Shown here: positions 1 to 64,000 of the stretch, piece by piece
Layout of the letters: every line of letters begins with the position of its first letter
How positions within the stretch are numbered: the stretch's first letter is position 1
Assembly (NCBI GenBank): GCA_964387265.1
Contig: CAYLWC010000012.1
Span: forward strand, 2,737 to 66,736
Length of the DNA stretch: 64,000 nt
Origin: an uncultured Vampirovibrionales bacterium
GTDB taxonomy: Bacteria > Cyanobacteriota > Vampirovibrionia > Vampirovibrionales > Vampirovibrionaceae
Reading direction: 5' to 3'
The notes under the pieces: model-generated
The model's database searches: none
The model's input: the letters and a program-made list of their open reading frames with translations, nothing else
What the model was told of the DNA's origin: nothing
Made by a program: the position numbers and the translations under genes

Positions 1-4
1 CCAA

Positions 5-655
5 GTGGCATCCGGGGCCGTACTCGGCGGCTTGCCACAGGATCATAACTTTGGCGGGGAAACCAGTTATGTCCGCATTGGAAATCACACGGTGATCCGG
101 GAATGCGTGACCATTAACCGGGCCACCGGTGAAGGCAAAGTCACCGAGGTGGGGGATGAGTGCATGATTATGGCCTACTCTCATCTGGCCCATAACTGTA
201 AGCTCGGCAACGGCGTGATTCTGGCTAACAACGTCCAGATGGCCGGGTATGTGGAAGTGGGCGATTACGCCTTTATCAGCGGCACCTGTGTCTTTCATCA
301 GTTTGTGCGCATTGGCCGCCTGGTGATTATGAGCGGCCTGAGCGGCTCTCGTCAAGACATTCCTCCCTTTGCCATGACCGACAAGCGTCCCGCTCGGGTC
401 ATCGGCATCAACAAAGTCGGCCTCAAGCGTCGGGGCTTTACGCTAGAGCAGCGGACCCGGATTAAGCAGGCTTTTCATTACCTGTGGTTTTCCAAACTCA
501 ACACCCAGCAGGCCATTGAGGCCATTCGGGCCAATGTCGAGGTGGATGAGAACGTGGAAGAGCTGATTCAGTTTGTCCAAAGCTCCAAGCGGGGGATTTA
601 CCGGCCTGAGCACCCGACCACCGAGCTCCCGGAACCCCATCTGATGGAGGTGTAA
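5..655 (+). CDS. lpxA: UDP-N-acetylglucosamine O-acyltransferase LpxA (5'-partial, runs off window start)
   Basis: Left-handed beta-helix hexapeptide repeats followed by the LpxA C-terminal helical segment (KRRGFTLEQRTRIKQAFHYLW...). The stop overlaps the glmU start (TAAATG). Confidence 0.75.
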   Translation: MASGAVLGGLPQDHNFGGETSYVRIGNHTVIRECVTINRATGEGKVTEVGDECMIMAYSHLAHNCKLGNGVILANNVQMAGYVEVGDYAFISGTCVFHQFVRIGRLVIMSGLSGSRQDIPPFAMTDKRPARVIGINKVGLKRRGFTLEQRTRIKQAFHYLWFSKLNTQQAIEAIRANVEVDENVEELIQFVQSSKRGIYRPEHPTTELPEPHLMEV

Positions 656-2068
656 ATGGGCAGCGTTCACGCCATTGTGATGGCCGCTGGCAAGGGCACC
701 CGCCTTAAAAGCGAGCTCCCCAAGGTCCTCCATCCCTTGTTTGGCAAAGCGCTCTTACGGCGGGTCTTAGACACCCTGAGCCAGTTATCGGTTCAGCAGA
801 CCTATGTCATTGTGGGCCATGGCCGGGATCAGGTGGAACAAGCCCTTGCAACCTGGCAATTGCCCCTGGCCTTGCAAATCGTGGTGCAAGAACCCCAACT
901 GGGGACCGGCCATGCGGTTCAGCAGGTCAAAAACCAGGTGACCTTGTCTGGATCCGTATTGATTTTATCCGGCGATGTGCCGCTACTGCGGCCAGAATCC
1001 CTGCACACTCTGCTAGAAACCCACCAGGCCCAGGGCAATCATTTGAGCATCATGACCGCGCATCTGGAGAATCCCTTTGGCTACGGGCGGGTGCTCACAG
1101 ACAACACGGGCCGGGTGCTGAAAATTGTCGAAGAAAAAGACGCCTCCCCTGCTGAAAAAGCCGTCCAAGAGGTCAATACCGGAATTTATTGCCTGCAATG
1201 GGAATCTATTGCGCCCTTACTGGATGCCCTGTCATCGGAAAACGCCCAAGGGGAGTTTTATCTTACCGATACCATCGCACTGGCGGTGGAAAAAGGCTTA
1301 CAAGTGGGCACCGTCGCCCTGGCTGACGCCCAAGACATGCTGGGGGTCAACAGCCGACACGATCTGGCCCGGTGTCATCAGGTCCTAAACCAACGGACCC
1401 AGGCCCATCTGATGAGCCAAGGGGTGACTATTTTGAGCCCCGAGACCACACTGATCGCCCCGGAGGTCTCAGTGGGGGCCGATACGGTTATTTACCCCGG
1501 CTGTTTTCTGCAAGGGGAGATTACCATCGGGCAGCATTGTGCGGTGGGGCCCCACACCACGCTGATGGGAAGGGTGTTAACCGGAGATCATGTAACGCTT
1601 CAACACTCCCTGGTCCGGGATACAAAAGTCGGGGATCACACCTGGATTGGCCCCTTTGCCCACTTAAGAGACGGGGTGGAAATCAGTCACCATGTGAAAA
1701 TTGGCAATTTTGTGGAAGTGAAAAACGCCAAAATCGGCCACCACAGCAACGCCGCCCATTTGTCATATTTAGGCGATACGGAGCTAGGGGTGGATGTCAA
1801 CATGGGGGCCGGGTCCATTACGGCTAATTATGACCCGGTTCGGGACATTAAGGAAAAAACCATTATTGAGGACGGGGTGAAAGTGGGGTGCAATTCGGTC
1901 TTAATTGCCCCCTTAACAGTCAAAGAGCGGGCCTGTGTGGCCGCGGGTTCTGTGATTACCAAGAACGTGAACCCCTGGGATCTGGCCATTGCCCGAGCCA
2001 AGCAAACGGAAATCCCTGGCTGGGTGAAAAAAGTGGTCAGTGATAAACCGACCGCCCCGTCTGTTTAA
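656..2068 (+). CDS. glmU: Bifunctional GlcNAc-1-P uridyltransferase / GlcN-1-P acetyltransferase GlmU
   Basis: N-terminal MAAGKGTRLKSELPKVLH nucleotidyltransferase motif. C-terminal hexapeptide-repeat acetyltransferase domain. About 470 aa. Confidence 0.9.
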   Translation: MGSVHAIVMAAGKGTRLKSELPKVLHPLFGKALLRRVLDTLSQLSVQQTYVIVGHGRDQVEQALATWQLPLALQIVVQEPQLGTGHAVQQVKNQVTLSGSVLILSGDVPLLRPESLHTLLETHQAQGNHLSIMTAHLENPFGYGRVLTDNTGRVLKIVEEKDASPAEKAVQEVNTGIYCLQWESIAPLLDALSSENAQGEFYLTDTIALAVEKGLQVGTVALADAQDMLGVNSRHDLARCHQVLNQRTQAHLMSQGVTILSPETTLIAPEVSVGADTVIYPGCFLQGEITIGQHCAVGPHTTLMGRVLTGDHVTLQHSLVRDTKVGDHTWIGPFAHLRDGVEISHHVKIGNFVEVKNAKIGHHSNAAHLSYLGDTELGVDVNMGAGSITANYDPVRDIKEKTIIEDGVKVGCNSVLIAPLTVKERACVAAGSVITKNVNPWDLAIARAKQTEIPGWVKKVVSDKPTAPSV

Positions 2069-2084
2069 TGCGTCAGCCCGACGA

Positions 2085-2396
2085 CTATCCGTATGTTCTC
2101 TTGACGCCGCGAACAATGGCTTGGGCCAACCAGTCGAAACAGGGTTTTTTGGCAAAGGCCGGTCCAAATTCATTGAGGATTGCAAAACGAACCCGATCCT
2201 CCAGCGAGATGCTTTGCAAGGATTGGTAGCAGCCTTCCAAATCCATTTGTTCAATTTCGGAGAGAATGGCACTCAGACGCTGTGAGGTCGTCTCCATGGA
2301 TAACTCTTCCGCAGCAAACCACAGCAAGAGCGCTTTCTGCTGTTCCCGTTCCAACTCGGCCAGGAGATCATCAATATGAGGATGTAATTGCTTCAT
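2085..2396 (-). CDS. Hypothetical protein (start taken at the internal ATG, MKQLHPHIDD...)
   Basis: ORF-track frame. Acidic helical protein with no recognisable family. Weak Shine-Dalgarno sequence. Confidence 0.35.
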   Translation of the reverse strand: MKQLHPHIDDLLAELEREQQKALLLWFAAEELSMETTSQRLSAILSEIEQMDLEGCYQSLQSISLEDRVRFAILNEFGPAFAKKPCFDWLAQAIVRGVKRTYG

Positions 2397-2508
2397 GTTC
2401 CACAACTCAGGCTTTCCAGTCCGGGTGGTTCCAGGGGAGTAAGAAGGACCACCCACTGCGTTCGAAAAACACTATACTTAGAAGTATTAAGTATCCCCAG
2501 AAAAAGAA

Positions 2509-3864
2509 TTGCTTGGAATGATGCAATATTTACAAAAATTTAAGCGTCAACGACCATCTCTCTCCCGCTGGTCCCGAATGTTCCTGCTCTGTGGGCTGAT
2601 TCTACTGACAGGTTTCTGGTTTTCCGCATGTCAATCATCGCAAAATCAGAAAACTACCCTCACCCTCTCCACCTGGGGCAGCGCCCAAGAGCTGCAGGTC
2701 TTAAAAGCACTGATTCGTGAGTATGAAATCACCCATCCGGACATTCAGGTTGAGATTCTGCATATCCCTGAAAATTACTACCAGAAACTCCACCTGCTTA
2801 TTGCCGCCAACCAAGCCCCGGATGTGATCTTTACCAACAGCATCAGTTTCCCAACCTATGCCGCCCATAACGTATTTCTGGATTTACATCCCCGACTTAT
2901 TCAAAGCCAGACCCTCTCTGTTGAGGATTTTTACCCGGCCTCGCTCAAGGCATTCACCTGGCAGGATGGCCGCACCCCCCCAATTCTTGGGGCCTTGCCG
3001 CGGGATGTCTCTAACTTGGTGATTTATTACAACCAGGACCTCTTTCAACAGGCCGGACTCTCCCCACCCACAGCCGATTGGGATTGGAATTCCTTTCTCA
3101 AAACCGCCCAAGCCCTCACGAAAGATACCAACGGGGACGGGGGATTGGATCAGTTTGGGATCTCTTTTTACGCTAAACCCCCCTTATTCTGGATGCCCTT
3201 TGTCTGGAGCGCCGGAGAAACCTTGTTCAGCCATAACTTTGAAGATATCCAGCTGTCTGAGGCCAATGCGCTTCAAGCACTTCAGTTTTACGGCGACTTG
3301 CGCAACAAGTATCATGTGGCGCCCCGACAAGTGGAAAGCGGCAGCGCGACAATGAGTCAGATGTTTCTTCAGGGTAAACTGGCCATGATGGTCAGTGGCC
3401 GTTGGAGTGTCCCGGTCCTTCGGGAGCAAGCAACATTTCACTGGGATGTGGTGCCCTTTCCCAAGGGTCCTGTCGGAGAATCCAGGGTTGGCATTGACGC
3501 CTCCGGGTATGCCATTGCCGCCAAAACGGAACATCCCGATGAAAGCTTTGAGCTGGTTGAGTTTTTGCTATCTCAAAAAGCCCTCACCGCCTTTACGGAA
3601 AGTGGCCTGATTATCCCGGCCCGGCCCGATGTCGCCAACAGCCCGGTATTTCTCGCACCCGGACAGACCCCGCAAAATAGCCAAGCATTTCTGGAGGTCA
3701 TCCCCACTGGGGTCCCCACCCACACCCCGCCGCGTTGGAATGAAATCGCTGAAGAACTGACCTTGGCCCTACAAGCCGTCTGGGACGGCAAGCAAACTGC
3801 AGAAGAAGCCGTCATGGCCATCTCCCCAAAGCTGGAGCGCATGCTAAGGACCCGGCCTCAATGA
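2509..3864 (+). CDS. ABC transporter extracellular solute-binding protein (family 1, carbohydrate type), probable lipoprotein
   Basis: N-terminal signal peptide with a lipobox-like ...GFWFSAC. Length and composition typical of CUT1 sugar-binding proteins. Followed by two permease genes with overlapping stop/start codons. The start could instead be an internal Met. Confidence 0.7.
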   Translation: MLGMMQYLQKFKRQRPSLSRWSRMFLLCGLILLTGFWFSACQSSQNQKTTLTLSTWGSAQELQVLKALIREYEITHPDIQVEILHIPENYYQKLHLLIAANQAPDVIFTNSISFPTYAAHNVFLDLHPRLIQSQTLSVEDFYPASLKAFTWQDGRTPPILGALPRDVSNLVIYYNQDLFQQAGLSPPTADWDWNSFLKTAQALTKDTNGDGGLDQFGISFYAKPPLFWMPFVWSAGETLFSHNFEDIQLSEANALQALQFYGDLRNKYHVAPRQVESGSATMSQMFLQGKLAMMVSGRWSVPVLREQATFHWDVVPFPKGPVGESRVGIDASGYAIAAKTEHPDESFELVEFLLSQKALTAFTESGLIIPARPDVANSPVFLAPGQTPQNSQAFLEVIPTGVPTHTPPRWNEIAEELTLALQAVWDGKQTAEEAVMAISPKLERMLRTRPQ

Positions 3865-4760
3865 AATTAAAGGGGTTTTCTGATTTTGAAACCCGCTGGG
3901 CATGGTTGTTTTTGCTACCCTGTGCCTTGGGATTGATCATCTTCACCTATCTGCCCACTCTGGCCTCACTCACCCTCAGCTTTACCTACTGGGATCTGTT
4001 GGGCTCTCCGGTGTGGGTGGGATGGGAAAACTACCAGGAGGTCTTGGTCGATCCCCTATTCTGGAAGACCCTGGGCAATACGGTAAGCTTTGTGATTGCC
4101 ACCGCTGGCTTTGAAGTCACCCTCAGCCTGTTCCTGGCCGTCCTGCTCAATCGGTTGCTGATTGGGAAAAATTTCTTCCGCACTGCCTATTTTTTGCCGT
4201 TTATTACCCCGATGGTCAGCGTGGCTCTGGTCTGGGGCTGGTTGTACGATCCGCAATTCGGGATCTTAAACTGGCTGCTTCAAAGCCTGGGGGTCATCCA
4301 AGCCCCCATCGCCTGGCTGTACAATCCTGATACAGCCCTGGGCTCTATTGTCGCCCTCCGGGTTTGGAAAACCATGGGCTATACCATCGTCATTTTTCTG
4401 GCCGGTCTGCATGCCGTACCAGAATCGGTGTATGAATCGGCCACCCTGGATGGGGCCGGTCCCTGGCAGACGTTCTGGCGGGTTACCCTGCCCATGATCA
4501 CTCCCACACTCTTTTTTGTGACCACCATGGCCCTCATTAACGCCTTTCAGACCTTTGACTCGGTGTATCTCTTGACCCAAGGTGGCCCGGAACACAGTAC
4601 GGAACTGTTGGTCTATTGGATGTTTAAAAACGCGTTTGAATTTTACAAAATCGGCCCCGCTTCTGCCATTGCCTATATTTTGTTTCTCATTATCCTGGCC
4701 CTGACGCTGTTTCAATGGCAACTGCGCAAACGCTGGGTCATGTATGAGGATGAAGCATGA
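3861..4760 (+). CDS. ABC transporter permease (MalF/UgpA-like)
   Basis: Six predicted TM segments. EAA-like motif ESATLDGAGPWQTFWRVTLP. 4-nt overlap with the upstream gene. Confidence 0.8.
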   Translation: MKLKGFSDFETRWAWLFLLPCALGLIIFTYLPTLASLTLSFTYWDLLGSPVWVGWENYQEVLVDPLFWKTLGNTVSFVIATAGFEVTLSLFLAVLLNRLLIGKNFFRTAYFLPFITPMVSVALVWGWLYDPQFGILNWLLQSLGVIQAPIAWLYNPDTALGSIVALRVWKTMGYTIVIFLAGLHAVPESVYESATLDGAGPWQTFWRVTLPMITPTLFFVTTMALINAFQTFDSVYLLTQGGPEHSTELLVYWMFKNAFEFYKIGPASAIAYILFLIILALTLFQWQLRKRWVMYEDEA

Positions 4761-5587
4761 TGCACCGTCAAACCTATCAAGGCTTCATGTTCATGGGCTT
4801 GAGCCTGGGGGCGGTGGTGATGGCGCTGCCCTTTTGGGTGATGCTGGCCACCTCGCTGATGACCCCTCAAGAAACCTTCCAAACCCCACCGCCATTACTT
4901 CCCGCCATTTGGCAATGGGGGAACTACAGCCGGTTGTTTGAATCCATCCCCATGGCCGCTTACTTTTTCAATAGCGCCCTGGTGGCAGTGATCACCACGG
5001 TCTTGCATGTGCTGTTCTGCGCCATGGCGGGCTACGCTTTTTCCAGAATGACCTTTCCCCACAAGAATCTGGTGTTTTTCTTTTTCCTGATAACCCTGAT
5101 GATCCCCCCGCAGGTCAACATTGTCCCCCTGTTTTTCCTGATGAAAAGCCTGGATTGGCTCAATACCTACTGGGCGCTAATTGTCCCTGGGGTGTTTGGG
5201 GCTTTTGGCGTGTTTTTGCTCCGCCAGTGGTTTAATGGCCTGCCCAAAGAGCTGGAAGACGCCGCCCGGATCGATGGATGTAACCCCTGGCAGATTTTCT
5301 GGCGGGTGGCCTTACCCTTGGCCCGTCCGGCCCTTGCGGCGCTTGCGATTTTTGTGTTTATCAACACCTGGAACAGCTTTATGTGGCCTTTAATTGCCGT
5401 ACACTCCGATGGCATGCGCACCTTACCTGTTGGCATTGCCGCACTCAAAGGCAGTTTTCGGGATACCATTGACTGGCCGCTGTTGATGGCGGCTTCCGCC
5501 GTTTCGATTCTACCCATCATCGGGGTGTTCTTGCTGGGCCAACGCCAATTTATGCAAGGTCTGCTCTCCGGCAGCATCAAAGATTAA
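4757..5587 (+). CDS. ABC transporter permease (MalG/UgpE-like)
   Basis: EAA motif DAARIDGCNPWQIFWRVALP. Translationally coupled to the preceding permease. No ATPase gene follows. Confidence 0.8.
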   Translation: MMHRQTYQGFMFMGLSLGAVVMALPFWVMLATSLMTPQETFQTPPPLLPAIWQWGNYSRLFESIPMAAYFFNSALVAVITTVLHVLFCAMAGYAFSRMTFPHKNLVFFFFLITLMIPPQVNIVPLFFLMKSLDWLNTYWALIVPGVFGAFGVFLLRQWFNGLPKELEDAARIDGCNPWQIFWRVALPLARPALAALAIFVFINTWNSFMWPLIAVHSDGMRTLPVGIAALKGSFRDTIDWPLLMAASAVSILPIIGVFLLGQRQFMQGLLSGSIKD

Positions 5588-5599
5588 TTCCTAATCAGA

Positions 5600-5842
5600 C
5601 TACCGGGTGCAGCGAAACAGCACACAGTGCTCTTCCAGCGCCCGCAGCTGCTCGTACGTCACTCCCGCTTCGGAAAGCTCATCCGGCTGAATGTAAAACA
5701 GCTCAATCAACTCTACGGCAGCTTGTATCCGGCAGGGCAGCCGGAGCAGTTGCCGAACATGCCGAATGGCCTGTCGGCGGGTCATTTGACATAAGGGCCG
5801 CGGCGTTTTTTCCTTGATTCGGATTTGTCTGACCCGCTTCAT
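5600..5842 (-). CDS. Hypothetical small basic protein
   Basis: 80-aa ORF convergent with the permease gene. Weak ribosome-binding site. No family recognised. Confidence 0.2.
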   Translation of the reverse strand: MKRVRQIRIKEKTPRPLCQMTRRQAIRHVRQLLRLPCRIQAAVELIELFYIQPDELSEAGVTYEQLRALEEHCVLFRCTR

Positions 5843-6010
5843 CTCTAACTCTCTATCATTTGTTGGTTCACCTTGTGTGCATGCATCCTAAACAAGGATC
5901 TCAACTAACTCAAGAGGGGGGAAGTACTACAACACGCCCTAGCAAAAGGGCAACCATCCACCCCATCATCGGATCAAGCCATCGTTCCAATTTGTTTACT
6001 TCGTAACATT

Positions 6011-6049
6011 CCTGTTATTTGGCCTGTTATTTGGCCTGTTCTTTGGCCT
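6011..6049. repeat. 3.25 tandem copies of a 12-bp direct repeat (CCTGTTATTTGG, CCTGTTATTTGG, CCTGTTCTTTGG, CCTG)
   Basis: Read directly from the sequence. Lies 60-100 bp upstream of the ATG at 6109 and overlaps the candidate -35 element. Confidence 0.8.
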
Positions 6050-6072
6050 GCCATCCAAATCCCTGCGATAAT
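6043..6072 (+). promoter_or_regulatory. Candidate sigma70-type promoter (-35 TTGGCC, 18-nt spacer, -10 GATAAT)
   Basis: Read by eye. The -35 lies inside the last 12-bp repeat unit. The start codon at 6109 is preceded by AAGGAG. Confidence 0.3.
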
Positions 6073-6108
6073 AAAATACGCAAGCAAGTTCGATACAAGG
6101 AGCTCCCC

Positions 6109-6501
6109 ATGGCAAAAGCGATTAATTGGCCCCTGGCCTTTCGGGATGAGGTCTTAGCTGAGGACACTGAGCAAACGTATTGCGCCTTTCGCCTGGGTCG
6201 CCTCTACTATGACAACTCATACTGGGTGCCAGGGGAAATTGTGGATATTCGGGTCAACCACCTCAAGGTACGCAAGGCCGAAGTCATCGGCTCGCTTCTA
6301 TGTGCCCCGCTCCGGGATCTTCCCCCTGATGTGTGGGCCCGGCAAAAATCCAGCCTCCAGACCCTATCGGCCATGATGGCGTTTTTATCCGCCACGTACC
6401 GGCAACCGGTGGATGAGCAGACTGAAGTGACTGTGGTCACCTACCGAAACCACCCGGTCATACCTGAAGAGCTGGAAACGCAGGATGACCCCCACCTCTA
6501 A
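6109..6501 (+). CDS. Hypothetical protein
   Basis: Internal ATG with a strong SD (CAAGGAGCTCCCCATG). The upstream part of the 6019 ORF overlaps the repeat array and is unlikely to be coding. Confidence 0.45.
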   Translation: MAKAINWPLAFRDEVLAEDTEQTYCAFRLGRLYYDNSYWVPGEIVDIRVNHLKVRKAEVIGSLLCAPLRDLPPDVWARQKSSLQTLSAMMAFLSATYRQPVDEQTEVTVVTYRNHPVIPEELETQDDPHL

Positions 6502-6521
6502 CGCCTACGACCAGAAACAAA

Positions 6522-6549
6522 GATACCAGCCCGTTTCGGGGCTGGTATC
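6522..6549. terminator. Rho-independent terminator (bidirectional-capable hairpin GATACCAGCCCG-TTTC-GGGCTGGTATC)
   Basis: Perfect 11-12 bp GC-rich stem. Flanked by AAACAAA upstream and AAAG downstream. On the minus strand it is followed by TTTGTTT, and it sits just after the 6566..6778 ORF. Confidence 0.6.
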
Positions 6550-6565
6550 AAAGTGACCGGAGAAT

Positions 6566-6778
6566 TTATCGGGGGGGCCATAGCCCCGATGCCCGTATCA
6601 GCGAGAGCACCTGATCCACGCTACGGAGCGGAATCCCCTGGCTTTCCCGGTTGGATCGCATGACCTGATCCGTCCAGGAACTTCGGGCTTGCCCGTAGGC
6701 AAGTGTGTCTGCCGATGTGAACCCGATATCATCTCGCTCGGTATCCGTGGCCTGTCGATTCCAGGAATTCCCTTTCAT
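6566..6778 (-). CDS. Small hypothetical protein downstream of flagellin
   Basis: 70-aa ORF with a strong SD (AAAGGAGGCCGAGCTGATATG). No convincing terminator between it and the flagellin gene. Terminator hairpin immediately after it. Not CsrA-, FliS- or FlaG-like by eye. Confidence 0.45.
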   Translation of the reverse strand: MKGNSWNRQATDTERDDIGFTSADTLAYGQARSSWTDQVMRSNRESQGIPLRSVDQVLSLIRASGLWPPR

Positions 6779-6845
6779 ATCAGCTCGGCCTCCTTTCGAG
6801 AGTGAGATGGGTCATTCATGTACCGATGCGTAAAAATACGGCACA

Positions 6846-7673
6846 CTATCCAAGGAGTCGCAAGACGATAGACGCGGAGCTGTTCGCCTGAGACAGGGCC
6901 GACACACCGGCTTGCTGCAGAATCTGCAACCTCGTTAGGTTGGCTGTTTCTGTCGCAATATCGGTGTTTCGAATGGTGGCCTCAGCCGCCGTGTAGTTTT
7001 CTATCCCGATGGCCAGGAAGTTCAACTGGTTTTCCATCACGTTGGTATAGGCACCCACGTTCCCCAGCGCATCGCTCAGGTTATCCATCGCCGTATCCAC
7101 CTGACCCAGCAGGGTATCCGCTTCCGTCGTGCTACTGACGGTCAGCTGCGTCACACCCAGGGCTGCAGCCGTTGCAGTCGCGAAAGCCGAGGAAATATCC
7201 ACTGATTCACCCGAGTTGGCTCCGGTTTGGATAACCACGGTCCCTGGACCCGTTGCAGTCAACAGATCTTTTCCACCATACTTGGTGTTGGCCGCAATAT
7301 CATCAATGTGTGCCGCCAGCGCCGCCAGCTCATTGGTTAAGGCAGCCCGGGCCGATGTATCCAGCGTCCCGTTACTCCCTTCAACGGCAATTTCCCGAAT
7401 CCGCTGCAGATCCTCATAAATGGTCATCATGGCGCCATCCGCAACATTCAGCATACTAAGCCCTTGCTGTACGTTGTTTTGGGCCACTGCCATCCCACGA
7501 ATTTGCGCCCGCATACTTTCTGAAGCAAAAAGCGCGGCAGGTCCATCGGCGGCCCGGTTGATTTTAAACCCTGTAGACAAGCGCTCCAAGCTCTTATTTA
7601 AAGCGAAGCCGTTCTTTTGAATACTCCAAATGGCAGATTGCGCCAACCCGGAAGAGTGAATATACATTCCCAT
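6846..7673 (-). CDS. fliC: Flagellin (FliC/FlaB family)
   Basis: Conserved flagellin N-terminal (…LERLSTGFKINRAADGPAAL…) and C-terminal (…TRLQILQQAGVSALSQAN…) D0/D1 segments. Start placed at the ATG preceded by AGGAAAGGG. Confidence 0.85.
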   Translation of the reverse strand: MGMYIHSSGLAQSAIWSIQKNGFALNKSLERLSTGFKINRAADGPAALFASESMRAQIRGMAVAQNNVQQGLSMLNVADGAMMTIYEDLQRIREIAVEGSNGTLDTSARAALTNELAALAAHIDDIAANTKYGGKDLLTATGPGTVVIQTGANSGESVDISSAFATATAAALGVTQLTVSSTTEADTLLGQVDTAMDNLSDALGNVGAYTNVMENQLNFLAIGIENYTAAEATIRNTDIATETANLTRLQILQQAGVSALSQANSSASIVLRLLG

Positions 7674-8103
7674 AATGTTTCCCTTTCCTTGAGTTTCCCT
7701 GACTTGTTTCCTTACAAGAGATGTGGATGAAATCCACGGTTTTTCACTCAGACAAACACATGAAGACCACAAGGCGATCAGGACACGAGATCCCTTTCAC
7801 TGTCCCAGTCAACAAAAATTGACGCACAACCTGTCGAGATTAAAAGTTTCCCTGTTGCCCTGATGCACCTCGTATGTAATGGCCTTCATAAATTGATGCA
7901 AGGTACGGATATCACTAGCCTGCTTTTCCGTATCCAAACCATGTTTTCTCAACTCAACCCGTTATGGTTGAAAAGCACCTAATAACCCTGATATACCTCG
8001 CTGATGAACCATCCCTCCCAAGAGGGATATACAAGGCATATCGGAGGAAGGTTTTTGATTCTGAAGACCCCCAGGAAAAACCGTTACATTAATTCACAAA
8101 AAT

Positions 8104-8135
8104 CCCCTCCTGATTTCCACCGGAGGGGGTTTTAT
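8104..8135. terminator. Rho-independent terminator (CCCCTCC-N11-GGAGGGG, then GTTTTAT; AAAAA on the other side)
   Basis: Read from the sequence. Lies 14 nt downstream of the minus-strand small ORF that ends at 8149. Confidence 0.6.
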
Positions 8136-8148
8136 AGTGAGGGTCAAA

Positions 8149-8349
8149 CTAGCGGAAAGCCGAAATGGGCACCTGCTGAAGAATGGTCTGAACCTGCCAA
8201 AACTGGCAATCCTGAGCCGATAAGTTCTCCAGTGTAACCTGAACCGTCTTGCGATCAAGGCCAATTGGAAGGGGAGGGCCTCCCAGGGAATTGATGGCAC
8301 CAATAGCACCGTCCAGGTATCGAGCCATCGGCTTTTCAGTTTGTAGCAT
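8149..8349 (-). CDS. Small ORF resembling a flagellin C-terminal segment (possible flagellin gene remnant)
   Basis: Has an SD (AAAGGAGTTGCGCTTATG). Loosely alignable by eye to the flagellin C-terminal D0 segment (LDGAIGAINSLGG… / …LENLSAQD…QVQTILQQV versus MDNLSDALGNVGA… / …IENYTAAE…RLQILQQAG). Sits between the two flagellin genes. Confidence 0.3.
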   Translation of the reverse strand: MLQTEKPMARYLDGAIGAINSLGGPPLPIGLDRKTVQVTLENLSAQDCQFWQVQTILQQVPISAFR

Positions 8350-8447
8350 AAGCGCAACTCCTTTGCGTCATTTAACTATTACATCGGTGAACAAAGGTAA
8401 CTCCTCTCCAGAGAGGATTAGAGTCTGGGTAAATGTTGTTTCATCGC

Positions 8448-9344
8448 TTAATGATTCAACAGAACCGAAAGCGTGGTCTGAGGAATCCGGTTGGTTTGAG
8501 CCAGAACATTGACTGAAGCCTCTTTCAGTATTTGATACTGCACCATCGTGGCAGTTTCCTCGGCAATATCCAGATCCCGAATCTGAGAGTTGGAGATGGT
8601 GAAGTTCTCAATGGAGGTGCTGAGGTTGCTGATCACACTCTCAAACTGGTTTTGATAAGATCCAATATCTGAGCGCATGCGAATCACAGCCTGGATACCC
8701 GCGTTCACATCAGCCAGGAAATCCAACGCATCCTGGCTGCTTTCAATATTAATATCGTTGATCGAGGCAAAGGTCGCACTCGCCCCCACAATGCCAAGAC
8801 CTGCATTAGTCGCCGTGGCCAAGACCAGACCTAAATCAATCATGTTGGTTGTGGCATCGGAATTGGGGCCAATCTGTACCGGTGCTTTGGGAGGGTCCAC
8901 ACCTGGTGTTACCGTTTTCATCGAGCCATCCAGCAGGCTCAAGCCGTTAAACAGGGTGGAGGCCGAAATTCGATCAATATCGTTAAGCCGCGCCTTGATC
9001 TCCTCCTCAATGGAATCCCGGCTGCTGGTGTCGTTGATATCGCTAGCGGCCTGAATGGTCAGCTCCCGAATCCGCTGCAGGTTATCCCCAATCACGGTGA
9101 GGGCGCCTTCGGCAATCTGCAAGACCCCAATCCCATCCTGGGAATTCCTCAAGGCCTGCTCCATCCGTTTAATCTGCCCTACCAGGTTTTGAGAAATCGT
9201 CAGACCCGCAGCATCATCGGCGGCCCTGTTAATTCGAAGCCCCGATGATAGACGTTGCAAAGATTTTTGGTATTGCGCCGTATTTAACGACAGCTGCCTT
9301 TGTGCAATCAGCGATGGAACATTGGTATTAACAACAAGAGACAT
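8448..9344 (-). CDS. Flagellin (second paralog)
   Basis: N-terminus MSLVVNTNVPSLIAQRQLSLNTAQYQKSLQRLSSGLRINRAADDAAG. C-terminus …YQILKEASVNVLAQTN. Strong SD (TTAAGGAGAACGTGTATG). Confidence 0.85.
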   Translation of the reverse strand: MSLVVNTNVPSLIAQRQLSLNTAQYQKSLQRLSSGLRINRAADDAAGLTISQNLVGQIKRMEQALRNSQDGIGVLQIAEGALTVIGDNLQRIRELTIQAASDINDTSSRDSIEEEIKARLNDIDRISASTLFNGLSLLDGSMKTVTPGVDPPKAPVQIGPNSDATTNMIDLGLVLATATNAGLGIVGASATFASINDINIESSQDALDFLADVNAGIQAVIRMRSDIGSYQNQFESVISNLSTSIENFTISNSQIRDLDIAEETATMVQYQILKEASVNVLAQTNRIPQTTLSVLLNH

Positions 9345-9494
9345 ACACGTTCTCCTTAACGTCATTCTAAAAGCCACGTCCTTGTGGCATTTTGAGCGAA
9401 AAGAGTTTCTATCATCCGTATCGGACTGTCTCGGCTCCAACTAAAGGGATCCCCGCCTTGTTTTCCTTCAAGTGGAGGAGAAGTAATTTTCGCC

Positions 9495-9530
9495 TTATCG
9501 CTCCCTTCCAGGCAGGACTTATGATAAAGT
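9495..9530 (-). promoter_or_regulatory. Candidate sigma28-like promoter for flagellin 2 (minus strand: TAAG, 16 nt, AGCGATAA)
   Basis: By eye, 7/8 match to the FliA -10 GCCGATAA with spacing about 1 nt longer than consensus and a weak -35. Lies about 150 nt upstream of the start. Confidence 0.25.
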
Positions 9531-9570
9531 AGAAGGAACGGGCTCAATAGTTGATAGAAAGGGGATTCTT

Positions 9571-10902
9571 GTGAAAATCGCAGTCATCGGATCAGGTTAT
9601 GTCGGGACGGTTACAGGAACCTGTTTGGCCGAACTTGGCCACCAGGTGGTCTGTGCGGATCTCAATGAAAACCTGATGGCCAACCTCCAGAAAGGAATTG
9701 TCCATTTTTACGAGGAGGGGCTAGAAACCCTGATCCGAACCAACCTGGAAGCGGAGCGGCTTCGCTTCACCCCGGACATTACCCAGGCCGTCAAAGACTC
9801 GGAAGTGATTTTCCTGTGTATCGGTACCCCACCATTGCCCAACGGGAAACCCGACATGAACGCCTTGACCCAGGCAGTCAAAACCATTGCCTCTGCTATG
9901 GACGGGTACCGGCTGATCATTGAGAAATCCACCATGCCCATTAAAACAGGCGAGTGGCTAAAAGAAATGCTCAAGGCTGAACTGCCTGGGGATATTCCCT
10001 TTGATATTGCCGCTGTTCCTCAGTTTTTACGGGAAGGCCACGCTATCCATGATTTCATGCACCCGGATCGGGTCATTATTGGGGCCGAGGTTCAACAGGC
10101 CGTGGATACCATTGTAGAAATCTACAGCCCACTCAATACCCCCATTCTGGTCACCGATATCAACAGCGCCGAGTTGATTAAACATGCGACCAACGCCTTT
10201 TTGGCCACTAAAATCTCCTTTATTAACACCATTGCCCAAATCTGTGAAAAAACCGGGGCCGATATCGGCAAAGTTTCTAAAGGTTTGGGGCTGGATAAGC
10301 GGATCTCCCCCGATTATCTTAATGCGGGCATTGGGTATGGCGGAATTTTCTTCCCCAAAGATCTGAATTCCCTCGTCAATATTGCCGATGAGTACCACCT
10401 GAACCTGGATTTACTCAAGGCGGTGGAAACCATTAACCGATACCAGCGGATTAACTTCATTGAAAAAATCGCTGAGTCGGTTGAAGGCGGTATCTCCGGA
10501 AAAACGGTGGCAATCTGGGGTTTGGCCTACCGACCTCATACCGATGATATGCGGGACGCCCCCAGTATCTCCATTATTCGGGGCCTGGAAAAGCGGGGCG
10601 CCAAAATCCGGGCCTATGATCCCTTAGCCATGGATGCCTCAAAACAGCACCTTCGGGGCATCACTTTTTGTGAAACACCCTATAAGGCAGCGCAAGGCGC
10701 AGATGTTATCGCTATCTTGACTGAGTGGCAAGAATTTGGATATCTCAATTTCCTCAAACTTAAAACTGAAAGCGCCTGCCGGGTCATTGTGGATGGCCGA
10801 AACATGTTTAATCCTGAACGGATGAGTACATTAGGCTACAAATACATCAGCATTGGCCGCAAAGCCGTAGAGCCCCAAAAAATCCCGGTTGGAAAAGCCT
10901 AA
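9571..10902 (+). CDS. ugd: UDP-glucose/GDP-mannose dehydrogenase family (likely UDP-glucose 6-dehydrogenase)
   Basis: GTG start after an AGGGGA SD. N-terminal Rossmann motif VIGSGYVGTVTG. Length and domain order typical of nucleotide-sugar dehydrogenases. Confidence 0.8.
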   Translation: MKIAVIGSGYVGTVTGTCLAELGHQVVCADLNENLMANLQKGIVHFYEEGLETLIRTNLEAERLRFTPDITQAVKDSEVIFLCIGTPPLPNGKPDMNALTQAVKTIASAMDGYRLIIEKSTMPIKTGEWLKEMLKAELPGDIPFDIAAVPQFLREGHAIHDFMHPDRVIIGAEVQQAVDTIVEIYSPLNTPILVTDINSAELIKHATNAFLATKISFINTIAQICEKTGADIGKVSKGLGLDKRISPDYLNAGIGYGGIFFPKDLNSLVNIADEYHLNLDLLKAVETINRYQRINFIEKIAESVEGGISGKTVAIWGLAYRPHTDDMRDAPSISIIRGLEKRGAKIRAYDPLAMDASKQHLRGITFCETPYKAAQGADVIAILTEWQEFGYLNFLKLKTESACRVIVDGRNMFNPERMSTLGYKYISIGRKAVEPQKIPVGKA

Positions 10903-10966
10903 GTTCACTTTGCCACCTTCCATCATCCCCGAGCCCGGCTTACAATAAAAGCAGGTTCTTTTTCAG

Positions 10967-11656
10967 GTGGAGAGAGCGTTCATTATGTACCATCCCGACC
11001 GACAAGTATCCCCCATGCCAAAATTCCCGGATAGGGATGTTTTTCCCTCCTTATCCCTGTTTTCGGATCAGGAGGTGGATGAGGCCCGGGGGATGAAGCT
11101 GATCCAGAAGCAGGTGGACTTTCTGGCCTCCCACATGCAAAAACAGCTCATCGAACATGAGCGGGCGCTTACCTGCACCAACCGGGTGTTTGAAGAGTTG
11201 CTGCAAAATATGGATATTCTGGCGCACTTTTTCCAGGAAGCCTTTGAAGCTCGGGAAAGCCAGGCGGGTCGGGTATTTTTCAGCTGCGATGCAGATCGCT
11301 CCCTGGGCATCCTGAACATTCTATGGCACGCCATTAGCTTTACCGTTCGCGGCAATACACGCCCCATGGCCCTGTTCCGCACAGGCCGGGAGCCGTTGTT
11401 TACTGGTCGGATTCTGGCCCTAAGCGGGGACTTCCAGGATCCCAGCAGCCCTCTTTATAATATTCATTACCCCGATATTCTCCAACATGAAGTGGCGTCG
11501 CTCTATCTGCCTGCCGATCCCACAGCCCCGGCGGTGATGAAAATCAAGCATCTGGGCGCCGAAGAGCTATACTTTCATCAAGCCGACGCCGCCCGATCCT
11601 TTTTGCTTAAAACCATTGAAATTGTCTGTGGGGGTGGGTTTTTCCACGAGACTTAG
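10967..11656 (+). CDS. Hypothetical protein
   Basis: 229-aa ORF. No family recognised. Confidence 0.4.
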   Translation: MERAFIMYHPDRQVSPMPKFPDRDVFPSLSLFSDQEVDEARGMKLIQKQVDFLASHMQKQLIEHERALTCTNRVFEELLQNMDILAHFFQEAFEARESQAGRVFFSCDADRSLGILNILWHAISFTVRGNTRPMALFRTGREPLFTGRILALSGDFQDPSSPLYNIHYPDILQHEVASLYLPADPTAPAVMKIKHLGAEELYFHQADAARSFLLKTIEIVCGGGFFHET

Positions 11657-11674
11657 ACCTCTCCCAAACAGCCG

Positions 11675-12127
11675 TCAGGACTCGACCCGTTCTTGAAGAG
11701 TCTGCTCTATCATCAGGGCGATGGAAGGGATCAACCGGCGTTGCAAATCGTCAGGACAGTCGCTTAAAAACTGCATGGCCGAGCGCAAGACCTCATGAAC
11801 ATCGTACCAGCGCCGTCCGGTTGAGGTCGTCTCGTTGTTCCCCACACCGTTCTGAGCCATGTATGCCTCCAGACCCGACACCGACCCCTCGGCCTGGGCT
11901 TCCATCTGATGCTCCACAATAATCTGGATGATGTTTAAGGCAACCTGGGCCTGGTATTTGTCAGGCGCATGCCGCAGTTGCTCCAACGCTTTGGAAAGCG
12001 CCGGATCCTCATCATACCAACGTCGAAAAGCATCATTATCAGCTAAGTTCATAGCACACCGCTTTTTAGCCGCTCCCTCACACTTGCGATCTTGCATCAT
12101 TATACCCAGCCTTTTATTGACATTCAC
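11675..12127 (-). CDS. Hypothetical protein (start uncertain; several in-frame ATG/GTG codons)
   Basis: 150-aa ORF with a twice-repeated RWYD-x-xP motif. No family recognised. Confidence 0.35.
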   Translation of the reverse strand: MNVNKRLGIMMQDRKCEGAAKKRCAMNLADNDAFRRWYDEDPALSKALEQLRHAPDKYQAQVALNIIQIIVEHQMEAQAEGSVSGLEAYMAQNGVGNNETTSTGRRWYDVHEVLRSAMQFLSDCPDDLQRRLIPSIALMIEQTLQERVES

Positions 12128-12157
12128 CCTCCATTCAACCCATAATAAATTACCCTT

Positions 12158-12231
12158 GGCATAGTAGCTCAGTTGGCTAGAGCACGCGGTTCATACCCGC
12201 GGAGTCGCTGGTTCGAATCCAGCCTATGCCA
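12158..12231 (+). tRNA. tRNA-Met, anticodon CAT (elongator type; could alternatively be a lysidine-modified tRNA-Ile2)
   Basis: Cloverleaf hand-folded: acceptor GGCATAG/CTATGCC, D-arm GCTC/GAGC, anticodon stem CGCGG/CCGCG with loop TTCATAC, T-arm GCTGG-TTCGAAT-CCAGC, discriminator A. CCA is not encoded. The anticodon stem lacks the three consecutive G-C pairs of initiator tRNA. Confidence 0.8.
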
Positions 12232-12264
12232 TTTTCCTCATTTCACCGGAAGAGAGAGTGTGTG

Positions 12265-12519
12265 ATGGCCCAAGTTCCCCCACCCCCACAGTTTTCCGTG
12301 CTGGTGTTTCTCAAATCCCTGGCAACACCTGTGGTCTTGTATGCGGAAAACCCCTCCCAGCTTTATGAGGAAATGCGACAGATCATTAAAAGCGCCAACC
12401 CCCACCAACCGAAGCTCCTTGAAAAACAGGGGGTAGGACCGCTAAGAAAAGTATCGTTCCTGGATACCGAACTTTCCGGGGTGGCCATTCAGGTGGATCC
12501 TGTTCTGGGACAGCGCTAA
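12265..12519 (+). CDS. Hypothetical small protein
   Basis: Internal ATG after GAGAGAG. The upstream part of the ORF overlaps the tRNA and is unlikely to be coding. Confidence 0.3.
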   Translation: MAQVPPPPQFSVLVFLKSLATPVVLYAENPSQLYEEMRQIIKSANPHQPKLLEKQGVGPLRKVSFLDTELSGVAIQVDPVLGQR

Positions 12520-12525
12520 CGGCTT

Positions 12526-13506
12526 TTAAGAGGCTTCCAGCATTTTCTTTTTCAAGAGGCTGATGTGCTCCTCTACCTCTTTGGCTTCCTCGGCGTCCAC
12601 CCCTTTTTGGATGTAGCGTTCAAACATCTGGATGGCATCGTTGTAAGCGCCGGTTTTTTCATACGCATACCCTAGGTTGTTATAGGCATTGGCATAGTTG
12701 GGATCAATGGCAATGGCGGTTTGATAGTGAACAATCGCCTGTGTGGGATCTTCTTTGCAGTAATAAGCGAGCCCTAGCTGGTTGTGGGCCTTGGCATAAT
12801 TGGGATCAATGGCAATGGCTTTCTCACTATACTCAATGGTCCCATCCCAGTCGCCCATCTTGGCCAGGGTAATGGAAATTTCGTAATTGGCTTCCAAATT
12901 GTTGGGATCCATTTCCAGAACCTTGCGATACGCCCCCGAGGCTTCGGGAAACTGCATGGATTTATCGTACAGTTTGCCCATAAACAAATAGGCCTCTTTG
13001 TTGTTTCCATCCAGCTCAACCGAGGTTTTGTACGCCTCAATCGCCTGCTCATGCTGTTTTAAAGCCTCGTGTACCAAGCCCAGAATATAAAAGGTATCGG
13101 CATCACTGGCATTGATCTGAGCCGCTTGCTCCAAAATCTTCAACGCCTTCTCAAAATTCTCTTCCCCATAATAAATCAGCCCCAAATTATAGAGGGTCTC
13201 AAAGTCCTGGGGGTTCAGCTCCAGGACTTTCTCAAAGTTTTCCTTGGCCAACGCCATCTCATCCTGACGTTGATAGATCAGCCCCAGATTATAATACACG
13301 TTGGCAAAATCCGGCTTGAGCATTTGGGCTTTATCCAGAAGCGTCAGGGCCTTCTCAAGATCATCTTGCAAGTAGCAATCAATGGCCTTGTTATAGTACC
13401 ACTCAGCCGTACGCCGACTGTTACGAAGCAAAAAGATGACAATGACAACCAACCCTGCCAACAGCAGGATCGCAACGCCAATCATTACGGCCTGGGAAAT
13501 TAACAT
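12526..13506 (-). CDS. Tetratricopeptide-repeat protein with an N-terminal transmembrane anchor
   Basis: N-terminal hydrophobic helix. About 8 consecutive 34-residue TPR units (…AYYNLGLIY…, …AHNQLGLAYY…, …AYNNLGYAY…). Confidence 0.8.
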   Translation of the reverse strand: MLISQAVMIGVAILLLAGLVVIVIFLLRNSRRTAEWYYNKAIDCYLQDDLEKALTLLDKAQMLKPDFANVYYNLGLIYQRQDEMALAKENFEKVLELNPQDFETLYNLGLIYYGEENFEKALKILEQAAQINASDADTFYILGLVHEALKQHEQAIEAYKTSVELDGNNKEAYLFMGKLYDKSMQFPEASGAYRKVLEMDPNNLEANYEISITLAKMGDWDGTIEYSEKAIAIDPNYAKAHNQLGLAYYCKEDPTQAIVHYQTAIAIDPNYANAYNNLGYAYEKTGAYNDAIQMFERYIQKGVDAEEAKEVEEHISLLKKKMLEAS

Positions 13507-13584
13507 AGCACTCTCGCTTCACCCCCTGGATCTCTTAGGGGGGTTCATCTTTATTGTACCTGATAACCGCAAACCCAAGCGACC

Positions 13585-14154
13585 CTAGAGTTCCATTTCC
13601 GAGGTCACATTTCCCTCCAGTGAAATATTGGACAGGTCCAGGTTAAAACGGCAGCGTTCCGCTTGTGACGCGCCAAACTGGTGTTCCAGTTCCACCCCGC
13701 CACTGGCCACCACCTCATCATTTCGGGCGGACCACGCCATATTCGGGGCCTGTAAGTTCACCCGGTTATCCTCATCCTTGGACTGGGCCACGACCCCGCC
13801 ATTCAACTGAACCTGGTTTTCCTTGTTAACATACCGTCCCGCCGGAGCGGTAAAGGTCAACACCGGATTACCGTTTTTATCAAAGAACTCGCCCTTCACA
13901 TTTTTCAGCTTCGCCCCACTCTGATCCTCAAAGTACTGGGCTTCTTCAGCAACAAGATGCCACTTTTTTCGCTCCCCTTCCGTAATCACAAACGAGACAT
14001 TCTGACCCGTCGCCTTGGGGCCTGTTTGCTCCCATTCCGCTTCATTCATTGAGCGGGCATCCTTGTCCATATCCTTTTGCGCCGAGAATATTGCCACGAT
14101 TCCCCCGACCAGAAACAAGGCCAGCAAGATCAACAGCCACTTTTTATACGGCAT
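13585..14154 (-). CDS. lptC: LptC-like LPS-export periplasmic protein (N-terminal TM anchor)
   Basis: Single N-terminal TM helix followed by a beta-rich domain resembling the LptC/OstA fold. The assignment is tentative. Confidence 0.45.
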   Translation of the reverse strand: MPYKKWLLILLALFLVGGIVAIFSAQKDMDKDARSMNEAEWEQTGPKATGQNVSFVITEGERKKWHLVAEEAQYFEDQSGAKLKNVKGEFFDKNGNPVLTFTAPAGRYVNKENQVQLNGGVVAQSKDEDNRVNLQAPNMAWSARNDEVVASGGVELEHQFGASQAERCRFNLDLSNISLEGNVTSEMEL

Positions 14155-14209
14155 GGAACCTCCACATCATTCTCGATTACTAAGAACGCCTTCGGCTGAG
14201 ATTGTTCCA

Positions 14210-15736
14210 TCAGGCCCCGGATGGAGCCGGATTGCTTGGGGCTAAAACAGCATCATACCAGAACTTCTGTTCTCGCGTCCCGATTTCATCCACATGAATA
14301 TGCTTCACTTCCATGTATTCATGCAGGGCCTCTTCACCCAGTTCCCGGCCCAGACCTGATTGCTTGTATCCGCCAAAGGGCGCTTTTTCACTGATTAAAT
14401 GATATTCATTCACCCAGACCGTCCCGGTACGAAGCTGCCGAGCGACCTCCAACGCCTTCTCGGCATCCTGACTCCATACGGCGCCAGATAAGCCATAAGG
14501 GGAATCATTGGCCACCTGTACCGCTTCATCCAAGGTTTTGAATTTGAGAACGGACACCACCGGCCCAAAAATTTCTTCCTGAGCCACCGTCATCGCGTTT
14601 TCCACATCCACAAAGACCGTGGGTTCCACAAAATTCCCCAACTTCAGTTCCGGGTTTGCCGGAGTTCCTCCTCCCAGCACACATCGGGCGCCTTCTTTCT
14701 TGGCCAACTCAATGTAACGCAGGACCCGCTCTTGCTGCTTTTTAGACACCAAAGGCCCCATATCGGTTTCACGGGCAGCCGGATCCCCCAACTGAATTTG
14801 TTTGGCCCGCTCTAAAAAGCGGTTGAGGAACGCATCATAAATACCTTCTTGCAGCAGCAGACGGGTTCCTGCCGTACAACACTGACCGCTGTGGAAAAAC
14901 GCCGCATAGAGCGCCCCATCCACGGCCAGGGTGAGATCGGCATCATCTAAAATGATATTGGCCGATTTCCCGCCCAGCTCCAGCGTGACCCGCTTCAGGC
15001 CATGGCTGGCCTCATGCATGACCTTTTTGCCCACCTCCGTGGAGCCGGTAAAGGCGATTTTATCCACCTGCGGATGCTGGGACAAAGCTGCCCCAGCTTC
15101 TTCCCCCAGGCCGGTGACGATATTCAGCACGCCAGGTGGCAAGTCGGTTTCCGCTACCAGTTTCGCCAGTTCCATCGCCACCGCCGGGGTTTCTTCCGCC
15201 GGTTTGAGCACCACCGTATTTCCAGCCGCCAGAGCCGGGCCAATTTTCCAGATAGCCATTTGCAGCGGAAAGTTCCAGGGAATAATCTGCGCGCACACCC
15301 CTATAGGTTCTCGTACCAAAAGATTCTGGCTGACGCCGTCTTTGGAAAGGGCCTCAATTTTTTGAGTCGTCTCCCGCTTGGCCAGGCGGGCAAAGTAGGC
15401 CAGGTGCTTCCCACTCAGCCAGACTTCCCCTTTGGCTTTACGATAGGTTGAGCCAGATTCCTCAATCATCAGCTTGGTCAGTTCTTTGGAATGCTCATCA
15501 ATTTTTTGGGCAAGCTGGGTCAGGATTTCCCCACGGGCTTCTCCACTCATGGATGGCCAGGGGCCGTGCTCAAAGGCGCGCCTTGCTGCCTGAACCGCTT
15601 TGTCAACATCTGTGGCCTGCCCTCGGGCTACTTTGGCAACCGGTTCCCCGGTAAACGGGTTCACACTGTCAAAAGTCTCGCCCGACACCGCCGGAACAAA
15701 CTGACCGTCAATATACAGTTGATATTCGCGCATCAC
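14210..15736 (-). CDS. NAD(P)-dependent aldehyde dehydrogenase
   Basis: ALDH family signatures (…ELGGKSANIILDDADL…, catalytic Cys region …FFHSGQCCTAGTRLL…). 508 aa. Confidence 0.85.
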   Translation of the reverse strand: MMREYQLYIDGQFVPAVSGETFDSVNPFTGEPVAKVARGQATDVDKAVQAARRAFEHGPWPSMSGEARGEILTQLAQKIDEHSKELTKLMIEESGSTYRKAKGEVWLSGKHLAYFARLAKRETTQKIEALSKDGVSQNLLVREPIGVCAQIIPWNFPLQMAIWKIGPALAAGNTVVLKPAEETPAVAMELAKLVAETDLPPGVLNIVTGLGEEAGAALSQHPQVDKIAFTGSTEVGKKVMHEASHGLKRVTLELGGKSANIILDDADLTLAVDGALYAAFFHSGQCCTAGTRLLLQEGIYDAFLNRFLERAKQIQLGDPAARETDMGPLVSKKQQERVLRYIELAKKEGARCVLGGGTPANPELKLGNFVEPTVFVDVENAMTVAQEEIFGPVVSVLKFKTLDEAVQVANDSPYGLSGAVWSQDAEKALEVARQLRTGTVWVNEYHLISEKAPFGGYKQSGLGRELGEEALHEYMEVKHIHVDEIGTREQKFWYDAVLAPSNPAPSGA

Positions 15737-15812
15737 ACTAGCCTCCCCTAATCATGCTGGACATGTCTTTAACCAGCGTACCAGCAAAAACCGACAGGCT
15801 CAATGCGGGGGT

Positions 15813-16679
15813 TTAGGCAAAGGAGGATTTTTGCATGCTATCCATAAACAAGCGAATGCGCCACATGCCCTGAGTGATCTCTTTGCGAAACTGCTGCAGC
15901 GCCAATTCTAGCCGTGGCTTAAACAGGTCAAGCAAGGTGGGCTTTAACTGCTGGTATTCCGTCTGGAGTTTAACCAACGCCCCATGTAGCCGTTGCCTAT
16001 CCTCTTTTAAGGGCAGCTTGTCCTGTTCTACCAACGCTCTAAAGAGACGGACCACCTGATTTTTAGCTTCCAAGTGGTGAATTTTTAACAGATCCGGCAG
16101 CGTTTGAGTCGGGAGCGGTGCTTCCAACAATAAAAATAAAGGTTCCTTGAGGGCTGAAATGATTTCAGGGCGCACTAACAGGGTCTTGAGGATCCGATCA
16201 GCCGCTTCTGCCCGGTGTGAGCTGGGGGCGGTAAAATCCTGCACCCGCTGAAAGAACTGCCCATACGTCAGCTGAGGAAACTTTTCTCCATCCAGAATTT
16301 GTCGGCACAATGAGGCGACCGGATTGGAAAGCTCATCTTCCCCTTGATACACTTGCATCCCGTCAATGTATAGGGTCCATATGGGGGGGGTTTCCCAAGA
16401 AACGGTTTCCCACATCAACAAAAACACCGAACCAACCGGATTATCCGGGGTGGAAGGCTGCCAACCCGCCGTCCACTGACACCCGGATTTGCTATAGAGC
16501 AAGTCCAAAGGATCTTCGAACTCAAAGGCCAGCCGGGACCAACGCTCGGTAATGATCTGCCGAATCACATCCGGCGCATCCATTTTTAGCAGAGAGTCCG
16601 GCAAGACGGCGGTCAATAAGCGATCCAGCAACGCGGGAGCCGGTTTCAGAGGCGGTGATTCTAAAGCCAAAGTAGACAT
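15813..16679 (-). CDS. Hypothetical protein
   Basis: 288-aa ORF. No family recognised. Confidence 0.4.
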   Translation of the reverse strand: MSTLALESPPLKPAPALLDRLLTAVLPDSLLKMDAPDVIRQIITERWSRLAFEFEDPLDLLYSKSGCQWTAGWQPSTPDNPVGSVFLLMWETVSWETPPIWTLYIDGMQVYQGEDELSNPVASLCRQILDGEKFPQLTYGQFFQRVQDFTAPSSHRAEAADRILKTLLVRPEIISALKEPLFLLLEAPLPTQTLPDLLKIHHLEAKNQVVRLFRALVEQDKLPLKEDRQRLHGALVKLQTEYQQLKPTLLDLFKPRLELALQQFRKEITQGMWRIRLFMDSMQKSSFA

Positions 16680-16694
16680 AATGCAAGTGTAACC

Positions 16695-16710
16695 ATGTTT
16701 TTTGAAACAT
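16695..16710. promoter_or_regulatory. Perfect palindrome ATGTTT-TTTG-AAACAT, candidate operator
   Basis: Read from the sequence. Lies 16-31 nt upstream of the minus-strand start at 16679 and just downstream of the thiolase gene that ends the catabolic operon. Confidence 0.3.
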
Positions 16711-16767
16711 CTACCCTATTAACTCCCCTCAAGCCGATTTATTGCTCCTTCCGTTTCAACACGCCCC

Positions 16768-17982
16768 CTAGAGCTTTTCCACGATGGTGGCAATCCCCTG
16801 CCCCACCCCGATACACATGGTGGCAAGGCCATATCGGGCGTCAGGCCGTCGGTGCATTTCATACAAGAGCGTGGTCATAATCCGCGCCCCGGAAGCACCC
16901 AGCGGATGGCCCAAGGCAATGGCACCGCCGTTGGGATTCACCTTGGCCAGATCCAGCCCCAATTCCCGAATACAAGCCAAGGATTGGGCAGCAAAGGCCT
17001 CATTGAGCTCAATCAGATCAATCTGATCTAAACTCAGCCCGGCCCGTTTCAGCGCCTTTTGCGTGGCCGGAATCGGCCCCAACCCCATGCAAGCCGGATC
17101 CACCCCAGCCACCGCCGTGGAGACAATCCGGGCCAAGGGCTTAAATCCCAGCGTTTGGGCTTTTTCTGCGCTCATCATTAATAAGACAGCGGCCCCATCA
17201 TTGATCCCCGAAGCATTTCCCGCGGTGACAGTCCCCCCCTCCCGAAAGGCGGGTTTCAGTTTGGCCAGGGCTTCTAGCGTCGTCTCAGGCCGAGGGTGCT
17301 CATCGGTTTCTACCACAACAGGTGCCCCTTTGCGCTGGGGGATCACCACCGGCACAATCTCGTCTTTAAATTTTCCGGCGGCCATGGCCGCCTGGGTCTT
17401 TTGCTGGCTCTCCAACGCAAACTGATCCTGATCGGCCCGAGAAATCTGGTATCGTTCGGCCACATTTTCCGCGGTTTCCCCCATCCCGTACGGGTAATGG
17501 AGTTTGGCCAGCTTCGGGTTGGTAAAGCGCCAGCCAATGGTGGTGTCATATATTTCGCCGTTTCTGGAAAAGGCAGTCTCCGCTTTGGCCATCACCAAGG
17601 GCGCCCGCGTCATGCTTTCTACCCCGCCCGCCACATAGCAATCGGCTTCTCCGGCTTGAAGGGCATGGGCCACCTGATTGATGGCCATCAACCCGGATCC
17701 ACACAACCGATTCACCGTCCCGCCACCAACAGAAAGAGGATATTTCGCCAAAAGTAAAGCCATTCGGGCCACATTGCGGTTATCTTCCCCGGCCTGATTG
17801 GCGCAACCCAAAATCACATCCTCAATTTCTTCTGGGTTCAACGCCGGATGACGTTTGAGTAATTCCTCTAACAGCAGCGCCGCCAGATCATCGGGCCGCA
17901 CCTCTTTCAGCGCACCCGCATACCGACCAATGGGGGTACGAATGGCATCGACAATAACCGCCTGATTGACCGCTTGATTCAT
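16768..17982 (-). CDS. Acetyl-CoA C-acyltransferase (thiolase), 3-oxoadipyl-CoA thiolase PaaJ/PcaF-like
   Basis: Thiolase motifs (…[12 protein letters not shown]… with active-site Cys, C-terminal …[12 protein letters not shown]…). 404 aa. Confidence 0.85.
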
Positions 17983-18051
17983 TGGGGGGGGGCTGACCTC
18001 GTTGACCTCACTTTTTCAGTAAACCACAAAGACTGTTTGGGAGCGAATCCC

Positions 18052-18780
18052 TCACACCGGCTGATATGTATAAAAGCCCTGGCCGGTTTTCAAGCCCAGC
18101 TGGCCCGACTGCACCTTTTCTTGCAGCAAGCGCATGGGACGATACCGTTCTTCCCGGTAGCTTTGATACAAGTGCTCCAGAACGGAGAGAATCACATCGA
18201 GCCCCGCCTCATCGGCCCAGGCCAACGGACCTTGGGGATAGTTGGTTCCCAGTTTCATGGCCGTATCAATATCGGCTGGAGTGGCCACCCCTTCCATTAG
18301 GGCAGACGTGGCTTCATTGACCAAGAGAGCAACCGTCCGCCCTAAAATCAGACCCGGCGCATCCGGCACCGGCAGACAGGTGAGATTCAGGGCCTCAAAA
18401 AAGTTTTGACCTTGCTCCCAGCAAGCCACATTCCCGGTCGGCGGCGAGGCCAGCTCAATCACCGGGATATCCCGGTACAGGGGAAAAGGGCCATACGCCA
18501 GTGTGGTGGGGTGATAGACCAGCGCTTGATGCGCCGTCATGTTCAGGCCATTGACCAAGAGTAACGTTTCATGATCCAGATCCAAAAAGCGCAAAACCGA
18601 GGGTAAGGCATCGGGGACGCCGATCTGAAGGACCACCTCAAAAGACATTTGGGTCAAGGCTTCCGGGGACTCCTCCGACAACATCACCCAGTCCATTCCC
18701 GCCTGCTGGCATCGCTGCTTGAGGATTCGTGTAATAGGCTCCTGATCATCCCCCAGAAGCAACACCGATTTAGGCGTCAT
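18052..18780 (-). CDS. 3-hydroxyacyl-CoA dehydrogenase C-terminal-domain protein (PaaH C-terminal-extension-like)
   Basis: C-terminal half matches the 3HCDH C-terminal helical domain (…LGTNYPQGPLAWADEAGLDVILSVLEHLY…GFYTY). The N-terminal part lacks the GxGxxG NAD-binding motif. Overlaps the upstream HADH gene by 11 nt. Confidence 0.55.
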   Translation of the reverse strand: MTPKSVLLLGDDQEPITRILKQRCQQAGMDWVMLSEESPEALTQMSFEVVLQIGVPDALPSVLRFLDLDHETLLLVNGLNMTAHQALVYHPTTLAYGPFPLYRDIPVIELASPPTGNVACWEQGQNFFEALNLTCLPVPDAPGLILGRTVALLVNEATSALMEGVATPADIDTAMKLGTNYPQGPLAWADEAGLDVILSVLEHLYQSYREERYRPMRLLQEKVQSGQLGLKTGQGFYTYQPV

Positions 18781-19642
18781 AGCGGTAAAACCCCCGTCCG
18801 GTCTTGCGGCCCAACCAACCGGCTTCCACCATTTTTTGCTGAATAGGATGCGGCCGGTAGCGAGGCTCTTGGAAATAGGCGTTATAGACCGATTGGGTCA
18901 CGGCAAAATTAACATCAATGCCAATCAAATCCATCAGCTCAAACGGTCCCATCCGAAAGCCTCCCGCTTGCTTGAGGACCACATCGATCACCTCAACGGT
19001 TTCCAGCCCGCCCCCCTGTTCACCCAGGAGTTTAAGTGACTCACTGTAAAAGGGCCGGGCCACCCGGTTGACAATAAACCCTGGCGTGTCCTGGGCCAAG
19101 ACCGGGGTTTTCCCCAGGGATTGGGCAAAGGCGGTTAATGCTTCCACCGTCTCTGGCGCCGTTTGCTTGCCTTGAATGACTTCTACCAGCTTCATTAAGG
19201 GCACGGGGTTAAAAAAATGCAAGCCCGCCACGTGTCCAGGACGCCCTGTGGCCCCGCACAAGGCCGTAATGGAAAAAGACGAGGTGTTGCTGGCAAAGTA
19301 GGTTGTTGGTGGGCAGATTTTATCCAACGCCTGAAAGAGCTGCTGCTTTAAGGCCAGGTCTTCCGGCACCGCCTCAATCACCAGATCCACCCCAGCCATG
19401 GCGTTCAGCTCGGTGGTGGGGCGCAAATTCGCTTGAACTTGTTGGATCTCCGCTTCGGTGACCTTCCCTTTGGCCCGGCCCTTTTCCAGAAACGTGTTGA
19501 TGCGCGATTGAGCCCGATCCAGAAACTCGGCCTTGACATCATACAGCACCACCGGATAGCCCGCCTGAGCCGTCACCTGGGCAATACCTGCCCCCATGGT
19601 CCCGGCCCCTAAAACCCCGACGGTGTTAAACCGATTCGTCAT
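18770..19642 (-). CDS. 3-hydroxyacyl-CoA / 3-hydroxybutyryl-CoA dehydrogenase (PaaH/Hbd-like)
   Basis: N-terminal VGVLGAGTMGAGIAQ Rossmann motif followed by the 3HCDH C-terminal domain. 290 aa. Confidence 0.85.
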   Translation of the reverse strand: MTNRFNTVGVLGAGTMGAGIAQVTAQAGYPVVLYDVKAEFLDRAQSRINTFLEKGRAKGKVTEAEIQQVQANLRPTTELNAMAGVDLVIEAVPEDLALKQQLFQALDKICPPTTYFASNTSSFSITALCGATGRPGHVAGLHFFNPVPLMKLVEVIQGKQTAPETVEALTAFAQSLGKTPVLAQDTPGFIVNRVARPFYSESLKLLGEQGGGLETVEVIDVVLKQAGGFRMGPFELMDLIGIDVNFAVTQSVYNAYFQEPRYRPHPIQQKMVEAGWLGRKTGRGFYRYDA

Positions 19643-20426
19643 AATCGGGGGTCCACTCCGGTAACGTCAACCCGGTGCCTTCCAGGGCCTTTTCAATATC
19701 GGCCTTAAAGGCGTTCCGCACCTCGTCATTATCCCGCTTTTTCAGGCCAAACTGCCGATAAATCTTGTTTTTTCGGGAGCCGGGGCGGCCAAAAATATTC
19801 ATGGTTCGAGGGTACCATTTATTGAGCGCCGCTTGCACCTCATCTTTGGTGACCGGATCGGCGGCCAGTTTTCGTACCCAGGTGTCCCCATGATTGACAT
19901 GCATCATTTCTTCTTTAAAGATCCCCTGAATGGTCCGAACCCATGGGGCGTAACTGCAATCGAGGGCATCTTCCAGCTGATGGCCAGCGCCTCGATCCAT
20001 GCAGAAATTAAACATAATAAAATCGGTCCAGGTTTCAATGGGGTAATAAAAGATATTCACCCGCTTGTCGTCTGAAGCCCGCTGAGTCCCCAGATTGGCG
20101 TTTTCATCGGTAATACGCATGCTCAGCGTGTCATCGAGTTTGGCAATCCGCTCATCCACTTCCACACCCAGATCTTTTAGCAACTTGAACATCCGGTAGG
20201 CGTGATTAACCTCATCTTTCACGATTTGGGCCACCAGGAGCTTTTCATGAATATCGGGGGCCTTCTCAATCCAGGGCACATAGCCATACGCCCCCGACAG
20301 TTCTGAATCGGCCTGCTGCAACATCAGGTTCACCAGCGCCTCGCGGTATTCGGCCGGAACCGGCTCATCGGCTTCCACCTTGTAGCCTTGCCGGAGCTTT
20401 TCAACAAACGCCTCTGTCGTCGTCAT
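19626..20426 (-). CDS. PaaA/PaaC-family ferritin-like di-iron oxygenase subunit (phenylacetyl-CoA epoxidase catalytic-subunit-like)
   Basis: By eye, pattern similarity to E. coli PaaA through the di-iron helices (…WIEKAPDIHEKLLVAQIVKDEVNHAYRMFKLL…, …FKEEMMHVNHGDTW…). No paaB/C/D/E genes adjacent. Confidence 0.5.
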   Translation of the reverse strand: MTTTEAFVEKLRQGYKVEADEPVPAEYREALVNLMLQQADSELSGAYGYVPWIEKAPDIHEKLLVAQIVKDEVNHAYRMFKLLKDLGVEVDERIAKLDDTLSMRITDENANLGTQRASDDKRVNIFYYPIETWTDFIMFNFCMDRGAGHQLEDALDCSYAPWVRTIQGIFKEEMMHVNHGDTWVRKLAADPVTKDEVQAALNKWYPRTMNIFGRPGSRKNKIYRQFGLKKRDNDEVRNAFKADIEKALEGTGLTLPEWTPDYDESV

Positions 20427-20459
20427 GGGAGATCCTCCGTGTTTTCTTTCATGATAGCG

Positions 20460-21287
20460 CTATTTACCGCTAAATTGGGCCACCCGTTTTTCCAGAAAGG
20501 CCGAGACCCCTTCCTGGTAATCATCGGTTCGCCCGGCAATTTCCTGAAGGCTGGCCTCATAGCCCAGATACCGTTCCAGTTCCATGCCCATGGCCAGCCG
20601 TACTGCCCGCTTCATCAAGCCCAGCGCCTTGGTGGGCCCCTGGGCCAACTGTTCCGCCAGCACTTGGGTGGTGGCTTTTAGCTCTGTCTCCGGCACCACC
20701 CGGTTGATCAGGCCCCATTGGAGCGCGGTGGGTGCGTCAATTTTCTCCCCCAGCATCATCATCTCCATGGCTCGTCCCAGTCCTGCCAGACGAGGAAGAA
20801 GCCAGCAGGCCCCGGAATCGGGAATCAGGCCGACTTTGACAAAGGCCTGAATCAAGCTGGCCTTTTCAGACGCCACCCGGAGATCGCAGGCAAAGGCTAG
20901 GCTCGCCCCAGCGCCTGCGGCGACGCCATTGATCATGGCAATCACCGGCTTTTCCATCGTATGGAGCTTGTGAATAATGGGGGCGTAACGCTTTTCGATG
21001 GATTCTCCTAAATGCGGCCGTTGTCCATTGGTCGCCCCCACGCTGCGGCTTTTGAGATCTTGCCCCGCGCAAAAGCCTTTGCCGGCCCCGGTCATCACCA
21101 GACAGCGAACCTGCTTGTCTTTTTCCGCTTCTTTCAGGGCCTTTTGCAGCTCGAAGCTCAGCTCATCGTTAAAGGCGTTGAGCGCCTCCGGCCGGTTGAG
21201 GGTCAGCCACAAGACGCCAGAATCATGAACCTCATAGAGCAGGTGTTCATACATCGTGATTGCCCTTTCCTTTATTGTCCCTTCCAA
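20460..21287 (-). CDS. Enoyl-CoA hydratase/isomerase (crotonase fold; PaaG-like)
   Basis: Crotonase motifs (…LNRPEALNAF…, …GAGKGFCAGQDLK…). Confidence 0.75.
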   Translation of the reverse strand: MEGTIKERAITMYEHLLYEVHDSGVLWLTLNRPEALNAFNDELSFELQKALKEAEKDKQVRCLVMTGAGKGFCAGQDLKSRSVGATNGQRPHLGESIEKRYAPIIHKLHTMEKPVIAMINGVAAGAGASLAFACDLRVASEKASLIQAFVKVGLIPDSGACWLLPRLAGLGRAMEMMMLGEKIDAPTALQWGLINRVVPETELKATTQVLAEQLAQGPTKALGLMKRAVRLAMGMELERYLGYEASLQEIAGRTDDYQEGVSAFLEKRVAQFSGK

Positions 21288-22063
21288 GTAGGCTGACGTT
21301 TTTCCATAAAGGCTTTCATGCCTTCTTTCTGGTCTTCGGAGGCAAACAGCAGGTAAAAGAGCTTACGCTCATAATCCAAACCCAGCTCAATGGTGGTGTC
21401 AAAGGCTTTTAAAATCGCCTCTTTACCCAAACGCACCGCCATGGCCGGTTTCGTGGCAATGGTTTTTGCTAAAGCCTGAGCTTCTTCCAGACAAAGTTCC
21501 GGCATCACCACCTTGTTAATGAGGCCCATCTCCAGGGCTTCCTGGGCGCTAAACTGACGACCGGTTAAAATCAACTCCATGGCCTTGGCTTTTCCCACCG
21601 CTCGAGTGAGCCGTTGTGTGCCTCCAGCGCCCGGAATCACCCCAATACCAATTTCCGGCTGGCCAAAGCGGGCGGTTTCTCCGGCGATAATCATGTCACA
21701 CATCATCGCCAGTTCACACCCACCCCCCAAGCAAAAGCCATTGACCGCCGCAATGACCGGCTTTTTCAGTTTCCGGATCCGGTCCCAGCGGGCCAGTTGA
21801 TCTTGGATCAGCATATCCATCGCCGAGGCTTCCGCCATCCGCTTAATATCGGCCCCGGCGGCAAAGGCCCGCTCATTGCCGGTAATCACCAGGCAACCAA
21901 TGGCAGGATCCTGTTCAAAGGCTTCTAAAGCATCCACCAGTTCCGCCATCAGATCCGGGCTGAGCGCGTTTAAGGCCTCTGGGCGATTGAGCTGGAGAAC
22001 CCCTACCCCATCGGCCTGATGGACCAGGATGTATTGATATTGCGTGGTTGTCACCGCCATCAC
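21272..22063 (-). CDS. Enoyl-CoA hydratase (crotonase fold; PaaF-like)
   Basis: …LNRPEALNAL…ITGNERAFAAGADIKRM… Overlaps the neighbouring gene by 16 nt. Confidence 0.75.
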   Translation of the reverse strand: MMAVTTTQYQYILVHQADGVGVLQLNRPEALNALSPDLMAELVDALEAFEQDPAIGCLVITGNERAFAAGADIKRMAEASAMDMLIQDQLARWDRIRKLKKPVIAAVNGFCLGGGCELAMMCDMIIAGETARFGQPEIGIGVIPGAGGTQRLTRAVGKAKAMELILTGRQFSAQEALEMGLINKVVMPELCLEEAQALAKTIATKPAMAVRLGKEAILKAFDTTIELGLDYERKLFYLLFASEDQKEGMKAFMEKRQPTWKGQ

Positions 22064-22079
22064 TCAACTCCCCCTGTGA

Positions 22080-22967
22080 TTACTGCTTCAAGTTTTCCCG
22101 AATTTGACGATAGTTGGTTTTCCGCTTTTCCACAAACGCGGAGGCGCCCTCAATGGCCTCCTCACTGCCTGCATGGATACTCAGCCAGTCCCGAGCATGG
22201 CTGATGGTCATCCCCCAGGAAAAATCCCGCCAAAAGTTCAGCTGTTGCTTGGTATAGCGGGTGCATTCCGGCAGTTTATCCAGCAGTTTGTCGGCCATGG
22301 CTTCTACCGCTTCATCGAGCTTTTCTCGGGGCACCACTTGATTGACCCAGCCCCACTCCAGGGCCTTTTGCGCCGGGAACTCTTCACACAATAAGAGAAT
22401 CTCTCTTGCCCGGCGATCGCCCACAATCAACGGCAGCCACTGGGTGGCCCCGGCTGCGGCGACTGAGCCATGAGCGGCGCCCACCTGGCGCAGGTAAATA
22501 TCATCGGCGGCAATGGCCAGATCACAAGCGATATTCAGCTCATTACCCCCACCCACCACAATGCCGTTAAGCCGGGCAATGGTGGGTTTGCCAAAATTCC
22601 GGAGCTTTTCATGGAGATCGATAAAGCCGCCCATCCACTTCCAGTAGTCTCGGGGGCGCTCGCCAAAGTACTCATACTGCTCTTTCATATCGGCCCCCGT
22701 ACAAAAGGCCTTGTCCCCAGCCCCGGTTAAAATCAACACCCCCACCTCATCGTCCCAGGAGGCGTCTTCCAACGCGCGGGTAATCTCTTTAAAGCTTTGG
22801 AAGTTAAACGCGTTGTAGCGTTCCGGGCGGTTGAGGGTAATCTTGGCCCGACCGTTGTATTTCTCATAAATAATGCTTTCAAAGCCAAACGAATCCGGCT
22901 GTTGGGGTTGAATTCCCGGATGTTTCACTTTTTGTTGGGTCATATCAGGACACCTCAGCCGGGACAA
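22080..22967 (-). CDS. MenB/BadI-family crotonase (1,4-dihydroxy-2-naphthoyl-CoA synthase-like / 2-ketocyclohexanecarboxyl-CoA hydrolase-like)
   Basis: By eye, pattern similarity to MenB (…GGGNELNIACDLAIAADD…QVG…GS…AREILLLCEEFPAQKALEWGWVNQVVP…AFVEKRK…). No other men genes in the window. Confidence 0.55.
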   Translation of the reverse strand: MSRLRCPDMTQQKVKHPGIQPQQPDSFGFESIIYEKYNGRAKITLNRPERYNAFNFQSFKEITRALEDASWDDEVGVLILTGAGDKAFCTGADMKEQYEYFGERPRDYWKWMGGFIDLHEKLRNFGKPTIARLNGIVVGGGNELNIACDLAIAADDIYLRQVGAAHGSVAAAGATQWLPLIVGDRRAREILLLCEEFPAQKALEWGWVNQVVPREKLDEAVEAMADKLLDKLPECTRYTKQQLNFWRDFSWGMTISHARDWLSIHAGSEEAIEGASAFVEKRKTNYRQIRENLKQ

Positions 22968-23271
22968 TGGGCTCTGCCGTCAGCATGGTAATGTTTTTAG
23001 CGGCAAAGCTCATAATATTAGCCCCGGCGGCTTGGCCTTCAGGAGATTTCATGGCCGCTTTCAAGGACTCCATGCTGTCAAAATACATTTCCGCCATCAT
23101 GTAGTAAGGAGAATCCCCGCCCATGAAATTGCCTCGAAACTTGGTCACTTCCACCTGTTTGAGCCCCGGCATTTTTTTTACCAGCGGCACATGGACCTCA
23201 AAATACTCTTGATCAAACGATGCCGGATCGGCCGGATGGGTGTAGAGCGCAATCAACTTGGCACGGGCCAT
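22945..23271 (-). CDS. EthD-domain protein (stress-responsive alpha/beta-barrel family)
   Basis: Internal ATG with a strong SD (CAGGGAGGGAATATAAAAATG). About 108 aa with an EthD-like pattern. Confidence 0.5.
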   Translation of the reverse strand: MARAKLIALYTHPADPASFDQEYFEVHVPLVKKMPGLKQVEVTKFRGNFMGGDSPYYMMAEMYFDSMESLKAAMKSPEGQAAGANIMSFAAKNITMLTAEPIVPAEVS

Positions 23272-23351
23272 TTTTATATTCCCTCCCTGAAATAAGACAT
23301 TTCCACTTGAGCCGATATTGTCGCACAAACACCAGGCCCTCTACAAGCCAC

Positions 23352-24242
23352 TTAGAGCAGGCTCGGGAAGCCGGATAACTGGACTTCCAACTGCCGGGCA
23401 AATCGCTCCAGAGCAGCACGCGTCACCGTCATACAAGCCGATGAAGAGGTCACCGCCCCTTTCTCTTGAGCCGGGATCATCAGATTCAAGCTGACCTGCA
23501 CGTCCGATCCCTGGGTTATTGCCTGCACCTGCAACACCGACTCTAAAAAGTCGCTCCGAAAATCATCCGTTCCCCGATTTATCACCTGTATCAGCCCCTG
23601 AATTAGCTCTTCCACTTCATAACGCAGCAGAAACGGGGCTTTGTACAAAAGCTCCGGCTGGTCTTCCTGGAAGAGCGTCATTTCACACACCAACCATTCA
23701 TCATAGCGGGTACAAGGCAAGCGGCTTTCCCACTTCAGCAAGACCAAGCCAAACTGGGTTTTACCATCCCGGCTATCCAGAATAGCCCGGTCCACTCCCG
23801 CATCATACAAGCTTGATTCGCTTAAACCCTCGCTGGCTTGACTTTTATCGGAGACAGCCGGAATCACCCCAGCATATAAAGCCGCCACTTGCACCAAGCC
23901 TTGTACTACTGTGCCTTCCCCCACCAGGGTGTTTTCATGCCAGACGGCCACTTGGCTGGTCACACGCTTTGGCTCAATCAGGGTCACGGTGGATTGAATG
24001 CGAAGTTTTGCCCCCAGCGGTGCAGATGCGCGATGATGGACATCCACATGCGCTCCCACCCCTTCCTCACCCGGTTCCAGATACGGTAGAATATGCTGTC
24101 GGGCCGCCCATTCCATATGATAGACCATGGCTGAAGTAGCATACAGCGGATGCACCGGCTGTCCTTCAAATTGAGCCAACATGTCCTCGGTCACGACGGC
24201 CTGAAGCTCAACCTGATGACCCACTAATAATCCCGCTTTCAT
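23352..24242 (-). CDS. Two-domain protein: N-terminal hotdog-fold thioesterase-like domain plus C-terminal domain of unknown function
   Basis: N-terminal segment (…VHPLYATSAMVYHMEWAARQHILPYLEPGEEGVGAHVDVHHRASAPLG…) resembles 4HBT/FlK-type acyl-CoA thioesterases. The C-terminal ~150 aa is unassigned. Confidence 0.45.
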   Translation of the reverse strand: MKAGLLVGHQVELQAVVTEDMLAQFEGQPVHPLYATSAMVYHMEWAARQHILPYLEPGEEGVGAHVDVHHRASAPLGAKLRIQSTVTLIEPKRVTSQVAVWHENTLVGEGTVVQGLVQVAALYAGVIPAVSDKSQASEGLSESSLYDAGVDRAILDSRDGKTQFGLVLLKWESRLPCTRYDEWLVCEMTLFQEDQPELLYKAPFLLRYEVEELIQGLIQVINRGTDDFRSDFLESVLQVQAITQGSDVQVSLNLMIPAQEKGAVTSSSACMTVTRAALERFARQLEVQLSGFPSLL

Positions 24243-24247
24243 AGTCC

Positions 24248-25543
24248 CTATCCCTCCTCTCTCCGGTAGGCCTCCGCCAAAATCTCAATGGGATGGCGCA
24301 CCGACATGAGAATCCCCAGTTGCTGGAGCCCATGGGCAATTTGCAACATGCACCCTGGGTTCCCAGTCACCACCGTCTCAGCACCGGTTTGCTCATAGAG
24401 ATTTTTCAGGTGCTCAATTTTTCCGGCCAAAATCTCCTGACTCAGAACCGGGTGCTCAATGTTATACACTCCCGCACTGCCGCAGCAGGCGTCAAATTCA
24501 GTCAGCGGTACCAGGGTCAGCCCTGGCACTTGGGCCAGCAAGCGAACGGGCTCCTCTTTGATTTTTTGCACATGGTACAGGTGACAGGCGGCATGATAGG
24601 TCAGGGTTTTTTTCAGGGGCTTTGCAAACGGCTTCAGCTTACGTTTGGCCAACAGTTCCATAACATCCACCACTTTGGCGGAAAACTCCCGGACCCGGTC
24701 CCGATACAGTTCGGCCAACAACTGCTCATACGCCTTCATCGTCGAGCCGCATCCAGCGGAGTTCACCACAATCCATTTGAGGTTATGATCCAACAACAGC
24801 TTCAGATTCTGAAGAGCCAGCTCACGGGTAATATCCGTCTCTCCAGCATGATGCCCCAAGGCGCCGCAGCAGGTTTGTTCAGGAATCGTGACAAAATACC
24901 CGTTGGCCACCAGCACCTCGATGGTATCCCAATGGACCGGGTTATAAAATACGTCCATGACGCAGCCGGTAAAAAGTGCGACTTTTTCCCCGGACGGATT
25001 CCCAAAGGTCATGCCCGCTTCCAACTTTTTGATCTCAGGGATTTCCGGTAACAGCGCTTCTCGAATCGCCATGCCAGGAAGCAATTTCAGGATGCCCGTC
25101 TTTCGAAGCACCCTTTGCAGACCGCTCTTTTGATAAAAGCGGAGCAAGGATCCCAGCCTCATCAGCAAAGAATGATTGGGCAGGATGTGTTTTAAGATCC
25201 AGCGTTTCACCCATCGTTGAAGCGATCGGTTTTCCTGGTTTAACGCCTCCCGGCTGGCAATCAACAATTCTCCATAATGCACCCCAGACGGACAGGCGGT
25301 TTCACAGGCATGACATGCTAAACAGGGATCCAGATGGCGGGAGAGTTGCTGAGGATCAGACAACTCCCCTTCCAGCATACTACGCATCAGATACAGACGC
25401 CCTCGGGGAGATTCCGCCTCTGACCCCGTCACACGGTATGTCGGACACGCTGATAAACACATGCCACAATGAATACAAGCTTTCAGCTTATCCAATTCCA
25501 GGTTTAAATTCATTTTTGGGGGGTGGGACATCTCATTATCCAT
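24248..25543 (-). CDS. glcF: Fe-S oxidoreductase, GlcF-like (glycolate oxidase iron-sulfur subunit family)
   Basis: N-terminal 2x[4Fe-4S] motifs (CIHCGMCLSACPTY… CLACHACETACP). Two CCG cysteine-rich domains. Confidence 0.7.
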   Translation of the reverse strand: MDNEMSHPPKMNLNLELDKLKACIHCGMCLSACPTYRVTGSEAESPRGRLYLMRSMLEGELSDPQQLSRHLDPCLACHACETACPSGVHYGELLIASREALNQENRSLQRWVKRWILKHILPNHSLLMRLGSLLRFYQKSGLQRVLRKTGILKLLPGMAIREALLPEIPEIKKLEAGMTFGNPSGEKVALFTGCVMDVFYNPVHWDTIEVLVANGYFVTIPEQTCCGALGHHAGETDITRELALQNLKLLLDHNLKWIVVNSAGCGSTMKAYEQLLAELYRDRVREFSAKVVDVMELLAKRKLKPFAKPLKKTLTYHAACHLYHVQKIKEEPVRLLAQVPGLTLVPLTEFDACCGSAGVYNIEHPVLSQEILAGKIEHLKNLYEQTGAETVVTGNPGCMLQIAHGLQQLGILMSVRHPIEILAEAYRREEG

Positions 25544-25546
25544 TTT

Positions 25547-26764
25547 TTATACCAGGGGGAGCATGCGACTGACCAGGATCTGTTGGGGATCATAGCTGAG
25601 TTTAATCCGGGACATCCACTGTCGAAGCACCCGATCAGAAGGCAAGTTATACAGACGCACCAGAGACTCGTATGGTTCCAGACATTTTAAAATCCGAAAT
25701 ACCGCACCCCAAGTAACAGCAGCCCTAGATAGTTCCTCCAGGGCCTTTTCTAAATCCGATGGCAGCGGCAAGTGTTCTATCCAAACCATCGTTATCAAGC
25801 TAGCCGCCGGTCGTATAAAAATCTGATCCGGTTGACACGGACTGGCCTCCATCTGTTCCAGCGCCGCATGCACTTTTCCGTCTGGCAACGCCATTTCGAT
25901 TATCAATGGCGCATTCCAACTAGCTTGCCACCGCTCAAATAACGTCTGTTCCTCATGTTTTTTCAAAGGTTGGGCCCCCACACTGCCTAGGTCCAGCCCA
26001 CCCAAGACGGATCCCGCCTCTTTCAACACCGACGCTTCCCCAGCCATCCGCAGATAAAGCTGAGCTGCAGCCCCCGAATCAGCATACACTTCGCATTGGG
26101 TCAACGGGAGCGCCTCGTTTAAAATCCGGGTGGCCGCATTCAGGGCTTTTTCTGGATAATCAAAGCCAAATACCCAACTCTTTCGCGCTGCCGCCTTCGC
26201 CTTGAGCTTTAAGACAACAGCGGTCATCACGCCCAACATGTGGTAACTGCCCACGTACAACTTATTAAAATCATACCCGGCCACGTTTTTGACCACTTGC
26301 CCACCGCTATGGGTAATCAGCCCATCAGGGGTAGCAATTTCCAAGCCCAGCACCCAGTCTCTGGGATAACCATACAAGCCAGCTTCCAACGCCAGGCACT
26401 CTTCCGCCAAAATATCGGATACGGTCCAATCCGGCGGGTAGCTGTGCGGAAAGACTTGCTGATGCTGGGCGGTGATTTTTTCCAGCGCACTAGCGGTGAT
26501 ACCCGTTTCCACATGGAGCGTCAGATCTTCTGCCCGATAAGACCGGACGGCGCACAGATCCGATAAGTCCAACCAAAACGGCGTTGCCATTTTTTGCGCT
26601 TCATACCACGATACGGCCATAGGAACCTGCCGGTCCGCAGCCTGCTTTAACAGCTGAGCGACTTGTTCAGCCGTTTGAGGCCGGGCACGCCAACCGTCTT
26701 TCCCGGTCAAGGTCATGGGCTCTACCGGAAAGTCCAGACTTGTCAAAGGACAGGCTAAATCCAT
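25547..26764 (-). CDS. glcE: FAD-binding PCMH-type oxidase subunit, GlcE-like
   Basis: Divergent FAD-binding domain. Sits between glcD-like and glcF-like genes with small overlaps. Confidence 0.55.
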   Translation of the reverse strand: MDLACPLTSLDFPVEPMTLTGKDGWRARPQTAEQVAQLLKQAADRQVPMAVSWYEAQKMATPFWLDLSDLCAVRSYRAEDLTLHVETGITASALEKITAQHQQVFPHSYPPDWTVSDILAEECLALEAGLYGYPRDWVLGLEIATPDGLITHSGGQVVKNVAGYDFNKLYVGSYHMLGVMTAVVLKLKAKAAARKSWVFGFDYPEKALNAATRILNEALPLTQCEVYADSGAAAQLYLRMAGEASVLKEAGSVLGGLDLGSVGAQPLKKHEEQTLFERWQASWNAPLIIEMALPDGKVHAALEQMEASPCQPDQIFIRPAASLITMVWIEHLPLPSDLEKALEELSRAAVTWGAVFRILKCLEPYESLVRLYNLPSDRVLRQWMSRIKLSYDPQQILVSRMLPLV

Positions 26765-28275
26765 AACCCCTCTCCTGCTTTCATGGTATGGGTTAATGCC
26801 GTATGGGTTTCCCCGCAGCCTTTTCGAATGGGGAAGATCTTGGCCGGGTTGGCCAGATTTTTAGGATCAAAGAGCGCCTTAAACCGCTTCATCCGTGTAA
26901 GATCATCTTCTGAAAAAATCCGGTCCATGAACGCCGATTTTTCAATCCCAATGCCATGTTCCCCGCTCAGTGTCCCGCCAACTTCCAGGCACACGTTCAG
27001 GATTTCATACCCACCCGCCAACACCCGTTGGACCATCTCCGCATCATCCGGGTCAAACAGAATATTGGGGTGCAGATTCCCATCACCCGCATGAAACACG
27101 TTACCAATGAGCATCCGGTATTCGGCCCCAATTTCATGAATCCGGCGCAGTACATAGGTCAGCTCGCTCCGGGGAATCACACAATCATGCAAATAAAACG
27201 CTGGCTGATATCGCCCATAAGCCGCCACAGCCCCTTTTCTAGCGGCCCAAAGGGCTTGACGCTCTTGCTCGGTCTCTCCTACCTGAACCTGGATCACTTC
27301 GTGCTGCTCCAAAATCTGTCGGAGCCGCTGTTCTACCTGATTCACCTGCCAGTGGGGCCCATCCAGCTCAATGAGCAAGACCGCCTCACATTGTTCTGGG
27401 AAACCCACCTGAAAGGCTTCATTCACGGCTTTTACGGTAAAGGCATCCATAAATTCCAGTGCCGAAGGGGTCAGCTCTGATTGAATCAGGGTTGCAACCG
27501 TATCTGTCGCTTGGGCCACTTGATCAAACGCGGCCAAAAAGACCCGGATAGTTTGAGGCACAGGGGTTAATCGCACAATTGCCTGGGTGACAATCCCCAA
27601 TGTCCCTTCGGATCCCACCATCACCCCCACTAGGTTTAAACCATGGGCACGCCGGGTTTTTGAACCCACCCAGACCACCGACCCATCCGGCAACACCACC
27701 TCTAGGGCCAGCACATGATCGGTGGTCACCCCGTACTTAATACAATGAATACCGCCTGCGTTCTCGGCAATATTCCCTCCAATAGTACAGGCCGATTGGC
27801 TGGAGGGATCCGGGGCGTAAAATAACCCATGGGGCGCAAGTTCCCGGTTAAGCCAGGCGTTTACCACCCCAGGCTCCACCATGGCCGTGCGGTTTTCAAT
27901 ATCCAGTTCCCGGATCCGGTTCATCCGACTCAAGCTGATGATCACACCGCCTTCAACCGGCAATGCCCCACCTGATAAACCCGTCCCTGCACCCCGTGCC
28001 ACAAAGGGGATCTGGTATTGATGACATAACTGGACTGTCAAAGCCACTTCTTCCGTGGTGGCTGGCAGCACCACCAGATCCGGTCTGGTTTTGATTAAGG
28101 TACAGGCATCGCACTCATAGACCAACAGCTCCTCAGGCTGATCCAGGACAAAGCGACGGCCCAACTTCTGCCGCAGGGGTTGAATCAACCGATCCACCGG
28201 GTATTTTGAACGCGCTTGTGACATCCGACCCGCCTTTTTATATTCGAACGCAAACTGCCTCCTCAGGCAGCTCAA
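26755..28275 (-). CDS. glcD: FAD-linked oxidase GlcD-like (glycolate / D-2-hydroxyacid dehydrogenase family)
   Basis: FAD-binding-4 domain (…VARGAGTGLSGGALP…) and C-terminal FAD-oxidase domain. The start may be the internal Met (MSQARSKY…). Confidence 0.75.
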   Translation of the reverse strand: MSCLRRQFAFEYKKAGRMSQARSKYPVDRLIQPLRQKLGRRFVLDQPEELLVYECDACTLIKTRPDLVVLPATTEEVALTVQLCHQYQIPFVARGAGTGLSGGALPVEGGVIISLSRMNRIRELDIENRTAMVEPGVVNAWLNRELAPHGLFYAPDPSSQSACTIGGNIAENAGGIHCIKYGVTTDHVLALEVVLPDGSVVWVGSKTRRAHGLNLVGVMVGSEGTLGIVTQAIVRLTPVPQTIRVFLAAFDQVAQATDTVATLIQSELTPSALEFMDAFTVKAVNEAFQVGFPEQCEAVLLIELDGPHWQVNQVEQRLRQILEQHEVIQVQVGETEQERQALWAARKGAVAAYGRYQPAFYLHDCVIPRSELTYVLRRIHEIGAEYRMLIGNVFHAGDGNLHPNILFDPDDAEMVQRVLAGGYEILNVCLEVGGTLSGEHGIGIEKSAFMDRIFSEDDLTRMKRFKALFDPKNLANPAKIFPIRKGCGETHTALTHTMKAGEGLWI

Positions 28276-28438
28276 TCCAGAGGAAAAACATGCTTCTTCT
28301 TATTCTAGCCCCAAAACACAGCCCGGTATAGCAAGCACGCGAGACCCACGCCGAAGGTGATAAGATCATAGATACATCACAGATACGCAACCGGTCCAAG
28401 ATAATCCCGTCCCTGTTTCCATTTTACAAGAGGCCTTT

Positions 28439-29023
28439 ATGCCCCCATCTCACGCAACTCAACAGTCCTGCGCCCGACATCCGGCCATCGACACCCGTTT
28501 AACTTGTAGCAGCTGCGAAACCCCCATCTGCCCCCAGTGCATGGTGATGACCGAAGTGGGTCTCAAATGCCCGGCTTGCACGGGCAAAATCACCACCCAC
28601 CTCACCCAGCTCTCTCCCTGGCTATTGATCACTGGCACCAGCCTGGCCGCCTTGTTTGGCTTTGTCTACGGTCACGTGTATCCACTCATACTGAATATTG
28701 GGTTTATCGCCATTTTTGGGGTGCCTGTTCTGGGGCTCATACTCTGCTATCTACTGGGTGGGGGCTGCGGACGTCTGTTGCATCGAGCCGTTCAACACAA
28801 GCAAGGGCGGACGCTGTTTTGGGCCGTCACCGCCGGGGGGCTCGGCGGGTTTTTCTTTAGCCCGCTGGCAGGGGTCTTGCTGGATGGGCTCAATATCTTA
28901 CTGATGGTTCCTGACCTCCTCAAATCCGGCACCTCCAGCCAGTTTATCCTCTGGCGGCTGATCATTCACCTGCTGGCAGCCAGCTTGTTTCTCCGGGGGT
29001 TACAAAGCCCCATTCGTTTTTAG
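28439..29023 (+). CDS. Zinc-ribbon-containing membrane protein, hypothetical
   Basis: N-terminal CSSC…CPQC…CPAC cysteine pairs followed by about 4 hydrophobic helices. Confidence 0.4.
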   Translation: MPPSHATQQSCARHPAIDTRLTCSSCETPICPQCMVMTEVGLKCPACTGKITTHLTQLSPWLLITGTSLAALFGFVYGHVYPLILNIGFIAIFGVPVLGLILCYLLGGGCGRLLHRAVQHKQGRTLFWAVTAGGLGGFFFSPLAGVLLDGLNILLMVPDLLKSGTSSQFILWRLIIHLLAASLFLRGLQSPIRF

Positions 29024-30088
29024 CAGGCCCTCTAAAACCGTTTTATTGGCCTTGGGGAAAGCATATTGAGGAAGTTCTGACACTGGCACCCATTTCCATG
29101 CGGTAGCGGCCCTGGGGTGAGGTTCCCCAGACTGATACACACAACGGTACGCATGCAAGGTGATCTTGAAATGGGTATAGGCGTGTTTGACCGTCTCGAT
29201 TTTCTCGCACACCACAATATCAATGCCCAATTCTTCAGCGATTTCCCGCTGAACCGTGGTTTCCAAAGTCTCATCCGGCTCCTGCTTTCCGCCAGGAAAC
29301 TCCCACAAACCGCCGAGTAACCCTTCAGCCGGTCGCTGTTGAATCAGTACCTGGTTCTCTTTATTCCAAATCACCCCCACGGCAATATCATAATGGGGCA
29401 CGGGCTTGCGCTTGGCTTTAACCGGCAGCTCCTGTTGCATCCCAAAAGCGTATGCCTCACAAAACGGTTGAACGGGACAAAGCAAGCACCGGGGGGCTTG
29501 CGGTAAGCAGACCGTTGCACCCAACTCCATAATGCCTTGATTAAAGGCATAGGAATCATCCGCCTCCTCTAATAAAGCCTCCGAAGCTACCCACATCGTC
29601 TTCTGTACCGCCGTCAACGCCGGATCCTCTTCGATTTTAAAAATCCGGCTAAGAACCCGTTTGACATTTCCATCCAGTAAAGGGTGCCGTTGTCCGTAAG
29701 CAAAGGTCAGAATCGCCCCAGCGGTACTACGGCCAATGCCTGGTAAGGCTTCAACGGCCTCTAACGTTTCAGGAAAGCGGCCCTGGTATTGTTCCGTAAT
29801 AATTTGGGCGGTTTTATGAAGGTTGCGGCAGCGGGCGTAATATCCCAGCCCCTCCCAAGCCTTCATTACTGCCTCTAACGGAGCTTGGGCCAAATCCTGA
29901 ATGGTGGGAAACAACGTTAAAAACTTGGCGTAATAGGCTTTCACCGTATTGACCTGGGTTTGCTGCAACATAATTTCAGACAACCAGATGGCATAGGGAT
30001 CACGGGTATCCCGCCATGGCAACAACCGACCATGTTGGTGATACCAGAGAATTAATGCTTCAGCAAAGCCGTTTTTGGAATGACCCAT
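29000..30088 (-). CDS. mutY: A/G-specific adenine DNA glycosylase MutY
   Basis: HhH-GPD glycosylase motifs, a 4Fe-4S cluster loop (C…C…C…C) and a C-terminal NUDIX-like domain. Confidence 0.85.
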   Translation of the reverse strand: MGHSKNGFAEALILWYHQHGRLLPWRDTRDPYAIWLSEIMLQQTQVNTVKAYYAKFLTLFPTIQDLAQAPLEAVMKAWEGLGYYARCRNLHKTAQIITEQYQGRFPETLEAVEALPGIGRSTAGAILTFAYGQRHPLLDGNVKRVLSRIFKIEEDPALTAVQKTMWVASEALLEEADDSYAFNQGIMELGATVCLPQAPRCLLCPVQPFCEAYAFGMQQELPVKAKRKPVPHYDIAVGVIWNKENQVLIQQRPAEGLLGGLWEFPGGKQEPDETLETTVQREIAEELGIDIVVCEKIETVKHAYTHFKITLHAYRCVYQSGEPHPRAATAWKWVPVSELPQYAFPKANKTVLEGLLKTNGAL

Positions 30089-30105
30089 GACCCATTACTC
30101 GCTTG

Positions 30106-31119
30106 TTACGCCTGGATGGCCGGGTTCACCCTGGCGGCTTCTTGTTGCTCCCACTGCCAGGCCGTTTGGATAATGGCATCCAGATCCTGATATTGAGGAA
30201 CCCAGTTCAGGGTTTCCCGAATTTTCCGCGCGCTAGCCACCAGCGCCGGGGGATCCCCAGGACGACGAGACGCTTCCTGAACCGCGATGGCTTTGCCTGT
30301 GACTCGCCGGCAAGCGTCAATCATCTGCCGTACCGAATACCCATGTTCTGTTCCGATATTAAAGACGGCGGAATCCCCGTTCTGCTCCAGATAGTTTAAA
30401 CTTTTGAGGTGGGCCAGGGCGATATCATCAATATGAATATAATCCCGAATACAGGTACCATCCGGCGTATCATAATCGGTACCATAAATCTGGATAGCCT
30501 CCCGACGGCCCGAAGCCACCTGAAGGATCAAGGGAATCAAATGGGTCTCCGGCTCATGCGCCTCACCCAAGCAGCCATCCGGATCCGCTCCGGCGGCGTT
30601 AAAATAGCGCAGCGAAACGTAACGAAATGCCGGGTACGCTCGAGCAAAGTCCTTGAGCATCTCTTCTACCACCCGCTTGGTAAACCCATACGGATTAACG
30701 GGATGCAGGCGGTGATTTTCATCCAACGGCAAGTATTGGGGATCGCCATAGACGGCACAGCTGGATGAAAAGATACAATGAGAGATTCCAGCCGCACGCA
30801 TGGCAGATAAGAGCTGCAGGGTCCCAAAAACGTTATTGTCATAATATTTTTGCGGATCGGAAACCGATTCCCCCACGTAACAGGAGGCCGCAAAGTGCAT
30901 GACCGCCGTGACCCCATAGGTTCTAAACGTGTCCAGAAGAAGGTCTTGATTGCGGATATCACCCTGAACAAAGGGCGTCTGCTGGAGGAATCGAACATCA
31001 CCGGTGCTCAGGTTATCCACCACCACGACTTTTCGCCCCTGGCCCAGTAACCGCCGGACACAGTGACTGCCAATATACCCTGCCCCCCCAGAGACCAACA
31101 CGGTACCTGTTCCACTCAT
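30106..31119 (-). CDS. galE: UDP-glucose 4-epimerase GalE
   Basis: Start at the internal ATG giving MSGTGTVLVSGGAGYIGSH… The YxxxK motif region is present. About 338 aa. Confidence 0.85.
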   Translation of the reverse strand: MSGTGTVLVSGGAGYIGSHCVRRLLGQGRKVVVVDNLSTGDVRFLQQTPFVQGDIRNQDLLLDTFRTYGVTAVMHFAASCYVGESVSDPQKYYDNNVFGTLQLLSAMRAAGISHCIFSSSCAVYGDPQYLPLDENHRLHPVNPYGFTKRVVEEMLKDFARAYPAFRYVSLRYFNAAGADPDGCLGEAHEPETHLIPLILQVASGRREAIQIYGTDYDTPDGTCIRDYIHIDDIALAHLKSLNYLEQNGDSAVFNIGTEHGYSVRQMIDACRRVTGKAIAVQEASRRPGDPPALVASARKIRETLNWVPQYQDLDAIIQTAWQWEQQEAARVNPAIQA

Positions 31120-31459
31120 CCGAACAACCCCCCAGATTCTGATCCTGCTGAAACTCTTGTTGATACAGAGGGTAGCAATAAAATAGCTCACAGACAATCC
31201 CCGTTGCCGATTCCCCCACACCGGTTCCAAACTATTGGAAATCATTCATAGACAGCACCGCTATTTTTGGCTAGGGTATCTGTTATATAAACTGAGAGAC
31301 CCCAGACAAAAAATTCCCCATTTTGTGATCTGGCCTTGACTGGCAATTGCGTTTACGCATAGTCCTCAGAAATCGAACGTGATTAGATAAAACTAATTTT
31401 TATTCACTAGGGTAAATATCTAAAAATACGTCGGCAGAACATGGAGCTCACTGACACCT

Positions 31460-32866
31460 ATGCAAGCTTTGACACGGGCATGGAATGCCATTTATAGCGA
31501 TCAACCCTACAGCGCAAGCAGAAACTTTTTGATCACCGCCATTTTCTGGCTCGTTTTTGGAACGACGATCGGCCTGGTAGCCGCCGCTCTGATGGCTTGG
31601 CCGGATCTGATTCACAACATTCCCCAGCTTTCATTTGGTCGCATCCGTCCCGTGCACATTAATGCGGTCTTGGTGGGCTGGCTGTCCATGGGGTATGTCG
31701 CTTGCATGTTCTATGTCGTACCGGTTCTGGTGGGGCGCAAAAGCCTGTGGAGTGAGAAACTGGGCAACCTGACCATGATTGCCTGGAACCTGGTGATGAT
31801 TATCGGCTTGACCAGTATTATGAATGGATACACCGAAGCTCGTGAGTACGCTGAATTAAACGGTCCGCTAGACTGGATGGTACTAGCCGCCTTACTCATG
31901 ACGGGGCTTAATGTCTATATGACTGCTTTAACCGGCCCGGAGAAAAAGTGGTACGTCAGCATCTGGTACATTTTGGGCGCGTTGTTCTGGTTCCCCATTG
32001 TCTATATGATTGGGAACCGGGCTTTTATTGCGTTTGATGGCCTGAATGACGCCATTGCCGGGTGGTTCTACGGACATAATATTTTAGGGATGTGGTTTAC
32101 CGTCGGTGGGGTCGGAATTCTCTATTACTTGCTTCCCAAGTTTTCCGGCAACCCGCTTTACAGCCATACTTTATCCATGATTGGCTTCTGGACCATTGCC
32201 ATGTTCTACGCCCCCACCGGAACCCACCACATTCTCCAGTCCCCGGTGCCAGAGTGGCTGAAGGCCATTGCTGTTATCTCCAGCGTTTTCCTGCTGGTGC
32301 CGGTCCTGACGGTTCTGGTGAACTTCTTTATGACCATGAAGGGTAAATGGCACCTCATGGCCGATCACTTGGCCCTGCGTTTTGCGGCTGCTTCTGGGTT
32401 GGCCTACTTGCTCACTTGTATGCAAGGGCCGTTTCAAGCCACCCGAGGGATTAACTGGTATCTGCACTTCAGCAACTGGGTGGTAGGCCACGCGCACTTG
32501 GCACTGCTAGCCACCTTTACCTTTATCGTGTTTTCCGCCAGTTACTATATCATCCCCAAAATTACGGGGCGAAAAATTTACAGCCGTCCGCTCACCATTT
32601 GGCACTTCTGGCTCAGCTTTATTGGCTGGATCTTGATGATGATTTCACTGACCATTGCCGGCTTGATTCAAGCGGCTGGCTGGCATTTCGCCTTGCCCGT
32701 GGATCAGTGGGCCATTGAGATGGAGCCCTACATGGTTGTCCGCTTCATTTCCGGCATCATGATTGTGGCAGGCCAAATACTGTATATGTTAAACATCTAC
32801 AAAACGGTTTTCTCCAAGGAGTATGAGCCCACACCGGCATCTCCCACGGGAATCGCCTACGTATAA
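31460..32866 (+). CDS. ccoN: Heme-copper oxidase C-family catalytic subunit (cbb3-type CcoN)
   Basis: About 12 TM helices. Conserved His ligands (…PVHINAV…, WFYGHNILG, TGTHHILQ, VVGHAHLAL). Followed directly by a CcoO-like gene. Confidence 0.8.
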   Translation: MQALTRAWNAIYSDQPYSASRNFLITAIFWLVFGTTIGLVAAALMAWPDLIHNIPQLSFGRIRPVHINAVLVGWLSMGYVACMFYVVPVLVGRKSLWSEKLGNLTMIAWNLVMIIGLTSIMNGYTEAREYAELNGPLDWMVLAALLMTGLNVYMTALTGPEKKWYVSIWYILGALFWFPIVYMIGNRAFIAFDGLNDAIAGWFYGHNILGMWFTVGGVGILYYLLPKFSGNPLYSHTLSMIGFWTIAMFYAPTGTHHILQSPVPEWLKAIAVISSVFLLVPVLTVLVNFFMTMKGKWHLMADHLALRFAAASGLAYLLTCMQGPFQATRGINWYLHFSNWVVGHAHLALLATFTFIVFSASYYIIPKITGRKIYSRPLTIWHFWLSFIGWILMMISLTIAGLIQAAGWHFALPVDQWAIEMEPYMVVRFISGIMIVAGQILYMLNIYKTVFSKEYEPTPASPTGIAYV

Positions 32867-32898
32867 GGTAACTTAAAGGGAAGAGGCTACCACCGCAG

Positions 32899-33936
32899 AT
32901 GGAACAGAGACTCAATTATCTAATCGCCGGTTGCTTCGTCGCACTGATCTTTTTGACCATTATTTTTGTCACCGCAATTTTGCCAGCAACCACCTTTCAG
33001 CCAGAGCCCACCGAGGCGGCGTTTAATTACGACCTGCCGGAAAATGCCCTGGTTAAAAAAGGGCGGGATGTCTACCGCCGGGAAGGCTGTTTCTATTGCC
33101 ATACCCAGTTTACCCGATATCAGGACCGGGAAAGTGGCGAAATGGTCCAGGCCGGGGATTACGTGTATGAGACCCCTCACCTGCTGGGAAGCGAGCGGAC
33201 CGGGCCGGATCTTTCCAACATCGGTGGAAAATACCCGGATGAATGGCACTGGGCGCACCATATGAACCCGCGGAAAGTGAAGCCGGGTTCCATTATGCCC
33301 TCTTTCTCCTACCTGTCTGATGAGGACATGACCGCCTTGATTGCCTACCTCCAGACCTTGGGGGCCAAACGGGAAGAAGTGGCTCGCCGCGGCACCCCGT
33401 CTCAAGATCCCAATAGTAAACATAAATGGGAAGATCCCCCAGCCACCTGGCTTGAGGCACCTCAAGAAATGCAGGATGACTGGGTGCGAATTGCCGAAAA
33501 CATTGATGTCAACAACTCAGCAATGGCCAACTCGGGACGCGGCATCTTTATGCAAAACTGTGCCGTGTGTCACGGGGTGACCGGCCGGGGGAATGGTCCT
33601 GTCAGCAGCACCATGCTCAAAAAGCCTGCCAACCTGACTCGACCCTTCTATACCGCTTATAGCGATGCCATGTGGTTCTGGAGAATCAAGGAAGGGGTGG
33701 CTGGTACCCGGATGCCTCGATGGGGACGTTCCCTCAGTGAAGAGGACATGGCGTATCTCGTCGCCTTTGTGAAAACCTTGCCGGTAGACGGCTCGATCCC
33801 GGCAGGGGAAATCGAAGTCACCCACTTTGGTCAGCTGGATGATATGAAAGTGATGAGCGAGAACTACAAAGAAATCGAGGAGCTGGGCGTGCTCTTTAGA
33901 AAAAGTCCCTACCATTACGGAGGTGGCCGCGAATGA
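32899..33936 (+). CDS. ccoO: CcoO-like mono-heme cytochrome c subunit with an additional C-terminal mono-heme cytochrome c domain
   Basis: N-terminal TM helix. CcoO motifs (GCFYCHTQ; RTGPDLSNIGGKYPDEWHWAHHMNP). A second CXXCH (CAVCHGVTGRGNGP…MP) in a CcoP-like C-terminal domain. Confidence 0.75.
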   Translation: MEQRLNYLIAGCFVALIFLTIIFVTAILPATTFQPEPTEAAFNYDLPENALVKKGRDVYRREGCFYCHTQFTRYQDRESGEMVQAGDYVYETPHLLGSERTGPDLSNIGGKYPDEWHWAHHMNPRKVKPGSIMPSFSYLSDEDMTALIAYLQTLGAKREEVARRGTPSQDPNSKHKWEDPPATWLEAPQEMQDDWVRIAENIDVNNSAMANSGRGIFMQNCAVCHGVTGRGNGPVSSTMLKKPANLTRPFYTAYSDAMWFWRIKEGVAGTRMPRWGRSLSEEDMAYLVAFVKTLPVDGSIPAGEIEVTHFGQLDDMKVMSENYKEIEELGVLFRKSPYHYGGGRE

Positions 33937-34106
33937 TTTGTCCATCTTGTATTTCCGGTGGAATTGGCCCTGGATACATTGCAGCCTTTGCCATCTGCGC
34001 CCTCTTTTTTATCTCAGCCGCAGCTGTGATGTTCTGGGCTTCCAAGAGCGGGCGGCTTGAAGGGCTGGAAGAGTCCAAGTACAAAATGCTGCAGGATGAT
34101 GAATAA
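33933..34106 (+). CDS. ccoS: CcoS/FixS-like small membrane peptide (cbb3 oxidase maturation), 57 aa
   Basis: Not in the ORF track (shorter than 60 aa). ATG overlaps the ccoO stop (ATGA). One TM helix. Tail …FWASKSGRLEGLEESKYKMLQDDE resembles the FixS tail …LWSLRSGQYDDLDG…ILLDDDD. Extra N-terminal CPSC. Confidence 0.4.
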   Translation: MICPSCISGGIGPGYIAAFAICALFFISAAAVMFWASKSGRLEGLEESKYKMLQDDE

Positions 34107-34120
34107 GGAAGAGGGAAGCT

Positions 34121-34285
34121 ATGAGCGAACCGAATCAGACACCAGATATCCCAGAACGGGTTGAAATGAAAGATTATGAAGAATTTGAAATCGGGGAACA
34201 CAAAGTACCCTGGTTTTTGTGGGTCTTTTTTACTTTCATTGTTCTTTGGGCGTCTGTGTCCTGGATCAAGTTTTTCGGATATTAA
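34121..34285 (+). CDS. Small membrane peptide resembling the CcoP N-terminal anchor helix, 54 aa
   Basis: Not in the ORF track. …DYEEFEIGEHKVPWFLWVFFTFIVLW… resembles the CcoP N-terminal …EEYDNPLPRWWFLLF… segment. SD GGAAGAGGGAAGCTATG. Confidence 0.4.
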   Translation: MSEPNQTPDIPERVEMKDYEEFEIGEHKVPWFLWVFFTFIVLWASVSWIKFFGY

Positions 34286-34308
34286 GCAAAGAGGTTTGGA
34301 TCTTGCCG

Positions 34309-35358
34309 ATGAAGGGATTGTCACAACCATATAGAATACTGGGCCGCCTGGGGCTACCGTTACTGGCGCTCACCGTGCTGGCCACCGGTTGTATTCAGAA
34401 AGCGGACGTTCAGCAAACGGCCCCCGTTGCAGCTGAGCCAATCATTGACCAGAAGTTGGCCATGGATGATTTCCGCTTCCCCTCCAAGGACCCTTCATTA
34501 AAGCGCGGCAAGGAGCTTTTTGAAAGCAACTGTATGCAGTGCCACGCCAATAGTTACTGGCAGCAGCCCAAAGTTCAGCAAAACTTGGCCTATACCACCC
34601 CCATAGATCTATACCTCTTTTTAACCAAGGGAGAAGCACCAAAAACCCTCTTGGTCAATAACGAGCGACGGGAAGTTCTGCCCAAGGAACACGCCCAAAA
34701 CGGTAAGCTGCTTTCCTTCCGCAATAATATGAGTAGTGATGATCGCTGGGCTGTATTATTTTATGCCCGCTACCTGGCCGGAGCCGGTGATTTCCACTCT
34801 CTTCGCAACCGGGTTCCTGATGCGGACATCGGTGCCATTTTTGGAGGAAACTGCGCGGTTTGTCATGGGACGCGCGGGTTTGGCGATGGACCATTGCACC
34901 TGGGTAAAACCGGAAACCATGAAGTCAAAGATGGGGTGATTAAGCATAATATGCTGCCGCCGCCAGCCAACTTCAACGATTATCAACGGCTGCTCAACCG
35001 AACGGACGCCCAACTCTTCAAGTATATCTGCGAAGGGATTTATCCTTCTGCCATGCCGTCCTGGTACGGGAATGTCAGCCGCGATTATGAGACTGGCAAG
35101 ATCAATTTCGTTTTTGATAACGAAATGATCTGGAACCTGGTCCGCCATGTTCGTGGGTTTACCTATGAAAACGACTTGGACGTTGATCCTGACACGGCAC
35201 CCAAAGGATGGATTGACTTCCAAACCTGTCACTCGGTGCCCACCAACCAACCTTGGACAGAGTTGATGAAAAAACACAGCCCCCCGCGCACCCCGCCGGC
35301 CAAGCCTGAGCCGTCGCGTGAAGGTGGCAACGGTCAGCAAGGAGCACATCGCACATGA
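34309..35358 (+). CDS. ccoP: Di-heme cytochrome c lipoprotein (CcoP soluble-domain-like)
   Basis: Internal ATG. Signal peptide with lipobox LATGC. Two CXXCH motifs (CMQCHAN; CAVCHGTRGFGDGP). Confidence 0.7.
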   Translation: MKGLSQPYRILGRLGLPLLALTVLATGCIQKADVQQTAPVAAEPIIDQKLAMDDFRFPSKDPSLKRGKELFESNCMQCHANSYWQQPKVQQNLAYTTPIDLYLFLTKGEAPKTLLVNNERREVLPKEHAQNGKLLSFRNNMSSDDRWAVLFYARYLAGAGDFHSLRNRVPDADIGAIFGGNCAVCHGTRGFGDGPLHLGKTGNHEVKDGVIKHNMLPPPANFNDYQRLLNRTDAQLFKYICEGIYPSAMPSWYGNVSRDYETGKINFVFDNEMIWNLVRHVRGFTYENDLDVDPDTAPKGWIDFQTCHSVPTNQPWTELMKKHSPPRTPPAKPEPSREGGNGQQGAHRT

Positions 35359-36011
35359 TCAACCGACGGGACTTTTTAAAAATTATTGTCAGCATTCCGA
35401 TTCTTGGTGGGCTGGCCCTGTTTGTCTCGCCTCTTTTTCGATACCTCCGGCCTACCTCTGGCCCATTAACCAGCACCAAAATTGATACCTCTGCCGCTTC
35501 CCCCCTGGAGTGGGAAGGGGATGGTGGACTATTTTCCAAGCCCGACATGCCAGAAGGCGAAAGGGAAGTCAGCTTCGACCTGACCGAATTTCCCGCACCC
35601 TGGTCAGCCCATACCTTTACTTTTGGTCAAAGAAGCCGGGAATATACTTTTAGAAATTTTCAGACCACCCAGATTCCGGGTTATGTCGTACGTTTGCCGG
35701 AAGATAAAGACGGGAAACCGGATTTTATCGTGGTCAGCCGCATTTGCCCGCACATGGGGTGCGTGTTCAATTTCTTACCGGAAGCCCATGAAGCAGCCGC
35801 GTACAACTACCCGCAGGCCAAAAACCCCTTGTTCGCCTGTCCTTGTCACCTCAGCGTGTTTGATCCGCTCCAGGAACAGGATATCGGTACTGCCGTAATA
35901 CGCGGCAAAGTGGTCAGTGGTCCGGCGCCTCGTCCACCTCGGCAGTTTACCTGGGCCATTGAAGGCGCTAGATTAGTCATCAAAGAAGCTGAGACCGGAG
36001 GGATTTCCTAG
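35355..36011 (+). CDS. Rieske [2Fe-2S] iron-sulfur protein with Tat signal
   Basis: Twin-arginine RRDFLK plus TM anchor. Rieske boxes CPHMGC … CPCHLS. 4-nt overlap with the upstream gene. Confidence 0.8.
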   Translation: MINRRDFLKIIVSIPILGGLALFVSPLFRYLRPTSGPLTSTKIDTSAASPLEWEGDGGLFSKPDMPEGEREVSFDLTEFPAPWSAHTFTFGQRSREYTFRNFQTTQIPGYVVRLPEDKDGKPDFIVVSRICPHMGCVFNFLPEAHEAAAYNYPQAKNPLFACPCHLSVFDPLQEQDIGTAVIRGKVVSGPAPRPPRQFTWAIEGARLVIKEAETGGIS

Positions 36012-36013
36012 TT

Positions 36014-37465
36014 ATGGCACGTGCATCGTTTGCAGATCTACCGAGTCAAGCCTGGCAGCACGTCAAAGAGCGCATCAATAAAATTGACGTGTTTGATGAA
36101 ACCAAGGTCGACAAGCAAAAAGACTCACCGTGGTACCAATTGGGCAGCATGTACTACCTGTTTTGGGTCGTGGTCATGGCCACGGGTGGCATCCTGATTG
36201 CTTTGTACCTTCCCACTACGGCGCAAGCCTATGATTCGGTTGGCGGACTCTCTCACAATGCCTTGGGCTCCATCCTCCGCGGTCTCCATAAGTACGGGGG
36301 CGATGCCATGATCATTGCCGCCACCTTGCGGATTTACCGGATGTGGTTCTCAGCCGAATACAAAAATAAGGGTGAGTTAACGTTTATTATCGCCATCCTC
36401 TTGTTGGTGGTCGCCATGTACTCCGGGTTGACTGGGTATCTGTTGATTTGGAACCAACGGGCGTTTTGGGCAACCAAGGTCTTTGCCACCTTCCCCACCT
36501 ATCTGGATATCACACCCACCTTCTGGAACTGGCCGTGGGATTTTGAGAACTACAACCGTACCTGGTTAATCCCCAACATCATTGGGGCTGTTACCAAAGT
36601 GATTGGGAACCTGACGCACCAGGGGATGAGTACTTCGCAAATCCTGATGGGGGGCAGCTCTATTGGGCAAGCCACCATGACCCGGTTCTACTCTCTCCAC
36701 TTTGCCTTTTCGCTCATCATGCTGGTTGTTACTGAAATTTACTTCTACAAAAACCGCATGAAACGGATTAACCTGAACCGAGGCGCTGTCTTGACCCTGT
36801 TGGGCATGCTGCTGTTTACCGCCATTATCTTCCCGGCAGAATCCGGCACCCGCGCCAACCCGGAAGTCACTCCGCTACCGATCCTCTCAGACTGGTACTT
36901 CCTGGCGCTGTATCAGATGCTGAAATATATGGATCCCTACTGGGCCACCATCTGGACTGTGGGGATTCCTTTTGTCACCATTGGTCTTACCTTTGTGGAT
37001 TTTGGAAACGAAACCAGCCCGTGGCGGCGGCCCATCTTTACGATGATTGGAATTTTGGCCATCATTGAGTTTATTGTGTTCTCTCTCCTGATTATTGCCA
37101 ATGTGGCCAATATCGAAACGGATCCGCCTTACTGGTTTGCCCACATGATTCTCTTTATCGCCATCGGGCAATTCTGGCACTGGGGTCTGTATAAACAACG
37201 CTTGCCGATGACGGTCTGGGTGTTGTTTAACATGATTACCAGCACCTGGTATCTGATCTTCTGGCATGTGATGGTGGGAGATTATCTGGCCCGATGGATT
37301 GACGGCCTGATGACAGGTACTACCACCCTTGAGAACCCGGCCAACCTGTACTGGAGCCTCATCTGGTTTGTCTTCTCGTTGGTTCAGATGCTGGCAGCTG
37401 GTTTTCTCTTCTGGCAAGACCGCAAGGCCCAGGAAGAAAAACGGCTTGAAGGAGCTACCGCATGA
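36014..37465 (+). CDS. Cytochrome b (long form with fused subunit-IV-like C-terminal part; Qo-site PEWY-like SDWYFLALY)
   Basis: Helix-B motif RGLHKYGGDAMIIAATLRIYRMWF and helix-D motif RFYSLHFAF…, each retaining only the first His. The positions of the second His are Arg and Tyr/Phe. Confidence 0.75.
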   Translation: MARASFADLPSQAWQHVKERINKIDVFDETKVDKQKDSPWYQLGSMYYLFWVVVMATGGILIALYLPTTAQAYDSVGGLSHNALGSILRGLHKYGGDAMIIAATLRIYRMWFSAEYKNKGELTFIIAILLLVVAMYSGLTGYLLIWNQRAFWATKVFATFPTYLDITPTFWNWPWDFENYNRTWLIPNIIGAVTKVIGNLTHQGMSTSQILMGGSSIGQATMTRFYSLHFAFSLIMLVVTEIYFYKNRMKRINLNRGAVLTLLGMLLFTAIIFPAESGTRANPEVTPLPILSDWYFLALYQMLKYMDPYWATIWTVGIPFVTIGLTFVDFGNETSPWRRPIFTMIGILAIIEFIVFSLLIIANVANIETDPPYWFAHMILFIAIGQFWHWGLYKQRLPMTVWVLFNMITSTWYLIFWHVMVGDYLARWIDGLMTGTTTLENPANLYWSLIWFVFSLVQMLAAGFLFWQDRKAQEEKRLEGATA

Positions 37466-37770
37466 TGACCGCTTCCACCCCGAAAAAACAGCCCCTGCAC
37501 CCCATACTCTGGTGGGTGCTGTTTGGTGTGGCCACGTTTCAATTGTCCCTGTGCCTGCAATCGTCCAGAGCGTTTTTCCTGGATACCAACTGGGGGAATG
37601 GCTTGCATTTGCTGGGGATGATTGCCCTGCTGGGTCTGGTGATGGGTGTTTTGATGTATGACAGTTACGTCAAGGAAAAGCACCAAGGGAAAATCCAGCG
37701 GCCGATTCGCTTGTTTGAGTGGCTCTATCAGCGCCAATATTCCAATAAAGGAGGCATGCACGTACTATGA
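37462..37770 (+). CDS. Small membrane protein (2 TM), operon-internal
   Basis: Start overlaps the upstream stop. Two hydrophobic helices. Confidence 0.45.
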   Translation: MMTASTPKKQPLHPILWWVLFGVATFQLSLCLQSSRAFFLDTNWGNGLHLLGMIALLGLVMGVLMYDSYVKEKHQGKIQRPIRLFEWLYQRQYSNKGGMHVL

Positions 37771-38021
37771 AATTGAAGATGAAGGACATTCTGGCCATTC
37801 TTTTAGCCATTCTTGCCAGTGCCGGCATCTTTGGCATGCTGGTGGGCGAGGGCAGCATCGTACCCGCCTCAGATAATGGCGAAATGCTGGAAGGGCTGAA
37901 AATGTACCTGACCGGCTTTGGCTGGATTTGCTTATTGGTCGGGGCAGCCTATGTCCTGACGGGTTATCGGGATCGGGTGGAGACCGATTTGCTTCACCCC
38001 GATGAAGAAGAACAGTCGTAA
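37767..38021 (+). CDS. Small membrane protein (2 TM), operon-internal
   Basis: Start overlaps the upstream stop. Two hydrophobic helices and an acidic tail. Confidence 0.45.
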   Translation: MKLKMKDILAILLAILASAGIFGMLVGEGSIVPASDNGEMLEGLKMYLTGFGWICLLVGAAYVLTGYRDRVETDLLHPDEEEQS

Positions 38022-38036
38022 GGAAGGAGTCATCAG

Positions 38037-39176
38037 GTGTATACCGAACCCTTGCAACGCGCAACCCTCTGGTTAGAAAAAGGGCTGAATGCGATTTTTT
38101 CCCAAAAATACAACCCCTTTTACTACCACGGGGCCCTGCCCAATTACTTTATCTGGGTCCTGTTTCTCTCCGGGCTGCTCTTATTTGCCTACTACATCCC
38201 GACCCTGGAAAACGCCTATAACTCGGTGAGCTACATCACCCACTCCATCCCATTTGGCAACGCGTTCCGAACCATCCATCGCTATGCTGGTGATGGGATG
38301 ATGATCTTTGTGATGCTGCACCTGGCGCGGGTCTGGTTTACCGATCGTTACCGCGAATACCGGATTGTCCCCTGGATTACCGGGGTGATTCTCTTGATTC
38401 TGACCTTCCTGGTAGGGTTAACCGGATATTTGCTGATCTGGGATCAGGAAGCGGTGACGCTCACCAACTTGACCGTCAACTTCCTCAATCAATTGCCGCT
38501 CATCGGACCGCCCACGGCGGAGTTCTTGATTGCCGGAAAAATCATTACCGATTACTCTTTAACCCGGTTCCTCTTTTTGCATTTGGCCATTCCCCTGGCC
38601 CTGATGTTTTTCCTCTGGATGCATTACATTCGGATTACCCGACCGGTGACCAACCCGCCGTTGGCTCTGGTGGTTCTGTTAACTGGGGGGTTATTTACCA
38701 TTGCCGGGGCGTATCCGGTGGAACTGGGAGAAGCCCCCAGCTTAACCGCAGTCAGCTCTACCGTGGAACTGGATTTACTTTACGCCTGGCCCCAATACTT
38801 GGTACTGCAAGGTGTTTCGCCTAGTCTGGTCTGGCTGCTAGTGCTCTTGGTTCCGGTTGGTTTACTGGTGCTACCCTACCTGCAGAAAAAAGCCCTGCGA
38901 GGCCAGTACGCCAACGTCATCCGAGAAAACTGTACAGGTTGCTCCCTGTGCTATCATGATTGCCCTTATGAAGCCATTACCATGGTGGATCGAGGCAACG
39001 ATGGCACCCGGTTCAAGCGTCTGGCCGTGGTGGATCCAGGTCGGTGTTCCAACTGCGGACTCTGTGTTGGCGCATGTGCCTTTAAGGCCATTGAAATCCC
39101 CCGGTGTGAAACTCCGGATGTTCTATCAGAAATTGAGTTAGCTTTAAGCCAGTCTTCCAATAAGGCTTCAGTGTGA
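38037..39176 (+). CDS. Cytochrome b (b6-like, four-His di-heme) fused to a C-terminal 2x[4Fe-4S] ferredoxin domain
   Basis: GTG start. Helix B IHRYAGDGMMIFVMLHLARVWF (H-x13-H). Helix D LFLHLAIPLALMFFLWMHY (H-x13-H). C-terminus CTGCSLCYHDCP … CSNCGLCVGACA. Confidence 0.7.
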   Translation: MYTEPLQRATLWLEKGLNAIFSQKYNPFYYHGALPNYFIWVLFLSGLLLFAYYIPTLENAYNSVSYITHSIPFGNAFRTIHRYAGDGMMIFVMLHLARVWFTDRYREYRIVPWITGVILLILTFLVGLTGYLLIWDQEAVTLTNLTVNFLNQLPLIGPPTAEFLIAGKIITDYSLTRFLFLHLAIPLALMFFLWMHYIRITRPVTNPPLALVVLLTGGLFTIAGAYPVELGEAPSLTAVSSTVELDLLYAWPQYLVLQGVSPSLVWLLVLLVPVGLLVLPYLQKKALRGQYANVIRENCTGCSLCYHDCPYEAITMVDRGNDGTRFKRLAVVDPGRCSNCGLCVGACAFKAIEIPRCETPDVLSEIELALSQSSNKASV

Positions 39177-39189
39177 GGTTTTTGCAACA

Positions 39190-39597
39190 ATGACCAAAGA
39201 AACAAAAATGATTGGAATTGTCTGTGAACGGAGTACCGATCTCACCGATCGCCTGGATGAGAACGGCTATCTGAAAGACAACCCCGATGTCAAAGTCATC
39301 ACCGTGCCGTGTAGTGGGATGATCCAGCCGATTATGCTGGAAACCGCCCTGAAAAAAGGCGCTGATGGGGTTTTCACCTGTGGCTGCCGGATCGGAGATT
39401 GCCACTACCGGGAAGGGAATAAATTCCTTCGCGAGCGCCTCCTAGGCAAGCGGATGCCCAAGCTGAAGCCCAATGTGGATAAAAGTCGCATTCAAGCCTA
39501 CTGGCTCTCGGCGCTAGAATACGATAAATTTAAAGACATGGTGAATGAATTCCATGAAACCTGTCAAAAGAAAGAAACAACGGCTGAAAAGTCATAG
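39190..39597 (+). CDS. MvhD/FlpD-family protein (methyl-viologen-reducing hydrogenase delta-subunit-like [2Fe-2S] domain)
   Basis: Motif …VPCSGMIQPIMLETALKKGADGVFTCGCRIGDCHYREGN… matches the FlpD/MvhD Cys pattern. 135 aa. Lies 14 nt after the cyt b-ferredoxin gene. Confidence 0.55.
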   Translation: MTKETKMIGIVCERSTDLTDRLDENGYLKDNPDVKVITVPCSGMIQPIMLETALKKGADGVFTCGCRIGDCHYREGNKFLRERLLGKRMPKLKPNVDKSRIQAYWLSALEYDKFKDMVNEFHETCQKKETTAEKS

Positions 39598-39742
39598 AGG
39601 AGAAGGTTGTTCTCATGGATAAGCGGGAAGATATTTCACTGTTTTTGAAGAATGTTTGGTTCTTTCTGTTTTATTTTGCCCTGTTACTGATGATTGCCAG
39701 CTTTGGCTTGATTGCAGAAACTTAAAAAGAGAGAGGAAAACC

Positions 39743-40150
39743 ATGGTCCATCACCCAGAACGCTCTGAACAAGAGTCCAAGCCTGGATATCGCATCCAGT
39801 GGTTCTTTCATGAATTCTGGCCAATCCTACTCTTTGGCTCCTTTTTTGTAATTATGTGTGCATTGCCCCTGATTTTATCGAGTCAATTTGCGGCCATGCG
39901 GGATTTTTCCACCTCGGATATCGTCTGGGGTCCTTATGGCTTATTGATTATCGGGGCCTTTTTGGTGGCCATCCTGCTGACGTTTTTTGCGCCCCGGTTG
40001 CTGGCTTGGTATCTCTTCCTCCTGGGTGTGTTGGCCTTGGTGTTGGCCGAAGGCACGGCGGCCTTCCGCGTGGGCGCCTCGGTTGCTATTGTATTTCTGG
40101 GCTTTGTCCTCTTTGGCATCTTTGTTCTCCCGCAAAAGCGTAACAAATAG
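39743..40150 (+). CDS. Hypothetical integral membrane protein (about 4 TM)
   Basis: Internal ATG after a GAGAGG SD. Hydrophobic. Preceded by a 36-aa hydrophobic mini-ORF (39614..39723). Confidence 0.4.
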   Translation: MVHHPERSEQESKPGYRIQWFFHEFWPILLFGSFFVIMCALPLILSSQFAAMRDFSTSDIVWGPYGLLIIGAFLVAILLTFFAPRLLAWYLFLLGVLALVLAEGTAAFRVGASVAIVFLGFVLFGIFVLPQKRNK

Positions 40151-40173
40151 CCTGGGAACAATCGCGCAAAAAC

Positions 40174-40203
40174 TTGTCATGCAAATTGGCTTTGTGCTAC
40201 AAC
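40174..40203 (+). promoter_or_regulatory. Candidate sigma70 promoter for rpsP (-35 TTGTCA, 18-nt spacer, -10 TACAAC)
   Basis: By eye. Weak -10. 35 nt upstream of the rpsP ATG. Confidence 0.2.
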
Positions 40204-40238
40204 ATTAAAAGTCCAGACAAATAGGAGATTGCACTTGC

Positions 40239-40664
40239 ATGGTTAGAATTCGGTTAAAGCGTATTGGTCGTAAAAAGCGCCCTTTCTATCGGATTGTGGT
40301 GACGGATAAACGGAACCGTCGGGATGGAGCGGCCTTGCAAGAGCTTGGATACTACAACCCCATCTTGAAAGAATTAAAGCTGGACAAGCAAGCGGCCCTG
40401 GAGTGGATCGCCAAAGGCGCTTCCGCCAGTGAAGCTGCGCAACGGCTGATTGATAAAGCCAGCGAGAATGGTGAACTGGTTAAGCTGGAAGTCAAAAAAC
40501 AGCAACAGCTCTCCAAAAAGGCCAAAGCCAAAGCGGAAGCGGAACAGCAAGCTCAAACGGAAGCCGCTTCAGCCGAAACTGCAGCCCCTCCGGCTGAGGA
40601 AGCCCCGGCAGCAACTGCTGAGGCAGAAGCTCCCGCCCCGGAAGAGGCAGCCCAAGAGGCCTAA
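40239..40664 (+). CDS. rpsP: 30S ribosomal protein S16 with a long Ala/Glu/Lys-rich C-terminal extension
   Basis: N-terminus MVRIRLKRIGRKKRPFYRIVVTDKRNRRDG… is canonical S16. A low-complexity tail of about 55 aa follows. Confidence 0.85.
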   Translation: MVRIRLKRIGRKKRPFYRIVVTDKRNRRDGAALQELGYYNPILKELKLDKQAALEWIAKGASASEAAQRLIDKASENGELVKLEVKKQQQLSKKAKAKAEAEQQAQTEAASAETAAPPAEEAPAATAEAEAPAPEEAAQEA

Positions 40665-40705
40665 GCGCCAGCACCTCACACCACTGTTTTATATAAACCA
40701 AAAAA

Positions 40706-40732
40706 CCGACCAGATCCTCTGGTCGGTTTTTT
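40706..40732. terminator. Strong bidirectional Rho-independent terminator (AAAAAA-CCGACCAG-ATCCT-CTGGTCGG-TTTTTT)
   Basis: Read from the sequence. Serves rpsP on the + strand and the convergent minus-strand gene ending at 40755. Confidence 0.8.
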
Positions 40733-40754
40733 CGATACCTTGCCGTATACCGGC

Positions 40755-41729
40755 TTAGCGGGCGGCTTTTTCCGGGGGGGCATTCTCCAAAACGGCCAGG
40801 GCATCTGGCCCCACCAGCATGGCTAGCGCATTTCTGGCTTTAAGATAAGCTTGCCGGGTTTGGAGCTCTTCTTGATAAGCCGCATCTTGCAGCGACGTGA
40901 CAATGGGCTGAAACACCGGCTCAATAGGACTTTCCTCAGCCCGGATCTGCAGGACCCGATGGGCTTCTTGGGCCAAATTCCACCGCTCGCGAGCATGGCG
41001 AAAATCATAGTAGCGTTCAATAACCTGCGTTTGCAGGGCTTCCACCTCTTTGGCCAAAATGACCATATCGGCATCGGTTACCCGCATCTTGGACATATCG
41101 GTCCCGTCGGCAAAAAGCATATCTTCTAGCATGTTGCTGCCAATCAGCCCGGCAGGGGTACCGGTCCACATGGAGCTTGCGACACCACCCAGGCGGGTCA
41201 CATTCTGCAAGAGGCGTTTTGCCAGACCATCGTTTTCAACCGGCTCCCCAGTCGCATCCCGACGTGACAGCTTTTCAATGGCATACCGAATCGCTCCGCT
41301 CCGCTCAACCGCCGCTTGCCACAACATCCCAATGTCCTTGGCCGCCAGCTCTTCATCATCCCGAAGCTCATGGTAAATGGCTCGAGCTTCCAGGTTCAGG
41401 GCCTCGCTCATTTCAACCAGCGTCTTTCGGGTCTCCGGGTCCAAGCCCTCCGGCAGAGCCAGCGCTGGCGGATTCTTTTCCGCCGGGGTCGATGTTTTCT
41501 TCAAACGCTCCGATGCCTTTGTCTTTTGGCTTGTGGTTTTCTTGGCGTCTGAGGCCTTTTTCTGCACGGCCTCTTTTTTGACGTCTTTCTTTGCCGCCCG
41601 CTGCGTATCCAGCAGCATGGGCGGGTTTTTTTCAGCCGCCGCCACCGGAATCGTCACGGACAGGGCCAGCAGTAACCCCAATACAGTGATAGTGCCTGTT
41701 TTCATTCTCTGTTGCATGTGCCCACTCAC
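40755..41729 (-). CDS. Secreted hypothetical protein (helical; TolC/outer-membrane-efflux-protein-like repeat?)
   Basis: Signal peptide. Shares the motif MLWQAAVERSGAIRYAIEKLS and a similar C-terminus with the upstream paralog. Confidence 0.4.
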   Translation of the reverse strand: MSGHMQQRMKTGTITVLGLLLALSVTIPVAAAEKNPPMLLDTQRAAKKDVKKEAVQKKASDAKKTTSQKTKASERLKKTSTPAEKNPPALALPEGLDPETRKTLVEMSEALNLEARAIYHELRDDEELAAKDIGMLWQAAVERSGAIRYAIEKLSRRDATGEPVENDGLAKRLLQNVTRLGGVASSMWTGTPAGLIGSNMLEDMLFADGTDMSKMRVTDADMVILAKEVEALQTQVIERYYDFRHARERWNLAQEAHRVLQIRAEESPIEPVFQPIVTSLQDAAYQEELQTRQAYLKARNALAMLVGPDALAVLENAPPEKAAR

Positions 41730-42871
41730 TCCTTGACCTGATCATCCGCCACGGGCAGATCCGGGGGCGGTGGCCCCACCAGACCGGACGGGACAGTCGC
41801 CATCGTCGCATCCGTTTGGCTCTTTAAGGTAGGGGTTAATTCCAGCTGCTCGGGCAGCTCCTGGGGCAGTTGGGGGGCCTGCCCAGCCGCAAATTGGGCG
41901 GATTCTTCCGGGTTAACCAACAGAGCCAGTTGCAGATCCGAAACCGGCTCGGGTCCGGCCAAACGTTCCAGCTGAATCCGGTATATTTTAGCCTGTTGCC
42001 TTAGCTTCAACTCATTCAGCGAGGCTTGGTAATAGGTCCGGGCGGCGGCCGTGATGGCCAATGCGTTTCTAGACTGCAGCGCCTCCGTATACAGGGCGTT
42101 GTTTTTCAACACCAGCTGGTGGGCTTCTGTCAGTTGCAACAAGGTATTTTTATAGCCATGATAATTTTCAACCAGCCGCACCTTTAGTTCATCAATGAGA
42201 CCTGCCAACTGAATCTGCTCGGTGGGCGTCAGAATATCCCCCGCCGGTTGCGGGTTGCCATTGACCATGTTTTGAGCCGCGTTCCCCAAGGCCATCGCCG
42301 TCATGTTCTGATAATAGCTGCTTCCACCTGCAACACCGGGCATCATGGTGGCCCCCATCGTGGCGCCTTGAATCATCAGGCTCAGGGTCTTTTTCATAAA
42401 CTGGCTGGATTTTTTAGGCTGCAGATCCACCGGGGTGCTGAGCTTTTCCAGAGAAAAGCGAATCACCGGATTACGTTCCACGGTGGCTTCCCACAGCTGC
42501 CGTAAATCCGCCTCATCCAGTTTTTGCTGCATGGTTTTTAATTCCTGCAGAGGCTCGGTGGTATACTGTACCCCCAACTCTGTCTCCAATTTTTGAATTT
42601 TCGGGGTGACCTTGAAGGCCGGGGTGGTCACTGCAGTCAAAGCCACCGGCTCCACCGCGTTATCCTCAGATGGCTGAAAGTGTTCCGGGGTCAGGGGGCC
42701 ATTGATCACAGCCAGAGGCGGTAAAAAGTTCCGCTGGGGTAATTTCAATTCTTCTTGCGTTGCTTCTTTTTTCTTCTCTTTCCCCCAAGCAAACACAGCC
42801 GTTGGCGCCAAGGCCAGCATGGGAGCTAAAAGCAGGATAATCCCAACTTTCGCACTATGTATCAATCGCAT
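41726..42871 (-). CDS. Secreted hypothetical protein, paralog of the downstream gene
   Basis: Signal peptide. Motif LRQLWEATVERNPVIRFSLEKLS. 4-nt overlap with the next gene. Confidence 0.4.
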   Translation of the reverse strand: MRLIHSAKVGIILLLAPMLALAPTAVFAWGKEKKKEATQEELKLPQRNFLPPLAVINGPLTPEHFQPSEDNAVEPVALTAVTTPAFKVTPKIQKLETELGVQYTTEPLQELKTMQQKLDEADLRQLWEATVERNPVIRFSLEKLSTPVDLQPKKSSQFMKKTLSLMIQGATMGATMMPGVAGGSSYYQNMTAMALGNAAQNMVNGNPQPAGDILTPTEQIQLAGLIDELKVRLVENYHGYKNTLLQLTEAHQLVLKNNALYTEALQSRNALAITAAARTYYQASLNELKLRQQAKIYRIQLERLAGPEPVSDLQLALLVNPEESAQFAAGQAPQLPQELPEQLELTPTLKSQTDATMATVPSGLVGPPPPDLPVADDQVKE

Positions 42872-43021
42872 GGTGACTCCTATCAGGCCGTTTTTTGAGG
42901 ATCGGGTTTGGTGGTAACATCATCATACTGCTTTCTCCTTGTATAAACCAGCAGCCATGGTATTGATTTCCATCACGACGTGGAATTGTAAAAAAAGTTT
43001 ATACCCGCTTCGCTCCCCAGT

Positions 43022-43669
43022 CTAGTACTGCTGGATTTCTTCGGACCCACTCACCGGACGGGCATTTTGTAAATCCATGGCATAGTAAGATCCCGGCTCA
43101 ATATACCCTTCTGCGGCATACCCCCGTTGCTGTGGTGTCCCAGCAAGCGGTTCTGCCGAAAACACCAGCCCGGATATTTGCGTTAACCCCTTATAGCTAT
43201 AACGATCAAACACCAGTAAGTGCCATGGTCCCCCATACACTGGTGGTAAAGGCTGGCCCGCTTCACTATGGCAAAGCAATGCTTTGCCTGATAGGGCATC
43301 GGCCAGCGGCAAACACTCCTGCTCCCCGGCCAGGTTTACCTGATGAATAAATTGGGCTTCCGGCAACGGGTTGACCCGCCGGATCAACTCTTCCAATAAA
43401 ACCCCTTGCCACTCGGAGCGATACGTCCAGCCCCCCACATCCACCAGTCGCCGGTTTTGGGTAACCTGAGGCCAGCTTTTCAACTCGGCATCCGTAAACT
43501 GGCCTGGATTTTCCACCAAGCCACTTATCGTTAGGATCCATTCATGCGGCTGGATGGACACTATTCCTTGTTGATACACGGCAGGCCAAGGGCGGGCAGT
43601 CGCCAGGGGGTTCTCCTGGGCAGCCGTGGCTTGGGAACGGGTGTATAAACTATGAAACATGGAAGCCAT
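43022..43669 (-). CDS. Molybdopterin-binding oxidoreductase domain protein (sulfite-oxidase / YedY-MsrP family)
   Basis: Moco-binding-domain pattern by eye. Shorter than MsrP and no Tat signal seen. Confidence 0.45.
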   Translation of the reverse strand: MASMFHSLYTRSQATAAQENPLATARPWPAVYQQGIVSIQPHEWILTISGLVENPGQFTDAELKSWPQVTQNRRLVDVGGWTYRSEWQGVLLEELIRRVNPLPEAQFIHQVNLAGEQECLPLADALSGKALLCHSEAGQPLPPVYGGPWHLLVFDRYSYKGLTQISGLVFSAEPLAGTPQQRGYAAEGYIEPGSYYAMDLQNARPVSGSEEIQQY

Positions 43670-43843
43670 TGTATCACAAGGTCAGCCCGGAAAAGAGGAT
43701 CGATCCCCCAGCCGGTCCGTCCTCAGAGCCGAAGTCGAAACTTTTGGTTGACCTGGCACGTCTCCAAAATCAACGTTTTCTTTTTCGGGGAAACGTGTTT
43801 ATGGTATATCATAGAAAAAAGGAAGAGCAGGGTTTTCCACCAG

Positions 43844-44929
43844 ATGAACCACCATTTTTTTGATTCCCCCCGGTTTTTGGGCAAGGGCCTAAGCGTGTTG
43901 ATGCTTTCTCTTGCGCTTCTATCACCCTTGGCCCAAGGTTCTTTTGCCACCTCCACCCAAAGCGAGACTGTCCGTATTCAGGCGGATCATCAGATTTACA
44001 ACATGGAAACCAAGCAATACCAACTCAAGGGCAATGTTCACGTGGCCTATCAGAACATGACCATCTCGGGCAGCGAAGCCACGATGGATGTGGATGCCAC
44101 CGGCCAGCCTTCAATCGCCAAATTCACCAACCGGCCTTCCTTTAAGAGGATCGCACCGGATAAAGGGGAAGACAAAATCGTGGCCGACACCATCTCAATT
44201 TATCTTAAAGACAACTCATTTGGGGCTGAAGGAAATGTCCAGTCGCAGATTACCACGGTGGCCAGCGATCCTTTTACCATCCGGGCCGATGTACAACGGT
44301 TTGATTCAGCCCGAAACATCATGACCGCTGATGGTAAGGTCAATGTCCTGTACCAGGGGACCGCCGCCTCCAGCGCCCGGGCCATGGTGCGGATGGCAGG
44401 CGGCAAGGCGGAACGAGTCATTTTTTCAGGGGGTGCCAAAGTTGATAAGGAAGACAGCCAGGTCACAGGCGAAAAAATTACCGTCCTGGTGGATTCCGGC
44501 AACCTAATTGCGGAAAACAATGTCAAAACGGTCGTCACCCAAAAAAATAACAACGACAAGATTTATATTTACTCCGATTACCAGCAATATGACAAGGCCT
44601 CCGATCAAATGCTGGCCAGTGGTCATGTCAAACTGATTTTTGGCGATTACGTAGCCACCGGTCCCAAGGCCACATTTAAGCTCAAAGGGAACGATCTGGA
44701 CCGGATTCTACTCACAGGCCGCCCCACGATTAAAGACAAAGAACGGGTGATTACAGCGGATACCATTGTCATTACCACCAACCCCAAGAATTTTGACGCC
44801 AAAGGCAATGTCAAAATCCAGTTTCAGGCCAAAAAGCAGCCTGCTACGGCTACCCCCGCCGCTCAACCCACATCGGCAGGCAGTAGCGCTCCCCAGCTCC
44901 CGGAAGATACCTTTAATGAAGAATTTTAG
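43844..44929 (+). CDS. lptA: LptA-family periplasmic LPS-transport protein with tandem OstA-like domains
   Basis: Internal ATG giving a signal peptide (…LMLSLALLSPLAQGS). Repeated OstA-N beta-jellyroll segments. Followed by lptB and lptF/G. Confidence 0.6.
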   Translation: MNHHFFDSPRFLGKGLSVLMLSLALLSPLAQGSFATSTQSETVRIQADHQIYNMETKQYQLKGNVHVAYQNMTISGSEATMDVDATGQPSIAKFTNRPSFKRIAPDKGEDKIVADTISIYLKDNSFGAEGNVQSQITTVASDPFTIRADVQRFDSARNIMTADGKVNVLYQGTAASSARAMVRMAGGKAERVIFSGGAKVDKEDSQVTGEKITVLVDSGNLIAENNVKTVVTQKNNNDKIYIYSDYQQYDKASDQMLASGHVKLIFGDYVATGPKATFKLKGNDLDRILLTGRPTIKDKERVITADTIVITTNPKNFDAKGNVKIQFQAKKQPATATPAAQPTSAGSSAPQLPEDTFNEEF

Positions 44930-44944
44930 AAGCGTTTTTGCTAA

Positions 44945-45664
44945 ATGACCCTGACTGTTCAACACCTGTTTAAAAGCTATGCGGGCCGTCCCGTGGTCAA
45001 TGATGTTTCCTTCGACGTCAAGGAAGGGGAAATTGTGGGACTCCTGGGCCCCAATGGTGCCGGGAAAACCACCACCTTCTACTCAGTGGTGGGGATTATT
45101 CAGCCTGATCAGGGCCGCGTATTACTGGATGACAATAATGTCTTGGGTCTACCGATTCATCAGCGCGCCCGGGCCGGGATTGGCTACCTGCCCCAGGAAA
45201 CGTCCGTATTTCGCAAGCTGACAGTGGAAGAGAACCTGCAACTGGTGCTGGAGTTTCAACCCATTTCCGGGAAAGAACGAAAAGCCCGTATCGATGCTTT
45301 ATTGCAAGAGTTTGGCGTCGAAAAACTCCGGAAAACCCCAGCCATTCAGCTTTCCGGTGGGGAGCGTCGCCGGGTGGAAATTGCCCGCGCCATTGCCTCC
45401 AATCCCCGGTATTTATTGCTGGATGAACCGTTCACCGGGATTGACCCCATTGCCATTCAGGACATTCAAAAACTGATCGCCCTGCTCAAAACCAAGGGGC
45501 TGGGCATCCTATTGACCGACCACAACCCGAAAGCCACCTTGTCCATCGTGGACCGGGCCAACATTATCCATGACGGCAAGCTGATTTTCTCCGGTACCAA
45601 CGTGGAAGTGGCGGTCAATGACATGGTTCGAAAGTATTACCTGGGCGAAGACTTCGCTTTATAA
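44945..45664 (+). CDS. lptB: LPS export ABC transporter ATP-binding protein LptB
   Basis: Walker A GPNGAGKTT, signature LSGGERRRVEIARA, Walker B LLLDEPF. 239 aa. Confidence 0.85.
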   Translation: MTLTVQHLFKSYAGRPVVNDVSFDVKEGEIVGLLGPNGAGKTTTFYSVVGIIQPDQGRVLLDDNNVLGLPIHQRARAGIGYLPQETSVFRKLTVEENLQLVLEFQPISGKERKARIDALLQEFGVEKLRKTPAIQLSGGERRRVEIARAIASNPRYLLLDEPFTGIDPIAIQDIQKLIALLKTKGLGILLTDHNPKATLSIVDRANIIHDGKLIFSGTNVEVAVNDMVRKYYLGEDFAL

Positions 45665-45679
45665 GACAGGACGCTCCTT

Positions 45680-46810
45680 GTGCAACGCTCTCGTTTCATC
45701 ACCACCCTGGACTGCTACCTGTTTGTTGAACTGAGTTTAACGATTCTCTTTGGCGTGGTGTTGTTCAGTGTCATCTGGCTTGCGCCGGATACGTTGTTTA
45801 AACTCATTCAGTACGTGTTTGCCGGGAAAATCACAGTGCCTCAAGCGGCCTTGATTTTTGCCTATCATATCCCGCCGGTCCTTCAGCAATCCGTCCCCAT
45901 TGCGGTCTTAATGGGCAGTATTTTTCTGTTTCAACGACTTAGCCAGAGTTATGAGCTGGTGGCCATGCAAGCCAGCGGGATCTCCCCCATGCGCATGCTA
46001 CAGTCCGTACTGCTGGTCGGGCTGCTTTTTGGCTTGATCCACCTGGCCGCACAAGAATGGATTACCCCTAAGACCAGCCCCTTGCTGGAAAGTCAATACC
46101 GCGCCCTGGAACTGAAAGACCATCCTGACCGCAACTTTGTGTTTGTGGAAAAAAATCATGAAGGGCGGCTCGATAAATTTTTCATGATCGGCCAACTCCA
46201 GCAAAACGCCTTGCGGGATTTTATCATTCTCTATTATGACGATAACGGAGAAGGGGGCGTTCGGATTTCCCGGATTCTTCGAGCCGCCTCCGGGGGATGG
46301 AATCACAAAACCAAGCAATGGCAGCTGATGAACGGGATTGAGTATGTCCTTAGCGAAGAAGGGGTCTACCGGGAGATTCGGCCTTTTGAGGAGCAGCAGA
46401 TCCGTACCGATAAATATGCTGCCAAATTGCTGGACTACAGCCGGGTCAACCCGATGGATATGGATGGTAAAACCCTAAGGCGTTATATTAACCTGCTTGA
46501 TGAGGGGGGGCAGCGACAAGACATCCCGTTTTTCCGAGTTCGTTTTCATCAAAAATGGGCGGGGCCCTTGGCCGCGGTGGCCTTTGCCTTGCTGGGCGCC
46601 TTGCTGGGGATGGAGCGGGTCCGTACCAGTCGCAGTTTCAGCCTGACTTTTGGCGCCATGACCATTTTCTTTTACAGCATCCTCGTGCCGTTTGCCGCCA
46701 ACCTGGGTAGCCTTGGGCTGGTCCACCCGGCCATTGTCGCCTGGTTCCCGCTGGTTATCACCCTTAGCCTCGCGTTGCTGCTACTCCGCATCCGTCCATT
46801 GGAAAGCTAG
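45680..46810 (+). CDS. LPS export permease LptF/LptG (YjgP/YjgQ family)
   Basis: GTG start. Six TM helices with a large periplasmic loop. Lies after lptB. Confidence 0.7.
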   Translation: MQRSRFITTLDCYLFVELSLTILFGVVLFSVIWLAPDTLFKLIQYVFAGKITVPQAALIFAYHIPPVLQQSVPIAVLMGSIFLFQRLSQSYELVAMQASGISPMRMLQSVLLVGLLFGLIHLAAQEWITPKTSPLLESQYRALELKDHPDRNFVFVEKNHEGRLDKFFMIGQLQQNALRDFIILYYDDNGEGGVRISRILRAASGGWNHKTKQWQLMNGIEYVLSEEGVYREIRPFEEQQIRTDKYAAKLLDYSRVNPMDMDGKTLRRYINLLDEGGQRQDIPFFRVRFHQKWAGPLAAVAFALLGALLGMERVRTSRSFSLTFGAMTIFFYSILVPFAANLGSLGLVHPAIVAWFPLVITLSLALLLLRIRPLES

Positions 46811-46885
46811 CCAAAGCAAAGGATAACGCCTTCCTAAAAAATCGACTACAATGAAAACAGCGGGTCGTGAAGGTGCTGGTTTGGC

Positions 46886-47962
46886 ATGACCAAATTTAAA
46901 AACTATTATCACATTCTGGAGCTGGGCGAATTTGCCGATGGCGAGGCCATTAAGGCCGCTTATCGTAAGCTGGCCCGCCAGTACCACCCTGATGTGAACC
47001 CCAGCGATGCGGCTGGGGAAAAATTCAAGCTGCTCAATGAAGCGTATGACGTCCTCGGTGATCCGGATAAGAAGGTCCTTTACGACCAGTCACTCAAAAT
47101 TGTCCAGAAAAAAGTCACCAAGCCTGCTGAAGCCAAAACCACCGCTGGGGCCTCCGGTAAAAAAGCCTCCCCGCCCCCGTCCTCTTCCGATCTCCGAGAC
47201 AAAACCGCCGCTTCCATTAACGAGTTATTTGAAAGCTTCCTCAAAAAAGGCTTGGGGGGCGTCCCACCCCAGGACAACAAAACAAAACACTCCCACAAGA
47301 AAGAGCAAGACGGGGTGTTTAAAAACAACCGGAAAGATAATAAAGCCACCCGAGGTCAGGATGTAACGGTGGAAGCCAGCATCACTCCTATGGAAGCGCA
47401 GCAAGGCGTGGTCAAGACCGTCAATGTGCAGCACAACGAGGTCTGCAAACGCTGTAATGGCACTGGGAAAATCAACGGCAGCCAATGTGGCACCTGCCAT
47501 GGCGAAAAGATCATGATTCGGCTGAAAAAAATTGATGTCCGCATCCCCGCAGGCGTTAAACAGGGCTCCAAGGTCCGGGTGGCCGGAGAAGGAGGCCGGG
47601 GACAAAACAACGGAGAGAACGGGGATCTGTTTCTCCAGATCCAGATTGCCATGGACCCGTCCTTACGGATTGAAGGGCTGGATGTTTACGGAGAAGCTGT
47701 TATTTCGGTGCTAGAAGCCGTATTGGGTGGAGAGATTAACGTCCCCACCCTGGCTGGATCTTATAAAGTCACCATCCCCCCACTCAGTTCCACCGGCAAA
47801 GTTCTCCGGCTCAAGGAGCAGGGCGTACAAAACGGCCAGCTCAAGGGCGATCACTTTGTAACCCTGAAAATCATGGCCCCCGAAAGCCTGACGGCCAAAG
47901 AAAAAGAACTGTATGAAGAATTGGCTCGACTGCAAAAAAACGCGGCTCGGAAAAAAAGCTGA
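46886..47962 (+). CDS. DnaJ-domain protein (J domain, single CxxCxGxG pair, DnaJ C-terminal domain)
   Basis: YYHILELGEFADGEAIKAAYRKLARQYHPDVN (HPD motif). CKRCNGTGK…CGTCHGEK. Directly upstream of fliP. Confidence 0.7.
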   Translation: MTKFKNYYHILELGEFADGEAIKAAYRKLARQYHPDVNPSDAAGEKFKLLNEAYDVLGDPDKKVLYDQSLKIVQKKVTKPAEAKTTAGASGKKASPPPSSSDLRDKTAASINELFESFLKKGLGGVPPQDNKTKHSHKKEQDGVFKNNRKDNKATRGQDVTVEASITPMEAQQGVVKTVNVQHNEVCKRCNGTGKINGSQCGTCHGEKIMIRLKKIDVRIPAGVKQGSKVRVAGEGGRGQNNGENGDLFLQIQIAMDPSLRIEGLDVYGEAVISVLEAVLGGEINVPTLAGSYKVTIPPLSSTGKVLRLKEQGVQNGQLKGDHFVTLKIMAPESLTAKEKELYEELARLQKNAARKKS

Positions 47963-48120
47963 TTTTCCGTTTCCCCACACAAAGGCCTACCCTGTTGAAT
48001 GCACCCCTCCACCTACATCCTTTGGATGATGATCGCTGGCGGGAAAAAATCCATAATGTGGATGAGAGGTGTGAAAAAAGACCCCGAAACATTCGGAAAA
48101 AGTGTCGGAAAGGTTCTGTT

Positions 48121-48894
48121 GTGGAATTTCAAGTGAGGATACCGGTATGGTGGAAAGCCAGCGCTCTGCTCTGCCTGATTGGGCTGGTTTTGCTCATGCC
48201 CCATGCGTCAGCACAAGTAGGGCTTCCCACCATGGATATTCGCATTGGCGAGGCCAACTCCCCGGAGGACGTCAGTAAAGGCCTCCAGATCCTGATTCTA
48301 CTCACGGTGCTAACCCTGGCTCCGGCTATTTTGGTGATGGCCACTTCTTTTACCCGCATTGTCATTGTGCTGTCTTTGGTTCGTCAAGCCATCGGTACCC
48401 CAACTTTACCACCTAGCCAGGTGATTATCGGACTCTCGCTCATTTTGAGCTTTTTTGTCATGTCCCCGACGTTTACCCAGATGAATAATGAGGCTCTGCA
48501 GCCCTATCTCAAAGGGGAAATGAAACAGGAGGTGGCATTAGACAAGGGGCTTCAGCCATTACGAACCTTTATGTTCCGACAAACCGCTCAAAAAGACCTT
48601 CAGCTCTTTATGGGGTTGGCCAAACTGAAAAAACCCAAAGTAGCCGCCGATATCCCCACCTATGTATTGCTGCCAGCCTTTGTAATCAGCGAGCTGAAAA
48701 CCGCGTTCCAGCTGGGTTTTATTATCTTTCTGCCTTTTATCATCATTGACGTGGTGGTTTCCAGCATCCTGGTGTCTATGGGGATGCTCTTTTTGCCCCC
48801 GACCACCATCTCGCTACCCTTCAAGATCGTGCTGTTTGTCCTGGTGGACGGCTGGTACCTGATTACCCAATCCCTGGTTTCCGGGTTCTTATAA
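48121..48894 (+). CDS. fliP: Flagellar export apparatus protein FliP
   Basis: GTG start after GGAAAGG (a GTG at 48133 is also possible). Signal-like N-terminus. Conserved …GLQILILLTVLTLAPAILVMATSFTRIVIVLSLVRQAIG…. Confidence 0.85.
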   Translation: MEFQVRIPVWWKASALLCLIGLVLLMPHASAQVGLPTMDIRIGEANSPEDVSKGLQILILLTVLTLAPAILVMATSFTRIVIVLSLVRQAIGTPTLPPSQVIIGLSLILSFFVMSPTFTQMNNEALQPYLKGEMKQEVALDKGLQPLRTFMFRQTAQKDLQLFMGLAKLKKPKVAADIPTYVLLPAFVISELKTAFQLGFIIFLPFIIIDVVVSSILVSMGMLFLPPTTISLPFKIVLFVLVDGWYLITQSLVSGFL

Positions 48895-48910
48895 AGGAGT
48901 GTAATCCCCC

Positions 48911-49189
48911 ATGGACGTGGCATCGTTAACTGAAATCCTGCAAAAGGCCATTTGGATGATGATTCTGCTATCGGCCCCGATTTTATTGGTCAGCATGGTC
49001 GTCGGTCTGGGCATTTCCATCTTCCAGGCCGTCACCCAGATTCAGGAAGCCACGCTGACGTTTGTCCCCAAAATTTTTGCGGCCTTTCTGGTACTCGCCA
49101 TGCTGAGCCCGTGGTTTATCGGTACCATTGTGGACTATTCCGGCGGGCTATTTCGAGAGCTTGCCGTCATTGCCAAGAAGCCCAAATAA
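48911..49189 (+). CDS. fliQ: Flagellar export apparatus protein FliQ
   Basis: 92-aa two-TM protein with a FliQ-like sequence. 16 nt after fliP. Confidence 0.8.
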   Translation: MDVASLTEILQKAIWMMILLSAPILLVSMVVGLGISIFQAVTQIQEATLTFVPKIFAAFLVLAMLSPWFIGTIVDYSGGLFRELAVIAKKPK

Positions 49190-49203
49190 AGGAGTCTGGT
49201 GTA

Positions 49204-49977
49204 TTGGATTTAAGCCTACTGACCGTTCAGACCGTGATTGCCTTTCTGCTGATTCTGTTTCGTATCAGCGGGATGATCGTCAGTGCGCCCCTGCTCAACA
49301 ACCCGTCAATCCCTGCCCAAAGTAAAATTGGAATGGCGCTGGCCCTTTCCCTCATCCTCTTTCCTCTCCACAGCAATAACCTGGTTGTCCCCACCGATCT
49401 CATCCAGTTTACCGTGCTTGGCTTTCAGGAGATCGTCCTGGGGCTGTTGCTGGGCTTTGCCGCCAATTTGGTGTTTATCAGTCTGCAGATGGCGGGTGAA
49501 TTTATCAGCGTCCAAATGGGCCTCTCCATCTCCAGCGCCCTGGACCCCATTACCGGGACTCAAACCCCCACCATCGGACAGTTGTTTTTGTATTTTGCGA
49601 TTTTGATTTTCCTGACCCTGAACATCCACCATGCCTTAATCTTAGGGGTCCATCACAGCTTTGAATGGGTCCCCCTGGGCAACTTCCTGAGCCATGGCGG
49701 ATTGATGACCGAGCGCTTTGTCCGCCTGAGTTCTGAGATGTTTATTCTGGCCCTGATGGTCGGTGTGCCCGTCATGGGGATTATGCTGCTCACAGAAGTG
49801 GCCTTGGGCTTTATGGCCAAAGTCATGCCGCAGATGAATATTTTTATGGTCGGCTTGCCCTTAAAAGTAGCGGTGGGGCTCCTCACCATACTGGTCTGCA
49901 TGCCCTATCTGGCCGAGCTACTGGGCAATCGTTACGCCGATCTGGTTCAGCAACTGACGCGCTTGTACGCGACTTAG
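49204..49977 (+). CDS. fliR: Flagellar export apparatus protein FliR (TTG start inferred)
   Basis: In-frame TTG 9 nt after AAGGAG that overlaps the fliQ stop. The ORF-track extension upstream overlaps fliQ and is rejected. About 257 aa, 6 TM. Confidence 0.7.
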   Translation: MDLSLLTVQTVIAFLLILFRISGMIVSAPLLNNPSIPAQSKIGMALALSLILFPLHSNNLVVPTDLIQFTVLGFQEIVLGLLLGFAANLVFISLQMAGEFISVQMGLSISSALDPITGTQTPTIGQLFLYFAILIFLTLNIHHALILGVHHSFEWVPLGNFLSHGGLMTERFVRLSSEMFILALMVGVPVMGIMLLTEVALGFMAKVMPQMNIFMVGLPLKVAVGLLTILVCMPYLAELLGNRYADLVQQLTRLYAT

Positions 49978-49986
49978 GAGACGTTC

Positions 49987-51075
49987 ATGGCCTCAGACAA
50001 TAAAACTGAAAAGCCAACGCCCCGAAAGATCCAGCAAGCACGGGAGCAAGGCCAGGTCGCCAAAAGCCAGGATATGAACAGCGCCATCTCTCTAGGGACT
50101 GCCACCTTGGGGATTGCCTTTATCGGCCCCTATACCTTCACCATGGTTTATTCCATGATGCAGTACAGCTTGTCCCATCTCTCCGCTCGCCCCATGACCC
50201 TGGCCAGCTTCAGCCAGACGTTACAGCAAACCATTGAGTCCATTGTCTGGTTGTTGTTCCCTTTTCTACTGATGATGCTGTGTATGGGGGTTTTAAGCAA
50301 CCTGGTTCAAATCAAGCCGCTGTTTACCGTCAAACCCCTAATGCCCAAATTGGAAAAGATCAACCCACTCAAAGGTTTTCAACGCCTCTGGTCCCTGAGA
50401 TCCATTGTGGAAGTGGTCAAATCCCTGATTAAAATGACTGTTATCGGCGTCTCCGGGGTGTTGATTATCAAGGGACACATAGGGGAATTGATGATGCTGG
50501 GGTCGGTAGAAGTATCCCTGGCCTGGAGCACCATTTTTCAAGTCATGGGACAGATTGCCCTTTGGGCAACGATTCTGTTTCTGATACTGGGCATGGTGGA
50601 CTGGTGGTATCAGTCGTATGAGCTGGAAAAACAACTGCGCATGACCAAGCAGGATATTAAAGACGAGCGGAAAAACCAGGAAGGGGATCCCATGATCAAA
50701 AGCCGAATCCGGCAAGTGGGGATCCAGATTTCCAAAAACAAACAGCTGGCCATGGTTCCCACCGCCGATGTGGTGATTACCAACCCGACCCACTTTTCCA
50801 TTGCCATTCGCTATGATCCCGATGAAGCCCCGGCCCCCCGCGTCATCGCCAAGGGTCAAGACCACTTTGCTTTCAAGATTCGGGAAGTGGCCAAGGAGCA
50901 TAACATTCCGTTGGTGGAAAACAAACCCCTGGCTCGATCGCTGTACGCGATGGTGGAAGTGGAGCATATGATTCCCCCGGAACTGTTTGTGGCGGTGGCT
51001 GAGGTCATGGCCTTTGTCTTTTCCAAGAACAAGGGCCGAAAGCTGCATAAACTGAAAGGGAGACGTCCCTCATGA
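49987..51075 (+). CDS. flhB: Flagellar export apparatus protein FlhB
   Basis: N-terminal MASDNKTEKPTPRKIQQAREQGQVAKS. Autocleavage motif NPTH (VITNPTHFSIAIRYD). Confidence 0.9.
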   Translation: MASDNKTEKPTPRKIQQAREQGQVAKSQDMNSAISLGTATLGIAFIGPYTFTMVYSMMQYSLSHLSARPMTLASFSQTLQQTIESIVWLLFPFLLMMLCMGVLSNLVQIKPLFTVKPLMPKLEKINPLKGFQRLWSLRSIVEVVKSLIKMTVIGVSGVLIIKGHIGELMMLGSVEVSLAWSTIFQVMGQIALWATILFLILGMVDWWYQSYELEKQLRMTKQDIKDERKNQEGDPMIKSRIRQVGIQISKNKQLAMVPTADVVITNPTHFSIAIRYDPDEAPAPRVIAKGQDHFAFKIREVAKEHNIPLVENKPLARSLYAMVEVEHMIPPELFVAVAEVMAFVFSKNKGRKLHKLKGRRPS

Positions 51076-53180
51076 GTACGGTTCAGGATAAACTGGCGCC
51101 CATCAACTGGAAGAACCTGCTCCGGCACAATGATGTGCTGCTGGCCGTCGGCATGGTGCTGGTGGTCACCATGATGGTCATTCCCTTGCCTTCGATGATC
51201 CTGGATATTCTGTTGACCATTAACCTGGCGCTGGCTATCACCATTTTGCTGGTGACCCTGTATACCCAGGAACCCCTGCAGTACTCTACCTTTCCCACCA
51301 TTTTGCTGATTTCCACCCTGTTTCGTCTGGGGCTGAACGTCAGCTCCACCCGCCTGATTCTGCTTTACGGAGACGCCGGGCAGGTCATTCACGCCTTTGG
51401 GAGCTTTGTCATTGGCGGCAATTACGTGGTGGGTTTGCTCATTTTTATCATCCTGATGATCATTAACTTTATCGTCATTACCAATGGGGCAGGCCGGGTT
51501 TCAGAAGTGGCGGCCCGGTTTACGTTGGACGCCATGCCGGGAAAACAGCTCAGCATTGATGCCGAGTTGAACGCCGGCATGATTGATGAAAAAGAAGCCA
51601 AGCGCCGACGGACCCAAATTCAAAAAGAAGCCGATTTTTACGGGACCATGGATGGTGCCAGCAAGTTTGTTAAAGGCGACGCCATTGCCGGGATTATCAT
51701 TACCATTATTAATATTATCGGCGGTCTGATTATCGGGGTGGTTCAGTTGGGAATGCCCCTGGAAGAGTCCGCAACAACCTTCACGGTCCTGACAGTTGGG
51801 GACGGGTTGGTTTCCCAGCTCCCAGCCCTGATCATCTCCTCTGCCACCGGTATTCTGGTGACCCGGGTCTCCAGCAACGACACTTCTCTGGGCGATGACA
51901 TTGGCGATCAGATGTTTACCAACCCCAAGGTGCTGTCTATTGTCGGCATCCTGCTGTTTCTGATGGGATTGGTCCCTGGGTTGCCCAACCTGCCCTTTAT
52001 GCTGATTGGGATCATCGCCATCGGCAGCAGTTTCCTGCTGGTTAAGAACAAGAAAGAAGCCGAAGCCGCCGCAGAAGAAGCCAAGCAACAGGCCAAAACC
52101 CAGCAGAAAAAGAAAACCACCACGGAGAATGTATTGGATCTGCTGCATGTAGAAACCCTGGAGTTGGAGATTGGCTACCGACTGGTGCCGCTCATTGAGC
52201 CGGATGCCGGAGGCGACTTGCTGGAACGGATTTCTCAAATTCGCCGCCAGGTTGCACTGGAATTGGGGTTTGTGTTGCCCTCGGTTCGCGTCCGGGACAA
52301 TTTGCAGTTATCCCCCAATAAGTACAACATCAAGCTTCGGGGCGTGACCATTGATTCCGGGGAAGTCATGTCGGACCTGTGGCTGGCCATGAGTACGGAT
52401 CCTGACATTACCGAGGAGATCGAAGGTATCGAAACCCGAGAGCCGGCCTTTGGCTTGCCAGCCTTGTGGATTGCCGAGGATCAAAAAGAGCGGGCTGAAG
52501 TTGCCGGGTATACGGTGGTCAGTGCATCAGCGGTTATTTCCACCCACCTGACGGAGGTCATCAAACGATATTCCGCCGAAATTTTAAGCCGCGCTGATGT
52601 TCAAAACCTGCTGAACAATGTGAAAAAGGACAATGAGGCTCTGGTTAGCGATCTGGTTCCTGATGCCCTCACCGAAGCCGAAATCCACCTGATTCTGCAA
52701 AATCTACTCCGGGAAAACGTATCCATTCGAGACATGGTGACCATACTGGAAGCCATGAGCTATCATTACCGCGTCAGCAAGGAGCCCGATTACCTGACCG
52801 AGCAGTGTCGGATGGCCCTGTCCCGCAGCATCTGCAAGCAATACCAGAACCCGGATACGGGAGAACTCCCCGCGTTGACGCTAGACCCGGCTCTGGAGGA
52901 ACAAATAGCCCAAGGACTCACACCAGATGGGCAAGTTCTGGCCCTGGGTCCAGTTCTAACCCAAGGCCTGCTCAATGGATTGAACCGAGAAATTGAAAAA
53001 ATCATTTCCGAACAAGGAATCCAGCCGGTAATTTTGTGTAACGCCCGACTACGACTTCCTCTTCGGAGACTACTTGAAAGAATGCTCCCGCAAATTGCCG
53101 TTCTTTCCTATAATGAAATTGGACCTACCGTGAAAGCCACTGCCGTGGGTTCTGTCCGACTGGATACAGCCCAAAATTGA
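51072..53180 (+). CDS. flhA: Flagellar export apparatus protein FlhA
   Basis: 702 aa. N-terminal 8-TM domain with FHIIP-family motifs plus a large cytoplasmic domain. 4-nt overlap with flhB. Confidence 0.9.
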   Translation: MSTVQDKLAPINWKNLLRHNDVLLAVGMVLVVTMMVIPLPSMILDILLTINLALAITILLVTLYTQEPLQYSTFPTILLISTLFRLGLNVSSTRLILLYGDAGQVIHAFGSFVIGGNYVVGLLIFIILMIINFIVITNGAGRVSEVAARFTLDAMPGKQLSIDAELNAGMIDEKEAKRRRTQIQKEADFYGTMDGASKFVKGDAIAGIIITIINIIGGLIIGVVQLGMPLEESATTFTVLTVGDGLVSQLPALIISSATGILVTRVSSNDTSLGDDIGDQMFTNPKVLSIVGILLFLMGLVPGLPNLPFMLIGIIAIGSSFLLVKNKKEAEAAAEEAKQQAKTQQKKKTTTENVLDLLHVETLELEIGYRLVPLIEPDAGGDLLERISQIRRQVALELGFVLPSVRVRDNLQLSPNKYNIKLRGVTIDSGEVMSDLWLAMSTDPDITEEIEGIETREPAFGLPALWIAEDQKERAEVAGYTVVSASAVISTHLTEVIKRYSAEILSRADVQNLLNNVKKDNEALVSDLVPDALTEAEIHLILQNLLRENVSIRDMVTILEAMSYHYRVSKEPDYLTEQCRMALSRSICKQYQNPDTGELPALTLDPALEEQIAQGLTPDGQVLALGPVLTQGLLNGLNREIEKIISEQGIQPVILCNARLRLPLRRLLERMLPQIAVLSYNEIGPTVKATAVGSVRLDTAQN

Positions 53181-53194
53181 GTTGAGGCCCCCGC

Positions 53195-53521
53195 ATGAAA
53201 CTGACTACCAAAATTACCGGTCTGTGCGCCTGCAGCGCCGTCATCCTGACCATCTATACCGGGGTCTTTAACGGCATGGCGCCTCTGGAAATCATCTCCT
53301 TAGCGATCCCAGGGGCCGCTTTGGCGAGTTTTTTCGGGTATCAGATCGGGGATATTTTGTCTAAGCCCAAAGGAAACCCTCACAAGCGTTCCCGGAAAAA
53401 AGCCGAGAAAAAGCAAAGCACTCCCCAAGCAGAACCCATTGCTCCCATCACCGGAAATGAAACCTTTTTATCAGACCTAGAAACCCCTTTGATCGAAGAA
53501 AATTCCCCATTAAATGACTAA
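53195..53521 (+). CDS. Hypothetical small membrane protein downstream of flhA
   Basis: 108-aa ORF with two hydrophobic helices and a Lys/Pro-rich tail. Not FlhF. Confidence 0.35.
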   Translation: MKLTTKITGLCACSAVILTIYTGVFNGMAPLEIISLAIPGAALASFFGYQIGDILSKPKGNPHKRSRKKAEKKQSTPQAEPIAPITGNETFLSDLETPLIEENSPLND

Positions 53522-53559
53522 TCACCCTTTGAATAAACTCTTTTCTGGCAATTAAGGGG

Positions 53560-53587
53560 GGCATTTTCAGGAAATGCCTTATTTTGG
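53560..53587 (+). terminator. Rho-independent terminator (GGCATTT-TCAGG-AAATGCC then TTATTTTGG)
   Basis: Read from the sequence. Ends the fliP–flhA transcription unit. Confidence 0.55.
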
Positions 53588-53593
53588 TATAAT
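53585..53593 (+). promoter_or_regulatory. Extended -10 promoter element TGgTATAAT
   Basis: Exact TGnTATAAT about 70 nt upstream of the CDF-fusion gene start. No strong -35 seen. Confidence 0.4.
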
Positions 53594-53663
53594 GGGAGCA
53601 AGATAGGTGATCCCATTAAAGATTTAAAATCAGTGTTCGATATTCATAATGTCGGTTCAGTGA

Positions 53664-55556
53664 TTGGATGTCATAACTATCGCAACGTACATGGAATCAA
53701 ACGAACCTCCTGGAAGTAGTAGCGCAACCGGCGCATTGCGGACCCCCGAAGTCATTGGATCTCGAGGGTTTATCTACTATCATGCCCAGCAATCCATTAT
53801 CGTGGCCCTGGCGATTAATTTCTGCATCGCCGCCATCAAGTTTCTGGCTTGGTTTATTTCCCGCAGCCCATCCATGCTCAGTGAGGCATTGCACTCGCTC
53901 GGCGACGGCATCAACAGCATTGCCCTGCTGATCGGCTTACGCCTCAGCAGCCGGTCTCCCGATGAAAGCCACCCGTTTGGATATGGACTGGAAGCCAGCG
54001 TTTGGGCCATTCCCGCCTGTGCGTTTTTGCTGATTTTTTCTCTGCTTGCCGTTTGGGAAGGCTGGAGTCGCCTGCTGGATCCCCATGAGGCCTATCACCT
54101 TCTCCCTGGTTTTGAATGGGTTGATCCCTTCGCTATTTCTGTTGTGGTCTTGCTCATCAGCATCATTCTAGAAGTCCTGGCGGTGCGCAATGCAGTTTGG
54201 GCCATCCAGGAAGAAGTGGGCCTCAAGGCCCGCGGCCTGCCTGGATTTATTGAGGCCTACCGGCATATTAAGCATGTGGTGGCCCCTACTACCCGTTTTG
54301 TCTTTTATGAAGAAACCATCGCCTTGCTGGGGGCAATTCTGGCGCTCATTGCCATCTCCCTTTCCCATTATTCCGTAGAACTCGGTTGGCTGTCGCCCCA
54401 ATTTGCCCACTGGCCCGATGCCCTTGCTTCTATCATCATCGGTTTGATGCTCATGGGGATGTCCATTTATCTCTTCATTCATAACCGGGGCATTTTAACC
54501 GGAACCGCCGCCTCACCGAAAACCGAGCAGCGAATTTCGGATCTGGTTCTGAATCTGCATGGGGTTTCAGAGATTCATGACCTGAAAACCGTCGACCGGG
54601 GACCAGCAGGCTTGACCATCCACATGCAGGTGGAAGTCGAGCCGGACACCATGGTGAAAGACGTGGATGATTTGACAGAGCGCATTAAGGATAAAATCCA
54701 GGACCGGATCAGTAACGTCAGCCAAGTATTTATTGAGGTCCTGGCCGATGAGTCCGACGTGGAGTGGGGCAAAAAATTCATCGCCCTCATTGAGCAAGGC
54801 CGGGTGGAAGAGGTGCTCAACGCCCGGGAAGAAATTCTTTTGCGCAATGTCTACGATTTCACCGAATCCACCGTCCAGGATGTGATGGTCCCTCGGACCG
54901 ACGTGGATGCTGTGGCCCTCAGTACCCCGCTGGAAGAGGTTGCGGATTTGATTCTGGAAACCGGTCATTCCCGTCTGCCAGTTTACGGCGAGGACATGGA
55001 TGATATTGTGGGCATTGTCCATGCCCGGGATGTCTTTGAGCGGATTCGGAAACAGGAGATGACCATCCCGCTTTCAGAGCTGATTCGGGAAATTGACATT
55101 TACCCGGAAAACAAGCCCGTCACCGACTTATTGGAAGATTTTAAGCGCAATAAAATCCAGATGGCCGTGGTGGCCGATGAACATGGGGGTTTTGCCGGTC
55201 TGGTTACCATTGAGGACCTGATGGAAGAGATTGTCGGGGAGATCTGGGATGAGCATGATGAGGAGGATTCCCTGCTGGAGGTGCTGACCCCTAACCAGGT
55301 GCTGATCAGCGGCAAGTACAACATTGAGGATTTAAACGAAGAACTGACCTTGAATGTCCCATCCGATGAATTTAAAACCATTGGTGGCTTTGTCTTTGGC
55401 CAGTTGGGCCGTGAGCCGGATCAAGGCGATGCGGTGACCTTTGAGGAGTTGACTCTGACGGTCCAAGAAGTGGAAGGTCCCCGGATTGTTTCTATTCTGA
55501 TTACCTCACCGGTCCCCTTCGAGCTGGAAAAAGTCCAGGAGCCTTCAGAACCCTAG
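53664..55556 (+). CDS. Fusion transporter: cation diffusion facilitator (6 TM plus cytoplasmic dimerisation domain) fused to a CBS pair and a CorC/HlyC transporter-associated domain
   Basis: CDF motifs (…SEALHSLGDGINS…SPDESHPFGYGLEA…). Then CBS pair (…VMVPRTDVDAV…IVGIVHARDV…). Then CorC_HlyC-like C-terminus (…GGFVFGQLGREPDQGDAVTFEELTLTVQEVEG…). An alternative start is the ATG at 53691. Confidence 0.65.
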   Translation: MDVITIATYMESNEPPGSSSATGALRTPEVIGSRGFIYYHAQQSIIVALAINFCIAAIKFLAWFISRSPSMLSEALHSLGDGINSIALLIGLRLSSRSPDESHPFGYGLEASVWAIPACAFLLIFSLLAVWEGWSRLLDPHEAYHLLPGFEWVDPFAISVVVLLISIILEVLAVRNAVWAIQEEVGLKARGLPGFIEAYRHIKHVVAPTTRFVFYEETIALLGAILALIAISLSHYSVELGWLSPQFAHWPDALASIIIGLMLMGMSIYLFIHNRGILTGTAASPKTEQRISDLVLNLHGVSEIHDLKTVDRGPAGLTIHMQVEVEPDTMVKDVDDLTERIKDKIQDRISNVSQVFIEVLADESDVEWGKKFIALIEQGRVEEVLNAREEILLRNVYDFTESTVQDVMVPRTDVDAVALSTPLEEVADLILETGHSRLPVYGEDMDDIVGIVHARDVFERIRKQEMTIPLSELIREIDIYPENKPVTDLLEDFKRNKIQMAVVADEHGGFAGLVTIEDLMEEIVGEIWDEHDEEDSLLEVLTPNQVLISGKYNIEDLNEELTLNVPSDEFKTIGGFVFGQLGREPDQGDAVTFEELTLTVQEVEGPRIVSILITSPVPFELEKVQEPSEP

Positions 55557-56179
55557 GATCGAACCGGTAACCGACTTTGAACCAAGGCCATCACCTGCTG
55601 GTGCAAGGCATCAACCGGAGTGTCCGCATTCAACACCTGAATTCGCTCCGGGTGCCGTTTGGCCAATTGCAGATACCCGTCTCGAACCCGATCGTGAAAC
55701 GCCTTGGCTTCCCCTTCCATGCGATCCACCGCGCCTCGTTGGGTCACTCTAGCAGCCAGCCGTTCGGGGCTGGCATCCAGCAAAATGGTTAAATGCGGCA
55801 AATGCCCCTGGGTGGCCAGCCGGTTTAGCTCCTCAATCATCTCAACAGATAATCCCCGCCCGTACCCCTGATACGCTACGGTGGAATCGCCATGGCGATC
55901 GCACAACACCACCTTTCCCGCCTCCAAAGCGGGCAACACCACCTCTTCCATATGTTGGGCCCGATCGGCCATAAAGAGCAACAGCTCACTAAGCGGGGAG
56001 ACGGCATGGGAAGAATGTAGCAAGATCTGGCGCAATTCCTGCCCAAAAACGGTTCCACCGGGGTTTCGAGTTACCACGACTTTGAGCCCTTGCTGACGCA
56101 GGGCTTCGGCGCACCGCTCAATCTGGGTGGATTTCCCCGACCCGTCAATCCCTTCAAACGTGACAAACAACCCCGTCAA
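55553..56179 (-). CDS. tmk: Thymidylate kinase
   Basis: P-loop FEGIDGSGKST, DRH motif region (…LCDRHGDST…). 208 aa. Confidence 0.85.
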   Translation of the reverse strand: MTGLFVTFEGIDGSGKSTQIERCAEALRQQGLKVVVTRNPGGTVFGQELRQILLHSSHAVSPLSELLLFMADRAQHMEEVVLPALEAGKVVLCDRHGDSTVAYQGYGRGLSVEMIEELNRLATQGHLPHLTILLDASPERLAARVTQRGAVDRMEGEAKAFHDRVRDGYLQLAKRHPERIQVLNADTPVDALHQQVMALVQSRLPVRS

Positions 56180-56182
56180 TGT

Positions 56183-57877
56183 TTAGTCCACCTGCTCCTC
56201 GACCATTTGTTCCTGTCGTTCCGGGGCCTTGGCTTTCTTGGCGGGCAGAATGCGCAAGCGCCGGTTGGGTTCATCCCCCACACTCTCACTCATCAGGTGA
56301 TGACGCTCCACCAACTCATGCTGCAAGCGACGAATATAGGAGCGCCGTGGGGCCAGTTCCAACGCATGGGCCTCGGATAAGACCGTTTGAACCGCTTCTT
56401 CAGCCTCTTTAAGCGCCAATTCAGTTTCATCTTCGTATGTGGCGCTGGCCAATTGCCCGGCAAACGTCCCGGCTTCCGCGTCTAGGGCTTCCCGAAGCGC
56501 CCGCTGAATCTGGGGCATGGTATTGGTTTTGGCGTAATACACCGGCACTTCATAATCCTGAGCCAGCTTTAGGATCTTGGAACCAGGCCGGGCATTGCCT
56601 TTCAGGGCGATCACGGCGTTGGCATCGTAGATGTTGCGGGTCACCTTAATATGATGCAAATTCAACCGCTCCAGAATCCGATCCACGAAGGCTTTGCTGA
56701 TGGCATACAAGAACAGACGGACCTCGGCCTGATCCGTCGGCACCGGGGCCTCATCCCGGTTGTGGGGCACCATGCTTAAAGTCGGGACCGCCTCTTCCAG
56801 CGGGGCCTCTAAGGCTTTGAAATCGCTTTTCAGCACCCGGGTCTTCCCGGTTTCGGTATCGATTTTGCGAATTTCCGGAAACAGCGTCCATCCCCGCAGC
56901 AGGTGATCCACCGCTTCAGCCACATCGGGGTACACAGCCAGGGTCTGCCGGTCCCGGATCTCGATACACACATCAAAGGTCGGTTTTTTGGCCCGTTCCA
57001 ACACCGTTTTCTGGGTCATTCGGCGCTTGGCCTCTTCATCTCCCAAGGTCACCGTCTCAACCCCACCAATCAGATCGGAAAGCAGCGGGTTTTTCACCAC
57101 ATTTTCCAACGTATTCCCATGGGCGGTCGCCACCAACACCACGCCCCGTTCCGCAATGGTCCGAGCCGCCAAGGCCTCTTCCTCAGCCCCGATTTCATCC
57201 ACCACGATCACTTCCGGGGTATGATTCTGCACCGCTTCCAGCATCACTTCCTTTTGACGATCCGGGGAGCTGACCTGCATGCGCCGAGCTCGACCCACAG
57301 CCGGGTGAGGGATATCCCCGTCTCCGGCAATTTCATTGGCGGTATCCACAATAACCACCCGTTTCTTCAGCTCATCGGCCATCAGCTTGGCCACTTCCCG
57401 CAGCTTGGTGGTCTTTCCCACCCCAGGACGCCCCAAGAGCAGAATGCTCCGGCCTGATTCCACGATATCTCGAATACTTTCAATGGTACCGGTCACCAGT
57501 TTTCCCACGCGACAGGTCAGCCCCACAATAACCCCTTGACGGTTTCGAATGGCGCTGATCCGGTGCAGAGTTCGTGGAATCCCGGCCCGGTTGTCGGCGG
57601 AAAAATACCCCACCTGCTTGACCACATAGTTGATTTCATCCAAGGTCACTTGCTGTTCACTCAGCTCCACCATGTGGCCCTCAGAAAACCGGGCTTCCGG
57701 CGGGCGACCCAGATCTAAGACAACTTCTATCAGGTCATCCAAGTCATGCTTTTGAATGGCCCACTTGACCCGTTCTGGCAGAACATCTATCAGGAGTTGT
57801 AAATCGGCTTCGATGGAAAATCCCTCTAACCCTTCATGGGAATCAAAATGATACGGTTGCTGTGGATGCGCTGACAC
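56183..57877 (-). CDS. AAA-type ATPase with C-terminal R3H-like domain (SpoIIIAA/Ycf45 family)
   Basis: Walker A LLLGRPGVGKTT, Walker B VIVVDEIG. Long N- and C-terminal extensions. Lies 4 nt upstream of tmk. Confidence 0.6.
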   Translation of the reverse strand: MSAHPQQPYHFDSHEGLEGFSIEADLQLLIDVLPERVKWAIQKHDLDDLIEVVLDLGRPPEARFSEGHMVELSEQQVTLDEINYVVKQVGYFSADNRAGIPRTLHRISAIRNRQGVIVGLTCRVGKLVTGTIESIRDIVESGRSILLLGRPGVGKTTKLREVAKLMADELKKRVVIVDTANEIAGDGDIPHPAVGRARRMQVSSPDRQKEVMLEAVQNHTPEVIVVDEIGAEEEALAARTIAERGVVLVATAHGNTLENVVKNPLLSDLIGGVETVTLGDEEAKRRMTQKTVLERAKKPTFDVCIEIRDRQTLAVYPDVAEAVDHLLRGWTLFPEIRKIDTETGKTRVLKSDFKALEAPLEEAVPTLSMVPHNRDEAPVPTDQAEVRLFLYAISKAFVDRILERLNLHHIKVTRNIYDANAVIALKGNARPGSKILKLAQDYEVPVYYAKTNTMPQIQRALREALDAEAGTFAGQLASATYEDETELALKEAEEAVQTVLSEAHALELAPRRSYIRRLQHELVERHHLMSESVGDEPNRRLRILPAKKAKAPERQEQMVEEQVD

Positions 57878-57934
57878 TGGGTGATGTCATCTCCTTCCGT
57901 TGCCGGGGAAACCGTCCCAACCGGCTCCCCGTGG

Positions 57935-58948
57935 TTAGGCTTCAGTACTTATTATAGCGGATTTTGCCCGGACTTTAAACTCCCGTACCAAAGTAGCTGC
58001 CGCCGCCAAGGCTTCCCCTTCCTGAGCAGGACCAAACAGAAATGGCCACACTTTTTGCCGGGCATACGTCCCCATACCCACCCCCTGAATCATGTGATAG
58101 GCGGATTGCTGAAGATACTGCGCCGTTTGGTGATTGATTCCCCCGGAAATGGTTAAAAACACCTGCCCCGCTTCCAGCCAGGGCCGGAGCCTGTCACAGC
58201 TCAAACGAGCCGCCTCCAGGGCAGGTACTGATGATTCAGGCGCTTTAGATCCAGACATGGGCTTACCGTCGATCTGGGCAATAATGGGGTATGAGCTAAA
58301 GTGAATCAGCTGCTGCACACAGGCTTCCCACTGGTCCACTGGCACCTCATCCGGGCGGAAACACAATGCCAGTAACTTTCCTTGCAAGGCACGTTGGTGT
58401 TGATCTAAAAAGCGCTCCAGCATATAGGGATCCCCGTAGCGGGTGTGCAGCTCCACGGCCTCTACCCCAGGATCTTGCAGTACCGTTTGAATTTGAGCCT
58501 CTACCAAAAATGGATGTAACTGTAGGGCCTGTGTCGGGCAGATGTCTACACAGCGACCACAGCCATAACACAGGGGCTGGGCAATCTCTAACCCCCCTGC
58601 CCCTAGCTCAATGGCCTCCGTGGGACAAACCGGCATACAGGCATCACACAGCACACAGTCAGCGACCTGAAGCTCAATTTTGCGAAAATGGGGATCGGGA
58701 TCCAAAGGCAGGCTCACCATCACCACAGGCCAGGAACGTTCTTTGGGCAAGTATGATAACCCCTTCCGCACCGCGGCCAGCACCTGGGGATCCGGGGCCA
58801 CATCCAGACAATTCACCCCCGCTTGCCCATACACGCGCGCCAATGCCTCAAGGGCAGCCGTCTCGGTCAAACTCCCCCCGCCAATCAGCTTAAAAAAACG
58901 CCCCTGCCGCAAGGCCTGAAGCATCTGGGTTTGACTGGCCGTGAGCAT
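57935..58948 (-). CDS. 4Fe-4S ferredoxin-domain protein, LdpA-like
   Basis: Start at the internal Met. N-terminal …GRFFKLIGGGSLTETAALEALARVYGQAGVNCLDVAPDP… resembles the LdpA family. Two CxxCxxCxxxCP motifs (CVLCDACMPVCP; CYGCGRCVDICP). Confidence 0.45.
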   Translation of the reverse strand: MLTASQTQMLQALRQGRFFKLIGGGSLTETAALEALARVYGQAGVNCLDVAPDPQVLAAVRKGLSYLPKERSWPVVMVSLPLDPDPHFRKIELQVADCVLCDACMPVCPTEAIELGAGGLEIAQPLCYGCGRCVDICPTQALQLHPFLVEAQIQTVLQDPGVEAVELHTRYGDPYMLERFLDQHQRALQGKLLALCFRPDEVPVDQWEACVQQLIHFSSYPIIAQIDGKPMSGSKAPESSVPALEAARLSCDRLRPWLEAGQVFLTISGGINHQTAQYLQQSAYHMIQGVGMGTYARQKVWPFLFGPAQEGEALAAAATLVREFKVRAKSAIISTEA

Positions 58949-59157
58949 CGTTTTTTGCTCCCTATCCGTCTGGGACACGTAACACACCGGATGGTTTCTT
59001 ATTGTACGATTGCCCCACGCAATTACCAAGTAACAAATCCTCCGTGCGACCGTCATAGAAAAAGAGCCCCTTCCTAGGGGGCTTCAATTTGGAGTATCCC
59101 TGATGCGACTCCGTTGGTAAACTGGTATAAGCAGCAAGAAAATAAAATCTCAGGCAT

Positions 59158-60153
59158 ATGACCCAAACACCGTTGTTACAGATTCAGGATCTCTCGGTTT
59201 GCTTCCCAACCGAGGACGGCCCCGCCTGCGCCGTCAACCACCTGTCCCTGACCTTGGGCTCTGGAGAAGTATTGGGGCTGGTTGGAGAATCGGGCTGTGG
59301 AAAAAGCATGACCAGCATGGCCGTTTTACGGCTGATTCCCCCACCTGGGGAAATTGAAAGCGGACAAATTCTGTTTCAGGGTCAGTCTTTGCTGGATCTG
59401 CCCTTATCAGACATGCAGAAAATCCGGGGCGCCCAAATCGCCCTGATCCCTCAAGATCCCCTGACCTCGCTCAACCCGGTGTACACGGTGGGCGATCAGA
59501 TCATTGAAGTGCTTCAGCTGCACCAGGGATTAAGCAAGCAGGATGCCCGCAAACGGGCCGCCGAGCTTTTGGAAGAAGTGCGCATCCCCAATGCCAGGGA
59601 GCGCCTGGATAATTATCCCCATGAATTTTCAGGTGGGATGCGGCAACGGGTCATGATTGCCATGGCGCTAAGTTGTCGTCCCGCTCTGCTCATTGCCGAT
59701 GAGCCGACCACTGCGCTGGATGTAACAGTACAGGCCCAGATTCTGGATCTGTTACGCAACATTCAAAAAGAACACGGCACCGCCATCTTGCTCATTACCC
59801 ATGATCTGGGAGTGGTGGCTGAAATGTGTGATCGGGTGGCGGTGATGTATGCCGGACGCATTGTGGAACAGGCTCCGGTTCGGGAGATTTTTCAACACCC
59901 CCGTCATCCCTACACCCAAGGACTTCTCCATTCTCTGCCCACCCGGACCCACGAGAGATTGGAGCCCATTGAAGGGCATCCCCCCACACTCACTGAAATT
60001 CCGATCGGTTGCGCCTTTGAACCACGCTGTCGAGAACGGATGGACATCTGTACCACCGCCTTCCCGCCAGTTAGCCACGTGCTTCCGAATCACCAGGTGT
60101 GTTGTTATTTAATGAATCAAACGCCCGTGGAAGTAACGCCCCCAACGGGGTAA
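59158..60153 (+). CDS. Oligopeptide/dipeptide ABC transporter ATP-binding protein (OppD/DppD-like)
   Basis: Walker A GESGCGKS, signature [15 protein letters not shown], Walker [14 protein letters not shown]-terminal oligopeptide-transporter Cys-rich tail. No permease or substrate-binding genes adjacent. Confidence 0.8.
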
Positions 60154-60529
60154 GCTCCACATCCCCCGTAACCGGATGAGCGGTAATCACCAGGGCGTCT
60201 TTCGACAAAAATTCCGCCAGCACCTGACGACAGGCCCCACAGGGCATGACCGCTCCCTGGGGCATTTTTTCCGCCCAAACCGCCAGGGCCTGAAATTGTC
60301 GGTGCCCCTGCGCCACAGCCTGGGTCATGGCCACCCGTTCGGCACATAGAGTAAGGCCATAGCTGATATTCTCCACGTTCACGCCAGTGACGACCGTCCC
60401 ATCGGATAGCAACAACGCCGCACCCACCGGAAACTGACTGTAGGGAGCATAGGCGTGCCGGGCCGCCTGGCGGGCCTGAGCTAAAAGGGACTGCGCCTCA
60501 TTCGCCGTCAGGGATTGCTGAACGCTCAT
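60071..60529 (-). CDS. cdd: Cytidine deaminase
   Basis: Zinc-binding motifs CAERVAM … PCGACRQVL. 152 aa. Its 3' end overlaps the convergent oppD-like gene by 83 nt. Confidence 0.8.
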   Translation of the reverse strand: MSVQQSLTANEAQSLLAQARQAARHAYAPYSQFPVGAALLLSDGTVVTGVNVENISYGLTLCAERVAMTQAVAQGHRQFQALAVWAEKMPQGAVMPCGACRQVLAEFLSKDALVITAHPVTGDVELTPLGALLPRAFDSLNNNTPGDSEARG

Positions 60530-60543
60530 TGAGTATTATCCTC

Positions 60544-61827
60544 CTACTGAGCTGCCAGCCGATGCTTCTTCTCCAAATACTGAATGGCCCGCTGCAGCTG
60601 GGGATCCGTTTGATCTAGGAAATCCTTTTCGGTATATTCCACCACAATGTCCGGGGCAATGCCCTTGTGATCGATATCCGTTCCCTTGGGGGTAAAGTAC
60701 TTGGAAATGGTAATGTTCAGACCAGAGCCATCCGGCAGGGGATTAATTTTCTGGACCAGACCCTTACCGTACGACTGGGTCCCGATGAGGGTGGCCCGAC
60801 GGTGATCCTTGAGGGCGCCACTGAGAATCTCGCTGGCGCTGGCGCTTCCGCCATCAATCAAAATCACCATCGGCTGATTCGCATTCTGCCCAGGATAGGC
60901 CCGGTATGTTCGTCGCTCCTGCTTTCGGTTCACAATGGAGACAATATCGCCTTTTTCCAGAAACATATCGGCAATGGCCACCGCGTTATCCAGTAACCCG
61001 CCATAATTACCGCGCAGATCGAGAATAATGGCCTTTTTATCTTTCATCTTCTGCAAAATTTCATGCATCTCTGCTGTGGCCGTCTCACTGATAAAGCTGT
61101 TGAGCCGGACGTAGCCAATGCGATCATCCTCTAACTCTTCAGTAAAGACGGACTTGAGCCGGATCTCCGCCCGAACGATCTCTTCCACAACCGTTTTTTC
61201 TCCCCGGCGAATGGTCAATTTCACCGCAGTGCCCTCTTTCCCCCGGATGCGATCCGCGGCCTGCTCCACCGTCATGCCAGCCGTTTCCTGGCCGTCAATT
61301 CGAATAATCTGATCTTTGGCCTTCAAACCAGCGGCCTCTGCCGGTGTGTCCTCCAGCACGGAAACCACCTGAAGCTTGTTATCCCGAACCCCAATTTGAA
61401 TACCGATCCCATACAACCGGGAGTCAATGCTCAGGGTCTGCTCACGCATGTCTCGGGGTGGGAGAAAGCGGGTATACTCATCATTCAAACTGGCTAACAT
61501 GGTCTGAATCGCCACATAGGCGTCTTCAGGATCTTTGAGTTGACCTTTATAGCGATCCTTCCAGCGATACCAATCCTGATGGTTGAAGGAATCATCCACA
61601 TACTCTTCCAAAATCATATGCCAGGCTTCTCGGTAGATGTTCTCCGGCTGAGCTGGAGACAACGAAGCCACAGGTGATTGAGGCGACAACGGGTTTGAGC
61701 TTTTAAACAGACTGCAGCCCGTCAATCCCATTAGCAATAGCAGGAGCCCGCATAGGAACCAGGCCAATACGGGCATCGCTCGGCAGGCCCTGAAGGGTCC
61801 ACCCGACAGTTGAAAAAGGTGATTCAT
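60544..61827 (-). CDS. Carboxyl-terminal processing protease (S41 family) with PDZ domain
   Basis: Signal peptide/TM. PDZ region. S41 catalytic region (…LIDGGSASASEILSGALKDHRRATLIGTQSYGKG…). Confidence 0.85.
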   Translation of the reverse strand: MNHLFQLSGGPFRACRAMPVLAWFLCGLLLLLMGLTGCSLFKSSNPLSPQSPVASLSPAQPENIYREAWHMILEEYVDDSFNHQDWYRWKDRYKGQLKDPEDAYVAIQTMLASLNDEYTRFLPPRDMREQTLSIDSRLYGIGIQIGVRDNKLQVVSVLEDTPAEAAGLKAKDQIIRIDGQETAGMTVEQAADRIRGKEGTAVKLTIRRGEKTVVEEIVRAEIRLKSVFTEELEDDRIGYVRLNSFISETATAEMHEILQKMKDKKAIILDLRGNYGGLLDNAVAIADMFLEKGDIVSIVNRKQERRTYRAYPGQNANQPMVILIDGGSASASEILSGALKDHRRATLIGTQSYGKGLVQKINPLPDGSGLNITISKYFTPKGTDIDHKGIAPDIVVEYTEKDFLDQTDPQLQRAIQYLEKKHRLAAQ

Positions 61828-61841
61828 GGAGAAATATCTGG

Positions 61842-63059
61842 TTAGTGCGTGTACTCGTCCACGTTCGGCATGTTACCGCCAGACGTGTTGGAGAGAATGA
61901 AGAGATCGATAATCTCGGACAACTCGTTGGCCTTGCCCTGATAGTACTTGATATCCGTTTCCAGCTTCCGAATCACGGTTTTGTACTCTTCAATCTTTTT
62001 AATATTGGCCCGCACGGCATCCAACATTTCTGATTGTGCCGATTGCGCTTCTGACAGCACATCTTCCATGGAGATACCCATGGCTTCCATGGTCAAGCGG
62101 ATGATTTGGGCGCCCGTTTGCTTGGTCACCCCTTCGGGCAACTCATTCACCAGGCGAATCAAGGTTTTCACGTTTCCGCTAAATTCGGTATCGATATCCT
62201 GAGCCAGATCCGCCATGTTAGGCCCTGGAACCGAGGCAAAGCTGGATTGCCGATCCATAAGACCTTCTGCCTCAGGGGCATAGCTGGATGCAGCCTCAGG
62301 GAGATCATCGCCAAATGATAAAGGGGCTTTCGATAAATCTTTGTAACCAGACAGGTCAGCCATATTTCCTCCAGAAACACGTTTTTCTTTTAACGACATA
62401 GTATTAGAACCGGGAGCCTTAGCGCTTGTCAACCCTTGGGACAAGGCTGCTTGCTTGGAGATCCGATGGGCCGGTGGGTGGACATAAACTTGCTCCGCCA
62501 GTGGCGCCTCTTGATTTCCCAAGGATAGTGTATCATTAAAACTCGATTTTGTATCAGGTGCAGCCAATTTTACCCTATTTTCTTGAGGAGTGGAAACAGA
62601 ACTGGCCGGGGTTTGAGCCGGAACCTGGGGAGATGGAGCGGGCAAGGAGGAATCCTCCAGATGGGTGATCACCTCTTGCAATTGATCTTTCAGCCGCGCT
62701 GCTGATTCTTGCAGGGCCGGGTCCAATGCCTCAACGTCTTCATCCCCTGTTTCCAGCAACAAACTATACACCGAGGCCCCATCCTCCAAGCGATCTCCTC
62801 CTTCACCCAAAGGCAGAACTTTATCAATCCCATCTCGAGGCTCTAAATCCGCCTGAGGCCCTTCGACATCGGTAGTATCAGCAGGATATGCCAGGGAAGC
62901 TTCCTCCAGGGAGTTGGCCAAGGCCTGACTCCAGGCATTGACCATGGTCTCATCCGAAGTCGGTCCCGTATTGTTTCCATTCACGGAAGATTTCAGGGCT
63001 TCCAGCAGCTTGCTTTTAAATTCTTTTGACACTTCTTCCGACATCTTTTTAAGGGACAT
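61842..63059 (-). CDS. Hypothetical protein (Ser/Pro-rich middle, conserved-looking C-terminal ~120 aa)
   Basis: Start taken at the second ATG, which has an AGGAAAA SD. No family recognised. Confidence 0.4.
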   Translation of the reverse strand: MSLKKMSEEVSKEFKSKLLEALKSSVNGNNTGPTSDETMVNAWSQALANSLEEASLAYPADTTDVEGPQADLEPRDGIDKVLPLGEGGDRLEDGASVYSLLLETGDEDVEALDPALQESAARLKDQLQEVITHLEDSSLPAPSPQVPAQTPASSVSTPQENRVKLAAPDTKSSFNDTLSLGNQEAPLAEQVYVHPPAHRISKQAALSQGLTSAKAPGSNTMSLKEKRVSGGNMADLSGYKDLSKAPLSFGDDLPEAASSYAPEAEGLMDRQSSFASVPGPNMADLAQDIDTEFSGNVKTLIRLVNELPEGVTKQTGAQIIRLTMEAMGISMEDVLSEAQSAQSEMLDAVRANIKKIEEYKTVIRKLETDIKYYQGKANELSEIIDLFILSNTSGGNMPNVDEYTH

Positions 63060-63205
63060 TCGGTTTTTCCTGCATTTCTCAGCCATGTCAGACTTTTACC
63101 CATTGTACCACCTGACTCGAATTCATGAGAGAGTCGGGACCCCAACCAAGTGGACCGAGGAGGCTCTACTGGCTTTACTTATGGGAAACTGCTAGAATAA
63201 CCCCT

Positions 63206-64000
63206 ATGCACCCTGCACCGATCAAGATGATTACCGATGCCACCCTGGTTCTTCCACAGGGCCAAGTTCAACAAGGCACGCTCCTGATTGAGGGGAACCG
63301 GATTCACTCCATTCAGACCAGTGCCCCTGGCGCCTTGCTCTTGAACCGAGAAGACGTGGAGGTGGTATCTGGCAAGGGATGCTTTTTGACCCCAGGATTG
63401 ACCGAACTGCATTTTAACGGGGCCCTGGGTTGTGATCTCAATCAAGCCAGTATTTCCGAGATTCAGCAGATGCTGGGACAGCTCCCGAAATACGGGATTA
63501 CCAGCCTGTTACTGACCGCCCTGACCGCGCCGCTGGAAGATATGATCACCACCCTGAGCACGCTGGAAGAAGCCATTCATTATCAAAACCCCAAGCACAG
63601 CCGCATTTTAGGCATTCACCTGGAAGGCCCCTTCCTCAACCCCCAATATCGGGGGACCCACCCGATTCATGCCATCCGACCAGCGGTCTTAGATGATCTG
63701 GTACTACTCACCTCCCCCAACGTCAAAATGGTCACCCTGGCCCCAGAAAAAGATCCTCAATTCCAGCTGACCCATTACCTGCTGGAAAAAGGCATTCGCG
63801 TCTCGGCGGGGCATACGGCCGCCACTTTGCAGGAGATGACCCTAGCTATCAGCCATGGCATTCGAAGCGTAACTCATCTGTTTAACGCCATGCGCCCGTT
63901 GCATCACCGGGAACCCGGCATTATCGCAGCCAGCCTGAACAACGATTTGGTCTACACCCAGTTTATCGGGGATGGTGTTCATGTACACCCGGAAGCGTTG
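63206..64000 (+). CDS. nagA: N-acetylglucosamine-6-phosphate deacetylase NagA (3'-partial, runs off window end)
   Basis: N-terminus …LVLPQGQVQQGTLLIEGNRI… and metal-binding HxH-type region (…TELHFNGALGCD…), typical of NagA amidohydrolases. Confidence 0.7.
   Translation, partial: MHPAPIKMITDATLVLPQGQVQQGTLLIEGNRIHSIQTSAPGALLLNREDVEVVSGKGCFLTPGLTELHFNGALGCDLNQASISEIQQMLGQLPKYGITSLLLTALTAPLEDMITTLSTLEEAIHYQNPKHSRILGIHLEGPFLNPQYRGTHPIHAIRPAVLDDLVLLTSPNVKMVTLAPEKDPQFQLTHYLLEKGIRVSAGHTAATLQEMTLAISHGIRSVTHLFNAMRPLHHREPGIIAASLNNDLVYTQFIGDGVHVHPEAL

Follow-up and report, generated by a model that had tools for sequence, protein, structure and literature searches.

A candidate phenylacetate-type gene cluster with a solitary PaaA-like oxygenase, joined to glcDEF-like genes, in an uncultured Vampirovibrionales bacterium

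Organization of the locus

The window analyzed here, a stretch of 64,000 nucleotides from an uncultured Vampirovibrionales bacterium (GCA_964387265.1, contig CAYLWC010000012.1, positions 2,737-66,736 of the forward strand), contains at positions 16768-28275 a tight block of 12 genes, all on the minus strand and separated by -17 to +80 nt (Table 1). The original prediction, made from the sequence alone, had described such a block with 13 genes; the block is real, the span holds 12, and Pfam and NCBIfam profile searches recovered each of the families that had been named, including all three GlcD/E/F-like FAD and Fe-S subunits, the hotdog-thioesterase-fold fusion protein and the three crotonases. 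The first-start ORF calls of the GlcD, EthD and MenB-like crotonase genes begin at upstream TTG codons, and their true starts are likely 28224, 23271 and 22943; the GlcD frame stays open up to a TTG at 28275, with the ATG at 28224 giving the length of its relatives.

The three crotonase genes are contiguous and are followed by the PaaA-like gene. The conserved order runs on downstream on the same strand, and the succession of thiolase, a gene for a 288-residue protein, an aldehyde dehydrogenase (ALDH) and LptC is also found in related genomes. The 288-residue protein is conserved between thiolase and ALDH in this Vampirovibrionales subclade only (eight loci, 25-36% identity); it has no match in Pfam or NCBIfam and none to PDB or PaaC profiles, and its single-sequence AF2 model has a pLDDT of 46. 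What had been taken for a perfect palindrome just downstream of the thiolase is an inverted repeat with a spacer, which is neither conserved in eight related loci nor terminator-like, and which occurs at chance level: the expectation for such 6-4-6 repeats in the window is about 15.6, and 18 are observed.

Table 1. Genes and features of the locus, in the order of the minus strand
Feature	Coordinates	Strand	Basis
GlcD-like FAD-linked 2-hydroxy-acid dehydrogenase subunit	26755..28224	-	Pfam FAD_binding_4 + FAD-oxidase_C
GlcE-like FAD-binding subunit	25547..26764	-	Pfam FAD_binding_4
GlcF-like Fe-S subunit, 2x[4Fe-4S] + two CCG domains	24248..25543	-	Pfam Fer4 + CCG
FlK-type hotdog acyl-CoA thioesterase + WapI-like domain	23352..24242	-	Pfam, PDB 2cwz
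EthD-family small protein	22945..23271	-	Pfam EthD, TIGR02118, PDB 2ftr
MenB/BadI-like crotonase	22080..22943	-	NCBIfam best models BadI, MenB, Oah
PaaF-like 2,3-dehydroadipyl-CoA hydratase	21272..22063	-	Reciprocal best hit, NCBIfam
PaaG-like 1,2-epoxyphenylacetyl-CoA isomerase	20460..21287	-	Reciprocal best hit, TIGR02280
Solitary PaaA-like di-iron oxygenase, 266 aa	19626..20426	-	Pfam PaaA_PaaC, ligands, fold
PaaH-like 3-hydroxyadipyl-CoA dehydrogenase, catalytic part (NAD-binding + C-terminal domain)	18770..19642	-	
Second piece of split PaaH	18052..18780	-	Degenerate dehydrogenase repeat
PaaJ/PcaF 3-oxoadipyl-CoA thiolase	16768..17982	-	E. coli PaaJ match, NCBIfam
AT-rich inverted repeat, 6-bp arms, 4-nt spacer	16695..16710		ATGTTT-TTTG-AAACAT
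Tryptophan-rich 288-aa protein	15813..16679	-	Conservation between thiolase and ALDH
Stand-alone aldehyde dehydrogenase	14210..15736	-	Pfam Aldedh

Lower-pathway enzymes and the thioesterase

The paaF/G/H/J logic ascribed to the block is borne out by BLAST comparison, in which these proteins and their E. coli counterparts are each other's best matches at 46-62% identity. The PaaF-like crotonase is 46% identical to PaaF (330 bits against a model cut-off of 371) and the PaaG-like one 51% identical to PaaG, with TIGR02280 as its top model (321 against 345 bits), while the PaaJ-like thiolase, at 62% identity, clears two NCBIfam cut-offs for 3-oxoadipyl-CoA thiolase (PcaF/PaaJ; 619 versus 605 and 611 versus 597 bits). 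The predicted splitting of PaaH into two ORFs is likewise present. The two pieces overlap by 11 nt and both are reciprocal best matches of E. coli PaaH: the first is 51% identical to its residues 1-287 and covers positions 4-288 of the 507 of PRK08268, and in the second the C-terminal domain alone is recognizable (residues 134-222, 54% identical to PaaH 378-466; PRK08268 positions 347-496). We compared the locus with a set of 80 genome loci carrying the solitary PaaA-like oxygenase family, and as the same two-gene split is seen in 20 of them, it is not a frameshift. The PaaF, PaaG and PaaH scores, and those of PaaK and PaaX at related loci (see below), all fall somewhat under their own NCBIfam equivalog cut-offs.

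The thioesterase fusion combines an FlK domain (residues 1-120, 109 bits in Pfam) with a WapI-like domain (residues 160-293, 38 bits); in two loci (L001 and L086) these lie on separate genes or the second is missing. Its best PDB match, 2cwz (E = 4e-20), is TTHA0967 (PMC2903362), which belongs, together with PaaI and PaaK, to a PaaR-controlled operon of Thermus thermophilus (PMC6651687). We propose that the FlK-type protein is probably a PaaI/PaaY-like rescue enzyme that would free CoA from dead-end thioesters.

A solitary PaaA-like oxygenase and its genomic contexts

Phenylacetate breakdown in textbook bacteria involves a five-protein oxygenase complex, whereas here we find one stand-alone PaaA-like iron oxygenase, of a type that to our knowledge has never been studied. 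Its predicted lack of partners holds: genes for PaaB, PaaC, PaaD, PaaE and PaaK are missing from the entire 64-kb window, none of paaB, C, D and E lies within 10 kb of the oxygenase in any of the 80 loci (0/80), and BLAST searches for PaaB, C, D and E at E ≤ 0.01 gave zero matches in the window and all loci. The protein matches Pfam PaaA_PaaC with 135 bits and, among NCBIfam models, PaaA with 130 bits (cut-off 280), PaaC with 58 and BoxB with 34. All six PaaA metal ligands are kept (E42/E72/H75/D144/E173/H176, invariant across 21 family members), with E42/E72/H75 numbered as in E. coli PaaA. Its AF2 model (pLDDT 89.8) resembles most closely PaaA in PaaAC (TM 0.80), followed by SSO1313, PaaC (TM 0.70) and BoxB. 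Rather than being a generic ferritin-like protein, the eventuality that would have weakened the original prediction, it falls on the side of the catalytic PaaA within the PaaA/PaaC family, though outside the canonical PaaA clade.

Close relatives of this oxygenase (57-80% identical) are found in at least seven phyla, adjoining PaaK, PaaX or PaaG, and paa-type neighbours occur in 71 of the 80 loci. The PaaG-type isomerase is the commonest neighbour (44/80), PaaK adjoins the oxygenase in 25, often with translational coupling, and seven Chloroflexia loci display the order PaaX-PaaK-EthD-PaaG-PaaA-like. At 57-66% identity, relatives from Chloroflexia, Rokubacteria/Methylomirabilota and other phyla lie directly beside PaaK and PaaX without GlcDEF; the ligase reaches 542-603 bits with the PaaK model, the next family giving no more than 184, and PaaX scores 237 bits against a cut-off of 265. 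Judged by this association, the substrate would be phenylacetyl-CoA itself, and we propose, from family membership and gene context, that the solitary protein is a phenylacetyl-CoA ring 1,2-epoxidase operating without PaaB, C, D and E. A reductase or ferredoxin conserved beside it was not found in any lineage of the loci examined, and a general ferredoxin or flavoprotein probably serves as its electron donor. The window contains no PaaK or other CoA ligase, and the same holds within 10 kb for every Vampirovibrionales and Sericytochromatia locus, so that the genes here do not account for how phenylacetate enters the pathway.

A predicted replacement for PaaZ

PaaZ is absent from the cluster, with no PaaZ MaoC domain found, and we posit that its two activities are probably replaced by a coupled EthD and MenB/BadI-like crotonase pair together with the separate ALDH. 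The EthD protein (102 bits with TIGR02118 against a cut-off of 30.5; PDB 2ftr, E = 1e-26) is translationally coupled to the crotonase, and EthD lies immediately upstream in 17 of the 17 loci having that crotonase (gap -4 to +16 nt), the adjacency recurring also in L086, L088, L092 and L093. In Armatimonadota and Bacteroidota the pair sits within EthD-ECH-PaaF-PaaG-PaaH-PaaJ-ALDH modules, and a Firmicutes paaABCD cluster also contains EthD, ECH and ALDH (PMC9416434). The crotonase was rightly singled out as MenB/BadI-like, yet it is far under the cut-offs of its best models (BadI, 199 versus 468 bits; MenB, 187-197 versus 343-380; Oah). A bona fide MenB among men genes would have undercut the predicted pathway; instead the catalytic residues Tyr97/Asp163/Tyr258 of MenB are replaced by R/A/A, non-MenB residues stand at these positions in all 17 relatives, and the 64-kb window has no men genes. 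Proteins 62-86% identical to it reside in paa-type clusters of five phyla. With the "oxepin-CoA hydrolase, alternative type" model, all three crotonases score below the cut-off of 300 (122-204 bits). We propose that the MenB-like crotonase may serve as the ring-opening oxepin-CoA hydrolase in place of the PaaZ hydratase domain.

The ALDH (608 bits with Pfam Aldedh) is generic and class-1/2-like, under every NCBIfam equivalog cut-off, with betaine-aldehyde (BADH) and HpaE dehydrogenases as best models and only 26% identity to the PaaZ ALDH domain. An ALDH is found within the paa-type cluster in 32 of the 80 loci across phyla, and also in L092. The ALDH of the window is a candidate for the 3-oxo-5,6-dehydrosuberyl-CoA semialdehyde dehydrogenase in place of that PaaZ domain; alternatively it may be a phenylacetaldehyde dehydrogenase, the StyD model for which also ranks high.

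The GlcDEF unit and alternative readings

The original prediction had placed GlcDEF and the lone oxygenase in an upper pathway for an aromatic or alicyclic 2-hydroxy acid. On such a reading GlcDEF would act first, oxidizing an aromatic D-2-hydroxy acid such as D-phenyllactate or mandelate to a 2-oxo acid, which would be converted to an aryl-acyl-CoA for the downstream genes. The end of glcF lies 5 nt from the thioesterase gene, a junction that implies a shared transcript for glcDEF and the paa genes and for which a purely accidental neighbourhood does not account; in a genome with a split cluster, GlcDEF keeps with the FlK-EthD-ECH half, apart from the oxygenase half. The lack of PaaK near any Vampirovibrionales cluster would also be explained if phenylacetyl-CoA were formed by way of an oxo acid, and all three subunits are under the glycolate-oxidase equivalog cut-offs (GlcD 512 versus 568 bits, GlcE 93 versus 284, GlcF 249 versus 333). 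However, the linkage of GlcDEF to the paa cluster is confined to Vampirovibrionales (10/80 loci), the oxygenase family and paa module doing without it in every other phylum (70/80). The GlcD relatives (54-70% identical) are all from Vampirovibrionales/Melainabacteria, and in Vampirovibrionales genomes further removed the best matches (57% and 56%) have GlcE(F) beside them and no paa genes; as GlcDEF stands alone in related genomes, the 2-hydroxy-acid reading is weakly supported. Furthermore, neither cluster nor window encodes a 2-oxo-acid decarboxylase or oxidoreductase, and the gene of the 4-oxalocrotonate-tautomerase family that immediately precedes glcD in L001, and would suit this route, is missing from the window. 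We consider it unlikely, and infer that GlcDEF, whose E subunit is fast-evolving (27-38% identity between related loci versus 61-69% for GlcD), is not a pathway enzyme but a separate unit of the glycolate/D-lactate type, and probably an older neighbour. That GlcDEF is instead the missing reductase, its GlcF Fe-S clusters passing 2-hydroxy-acid electrons to the oxygenase in an NAD(P)H-independent, substrate-coupled fashion, would fit the lack of a dedicated reductase and the probable co-transcription, but the same 70 GlcDEF-free loci, the partition in the split genome and the stand-alone GlcDEF units elsewhere make it highly improbable.

The oxygenase might also act on another thioester (benzoyl-CoA in a minimal Box-like system, a substituted phenylacetyl-CoA or an alicyclic acyl-CoA), whose ring the MenB/BadI-like crotonase would open. 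Its identity to PaaA is only 27%, and the Glu49/Lys68 pair of the examined PaaA-clade representatives is missing from it; the dehydroadipyl-CoA lower steps are common to the Box and Paa pathways, and the best models of the third crotonase are ring-cleaving enzymes from alicyclic or benzoyl-CoA metabolism. Against this, family members about 60% identical are translationally coupled to PaaX and to ligases that score best as PaaK by a wide margin, the neighbour met most often is a PaaG-type isomerase, the BoxB score is low and BoxA- and BoxC-like genes are absent, so that we regard such a substrate as quite improbable.

A proposed phenylacetate pathway

From homology and gene context in uncultured genomes we favor, with a probability of roughly three in four, the reading of the block as a Vampirovibrionales/Melainabacteria phenylacetate (paa-type) cluster joined head-to-tail to a glcDEF operon, with the order of reactions that has been established for phenylacetate breakdown by E. 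coli and Pseudomonas. Phenylacetyl-CoA would be supplied by a ligase or other route encoded outside the window and epoxidized at ring positions 1,2 by the solitary PaaA-like protein, after which the PaaG-like crotonase would convert the epoxide to oxepin-CoA. EthD and the MenB/BadI-like crotonase may then open the ring hydrolytically and the ALDH oxidize the resulting semialdehyde, and beta-oxidation-like steps by PaaJ, PaaG, PaaF, the two-piece PaaH and PaaJ again would yield succinyl-CoA and acetyl-CoA. The locus would thus represent a variant of phenylacetate breakdown built on a widespread single-protein oxygenase, in an uncultured relative of cyanobacteria.

Organization of the gene block

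Profile searches of the individual ORFs recovered all of the protein families that the original prediction had named in this span and bore out its compact, co-directional minus-strand run, although the run comprises twelve genes rather than the thirteen proposed; the intergenic junctions range from a 17-nt overlap to an 80-nt gap (see table). The order of the next three genes downstream, coding for a 288-aa protein, an aldehyde dehydrogenase (ALDH) and LptC, is common to related genomes. The adjacency of LptC and ALDH is retained in seven related loci, with the LptA-like, LptB and LptF/G genes of the window lying 30 kb from LptC. The 288-aa protein, encoded between the thiolase and ALDH, is Trp-rich and returned no Pfam, NCBIfam or PDB match, and a PDB profile search with its family was likewise empty. 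It shows 25-36% identity across eight Vampirovibrionales loci, in which the flanking enzymes are 65-75% identical; W47, W69, W73, W95 and W101 are among its invariant residues, and a single-sequence AF2 model reached a pLDDT of 46.

The supposed perfect palindrome proved to be a 6-bp inverted repeat around a 4-nt spacer (ATGTTT-TTTG-AAACAT). Such 6-4-6 repeats were seen 18 times in the window against ~15.6 expected, and this copy is not conserved in eight related loci. Being imperfect, of chance frequency, unconserved and not terminator-like, it was rejected as a terminator or operator. An Rfam search of the window found no RNA element in the cluster, its sole match being a tRNA.

Coordinates of the gene block and of other features of the window
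Feature	Coordinates	Strand	Remarks
GlcD	26755-28275	-	profile match; ATG at 28224 is the likely true start
GlcE	25547-26764	-	profile match
GlcF	24248-25543	-	profile match
FlK-type hotdog thioesterase + WapI-like domain fusion	23352-24242	-	profile match
WapI-like ("immunity protein") domain	23352-23762	-	C-terminal half of the thioesterase gene
EthD	22945-23328	-	profile match; likely start 23271
Crotonase, MenB-like	22080-22967	-	profile match; likely start 22943; contiguous with the next two
Crotonase, PaaF-like	21272-22063	-	profile match
Crotonase, PaaG-like	20460-21287	-	profile match
PaaA_PaaC-family protein	19626-20426	-	profile match
3-Hydroxyacyl-CoA dehydrogenase, complete	18770-19642	-	profile match
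Dehydrogenase, C-terminal domain only	18052-18780	-	profile match
Thiolase	16768-17982	-	profile match
6-4-6 inverted repeat	16695-16710		
288-aa gene without family	15813-16679	-	downstream of thiolase
ALDH	14210-15736	-	further downstream
LptC	13585-14154	-	directly after ALDH
LptA-like, LptB, LptF/G	43652-46810	+	
194-aa zinc-ribbon protein	28439-29023	+	divergent from glcD
tRNA	12158-12231	+	
Tandem flagellins	6846-7772, 8448-9440	-	
FliP-FliR-FlhB-FlhA flagellar export block	47995-53180	+	
Respiratory set	31460-39597	+	
FlpD/MvhD-like protein	39190-39597	+	in the respiratory set
LdpA-like Fe-S protein	57935-59056	-	

Beyond the block, the window codes for flagellins, flagellar export, LPS transport, a cbb3-type oxidase, cytochrome b and MutY, contents that fit a flagellated, respiring diderm of the Vampirovibrionales group; the flagellar genes fit a motile Vampirovibrio-like organism. 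The respiratory set combines cbb3-type oxidase subunit I, a FixO/cytochrome c fusion, a further cytochrome c and two cytochrome b-like genes, of which one carries a fused 2x[4Fe-4S] ferredoxin domain, with a FlpD/MvhD-like protein that is unusual beside an aerobic chain. An LdpA-like Fe-S protein is also encoded in this non-photosynthetic cyanobacterial relative; LdpA is a redox-input protein of the cyanobacterial circadian clock.

A paa-type lower pathway

Reciprocal BLAST of the window genes against the paa cluster of E. coli K-12 paired the PaaF-like and PaaG-like crotonases with PaaF (46% identity) and PaaG (51%), the complete dehydrogenase with PaaH residues 1-287 (51%), the C-terminal-domain protein (residues 134-222) with PaaH residues 378-466 (54%), and the thiolase with PaaJ (62%), each as reciprocal best matches, so that equivalents of PaaG, PaaF, PaaH and PaaJ are all encoded in the block. 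The thiolase scores above the NCBIfam cut-offs for 3-oxoadipyl-CoA thiolase; the PaaG, PaaF and PaaH models rank top or near-top for their counterparts, yet 7-45% under their cut-offs, the PaaG model being top for the PaaG-like crotonase at 321 bits against a 345-bit cut-off. Since the two-gene PaaH recurs with the same architecture in 20 of the best 80 of 395 related loci, we regard the split as conserved and not as a frameshift. The closest solved relative of the thioesterase domain is PDB 2cwz (E = 4e-20), which is TTHA0967 of Thermus thermophilus (PMC2903362); TTHA0967 belongs to a PaaR-repressed operon together with PaaI and phenylacetyl-CoA ligase (PMC6651687), and an FlK-type thioesterase has thus been seen in a paa operon before. 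The WapI-like domain fused to the window thioesterase is missing in the related locus L086 and again fused in L088, while in a third, L001, the gene after that for the thioesterase encodes an unrelated protein of 205 aa in which similarity to this domain could not be detected.

Based on homology and gene neighborhoods in uncultured genomes, on which the functional assignments rest, we propose that the pathway logic is that of the established paa pathway, from which the cluster departs at the oxygenase (a solitary, non-canonical PaaA relative), at ring opening (no PaaZ) and at entry (no PaaK nearby). The 64 kb window contains neither PaaK nor any other CoA ligase, and no paaB, paaC, paaD, paaE, paaZ, men genes or PaaX-type regulator.

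The solitary PaaA-like protein

The solitary di-iron protein matches the PaaA_PaaC family at 135 bits and is 27% identical to E. coli PaaA; among NCBIfam models it reaches 130 bits with PaaA (TIGR02156; cut-off 280), 58 with PaaC and 34 with BoxB. Its metal ligands E42, E72/H75, D144 and E173/H176 are all in place and do not vary among 21 aligned family members. This full set aligns to PaaA, with E42, E72 and H75 even numbered identically in the E. coli protein, and the window protein hence has the Glu, Glu-x-x-His, Asp, Glu-x-x-His di-iron site of the ferritin-like four-helix bundle of PaaA; PaaC has T/L/Q/D/A/H in the ligand columns. An AlphaFold model built from the 21-member alignment (pLDDT 89.8) retrieved as its ranked PDB fold matches PaaA in the PaaAC complex (TM 0.80), SSO1313 (4mud), PaaC (TM 0.70), BoxB and the aldehyde-deformylating oxygenases.

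The protein nevertheless differs from canonical PaaA. At 266 aa against 309 aa it is ~45 residues shorter, the alignments stopping near PaaA residue 250-260 of 309, and it lacks the C-terminal ~50 residues of PaaA. It also has a strongly conserved, family-specific loop at residues ~100-128, with invariant R104, G113, R116, D120 and R122-Y128, at which the confidence of the AlphaFold model is lowest. Positions 49 and 68 are Tyr and Ile in the window family, against Glu and Lys in the PaaA-clade representatives examined. A rough neighbor-joining distance tree was built from the nearest 150 representatives of 50%-identity clusters. Canonical PaaA is a clade of 13 tips in this tree, the 12 covering this region all having Glu49/Lys68 and the remaining one being an N-terminal fragment. 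The window family falls outside this clade, as it falls below the PaaA equivalog score, and belongs to a different assemblage, of 90 tips, whose short (215-290 aa) PaaA-like members for the most part retain all six ligands. Automated annotation names the solitary proteins "PaaA" or "PaaI". EthD as a hidden PaaB and the 288-aa protein as a hidden PaaC were both rejected, with profile-profile probabilities of <1%.

Genomic context of the solitary oxygenase family

We then scanned one genome per species and found 395 loci encoding a relative of the di-iron protein, of which the best 80 (57-80% identity) were analyzed, the ±10 kb around each being annotated with BLAST queries drawn from the window proteins, the Paa proteins of E. 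coli and the PaaK/PaaX of Chloroflexia. These best 80 loci come from Vampirovibrionales, Sericytochromatia, Chloroflexia, Rokubacteria/Methylomirabilota, Elusimicrobia, Acidobacteria, Binatia and others, and 71 of them have at least one paa-type neighbor. Within this sample, neighbors were PaaG-like in 44 loci, PaaH-like in 42 and PaaF-like in 39, followed by ALDH (32), EthD (26), thiolase (23), the MenB-like crotonase (17), GlcDEF (10) and PaaX (7); PaaK lies next to the oxygenase gene in 25, all in other phyla. Typical gene orders are PaaX-PaaK-EthD-PaaG-PaaA-like in Chloroflexia, PaaK-PaaA-like with overlapping genes in Rokubacteria/Methylomirabilota, ALDH-PaaF-PaaG-PaaA-like-PaaH in Elusimicrobia, and EthD-ECH(MenB-like)-PaaF-PaaG-PaaA-like-PaaH-PaaJ-ALDH in Sericytochromatia. 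The neighboring ligases score 542-603 bits with the PaaK equivalog model (cut-off 646), the next family reaching at most 184 bits, and the neighboring PaaX proteins 237 bits against a cut-off of 265.

Neither the window nor the ±10 kb around the 80 loci gave a BLAST match to PaaB, PaaC, PaaD or PaaE at E ≤ 0.01, or any to the MaoC half of PaaZ. Clustering of 497 neighboring ORFs, among which high-GC loci contributed spurious ones, revealed no reductase or ferredoxin family common across phyla beside the oxygenase. Melainabacteria/Vampirovibrionales MAGs, which share the gene order, supply the closest relatives of the di-iron protein, at 75-80% identity, and of GlcD, at up to 70%. A few MAG labels seem at odds with the gene content: a PaaK-PaaA-like-PaaI locus bears an archaeal label (L072, Nitrosotalea sp.), and loci labeled as photosynthetic cyanobacteria, Coleofasciculaceae (L006) and Oculatellaceae (L007), are 77-78% identical to Vampirovibrionales with the same gene order; binning contamination is possible in these cases.

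The PaaK, PaaX and PaaG neighbors support phenylacetyl-CoA epoxidation as a candidate activity of the solitary clade, and the most economical reading is that its members would serve as the ring oxygenase of the paa pathway without PaaB, PaaC, PaaD and PaaE.

Proposed ring opening without PaaZ

For the MenB-like crotonase, BadI, MenB and Oah are the best-scoring models, each far under its cut-off (BadI, TIGR03210, 199 against 468 bits; MenB models 187-197 against 343-380). MenB, the DHNA-CoA synthase, and BadI, the 2-ketocyclohexanecarboxyl-CoA hydrolase, both perform C-C bond chemistry on cyclic acyl-CoAs, and the window enzyme differs from these best-scoring subfamilies by its pairing with EthD in paa-type clusters. 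MenB enzymes are its nearest relatives in the PDB; in an alignment to the E. coli MenB, it has Arg, Ala and Ala at Tyr97, Asp163 and Tyr258, which we take to be the catalytic positions of MenB, and all 17 relatives also have non-MenB residues there. The original prediction had called it MenB/BadI-like, and a bona fide MenB is rejected by the sub-cut-off scores, the replaced catalytic positions and the lack of men genes in the window; we predict that it is not a DHNA-CoA synthase. EthD passes its family model (TIGR02118, 102 against 30.5 bits) and matches Bacillus halodurans BH0200 (PDB 2ftr) at E = 1e-26. The MenB-like crotonase gene immediately follows EthD in each of the 17 loci that have it, at gaps of -4 to +16 nt (the negative values in Sericytochromatia loci are ORF-caller artefacts), and the same adjacency holds in the window and in the related loci L086 and L088.

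A block EthD-ECH(MenB-like, 62-63% identical)-PaaF-PaaG-PaaH-PaaJ(-ALDH) also occurs in an Armatimonadota locus (L092, 8001-15278) and a Bacteroidota locus (L093, 8001-16309), with no PaaA-like or other oxygenase gene inside either module, which indicates that the EthD/crotonase pair moves with the lower pathway rather than with the solitary PaaA. In the paa cluster of Exiguobacterium, which has canonical paaABCD, genes for an enoyl-CoA hydratase and an ALDH likewise come after one of the EthD family (PMC9416434). Together these clusters show that EthD, crotonase and ALDH recur in PaaZ-less paa clusters with either oxygenase type. PaaZ was not found in the window, the crotonases of which reach 122-204 bits with the NCBIfam model "oxepin-CoA hydrolase, alternative type" (cut-off 300). 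The ALDH is of a generic kind, below the cut-off of every specific model; it is 26% identical to the ALDH domain of PaaZ and scores best with betaine-aldehyde and HpaE models, that of the phenylacetaldehyde dehydrogenase StyD also being high. From this context we infer that the MenB/BadI-like crotonase, possibly with EthD, would open oxepin-CoA, and that the stand-alone ALDH would oxidize the resulting semialdehyde. In Chloroflexia, EthD lies upstream of the PaaG-like crotonase rather than the MenB-like one. Alternatively, EthD may act at the epoxide/oxepin stage or in oxygenase support.

A bolder reading, to which we give little better than one chance in three, is that the ~265-aa solitary PaaA-like proteins would constitute a distinct, self-sufficient (probably homodimeric) class of phenylacetyl-CoA ring epoxidase that replaces PaaABCDE in many uncultured phyla with a non-dedicated electron donor, and that EthD and the MenB/BadI-like crotonase of these clusters would form an unrecognized oxepin-CoA ring-opening system in place of PaaZ.

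GlcDEF and its possible link to the pathway

The original prediction drew the GlcDEF-like subunits into a pathway for an aromatic or alicyclic 2-hydroxy acid. The three-subunit architecture is present in order (FAD subunit D, FAD subunit E, Fe-S/CCG subunit F), with a 10-nt glcD-glcE overlap and a 3-nt glcE-glcF gap, and the subunits score 512, 93 and 249 bits against glycolate-oxidase equivalog cut-offs of 568, 284 and 333. Linkage of GlcDEF to paa genes is confined to Vampirovibrionales among the best 80 of the 395 loci. In one such genome (GCA_035285165.1, contig JAYKHP010000006.1; loci L087 and L088) the cluster lies in two halves ~12 kb apart, namely epimerase-MutY-DJ-1/PfpI gene-Zn-ribbon membrane protein-69-aa ORF-GlcDEF-FlK/WapI-EthD-three crotonases and PaaA-like-PaaH1-PaaH2-PaaJ-ALDH-LptC; the window, too, has the epimerase, MutY and Zn-ribbon genes upstream of glcD. 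The best GlcD matches of more distant Vampirovibrionales (57% and 56%) belong to stand-alone GlcDEF or GlcDE units with no paa genes nearby. Our reading is that GlcDEF represents an independent operon of greater age for a 2-hydroxy-acid dehydrogenase (glycolate/D-lactate type), and that the paa genes would have been attached to it in one subclade.

With only 5 nt between glcF and the thioesterase gene, glcDEF and the paa genes are probably co-transcribed and may therefore be functionally linked. In one rival reading, GlcDEF might supply the pathway by oxidizing D-phenyllactate, a route that would also account for the absence of PaaK; a weak hint in this direction is that one relative has a 4-oxalocrotonate-tautomerase-family gene upstream of glcD, but the window has no such gene. 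In the other, GlcDEF might supply electrons to the solitary oxygenase. Divergent from glcD, and in the same position in L088, is the gene for the 194-aa protein, which combines an N-terminal Cys-rich zinc-ribbon (a weak B-box match) with several predicted membrane helices and could be a membrane-bound regulator.

Comparison with known systems

The canonical paa system of E. coli K-12 and Pseudomonas putida comprises PaaK, PaaABCDE, PaaG, PaaZ, PaaJ, PaaF, PaaH, PaaI and PaaX/Y. The window cluster resembles it in its PaaF/G/H/J matches (46-62%), in a di-iron protein of the PaaA family whose ligands and fold are the same and in a hotdog thioesterase, and its relatives in other phyla carry PaaK and PaaX. 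Unlike the canonical system, the window lacks PaaB, PaaC, PaaD, PaaE, PaaZ and PaaK, divides PaaH between two genes, adds EthD, the MenB-like crotonase and a separate ALDH, and has glcDEF upstream. Firmicutes-type paa clusters with EthD are represented by Exiguobacterium sp. RIT 594 and by Bacillus halodurans (BH0200). In the cluster of the former, EthD, an enoyl-CoA hydratase and a stand-alone ALDH replace PaaZ and PaaE (PMC9416434); such clusters retain canonical PaaA, B, C and D, whereas the window has only the solitary PaaA-like protein. The best PDB sequence match of the latter (E = 2.5e-22) is the structural-genomics target SSO1313 of Sulfolobus solfataricus (PDB 4mud), which shares the short PaaA-like ferritin fold (TM 0.71/0.84) and is likewise without a characterized function, but is 235 aa long, 26% identical and from another branch of the short PaaA-like assemblage. 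The BoxAB/BoxC/BoxD system offers a parallel in logic, with a di-iron acyl-CoA ring epoxidase, a crotonase-family ring-cleaving enzyme, an ALDH and dehydroadipyl-CoA steps. A Box-type pathway was rejected on the weak match of the window protein to the ~475-aa BoxB (34 bits; TM 0.64-0.71 over part of BoxB); the window cluster has no BoxA reductase or BoxC-type enzyme, and the neighboring ligases elsewhere are PaaK-type.

Implications

Phenylalanine, styrene and other aromatics are channeled through the paa pathway as one of the central routes, and its genomic detection usually relies on the PaaA-PaaC epoxidase pair. A 2026 survey of paa proposed PaaA/PaaC as pathway markers and makes no mention of Chloroflexi, Cyanobacteria, Melainabacteria or EthD (PMC13186573). 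Our literature search turned up no account of a solitary PaaA, of Melainabacteria/Vampirovibrio or Chloroflexi paa genes, or of EthD in combination with PaaA. The pathway itself is known; the one-protein oxygenase clade and the EthD-crotonase pair are uncharacterized and widespread. Should the solitary clade prove to be a functional epoxidase, the degradation of phenylacetate is going unnoticed in Vampirovibrionales, Sericytochromatia, Chloroflexia, Rokubacteria/Methylomirabilota, Elusimicrobia and Acidobacteria. A multicomponent di-iron oxygenase reduced to one protein would make it easier to define what PaaB, C, D and E contribute and would offer biocatalysis a simpler enzyme. To our knowledge, the EthD family has been of "function unknown" since it was first described, with no defined biochemical role; its pairing with the crotonase offers a concrete, testable role, which, if true, would be its first. 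For the predatory, non-photosynthetic relatives of cyanobacteria, these genes would add a predicted aromatic amino-acid catabolism to their metabolism.

What the first reader, a model, noticed from the sequence alone, without database searches (positions are those of the whole stretch)
31460..39597. Composite operon: cbb3-type oxidase plus Rieske/cytochrome b complex carrying a cytoplasmic Fe-S exit module
Eleven tightly packed or overlapping genes encode, in order:
- CcoN (31460-32866).
- CcoO with an extra heme-c domain.
- Two mini-peptides (CcoS-like and CcoP-anchor-like).
- A di-heme CcoP-like lipoprotein.
- A Tat-Rieske protein.
- A long Qo-type cytochrome b.
- Two 2-TM peptides.
- A second cytochrome b fused to a 2x[4Fe-4S] ferredoxin domain.
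- An MvhD/FlpD-like [2Fe-2S] protein.

Canonical bc1, b6f and cbb3 operons do not contain ferredoxin or MvhD modules.

The architecture suggests one quinol-oxidising supercomplex. One electron would go Rieske to cytochrome c to the cbb3 oxidase. The other would pass across the membrane via b hemes to cytoplasmic Fe-S clusters. That would be a Rieske/cyt b-based electron bifurcation or reverse-electron-transport device generating low-potential reductant. Such devices have been proposed for chemolithotrophs but not with this subunit set.
Basis: partly seen in the sequence, partly recalled or inferred. Interest (0 to 1): 0.85.

Follow-up and report, generated by a model that had tools for sequence, protein, structure and literature searches.

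The report
Oxidase operon with two-part cytochrome b
This is a conserved 12-gene respiratory cassette in a non-photosynthetic relative of cyanobacteria, in which the usual cytochrome b of complex III is replaced by two different cytochrome b proteins, one missing its inner heme and the other wired to iron-sulfur clusters inside the cell, an arrangement I could not find described.

Summary
All 11 ORFs lie where stated, and domain searches support nearly every assignment. I add a twelfth gene, a conserved 36-aa peptide at 39615-39725.

The window comes from a Vampirovibrionales bacterium (Melainabacteria). The same gene order is kept in 22 complete related loci. It is also kept in 6 of 6 distant loci, which include Armatimonadota, Obscuribacterales and Acidobacteriota/Holophagaceae, each with different flanking genes. 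It is therefore one inherited unit.

Three findings are new:
- The long Qo-type cytochrome b lacks both histidines for the cytoplasmic-side heme (Arg/Lys and Tyr instead) in all 29 full-length copies.
- The second cytochrome b keeps all four histidines. It is a six-helix cytochrome b (A-F), and its 2x[4Fe-4S] domain lies in the cytoplasm.
- In Gemmatimonadota and two other lineages, cytochrome b, ferredoxin and MvhD form one polypeptide next to other heme-copper oxidase and copper-handling genes.

Best reading: a quinol-to-O2 supercomplex with a heterodimeric cytochrome b core, whose only route across the membrane ends in a cytoplasmic Fe-S wire. The direction of flow and the cytoplasmic partner are unknown. 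Bifurcation to low-potential reductant remains a minority possibility.

Papers mention a Melainabacteria "complex III-IV operon" but not these features. I rate it a new variant of a known kind.

The parts
31336..31363 (+). Possible sigma-70-type promoter (TTGACT-16-CATAGT) in the 214-nt gap upstream of ccoN
   Evidence: Consensus scan only. The number of such sites in the region is no higher than in shuffled sequence, so this is weak.
31460..32866 (+). CcoN, catalytic subunit I of a divergent C-family (cbb3-type) heme-copper oxidase, 468 aa
   Evidence: Pfam COX1 282.8 bits. NCBIfam ccoN 275.9 bits, below its equivalog cutoff of 583.
32899..33936 (+). CcoO (FixO) fused to an extra C-terminal mono-heme cytochrome c domain, 345 aa, one N-terminal TM anchor
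   Evidence: FixO 124 bits; Cytochrom_C/Cytochrome_CBB3 at residues 209-294. TM segment 9-27.
33933..34106 (+). 57-aa single-TM peptide, weakly CcoS/FixS-like
   Evidence: FixS 21.9 bits against a cutoff of 23.1. The equivalent ORF in Obscuribacterales locus L049 carries a FixS hit.
34121..34285 (+). 54-aa single-TM peptide, family unknown
   Evidence: No Pfam or NCBIfam hit. Conserved at 53-84% identity in related loci.
34309..35358 (+). Di-heme c-type cytochrome with signal peptide (ORF opens at GTG 34219; probable start ATG 34309). Candidate link between the Rieske protein and the oxidase.
   Evidence: Two cytochrome c domains. Weak similarity to CcoP and to actinobacterial QcrC.
35355..36011 (+). 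Tat-exported Rieske [2Fe-2S] protein, 218 aa
   Evidence: Pfam Rieske 20.4 bits against a cutoff of 20.3. RRDFLK motif. C131, H133, C136, C162, C164 and H165 are invariant in 29 copies.
36014..37465 (+). cytb1: long cytochrome b (b6-like N domain plus subunit-IV-like C domain plus extension). Has an SDWY Qo motif and only the p-side heme ligands (H92, H229). The n-side ligand positions are R106 and Y243.
   Evidence: Pfam. Alignments to solved cytochrome b6. Conservation.
37462..37770 (+). 102-aa two-TM protein, conserved across phyla in this position
   Evidence: Hydropathy. Alignment with the equivalents in L048-L053.
37767..38021 (+). 84-aa two-TM protein, poorly conserved in sequence but always present in this position
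38037..39176 (+). cytbFd: six-helix cytochrome b (helices A-F). All four heme histidines are present (H81, H95, H182, H196). It has a degenerate Qo-like motif (DLLY) and a C-terminal cytoplasmic 2x[4Fe-4S] ferredoxin domain.
   Evidence: Pfam. PDB alignments. Invariant ligands in 32 copies. hhalign of helices E-F: 96.8% probability. AlphaFold2 gives six TM helices. Foldseek matches full-length cytochrome b.
39190..39597 (+). MvhD/FlpD-type [2Fe-2S] protein, 135 aa, soluble
   Evidence: FlpD 89.5 bits. 77 bits to MvhD of PDB 5odc. C12, C41, C66 and C71 are invariant in 32 cassette copies and 20 fused proteins.
39615..39725 (+). Twelfth gene: 36-aa single-TM peptide with conserved C-terminal FGLIAE motif
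   Evidence: tblastn hits in about 25 Vampirovibrionales loci. Equivalent 41-47-aa ORFs follow FlpD in L048, L049, L051, L052 and L053, and the same C-terminal motif ends a longer 84-aa ORF in L050.

Best explanation
**What it is.** The 12 genes encode one self-contained quinol-to-oxygen respiratory supercomplex. It combines a C-family (cbb3-type) oxidase, c-type cytochromes that link it to a Rieske protein, and a non-canonical Rieske/cytochrome b module.

**The unusual core.** The cytochrome b core is built from two different proteins instead of two copies of one.
- cytb1 supplies a Qo-type quinol-oxidation site and only the outer (p-side) heme.
- cytbFd supplies a full outer-plus-inner heme pair. 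Its inner end abuts its own cytoplasmic 2x[4Fe-4S] domain and the [2Fe-2S] protein MvhD.

**Proposed electron path.**
1. Quinol is oxidised at cytb1.
2. One electron goes Rieske -> cytochromes c -> oxidase -> O2.
3. The other goes to the cytb1 outer heme.
4. It crosses the known heme bL-bL bridge to cytbFd and descends to the cytbFd inner heme.
5. There it is in electrical contact with the cytoplasmic Fe-S wire.

**Shown:** gene content, cofactor ligands, topology, co-inheritance, and the natural fusion of cytochrome b, ferredoxin and MvhD.

**Inferred:** the heterodimer, the heme-to-heme crossing, and that the Fe-S wire is the n-side end of the low-potential chain.

**Unknown:**
- Whether electrons leave through the wire to a cytoplasmic acceptor.
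- Whether electrons enter through it.
- Whether a quinone-reduction site is kept.
For: 1. **Co-inheritance.** The gene order COX1 / FixO-cyt c / small peptides / cyt c / Rieske / cytb1 / two small TM proteins / cytb-Fer4 / FlpD / tiny peptide is identical in 22 complete Vampirovibrionales loci. It is also identical in 6 of 6 loci at 40-52% identity from other lineages, including Armatimonadota, Obscuribacterales and Acidobacteriota. The flanking genes differ in each.
2. **Tight packing.** Stop/start overlaps or gaps of 2-32 nt run through the cluster.
3. **cytb1 heme ligands.** In alignment with solved cytochrome b6, cytb1 has Arg in place of His100 and Tyr in place of His202. It keeps His86 and His187.
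   - Across 24 copies these positions are R/K and Y/F.
   - Only H92 and H229 are invariant histidines in 29 full-length copies, and a Glu two residues before the Tyr is invariant.
   - In a search of 1.84 billion representatives, the 27 clusters with E<=1e-30 plus one just below (P0121-P0148) form a distinct family. Every member that covers these positions shows this pattern, while ordinary cytochromes b below them are HHHH with PEWY.
4. **cytbFd cofactor ligands.** cytbFd keeps all four heme histidines and all eight cluster cysteines in 32 copies.
5. **Topology.** Six TM helices, with the N-terminus on the n-side by homology to b6. Loop charges follow the positive-inside rule, and there is no export signal. 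The ferredoxin domain is therefore cytoplasmic.
6. **Natural fusion.** In 20 loci from Gemmatimonadota, Thermoanaerobaculia and a Rhodospirillales MAG, cytochrome b, ferredoxin and MvhD form one polypeptide. This shows they act together.
7. **Hdr-like wire.** The ferredoxin domain and MvhD map colinearly onto the C-terminal ferredoxin and MvhD domains of HdrA2, a known electron wire.
8. **Precedent for the crossing.** Electron transfer between the two bL hemes of a bc1 dimer at catalytic rates is established experimentally (review PMC7908018, section 3.3, read).
Against: - No physical evidence exists for a cytb1/cytbFd heterodimer, and I could not model the complex.
- cytbFd keeps helices E-F with a degenerate PEWY-like motif. 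It might therefore have its own quinone site and work independently.
- The fused cytb-Fd-MvhD homologues occur without a nearby Rieske or cytb1 gene.
- Two Vampirovibrionales loci (L017, L019) have cytbFd-MvhD away from the rest of the cassette.
- No gene for a cytoplasmic electron acceptor or donor appears in the cassette gene tables.
- Moving an electron inward to low-potential Fe-S clusters works against the membrane potential. This is a thermodynamic argument from general knowledge, not a test.
Confidence: 0.55

Rival explanations
1. Same integrated complex, but the Fe-S wire is an electron input. A cytoplasmic donor such as reduced ferredoxin feeds electrons through MvhD and the 2x[4Fe-4S] domain to the inner heme of cytbFd and to an n-side quinone site. 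A Q-cycle-like quinone reduction would be completed with one electron from Qo and one from the cytoplasm, much like the long-proposed ferredoxin-to-plastoquinone route through cytochrome b6f.
For: - Electron flow from low-potential Fe-S clusters to b hemes and quinone is downhill (general knowledge).
- The n-side face of cytbFd is highly conserved: N26, P27, Y29, Y30, H31, G32, R199, T201, P203. An invariant His31 lies next to the position of the b6 cysteine that binds heme cn.
- Melainabacteria are reported to have a complex I lacking NuoEFG that may use ferredoxin (PMC6349859). Ferredoxin-linked respiration is therefore plausible in the lineage.
Against: - The bc1 Qi-site histidine position is Thr in Vampirovibrionales and Ala in Gemmatimonadota-type proteins.
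- No quinone-reduction site could be identified.
- No donor enzyme is encoded nearby.
Confidence: 0.2
2. cytbFd-MvhD is a separate two-heme transmembrane electron conduit that serves heme-copper oxidases in general. It might carry cytoplasmic electrons outward to reduce copper, a copper chaperone or the oxidase itself, by analogy with ferric/cupric reductases or the cbb3 assembly factor CcoG. It would be co-transcribed with the Rieske/cytochrome b module without being part of its core.
For: - The fused homologue lies beside a COX1-family subunit I, a subunit II carrying a CuA motif, SCO1/SenC, CopD and an Rrf2 regulator in Gemmatimonadota.
- In a Rhodospirillales MAG (L026) it directly follows SCO1 on the same strand.
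- In Thermoanaerobaculia it follows COX1 on the same strand.
- The window cassette also carries a weakly CcoS-like assembly peptide.
- cytbFd-MvhD can be separated from the rest (L017, L019).
Against: - It leaves cytb1 without any exit for the electron on its single heme.
- cytb1-type cytochromes b were found with cytbFd and FlpD in every context examined: 29 of 29 complete cassettes.
- cytbFd is flanked by translationally coupled small membrane subunits shared with cytb1.
- cytbFd has no similarity to CcoG/FixG families.
Confidence: 0.17
3. An ordinary tandem of a conventional bc-type complex and a cbb3 oxidase that happens to be followed by unrelated ferredoxin-like and MvhD-like genes.
For: Complex III and IV genes are adjacent or functionally coupled in other bacteria, for example actinobacterial bcc-aa3 and the bc1-cbb3 supercomplexes (titles listed).
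Against: - The arrangement is conserved across at least four named phyla, with a different neighbourhood in each of the six distant loci.
- The cytochrome b is not conventional, because it has lost its n-side heme ligands.
- The ferredoxin domain is covalently fused to a cytochrome b.
- MvhD is fused to that protein in other phyla.
Confidence: 0.03

Closest known systems
Melainabacteria 'complex III-IV operon' (Soo et al. 2017 as cited in bioRxiv 10.1101/531145; Matheus Carnevali et al. 2019, PMC6349859)
   Same: This is the same locus type: a type C heme-copper oxidase next to 'petB, petB, petC' in aerobic Melainabacteria.
   Different: Those papers annotate the genes as b6f subunits or 'two cytochrome bc oxidases'. 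In the text I could read there is no mention of the ferredoxin fusion, MvhD, the missing heme ligands, the small subunits, or the same cassette in other phyla.
Kuenenia stuttgartiensis Rieske/cytochrome b complexes with a cytoplasmic NAD(P) oxidoreductase subunit (Kartal et al. 2013 proposal; PMC12954380)
   Same: A Rieske/cytochrome b complex with an extra cytoplasmic redox module on the n-side. It is proposed to divert the low-potential electron from quinol oxidation to a cytoplasmic acceptor instead of a Qi site.
   Different: - The cytoplasmic module here is a 2x[4Fe-4S] domain plus MvhD, not a flavoprotein.
- No catalytic acceptor site is evident.
- The high-potential branch here is an O2 reductase, not multiheme cytochromes.
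- The cytochrome b here is split into two unlike proteins, one lacking the n-side heme.
Canonical cytochrome bc1 / b6f homodimer with H-shaped electron transfer (PMC7908018)
   Same: Rieske protein, Qo-type motif, b6-like four-helix bundle, and a bL-bL bridge as a possible inter-subunit path.
   Different: - Canonical complexes are homodimers with two hemes per cytochrome b and a Qi/Qn site.
- Here one cytochrome b has one heme.
- The other carries Fe-S clusters.
- No cytochrome c1 or f homologue was detected.
Actinobacterial cytochrome bcc-aa3 and proteobacterial bc1-cbb3 supercomplexes
   Same: Complex III and IV are wired directly, with a di-heme c-type cytochrome as a candidate bridge. There are weak hits to QcrC and structural matches of cytbFd to QcrB chains.
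   Different: Those have conventional two-heme cytochrome b homodimers and no cytoplasmic Fe-S subunits.
Hdr/Qmo-type membrane modules (HdrDE, QmoABC) and the HdrA-MvhD electron wire
   Same: A di-heme membrane cytochrome b coupled to cytoplasmic [4Fe-4S] clusters and an MvhD-type [2Fe-2S] centre. The Fer4 and MvhD parts align colinearly with the HdrA2 C-terminus and with solved HdrA and MvhD chains.
   Different: - The membrane part here is a bc-type cytochrome b (PF00033). From general knowledge, HdrE and QmoC use a NarI-type cytochrome b; this was not tested here.
- No HdrA-like flavoprotein or CCG-domain catalytic subunit is present in the cassette.

Membership tests
C-family (cbb3-type) heme-copper oxidase | Subunit I of the COX1 superfamily closest to CcoN | tested here: met
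   COX1 282.8 bits. The best NCBIfam model is ccoN at 275.9 bits, below the equivalog cutoff of 583, so this is a divergent member.
C-family (cbb3-type) heme-copper oxidase | Mono-heme CcoO (FixO) subunit | tested here: met
   FixO 124.1 bits against a cutoff of 29.6.
C-family (cbb3-type) heme-copper oxidase | Membrane-anchored di-heme CcoP subunit | tested here: inconclusive
   No single CcoP-like protein exists. An extra c domain is fused to CcoO, and a separate di-heme cytochrome scores 29.3 bits to ccoP against a cutoff of 180. The 54-aa peptide has no FixP_N hit.
Rieske/cytochrome b complex (bc1/b6f type) | Rieske protein with CxH...CxCH cluster ligands and Tat export | tested here: met
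   Ligands are invariant in 29 copies. RRDFLK motif. The Pfam score is only marginal: 20.4 against 20.3.
Rieske/cytochrome b complex (bc1/b6f type) | Cytochrome b with four histidines binding two b hemes | tested here: not met
   cytb1 has only H92 and H229; the other two positions are R106 and Y243. The feature is met by the second protein, cytbFd.
Rieske/cytochrome b complex (bc1/b6f type) | PEWY-type Qo motif in the ef loop | tested here: met
   SDWY in cytb1, with D293, W294 and Y295 invariant. cytbFd has a degenerate DLLY/DWFY at the homologous place.
Rieske/cytochrome b complex (bc1/b6f type) | n-side quinone reduction site (Qi/Qn), or heme cn bound to Cys35 in b6f | tested here: inconclusive
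   No Cys at the b6 Cys35 position in either protein (Q in cytb1, Y in cytbFd). The bc1 His201-equivalent is Thr. The presence of another kind of site cannot be judged from sequence.
Rieske/cytochrome b complex (bc1/b6f type) | Homodimeric cytochrome b core | not testable with these tools
   A heterodimer is inferred from complementary losses. It needs a structure or a multimer prediction with cofactors.
MvhD/FlpD [2Fe-2S] protein | FlpD domain with conserved cluster cysteines | tested here: met
   FlpD 89.5 bits against a cutoff of 22.3. 77 bits to PDB 5odc chain D. Four Cys are invariant and aligned to Cys of 5odc_D.
MvhD/FlpD [2Fe-2S] protein | Association with a hydrogenase or HdrA-type flavoprotein | tested here: not met
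   No Mvh, Hdr or flavoprotein gene appears in the cassette gene tables of the six looked-up contexts or among the Pfam-scanned ORFs of the window.
2x[4Fe-4S] bacterial-type ferredoxin domain | Two CxxCxxCxxxC motifs | tested here: met
   C299/302/305/309 and C337/340/343/347 are invariant in 32 copies. Fer4_7 38.8 bits against a cutoff of 27.
Anammox-type NAD(P)-reducing Rieske/cytochrome b complex | Cytoplasmic NAD(P) oxidoreductase (flavoprotein) subunit and multiheme c subunits | tested here: not met
   No such domains are found in any of the 12 products.
CcoG/FixG cbb3 assembly factor | FixG-type polyferredoxin membrane protein | tested here: not met
   No FixG-related family appears among the Pfam or NCBIfam hits of cytbFd, whose membrane part is a cytochrome b.

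The most novel reading that the evidence does not exclude
This would be a natural heterodimeric Rieske/cytochrome b complex in which the Qi site has been replaced by a cytoplasmic Fe-S exit (2x[4Fe-4S] plus MvhD [2Fe-2S]). Quinol oxidation would be a true quinone-based electron bifurcation. One electron would go to O2 through a built-in cbb3 oxidase. The other would emerge in the cytoplasm to reduce a low-potential carrier such as ferredoxin, NAD(P)+ via a partner, or a thiol system. Such a respiratory design has so far only been hypothesised, for anammox bacteria. Here it would sit in aerobes from at least four named phyla, including cultured Holophagaceae.
Probability: 0.22. Interest if true: 0.92.

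Novelty: new variant of a known kind. Interest (0 to 1): 0.75.

Why it matters
- **The dimer question in complex III.** A cytochrome b core made of one single-heme and one two-heme subunit would be a natural counterpart of the engineered cross-inactivated bc1 dimers. Those dimers were used to show that electrons cross between monomers. A natural version would make a long-debated question directly testable: what the dimer and the bL-bL bridge are for.
- **Where the low-potential electron can go.** A cytoplasmic Fe-S wire on the n-side would widen the known options for the low-potential electron of quinol oxidation. The closest parallel is the unproven proposal for anammox Rieske/cytochrome b complexes.
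- **Origin of cytochrome b6f.** These genes in Melainabacteria have been read as b6f subunits, possibly inherited from the common ancestor with Cyanobacteria (PMC6349859). Two observations advise caution with that inference. The same cassette occurs with different neighbours in Armatimonadota, Acidobacteriota and other lineages. The cytochromes b are also not b6-like in their cofactor sites.
- **Tractability.** Close relatives of the cytb1-type cytochrome b, the marker of this cassette, occur in cultured bacteria (Mesoterricola silvestris, Geothrix sp.). The cassette context was looked up only for an uncultured Holophagaceae-cluster representative (L052). Biochemistry and cryo-EM should be feasible once the cassette is confirmed in those genomes.

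Tried and rejected
- **Literature.** Combinations of Rieske, cytochrome b, MvhD/FlpD, cbb3, Melainabacteria, Vampirovibrio, Obscuribacter and Geothrix found no description of the ferredoxin/MvhD module or of the heme loss. One further attempt was rejected for its syntax. Soo et al. 2017 (Science) is not held, so its supplement could not be checked.
- **NCBIfam.** No product reaches a curated cutoff, so no ready-made name applies.
- **Small proteins.** Pfam at E<=10 gives nothing usable for the 54-, 102-, 84- and 36-aa products.
- **Terminator and promoter scans.** These were uninformative. Terminator-like sites lie inside genes, and promoter-like sites are no more frequent than in shuffled sequence.
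- **AlphaFold2 of cytbFd.**
  - It gave a confident membrane part but a ferredoxin domain below pLDDT 50, so heme-to-cluster geometry could not be judged.
  - No coordinates or inter-chain confidence are returned.
- **Considered and rejected.**
  - Heme cn-type b6f: no Cys35 equivalent.
  - CcoG identity: no family hit.
  - An alternative histidine ligand for a second heme in cytb1: only two invariant His.
  - p164 (39743-40150) as part of the cassette: conserved only in Vampirovibrionales and absent after FlpD in the other phyla.

Full report
**1. What is in the sequence**

Spacing is tight:
- Four junctions overlap by 4 nt: CcoO/57-aa, di-heme c/Rieske, cytb1/102-aa and 102-aa/84-aa.
- The remaining gaps are 2 to 32 nt.
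- A 214-nt gap precedes ccoN.

Pfam supports the assignments:

| Product | Result |
|---|---|
| CcoN | COX1, 282.8 bits |
| CcoO | FixO, 124 bits, plus a second cytochrome c domain |
| Di-heme protein | two cytochrome c domains |
| Rieske | 20.4 bits against a cutoff of 20.3 |
| 483-aa cytochrome b | N- and C-terminal domains |
| 379-aa protein | Cytochrome_B, 104 bits, then two [4Fe-4S] motifs (Fer4_7, 38.8 bits) |
| 135-aa protein | FlpD/MvhD, 89.5 bits against a cutoff of 22.3 |

- The 57-aa peptide is only weakly FixS-like (21.9 against 23.1).
- The 54-aa peptide has no family support at all.
- The di-heme cytochrome probably starts at ATG 34309.
- Its lipobox is imperfect.
- No product reaches a curated NCBIfam cutoff, so all are divergent members of their families.

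**2. Origin and conservation**

The ferredoxin-fused cytochrome b has 61-75% identical relatives in 25 genomes labelled Vampirovibrio, Vampirovibrionales or Melainabacteria. The window therefore comes from that order of non-photosynthetic Cyanobacteriota.

- A tblastn of all window products against these loci shows the full gene order in 22 of them.
- One further locus is cut by a contig end.
- Two (L017, L019) have only cytbFd-MvhD, behind unrelated genes.

A twelfth gene was missed. It is a 36-aa single-TM peptide at 39615-39725 with a C-terminal FGLIAE motif. It is found in about 25 Vampirovibrionales loci and, as a 41-47-aa ORF, after FlpD in other phyla.

**3. The long cytochrome b has lost one heme site**

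HMMER alignments to solved cytochrome b6 place Arg where His100 should be and Tyr where His202 should be. His86 and His187 are kept.

- In 24 copies the two positions are R(20)/K(3) and Y(23)/F(1), with one sequence gapped at the first position.
- In 29 full-length copies, including six from other lineages, the only invariant histidines are H92 and H229. A Glu (E241) two residues before the Tyr is invariant.
- A second bis-histidine heme on the cytoplasmic side is thus excluded by sequence.
- The Qo motif is SDWY.

A search of 1.84 billion representative proteins shows that this is a distinct family. The 27 clusters with E<=1e-30, plus one just below (P0121-P0148), form it. Every member that covers these positions has Arg or Lys at the helix-B position, and almost all have the Glu and an S/PDWY motif. 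The ordinary cytochromes b that follow are HHHH with PEWY.

**4. The second cytochrome b is complete across the membrane and ends in the cytoplasm**

cytbFd keeps all four heme histidines (H81, H95, H182, H196) and all eight cysteines of two CxxCxxCxxxC motifs in 32 copies.

Evidence that it is a six-helix cytochrome b:
- AlphaFold2 (mean pLDDT 70) gives six long membrane helices. The ferredoxin part is of low confidence.
- Foldseek aligns 275-320 columns with full-length cytochromes b of bc1 and bcc complexes.
- A profile-profile comparison shows helices 5 and 6 are homologous to helices E and F of cytochrome b (probability 96.8%, E 2.4e-10).
- In that comparison, D(L/W)(L/F)(Y/F) sits where PEWY sits.

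Evidence that the ferredoxin domain is cytoplasmic:
- The N-terminus is on the n-side by homology to b6, and there are six helices.
- Loop charges follow the positive-inside rule.
- There is no export signal.

**5. MvhD belongs to cytbFd**

- MvhD scores 77 bits to the solved MvhD of PDB 5odc.
- Four cysteines (C12, C41, C66, C71) are invariant in 32 cassette copies and align with cysteines of 5odc_D.
- In 20 loci from Gemmatimonadota/Longimicrobiales, Thermoanaerobaculia and a Rhodospirillales MAG, cytochrome b, ferredoxin and MvhD are one polypeptide of about 525 aa. Pfam confirmed this on two examples. Such natural fusions are good evidence that the parts work together.
- The ferredoxin domain and MvhD also map colinearly onto positions 571-647 and 650-770 of the HdrA2 model. 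This is the same two-part electron wire found in heterodisulfide reductase complexes.

**6. The cassette is one unit, present in several phyla**

A profile search with distant cytb1-type sequences returned proteins named from Armatimonadota, Obscuribacterales, Chloroflexota and Holophagaceae. The Holophagaceae set includes the cultured Mesoterricola silvestris and Geothrix sp..

I looked up six of them. All six contigs carry, in the same order:
- COX1
- FixO-cytochrome c
- one or two tiny ORFs
- a cytochrome c (in L051 this gene lies after FlpD instead)
- Rieske
- cytb1
- two small membrane proteins
- cytochrome b-Fer4
- FlpD
- a tiny terminal ORF ending in the FGLIAE-type motif

The flanking genes are different each time. 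This argues for a single functional unit and, given the patchy distribution, for lateral spread. I did not test the latter by phylogeny.

**7. How it most likely works**

Three things are shown:
- One cytochrome b has a Qo-type site and only the outer heme.
- A second has both hemes and a cytoplasmic Fe-S chain of three clusters.
- The two are always inherited together with a Rieske protein and an oxidase.

Electron transfer between the two outer hemes of a bc1 dimer is experimentally established (PMC7908018).

The most economical inference is a cytb1/cytbFd heterodimer:
1. Quinol is oxidised at cytb1.
2. One electron goes through Rieske and c-type cytochromes to the cbb3-type oxidase.
3. The other goes from the cytb1 outer heme to the cytbFd outer heme.
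4. It continues to the cytbFd inner heme, next to the Fe-S wire.

What happens at the inner end is open:
- Electrons may exit to a cytoplasmic acceptor.
- Electrons may enter from a cytoplasmic donor.
- Both routes may coexist with a quinone site.

No acceptor or donor enzyme is encoded in the cassette. Inward transfer to low-potential clusters also has to pay for the membrane potential. I therefore give the bifurcation reading about 0.2.

**8. A serious rival**

The fused cytb-Fd-MvhD homologues lie next to other oxidase and copper genes:
- A COX1-family subunit I (208 bits).
- A subunit II with a CuA-type CxExCxxxHxxM motif. Its COX2 score of 19.7 is below the cutoff of 22.
- SCO1/SenC, CopD and an Rrf2 regulator in Gemmatimonadota.
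- SCO1 directly upstream on the same strand in a Rhodospirillales MAG.

No Rieske or cytb1 gene is nearby. The module is thus associated with heme-copper oxidases of two different families. It could be a general transmembrane electron conduit for oxidase supply or copper handling.

Against this rival as the whole story in the window: cytb1 would then have no exit for the electron on its single heme, and it was never found without cytbFd and FlpD.

**9. Comparison with the literature**

[quoted passage not shown] 2017).
- They are also reported to carry 'petB, petB, petC' next to a type C oxidase, read as b6f subunits (PMC6349859 and its supplement).
- The V. chlorellavorus genome paper simply lists complexes I-IV and a cbb3 oxidase (PMC4451040).
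- None of the ten searches found a mention of the ferredoxin fusion, MvhD or the missing heme ligands.
- I could not read Soo et al. 2017 itself.

**10. Verdict**

- The system is a new variant of the Rieske/cytochrome b family coupled to a cbb3-type oxidase.
- It is of high interest to bioenergetics and should be testable in cultured bacteria.

Noticed in passing
window 24248-28275 (- strand): Three-gene GlcDEF-like glycolate oxidase/dehydrogenase set. It comprises an FAD-linked oxidase (26755-28275), a second FAD_binding_4 protein (25547-26764), and an HdrD/GlcF-like protein with a 4Fe-4S dicluster and two CCG domains (24248-25543). It lies about 3 kb upstream of the cassette on the other strand. 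Glycolate use would suit a predator of green algae. No link to MvhD was tested.
   Followed up: partly
cytbFd residue His31 (window 38127-38129): An extra histidine is invariant in all 32 cassette copies. It lies one residue after the position that aligns with Cys35 of cytochrome b6, the residue that binds heme cn. Possible roles include a ligand or hydrogen-bond partner on the n-side, or part of the docking site for the ferredoxin domain. Unexplained.
   Followed up: partly
L027-L047 (for example L030 5884-12984; L026 4180-7368; L043 6679-11533): Stand-alone cytochrome b-ferredoxin-MvhD fusion proteins (about 525 aa) in Gemmatimonadota, Thermoanaerobaculia and a Rhodospirillales MAG. They are always followed by a conserved ~180-aa protein with no family. 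They usually lie next to a COX1-family subunit I, a CuA-motif subunit II, SCO1, CopD, a cupin and an Rrf2 regulator.
   Followed up: partly
L017 9044-12129 and L019 2845-5391: Two Vampirovibrionales contigs carry cytbFd and MvhD without the oxidase, Rieske and cytb1 genes upstream. Instead they are preceded by a shared 241-250-aa ORF of unknown family. Whether the rest of the cassette lies elsewhere in those genomes could not be checked.
   Followed up: no
window 39743-40150 (+): A ~135-aa membrane protein lies between the cassette and rpsP; hydropathy finds three TM segments. It is conserved at 38-49% identity in most Vampirovibrionales loci but is absent after FlpD in the other phyla. No family hit.
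   Followed up: partly
window 40755-42871 (- strand): Two adjacent signal-peptide proteins (324 and 381 aa) share similar central segments, for example '...AVERSGAIRYAIEKLS...' against '...TVERNPVIRFSLEKLS...'. They have no Pfam hits and are probably tandem paralogues of unknown function.
   Followed up: no
window 14210-22967 (- strand): A cluster containing fatty-acid beta-oxidation-type genes: aldehyde dehydrogenase, thiolase, 3-hydroxyacyl-CoA dehydrogenase and two enoyl-CoA hydratases. The other ORFs in the range were not scanned.
   Followed up: no
window 47995-53180 (+): Flagellar export apparatus genes fliP, fliR-like (Bac_export_1), flhB and flhA. These are consistent with the flagellated Vampirovibrio lifestyle. 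Lpt lipopolysaccharide-transport genes lie at 43652-46810.
   Followed up: no
window 28439-29023 (+): A 194-aa membrane protein with an N-terminal cysteine-rich segment. It gives a sub-threshold B-box zinc-finger hit (22.2 against a cutoff of 24.1).
   Followed up: no

What the first reader, a model, noticed from the sequence alone, without database searches (positions are those of the whole stretch)
32899..35358. Rearranged c-type subunits of the cbb3 oxidase, with a FixS/CcoS-like maturation peptide inside the structural operon
CcoO (32899-33936) carries a second CXXCH domain at its C-terminus. That domain is normally one half of CcoP.

The canonical CcoP appears split. A 54-aa peptide (34121-34285) resembles the CcoP N-terminal membrane anchor that contacts CcoN. 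A separate di-heme domain (34309-35358) carries a lipoprotein signal (LATGC) instead of a TM anchor.

Between them, a 57-aa ORF (33933-34106) has a FixS/CcoS-like tail (…SKSGRLEGLEE…MLQDDE). CcoS is normally encoded in the separate ccoGHIS assembly cluster.

Neither mini-ORF is in the supplied ORF track.
Basis: partly seen in the sequence, partly recalled or inferred. Interest (0 to 1): 0.55.

Follow-up and report, generated by a model that had tools for sequence, protein, structure and literature searches.

The report
cbb3 oxidase operon with two small genes
This is the joined cytochrome bc / cbb3 oxidase operon already described in non-photosynthetic relatives of cyanobacteria; its two overlooked mini-genes are real, one being a CcoS-type assembly factor with an added cysteine motif and the other an unnamed small membrane protein, but the idea that they are pieces of a split CcoP subunit is not supported.

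Summary
All four ORFs sit at the stated coordinates. CcoO has a second CXXCH cytochrome c domain, and the di-heme protein has a lipobox cysteine.

Both mini-ORFs are real genes. They keep their order and reading frame in 78-79 of 80 related Vampirovibrionales and Obscuribacterales loci. Differences fall mainly at third codon positions, and both are tightly packed into a 10-11 gene operon.

- The 57-aa protein is a FixS/CcoS homologue. All 31 family members tested hit PF03597, and NCBI already names relatives CcoS. It also carries an invariant N-terminal C-P-x-C plus a transmembrane Cys.
- The 54-aa protein shows no specific similarity to the CcoP N-terminal anchor. Its hhalign score equals the block-shuffled null. 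A profile search of 1.84 billion proteins found only proteins of 100 aa or less. It is an unannotated small-protein family that travels with this operon type.
- The di-heme lipoprotein sits directly upstream of Rieske and cytochrome b. It matches actinobacterial QcrC slightly better than CcoP. It is more likely the bc complex's c-type subunit or wire than half of CcoP.

The complex III/IV operon of Melainabacteria is already published. What is new here is limited to the small proteins.

The parts
31460..32866 (+). ccoN, the catalytic subunit I of a C-family (cbb3) haem-copper oxidase
   Evidence: PF00115 at 6e-84 and TIGR00780 at 6e-82, below the equivalog cutoff. It aligns over its full length to P. 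stutzeri CcoN (3mk7_A, 8e-68). The conserved H...GHN...Y..G.HH...GH.H ligand motifs are all present in the alignment.
32899..33936 (+). ccoO fused to one extra C-terminal class-I cytochrome c domain (two CXXCH)
   Evidence: FixO at residues 14-144 and Cytochrome_CBB3 at 209-291. NF011054 'bifunctional subunit II/cytochrome c' gives 150 bits, below its cutoff of 447. PDB CcoO matches at 9e-27. Two CXXCH are present in all 80 related loci.
33933..34106 (+). 57-aa CcoS/FixS-family protein with an N-terminal C-P-x-C and a transmembrane Cys
   Evidence: PF03597 at E 1.4e-4 for the window sequence. All 31 family members hit it, best 5e-9. TIGR00847 hits 24 of 31 members. Public relatives are named CcoS. 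CPxC plus a further Cys occur in 79 of 79 homologues. The start overlaps the ccoO stop by 4 nt.
34121..34285 (+). 54-aa single-pass membrane protein of an unannotated family. It has an acidic N-terminal segment, a conserved Pro, a transmembrane helix and a C-terminal SWI(P/K)FFGY
   Evidence: It is conserved in 78 loci with a third-position substitution bias. Relatives are 'hypothetical' with no Pfam domain. There are 37 representatives, all 100 aa or less. It is always next to the CcoO-c, FixS and cytochrome c genes, also in distant lineages.
34309..35358 (+). di-haem class-I cytochrome c lipoprotein
   Evidence: Two cytochrome c domains. Two CXXCH and a lipobox Cys are conserved across the loci. 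The AF2 model has pLDDT 79. The best PDB matches are QcrC and cytochrome c6.
35355..36011 (+). Rieske iron-sulfur protein with an N-terminal twin-arginine-like start
   Evidence: PF00355 and TIGR01416 at 4e-10. It overlaps the di-haem gene by 4 nt.
36014..37465 (+). cytochrome b (b6 plus subunit IV parts in one chain)
   Evidence: PF00033 and PF00032. It is conserved in the related loci.
37462..38021 (+). two small membrane ORFs (102 and 84 aa) that overlap their neighbours by 4 nt
   Evidence: Sequence conservation is weak, with hits in 8 and 1 loci. L088 has positional analogues.
38037..39176 (+). cytochrome b N-terminal domain fused to a 2x[4Fe-4S] ferredoxin domain
   Evidence: PF00033 and Fer4_7. 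It is conserved in 72 loci and in L088.
39190..39597 (+). FlpD/MvhD-like protein, the last conserved gene of the operon
   Evidence: PF02662 at 2e-25. It is conserved wherever the loci reach that far.

Best explanation
The region is the oxidase half of a conserved Vampirovibrionia (Melainabacteria) operon. The operon encodes a cytochrome bc-type complex and a cbb3-type oxidase together.

The oxidase has CcoN and a CcoO whose C-terminus carries one extra cytochrome c domain. That domain takes over the electron-entry role that CcoP has elsewhere.

The 57-aa gene encodes a CcoS-family assembly factor. By analogy with Rhodobacter CcoS it sits N-out/C-in and helps load haem b3/CuB into CcoN. Its lineage-specific N-terminal C-P-x-C would then face the periplasm.

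The 54-aa gene encodes a new, conserved single-pass small subunit of this oxidase or supercomplex. It may be a functional stand-in for the missing CcoP/CcoQ helices, but it is not demonstrably derived from CcoP.

The di-haem lipoprotein is most likely the c1/QcrC-equivalent of the bc complex. The inferred electron path is: quinol -> Rieske -> two c haems of the lipoprotein -> extra haem on CcoO -> CcoO haem -> haem b -> haem b3/CuB.

Shown here: the genes, their domains, their conservation and their synteny. Inferred: topology, subunit contacts, the electron path and the assembly role.
For: - **Domain content:**
- **Synteny:** the order N, O-c, S, 54, di-haem, Rieske, cyt b holds in 80 Vampirovibrionales and Obscuribacterales loci. 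The whole operon also occurs in a distant lineage, L088.
- **Operon structure:** genes overlap or are 2-32 nt apart.
- **orf57 is FixS/CcoS:**. K/R residues lie only after the helix, which fits the N-out/C-in topology published for CcoS (PMC12648545).
- **orf54:** it is under purifying selection and always accompanies the CcoO-c fusion.
- **Di-haem protein:** the lipobox is conserved. It is the only c-type cytochrome adjacent to Rieske and cyt b. QcrC is the top PDB match at 2e-6 over a 59-aa stretch, and QcrC leads the Foldseek list.
- **No canonical CcoP nearby:** no FixP_N motif appears in six-frame translations of the window or the 80 loci.
- **Literature:** a complex III/IV combination in Melainabacteria is reported in PMC6349859.
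Against: - No experimental data exist for any of these proteins.
- The window's own orf57 scores just under the Pfam cutoff (21.9 against 23.1 bits) and does not hit TIGR00847.
- The QcrC-versus-CcoP discrimination for the di-haem protein is weak. E-values are 2e-6 against 6e-6, and no Foldseek hit reaches E 0.001.
- The rest of the genome could not be searched, so a canonical ccoP/ccoQ or a second ccoS elsewhere is not excluded.
- Nothing shows that orf54 binds the oxidase rather than the bc part.
Confidence: 0.6

Rival explanations
1. One reading: a canonical CcoP was broken up. One haem domain moved onto CcoO, the N-terminal anchor survives as the 54-aa peptide, and the remaining haem domains became a lipoprotein that still acts as CcoP.
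For: - The gene order N, O, small, small, di-haem c mirrors ccoNOQP.
- The extra CcoO domain and both di-haem domains belong to PF13442.
- By eye, HYEEVxEY...PPP lines up with GHSxDGIEEYDNPLP of CcoP.
- The charge distribution of orf54 fits an N-in/C-out helix like the CcoP anchor (inference).
- Mono-haem CcoP variants are known in green sulfur bacteria (PMC10158934).
Against: - The hhalign score equals the block-shuffled null.
- Pfam FixP_N hits 1 of 30 close and 0 of 10 distant members.
- No CcoP-length or fused relative appears among 1.84 billion representatives.
- The haem count does not add up. One domain on CcoO plus two on the lipoprotein makes three, against two in CcoP.
- The di-haem protein scores 29 bits on TIGR00782 against a cutoff of 180.
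- CcoP is not among the top 50 fold matches.
Confidence: 0.12
2. The di-haem lipoprotein is neither a fixed bc subunit nor CcoP. It is a membrane-tethered shuttle, like cytochrome c4 or cy, that moves between the two complexes.
For: - A lipid anchor rather than a transmembrane helix.
- About 40 low-confidence residues follow the lipobox Cys in the AF2 model and could act as a flexible tether.
- The individual domains resemble soluble cytochrome c6.
Against: The bc part then has no c1-type acceptor for the Rieske protein encoded in the operon. The gene overlaps the Rieske gene by 4 nt, which suggests stoichiometric co-production.
Confidence: 0.2
3. The 57-aa protein is a permanent CcoQ-like structural subunit that merely shares FixS-like sequence. 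It is not, or not only, a transient assembly factor.
For: - It occupies the ccoQ position, directly after ccoO and translationally coupled to it.
- 5 of 31 members also give weak FixQ hits, best E 0.021.
- CcoQ and CcoS share size and N-out/C-in topology (PMC12648545).
- No FixQ gene is present in the operon.
Against: FixS hits are far stronger and universal, 31 of 31 with a best E of 5e-9. TIGR00847 hits 24 of 31.
Confidence: 0.2
4. The two mini-ORFs are chance reading frames in intergenic DNA.
For: They are short, and the window's orf54 has no family hit.
Against: The frames are intact in 78-79 of 80 loci at down to about 35-45% identity. Substitutions show a third-position bias. There are hundreds of database homologues.
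Confidence: 0.01

Closest known systems
CcoS/FixS, the cbb3 oxidase maturation protein (PF03597, TIGR00847)
   Same: It is a single-pass protein of about 55 aa with an N-terminal helix. It has the charged G-x-[FL]-[ED]-x-[LMI]-E...M-[LM]-x-D-[DE] tail and significant HMM matches across the family.
   Different: It has an invariant N-terminal C-P-x-C and a Cys in the helix. Canonical CcoS is described as having no characteristic motifs (PMC8267372). It is encoded between ccoO and the next subunit gene, and no ccoG, ccoH or ccoI was found among the window ORFs scanned.
Canonical ccoNOQP cbb3 oxidase (P. stutzeri 3MK7, R. capsulatus 6XKW)
   Same: CcoN has all the ligand motifs, and the CcoO haem domain is present. 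Small genes lie between ccoO and a di-haem cytochrome gene.
   Different: There is no FixP_N-anchored CcoP and no FixQ. CcoO carries an extra haem domain. The di-haem protein is a lipoprotein.
NCBIfam NF011054, 'putative bifunctional cbb3-type cytochrome c oxidase subunit II/cytochrome c'
   Same: The same CcoO plus cytochrome c fusion architecture. It is the best NCBIfam hit, at 1e-43.
   Different: The score of 150 bits is far below the equivalog cutoff of 447. This is a different lineage of the same kind of fusion.
Actinobacterial qcrCAB bcc complex with di-haem QcrC, in the CIII2CIV2 supercomplex (6HWH, 6ADQ)
   Same: The gene order is di-haem c, Rieske, cyt b. A di-haem c could wire the bc complex directly to the oxidase. 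It is the best PDB sequence and fold match.
   Different: The partner oxidase is cbb3 rather than aa3. The anchor is an N-terminal lipid, not a transmembrane helix. NF050122 gives 26 bits against a cutoff of 200.
Melainabacterial 'complex III/IV fusion' operon (Soo et al. 2017, not held in the library; Matheus Carnevali et al. 2019, PMC6349859)
   Same: The same operon type in the same class of bacteria.
   Different: In the text and supplements I could read, those papers list ccoN, ccoO, petB and petC and mention a gene fusion. They do not mention the CcoS homologue, the 54-aa family or the lipoprotein.

Membership tests
CcoS/FixS (PF03597, TIGR00847) | Significant match to the family HMM | tested here: met
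   For PF03597 the window sequence gives E 1.4e-4 and 21.9 bits (cutoff 23.1), and all 31 of 31 family members hit, best 5.1e-9. TIGR00847 hits 24 of 31 members but not the window sequence. Database relatives carry PF03597 and the NCBI name CcoS.
CcoS/FixS (PF03597, TIGR00847) | Single-pass membrane protein of about 50-60 aa, N-out/C-in, with a functionally essential acidic cytosolic tail (D33 in R. capsulatus) | tested here: inconclusive
   The size, the single hydrophobic helix, K/R only after the helix and the conserved acidic tail are visible in the alignment. Topology and the equivalence to D33 are inferred from PMC12648545 and were not measured.
CcoS/FixS (PF03597, TIGR00847) | [quoted passage not shown] | not testable with these tools
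   This needs a deletion mutant and cofactor analysis.
CcoP (TIGR00782: FixP_N anchor plus two PF13442 haem domains) | FixP_N N-terminal anchor motif (GH..DGI.E.DN.LP.WW), tested on the 54-aa ORF | tested here: not met
   Pfam FixP_N hits 1 of 30 members at E 0.069 and 0 of 10 distant members. There is no CcoP hit in the PDB or among 1.84 billion representatives. hhalign scores 12.8, equal to the block-shuffled null (mean 12.9, sd 3.0). No motif was found in six-frame translations.
CcoP (TIGR00782: FixP_N anchor plus two PF13442 haem domains) | Two class-I haem c domains on one transmembrane-anchored chain that reaches the equivalog score | tested here: not met
   The di-haem protein has two CXXCH domains. 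However, it scores 29.3 bits on TIGR00782 against a cutoff of 179.95. It has a lipobox instead of a helix. CcoP is absent from the Foldseek top 50.
CcoO/FixO (PF02433, TIGR00781) | N-terminal helix plus a mono-haem domain matching FixO | tested here: met
   PF02433 gives 124 bits against a cutoff of 29.6, over residues 14-144. PDB CcoO matches at 9e-27. TIGR00781 gives 112 bits, below its 200.65 cutoff, because the C-terminal third is replaced.
CcoQ/FixQ (PF05545) | Match to the FixQ HMM by either mini-ORF | tested here: not met
   For orf57, 5 of 31 members hit, best E 0.021. For orf54, 1 of 30 hit, at E 2.
Di-haem QcrC of bcc complexes (NF050122) | Equivalog-level HMM match and a C-terminal transmembrane anchor | tested here: not met
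   NF050122 gives 25.9 bits against a cutoff of 200. The anchor is an N-terminal lipobox. What is shared is the resemblance in gene order and being the top PDB hit.
C-family haem-copper oxidase subunit I (CcoN) | [quoted passage not shown] | tested here: met
   The full-length alignment to 3mk7_A shows HxNAV, GHN, Y...G.HH and GH.H all conserved.

The most novel reading that the evidence does not exclude
The operon may encode an obligate bc-cbb3 supercomplex. A lipid-anchored di-haem cytochrome would be the only wire between the two enzymes. The unnamed 54-aa protein would fill the groove on CcoN that the CcoP anchor occupies elsewhere. The in-operon CcoS would have gained a periplasmic C-P-x-C (plus a membrane Cys) that handles Cu(I) or thiol redox during CuB insertion. 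That motif would give a first chemical handle on how CcoS works.
Probability: 0.2. Interest if true: 0.6.

Novelty: new variant of a known kind. Interest (0 to 1): 0.38.

Why it matters
The mechanism of CcoS is still unclear. A natural variant with an invariant CPxC on the side predicted to face the periplasm suggests a testable link to copper or thiol chemistry.

The 54-aa family is conserved and unannotated. It always travels with CcoP-less, CcoO-cytochrome c fusion oxidases, so it is a candidate new subunit.

The result also corrects how this operon should be read. The di-haem cytochrome is better seen as part of the bc side. That bears on how aerobic respiration was assembled in the sister lineages of cyanobacteria. 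None of this overturns current understanding.

Tried and rejected
- **orf54 against CcoP.** Tested by Pfam scans of close and distant members, a profile search of the PDB, a profile search of 1.84 billion representatives, and hhalign against five real CcoP N-termini taken from PDB chains, with a block-shuffle null. All were negative. The by-eye alignment is no better than chance for an 'acidic segment plus helix' architecture.
- **Fused relative.** I looked for an orf54-cytochrome fusion as evidence for a split. None was found; every hit is 100 aa or less.
- **Fold of the di-haem protein.** An AF2 model plus Foldseek could not clearly separate QcrC, cytochrome c6 and CcoP.
- **Assembly genes in the window.** I looked for ccoG, ccoH, ccoI and Sco-like genes. 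None were among the 20 larger ORFs scanned, but about 30 window ORFs were not scanned.
- **Source records.** An exact look-up of CcoO and of P0277 in the contig index found nothing.
- **Literature.** Soo et al. 2017 (Science) is not held in the library.
- **Chance ORFs.** This reading is rejected on the conservation data.
Full report
**What is in the sequence**

The window carries a tightly packed run of plus-strand genes:
- ccoN, 31460-32866
- ccoO with an extra cytochrome c domain, 32899-33936
- a 57-aa ORF, 33933-34106
- a 54-aa ORF, 34121-34285
- a di-haem cytochrome c, 34309-35358
- Rieske, 35355-36011
- cytochrome b, 36014-37465
- two small ORFs, 37462-38021
- a cytochrome b-N/ferredoxin fusion, 38037-39176
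- a FlpD/MvhD-like gene, 39190-39597

Neighbouring genes overlap by 4 nt or are 2-32 nt apart.

CcoN aligns over its full length to the P. stutzeri enzyme, at 8e-68. The haem and copper histidines and the helix-VII tyrosine are all present.

**Where it comes from**

A scan of one genome per species with the CcoO fusion returned 80 loci. Nearly all are labelled Vampirovibrionales (59-71% identity) or Obscuribacterales/Melainabacteria (44-54%). The exact proteins of the window are in the public collection, from an unnamed NCBI contig of 78.5 kb. The window is therefore from a Vampirovibrionales-like member of the non-photosynthetic sister class of cyanobacteria.

**Are the mini-ORFs real?**

Yes.
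- tblastn finds both, in the same order between ccoO and the di-haem gene, in 79 and 78 of 80 loci. The exceptions are loci that end too early.
- Every copy is an intact ORF, usually with a Shine-Dalgarno-like stretch upstream.
- Pairwise differences fall mainly at third codon positions: 30190/22551/70088 for orf57 and 24456/14544/52385 for orf54.
- Database searches give 421 relatives for the orf57 profile (E up to 0.01) and 367 for the orf54 profile (E up to 1).
- By contrast, the two small ORFs after cytochrome b are barely conserved in sequence.

**The 57-aa protein**

All 31 aligned family members hit Pfam FixS, best 5e-9. The window sequence scores 21.9 bits, just under the 23.1-bit cutoff. 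TIGR00847 (ccoS) hits 24 of 31 members. Public relatives already carry PF03597 and, in NCBI records, the name 'cbb3-type cytochrome oxidase assembly protein CcoS'. FixQ hits are few and weak. The FixS/CcoS assignment is therefore supported and is not new.

What differs from the canonical protein is an invariant N-terminal C-P-x-C plus a Cys inside the helix. These occur in 79 of 79 homologues.
- A distant lineage has C-S-A-C plus a helix Cys (L090).
- Another has FCIFC in the helix.
- Others have no Cys at all, and L088 has two tandem FixS paralogues.

Canonical CcoS is described as lacking any characteristic motif (PMC8267372). R. capsulatus CcoS is N-out/C-in, has an essential cytosolic tail, and interacts with CcoN, CcoP and the copper chaperone SenC (PMC12648545). 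If that topology holds here, the CPxC faces the periplasm. The fact that K/R residues lie only after the helix fits this. The topology is an inference.

**The 54-aa protein**

Its relatives are all 'hypothetical' with no Pfam domain. The family signature is an acidic N-terminal segment, (V/I)-G, a conserved Pro, one helix, and a C-terminal SWIP..G(Y/F).

I tested the proposed likeness to the CcoP anchor in five ways:
- Pfam FixP_N hit 1 of 30 members at E 0.069, and 0 of 10 distant members.
- The family profile found no CcoP chain in the PDB.
- A full HMMER search of 1.84 billion representatives gave 37 hits, all 100 aa or less. None was a CcoP and none was a fusion to a cytochrome.
- hhalign against five genuine CcoP N-termini taken from PDB chains gave score 12.8 and P 0.07.
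- A null made by shuffling columns within the hydrophilic and helix blocks gave mean 12.9 and sd 3.0, with 46% of shuffles at or above the real score.

The resemblance is therefore one of general build only.

The family is nevertheless tied to this oxidase type. In distant lineages it again lies after a CcoO-cytochrome c fusion, with or without FixS in between, and before a c-type cytochrome. I conclude it is a conserved small subunit or assembly partner of unknown exact role. It may replace the missing CcoP/CcoQ helices functionally, but homology to CcoP is not shown.

**The c-type subunits**

The CcoO fusion is real and universal in this group. All 80 loci have two CXXCH. The added domain is in PF13442 and matches the C-terminal haem domain of the ccoP model at 1.6e-12. 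Its closest solved relative, however, is an anammox cytochrome, with CcoP further down the list. NCBIfam already has a model for a 'bifunctional subunit II/cytochrome c', so this kind of fusion is known.

The di-haem protein has a conserved lipobox Cys and two CXXCH in nearly every locus. It fails the ccoP equivalog badly, at 29 against 180 bits.
- As a single sequence, its best PDB matches are actinobacterial QcrC (0.002), with CcoP at 0.09-1.
- As a family profile, QcrC leads at 2e-6 over 59 residues. CcoP follows at 6e-6 over only the 25-residue haem motif.
- An AF2 model (pLDDT 79) searched with Foldseek gave QcrC and cytochrome c6 hits. No hit reached E 0.001, and no CcoP was in the top 50.

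The gene overlaps the Rieske gene and precedes cytochrome b, as in qcrCAB. No other c-type acceptor for the Rieske protein is encoded in the operon. I therefore read it as the bc complex's c1/QcrC-equivalent, or at least the wire between the two enzymes. My confidence in that is moderate, because the sequence discrimination is weak.

The haem count also argues against a simple split of CcoP. There are three extra c domains here, and CcoP has two.

**Context and prior knowledge**

A complex III/IV combination in aerobic Melainabacteria has been reported. PMC6349859 notes oxidase genes next to petB/petC, a partial gene fusion, and 'only two genes (ccoN and ccoO)' in one genome. It cites Soo et al. 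2017, which I could not read. Earlier genome papers mention only a cbb3 oxidase. I found no mention of the CcoS homologue, the 54-aa family or the lipoprotein in the texts and supplements available to me.

Having ccoS in one operon with the structural genes also occurs in green sulfur bacteria, which in addition have a mono-haem CcoP (PMC10158934). No ccoG, ccoH or ccoI was found among the 20 larger window ORFs I scanned. The rest of the genome is out of reach.

**Verdict**

The finding is a variant of a known and already published operon. Two modestly new details emerge: a CPxC-bearing CcoS and an unannotated, conserved 50-60 aa membrane protein family.

Noticed in passing
window 38037-39597: A cytochrome b N-terminal (b6-like) domain is fused to a 2x[4Fe-4S] ferredoxin domain and followed by a FlpD/MvhD-like gene. 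The pair is conserved at the end of the operon: the fusion in 72 of 80 loci, FlpD wherever the loci reach that far, and both in distant L088. Its role next to a bc-cbb3 system is unexplained.
   Followed up: partly
L088 5533-5981: A distant lineage with the same operon has two tandem FixS paralogues without cysteines. One has an N-terminal signal-like extension. L081 has a similar 101-aa form.
   Followed up: partly
window 37462-38021: Two small membrane ORFs (102 and 84 aa) overlap their neighbours by 4 nt after cytochrome b. They are weakly conserved in sequence (8 and 1 loci), but L088 has positional analogues of 91 and 71 aa.
   Followed up: partly
L090 61-258 and L085 2933-3133: FixS-like proteins of other lineages carry different cysteine patterns. 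L090 has an N-terminal C-S-A-C plus a helix Cys. L085 has F-C-I-F-C inside the helix. Cysteines seem to have been gained more than once, or placed differently.
   Followed up: no
window 24248-28275, minus strand: Upstream of the operon lies a three-gene cluster: two FAD-binding proteins and a CCG/4Fe-4S protein. It looks like a GlcDEF-type glycolate/lactate oxidase and is probably unrelated to the finding.
   Followed up: no
locus titles (L015, L022, L023, L025, L028): Several loci with this Melainabacteria-type operon come from bins labelled Bryobacterales, Actinobacteria, Proteobacteria or Chloroflexota. These are probably mis-binned contigs rather than transfers.
   Followed up: no
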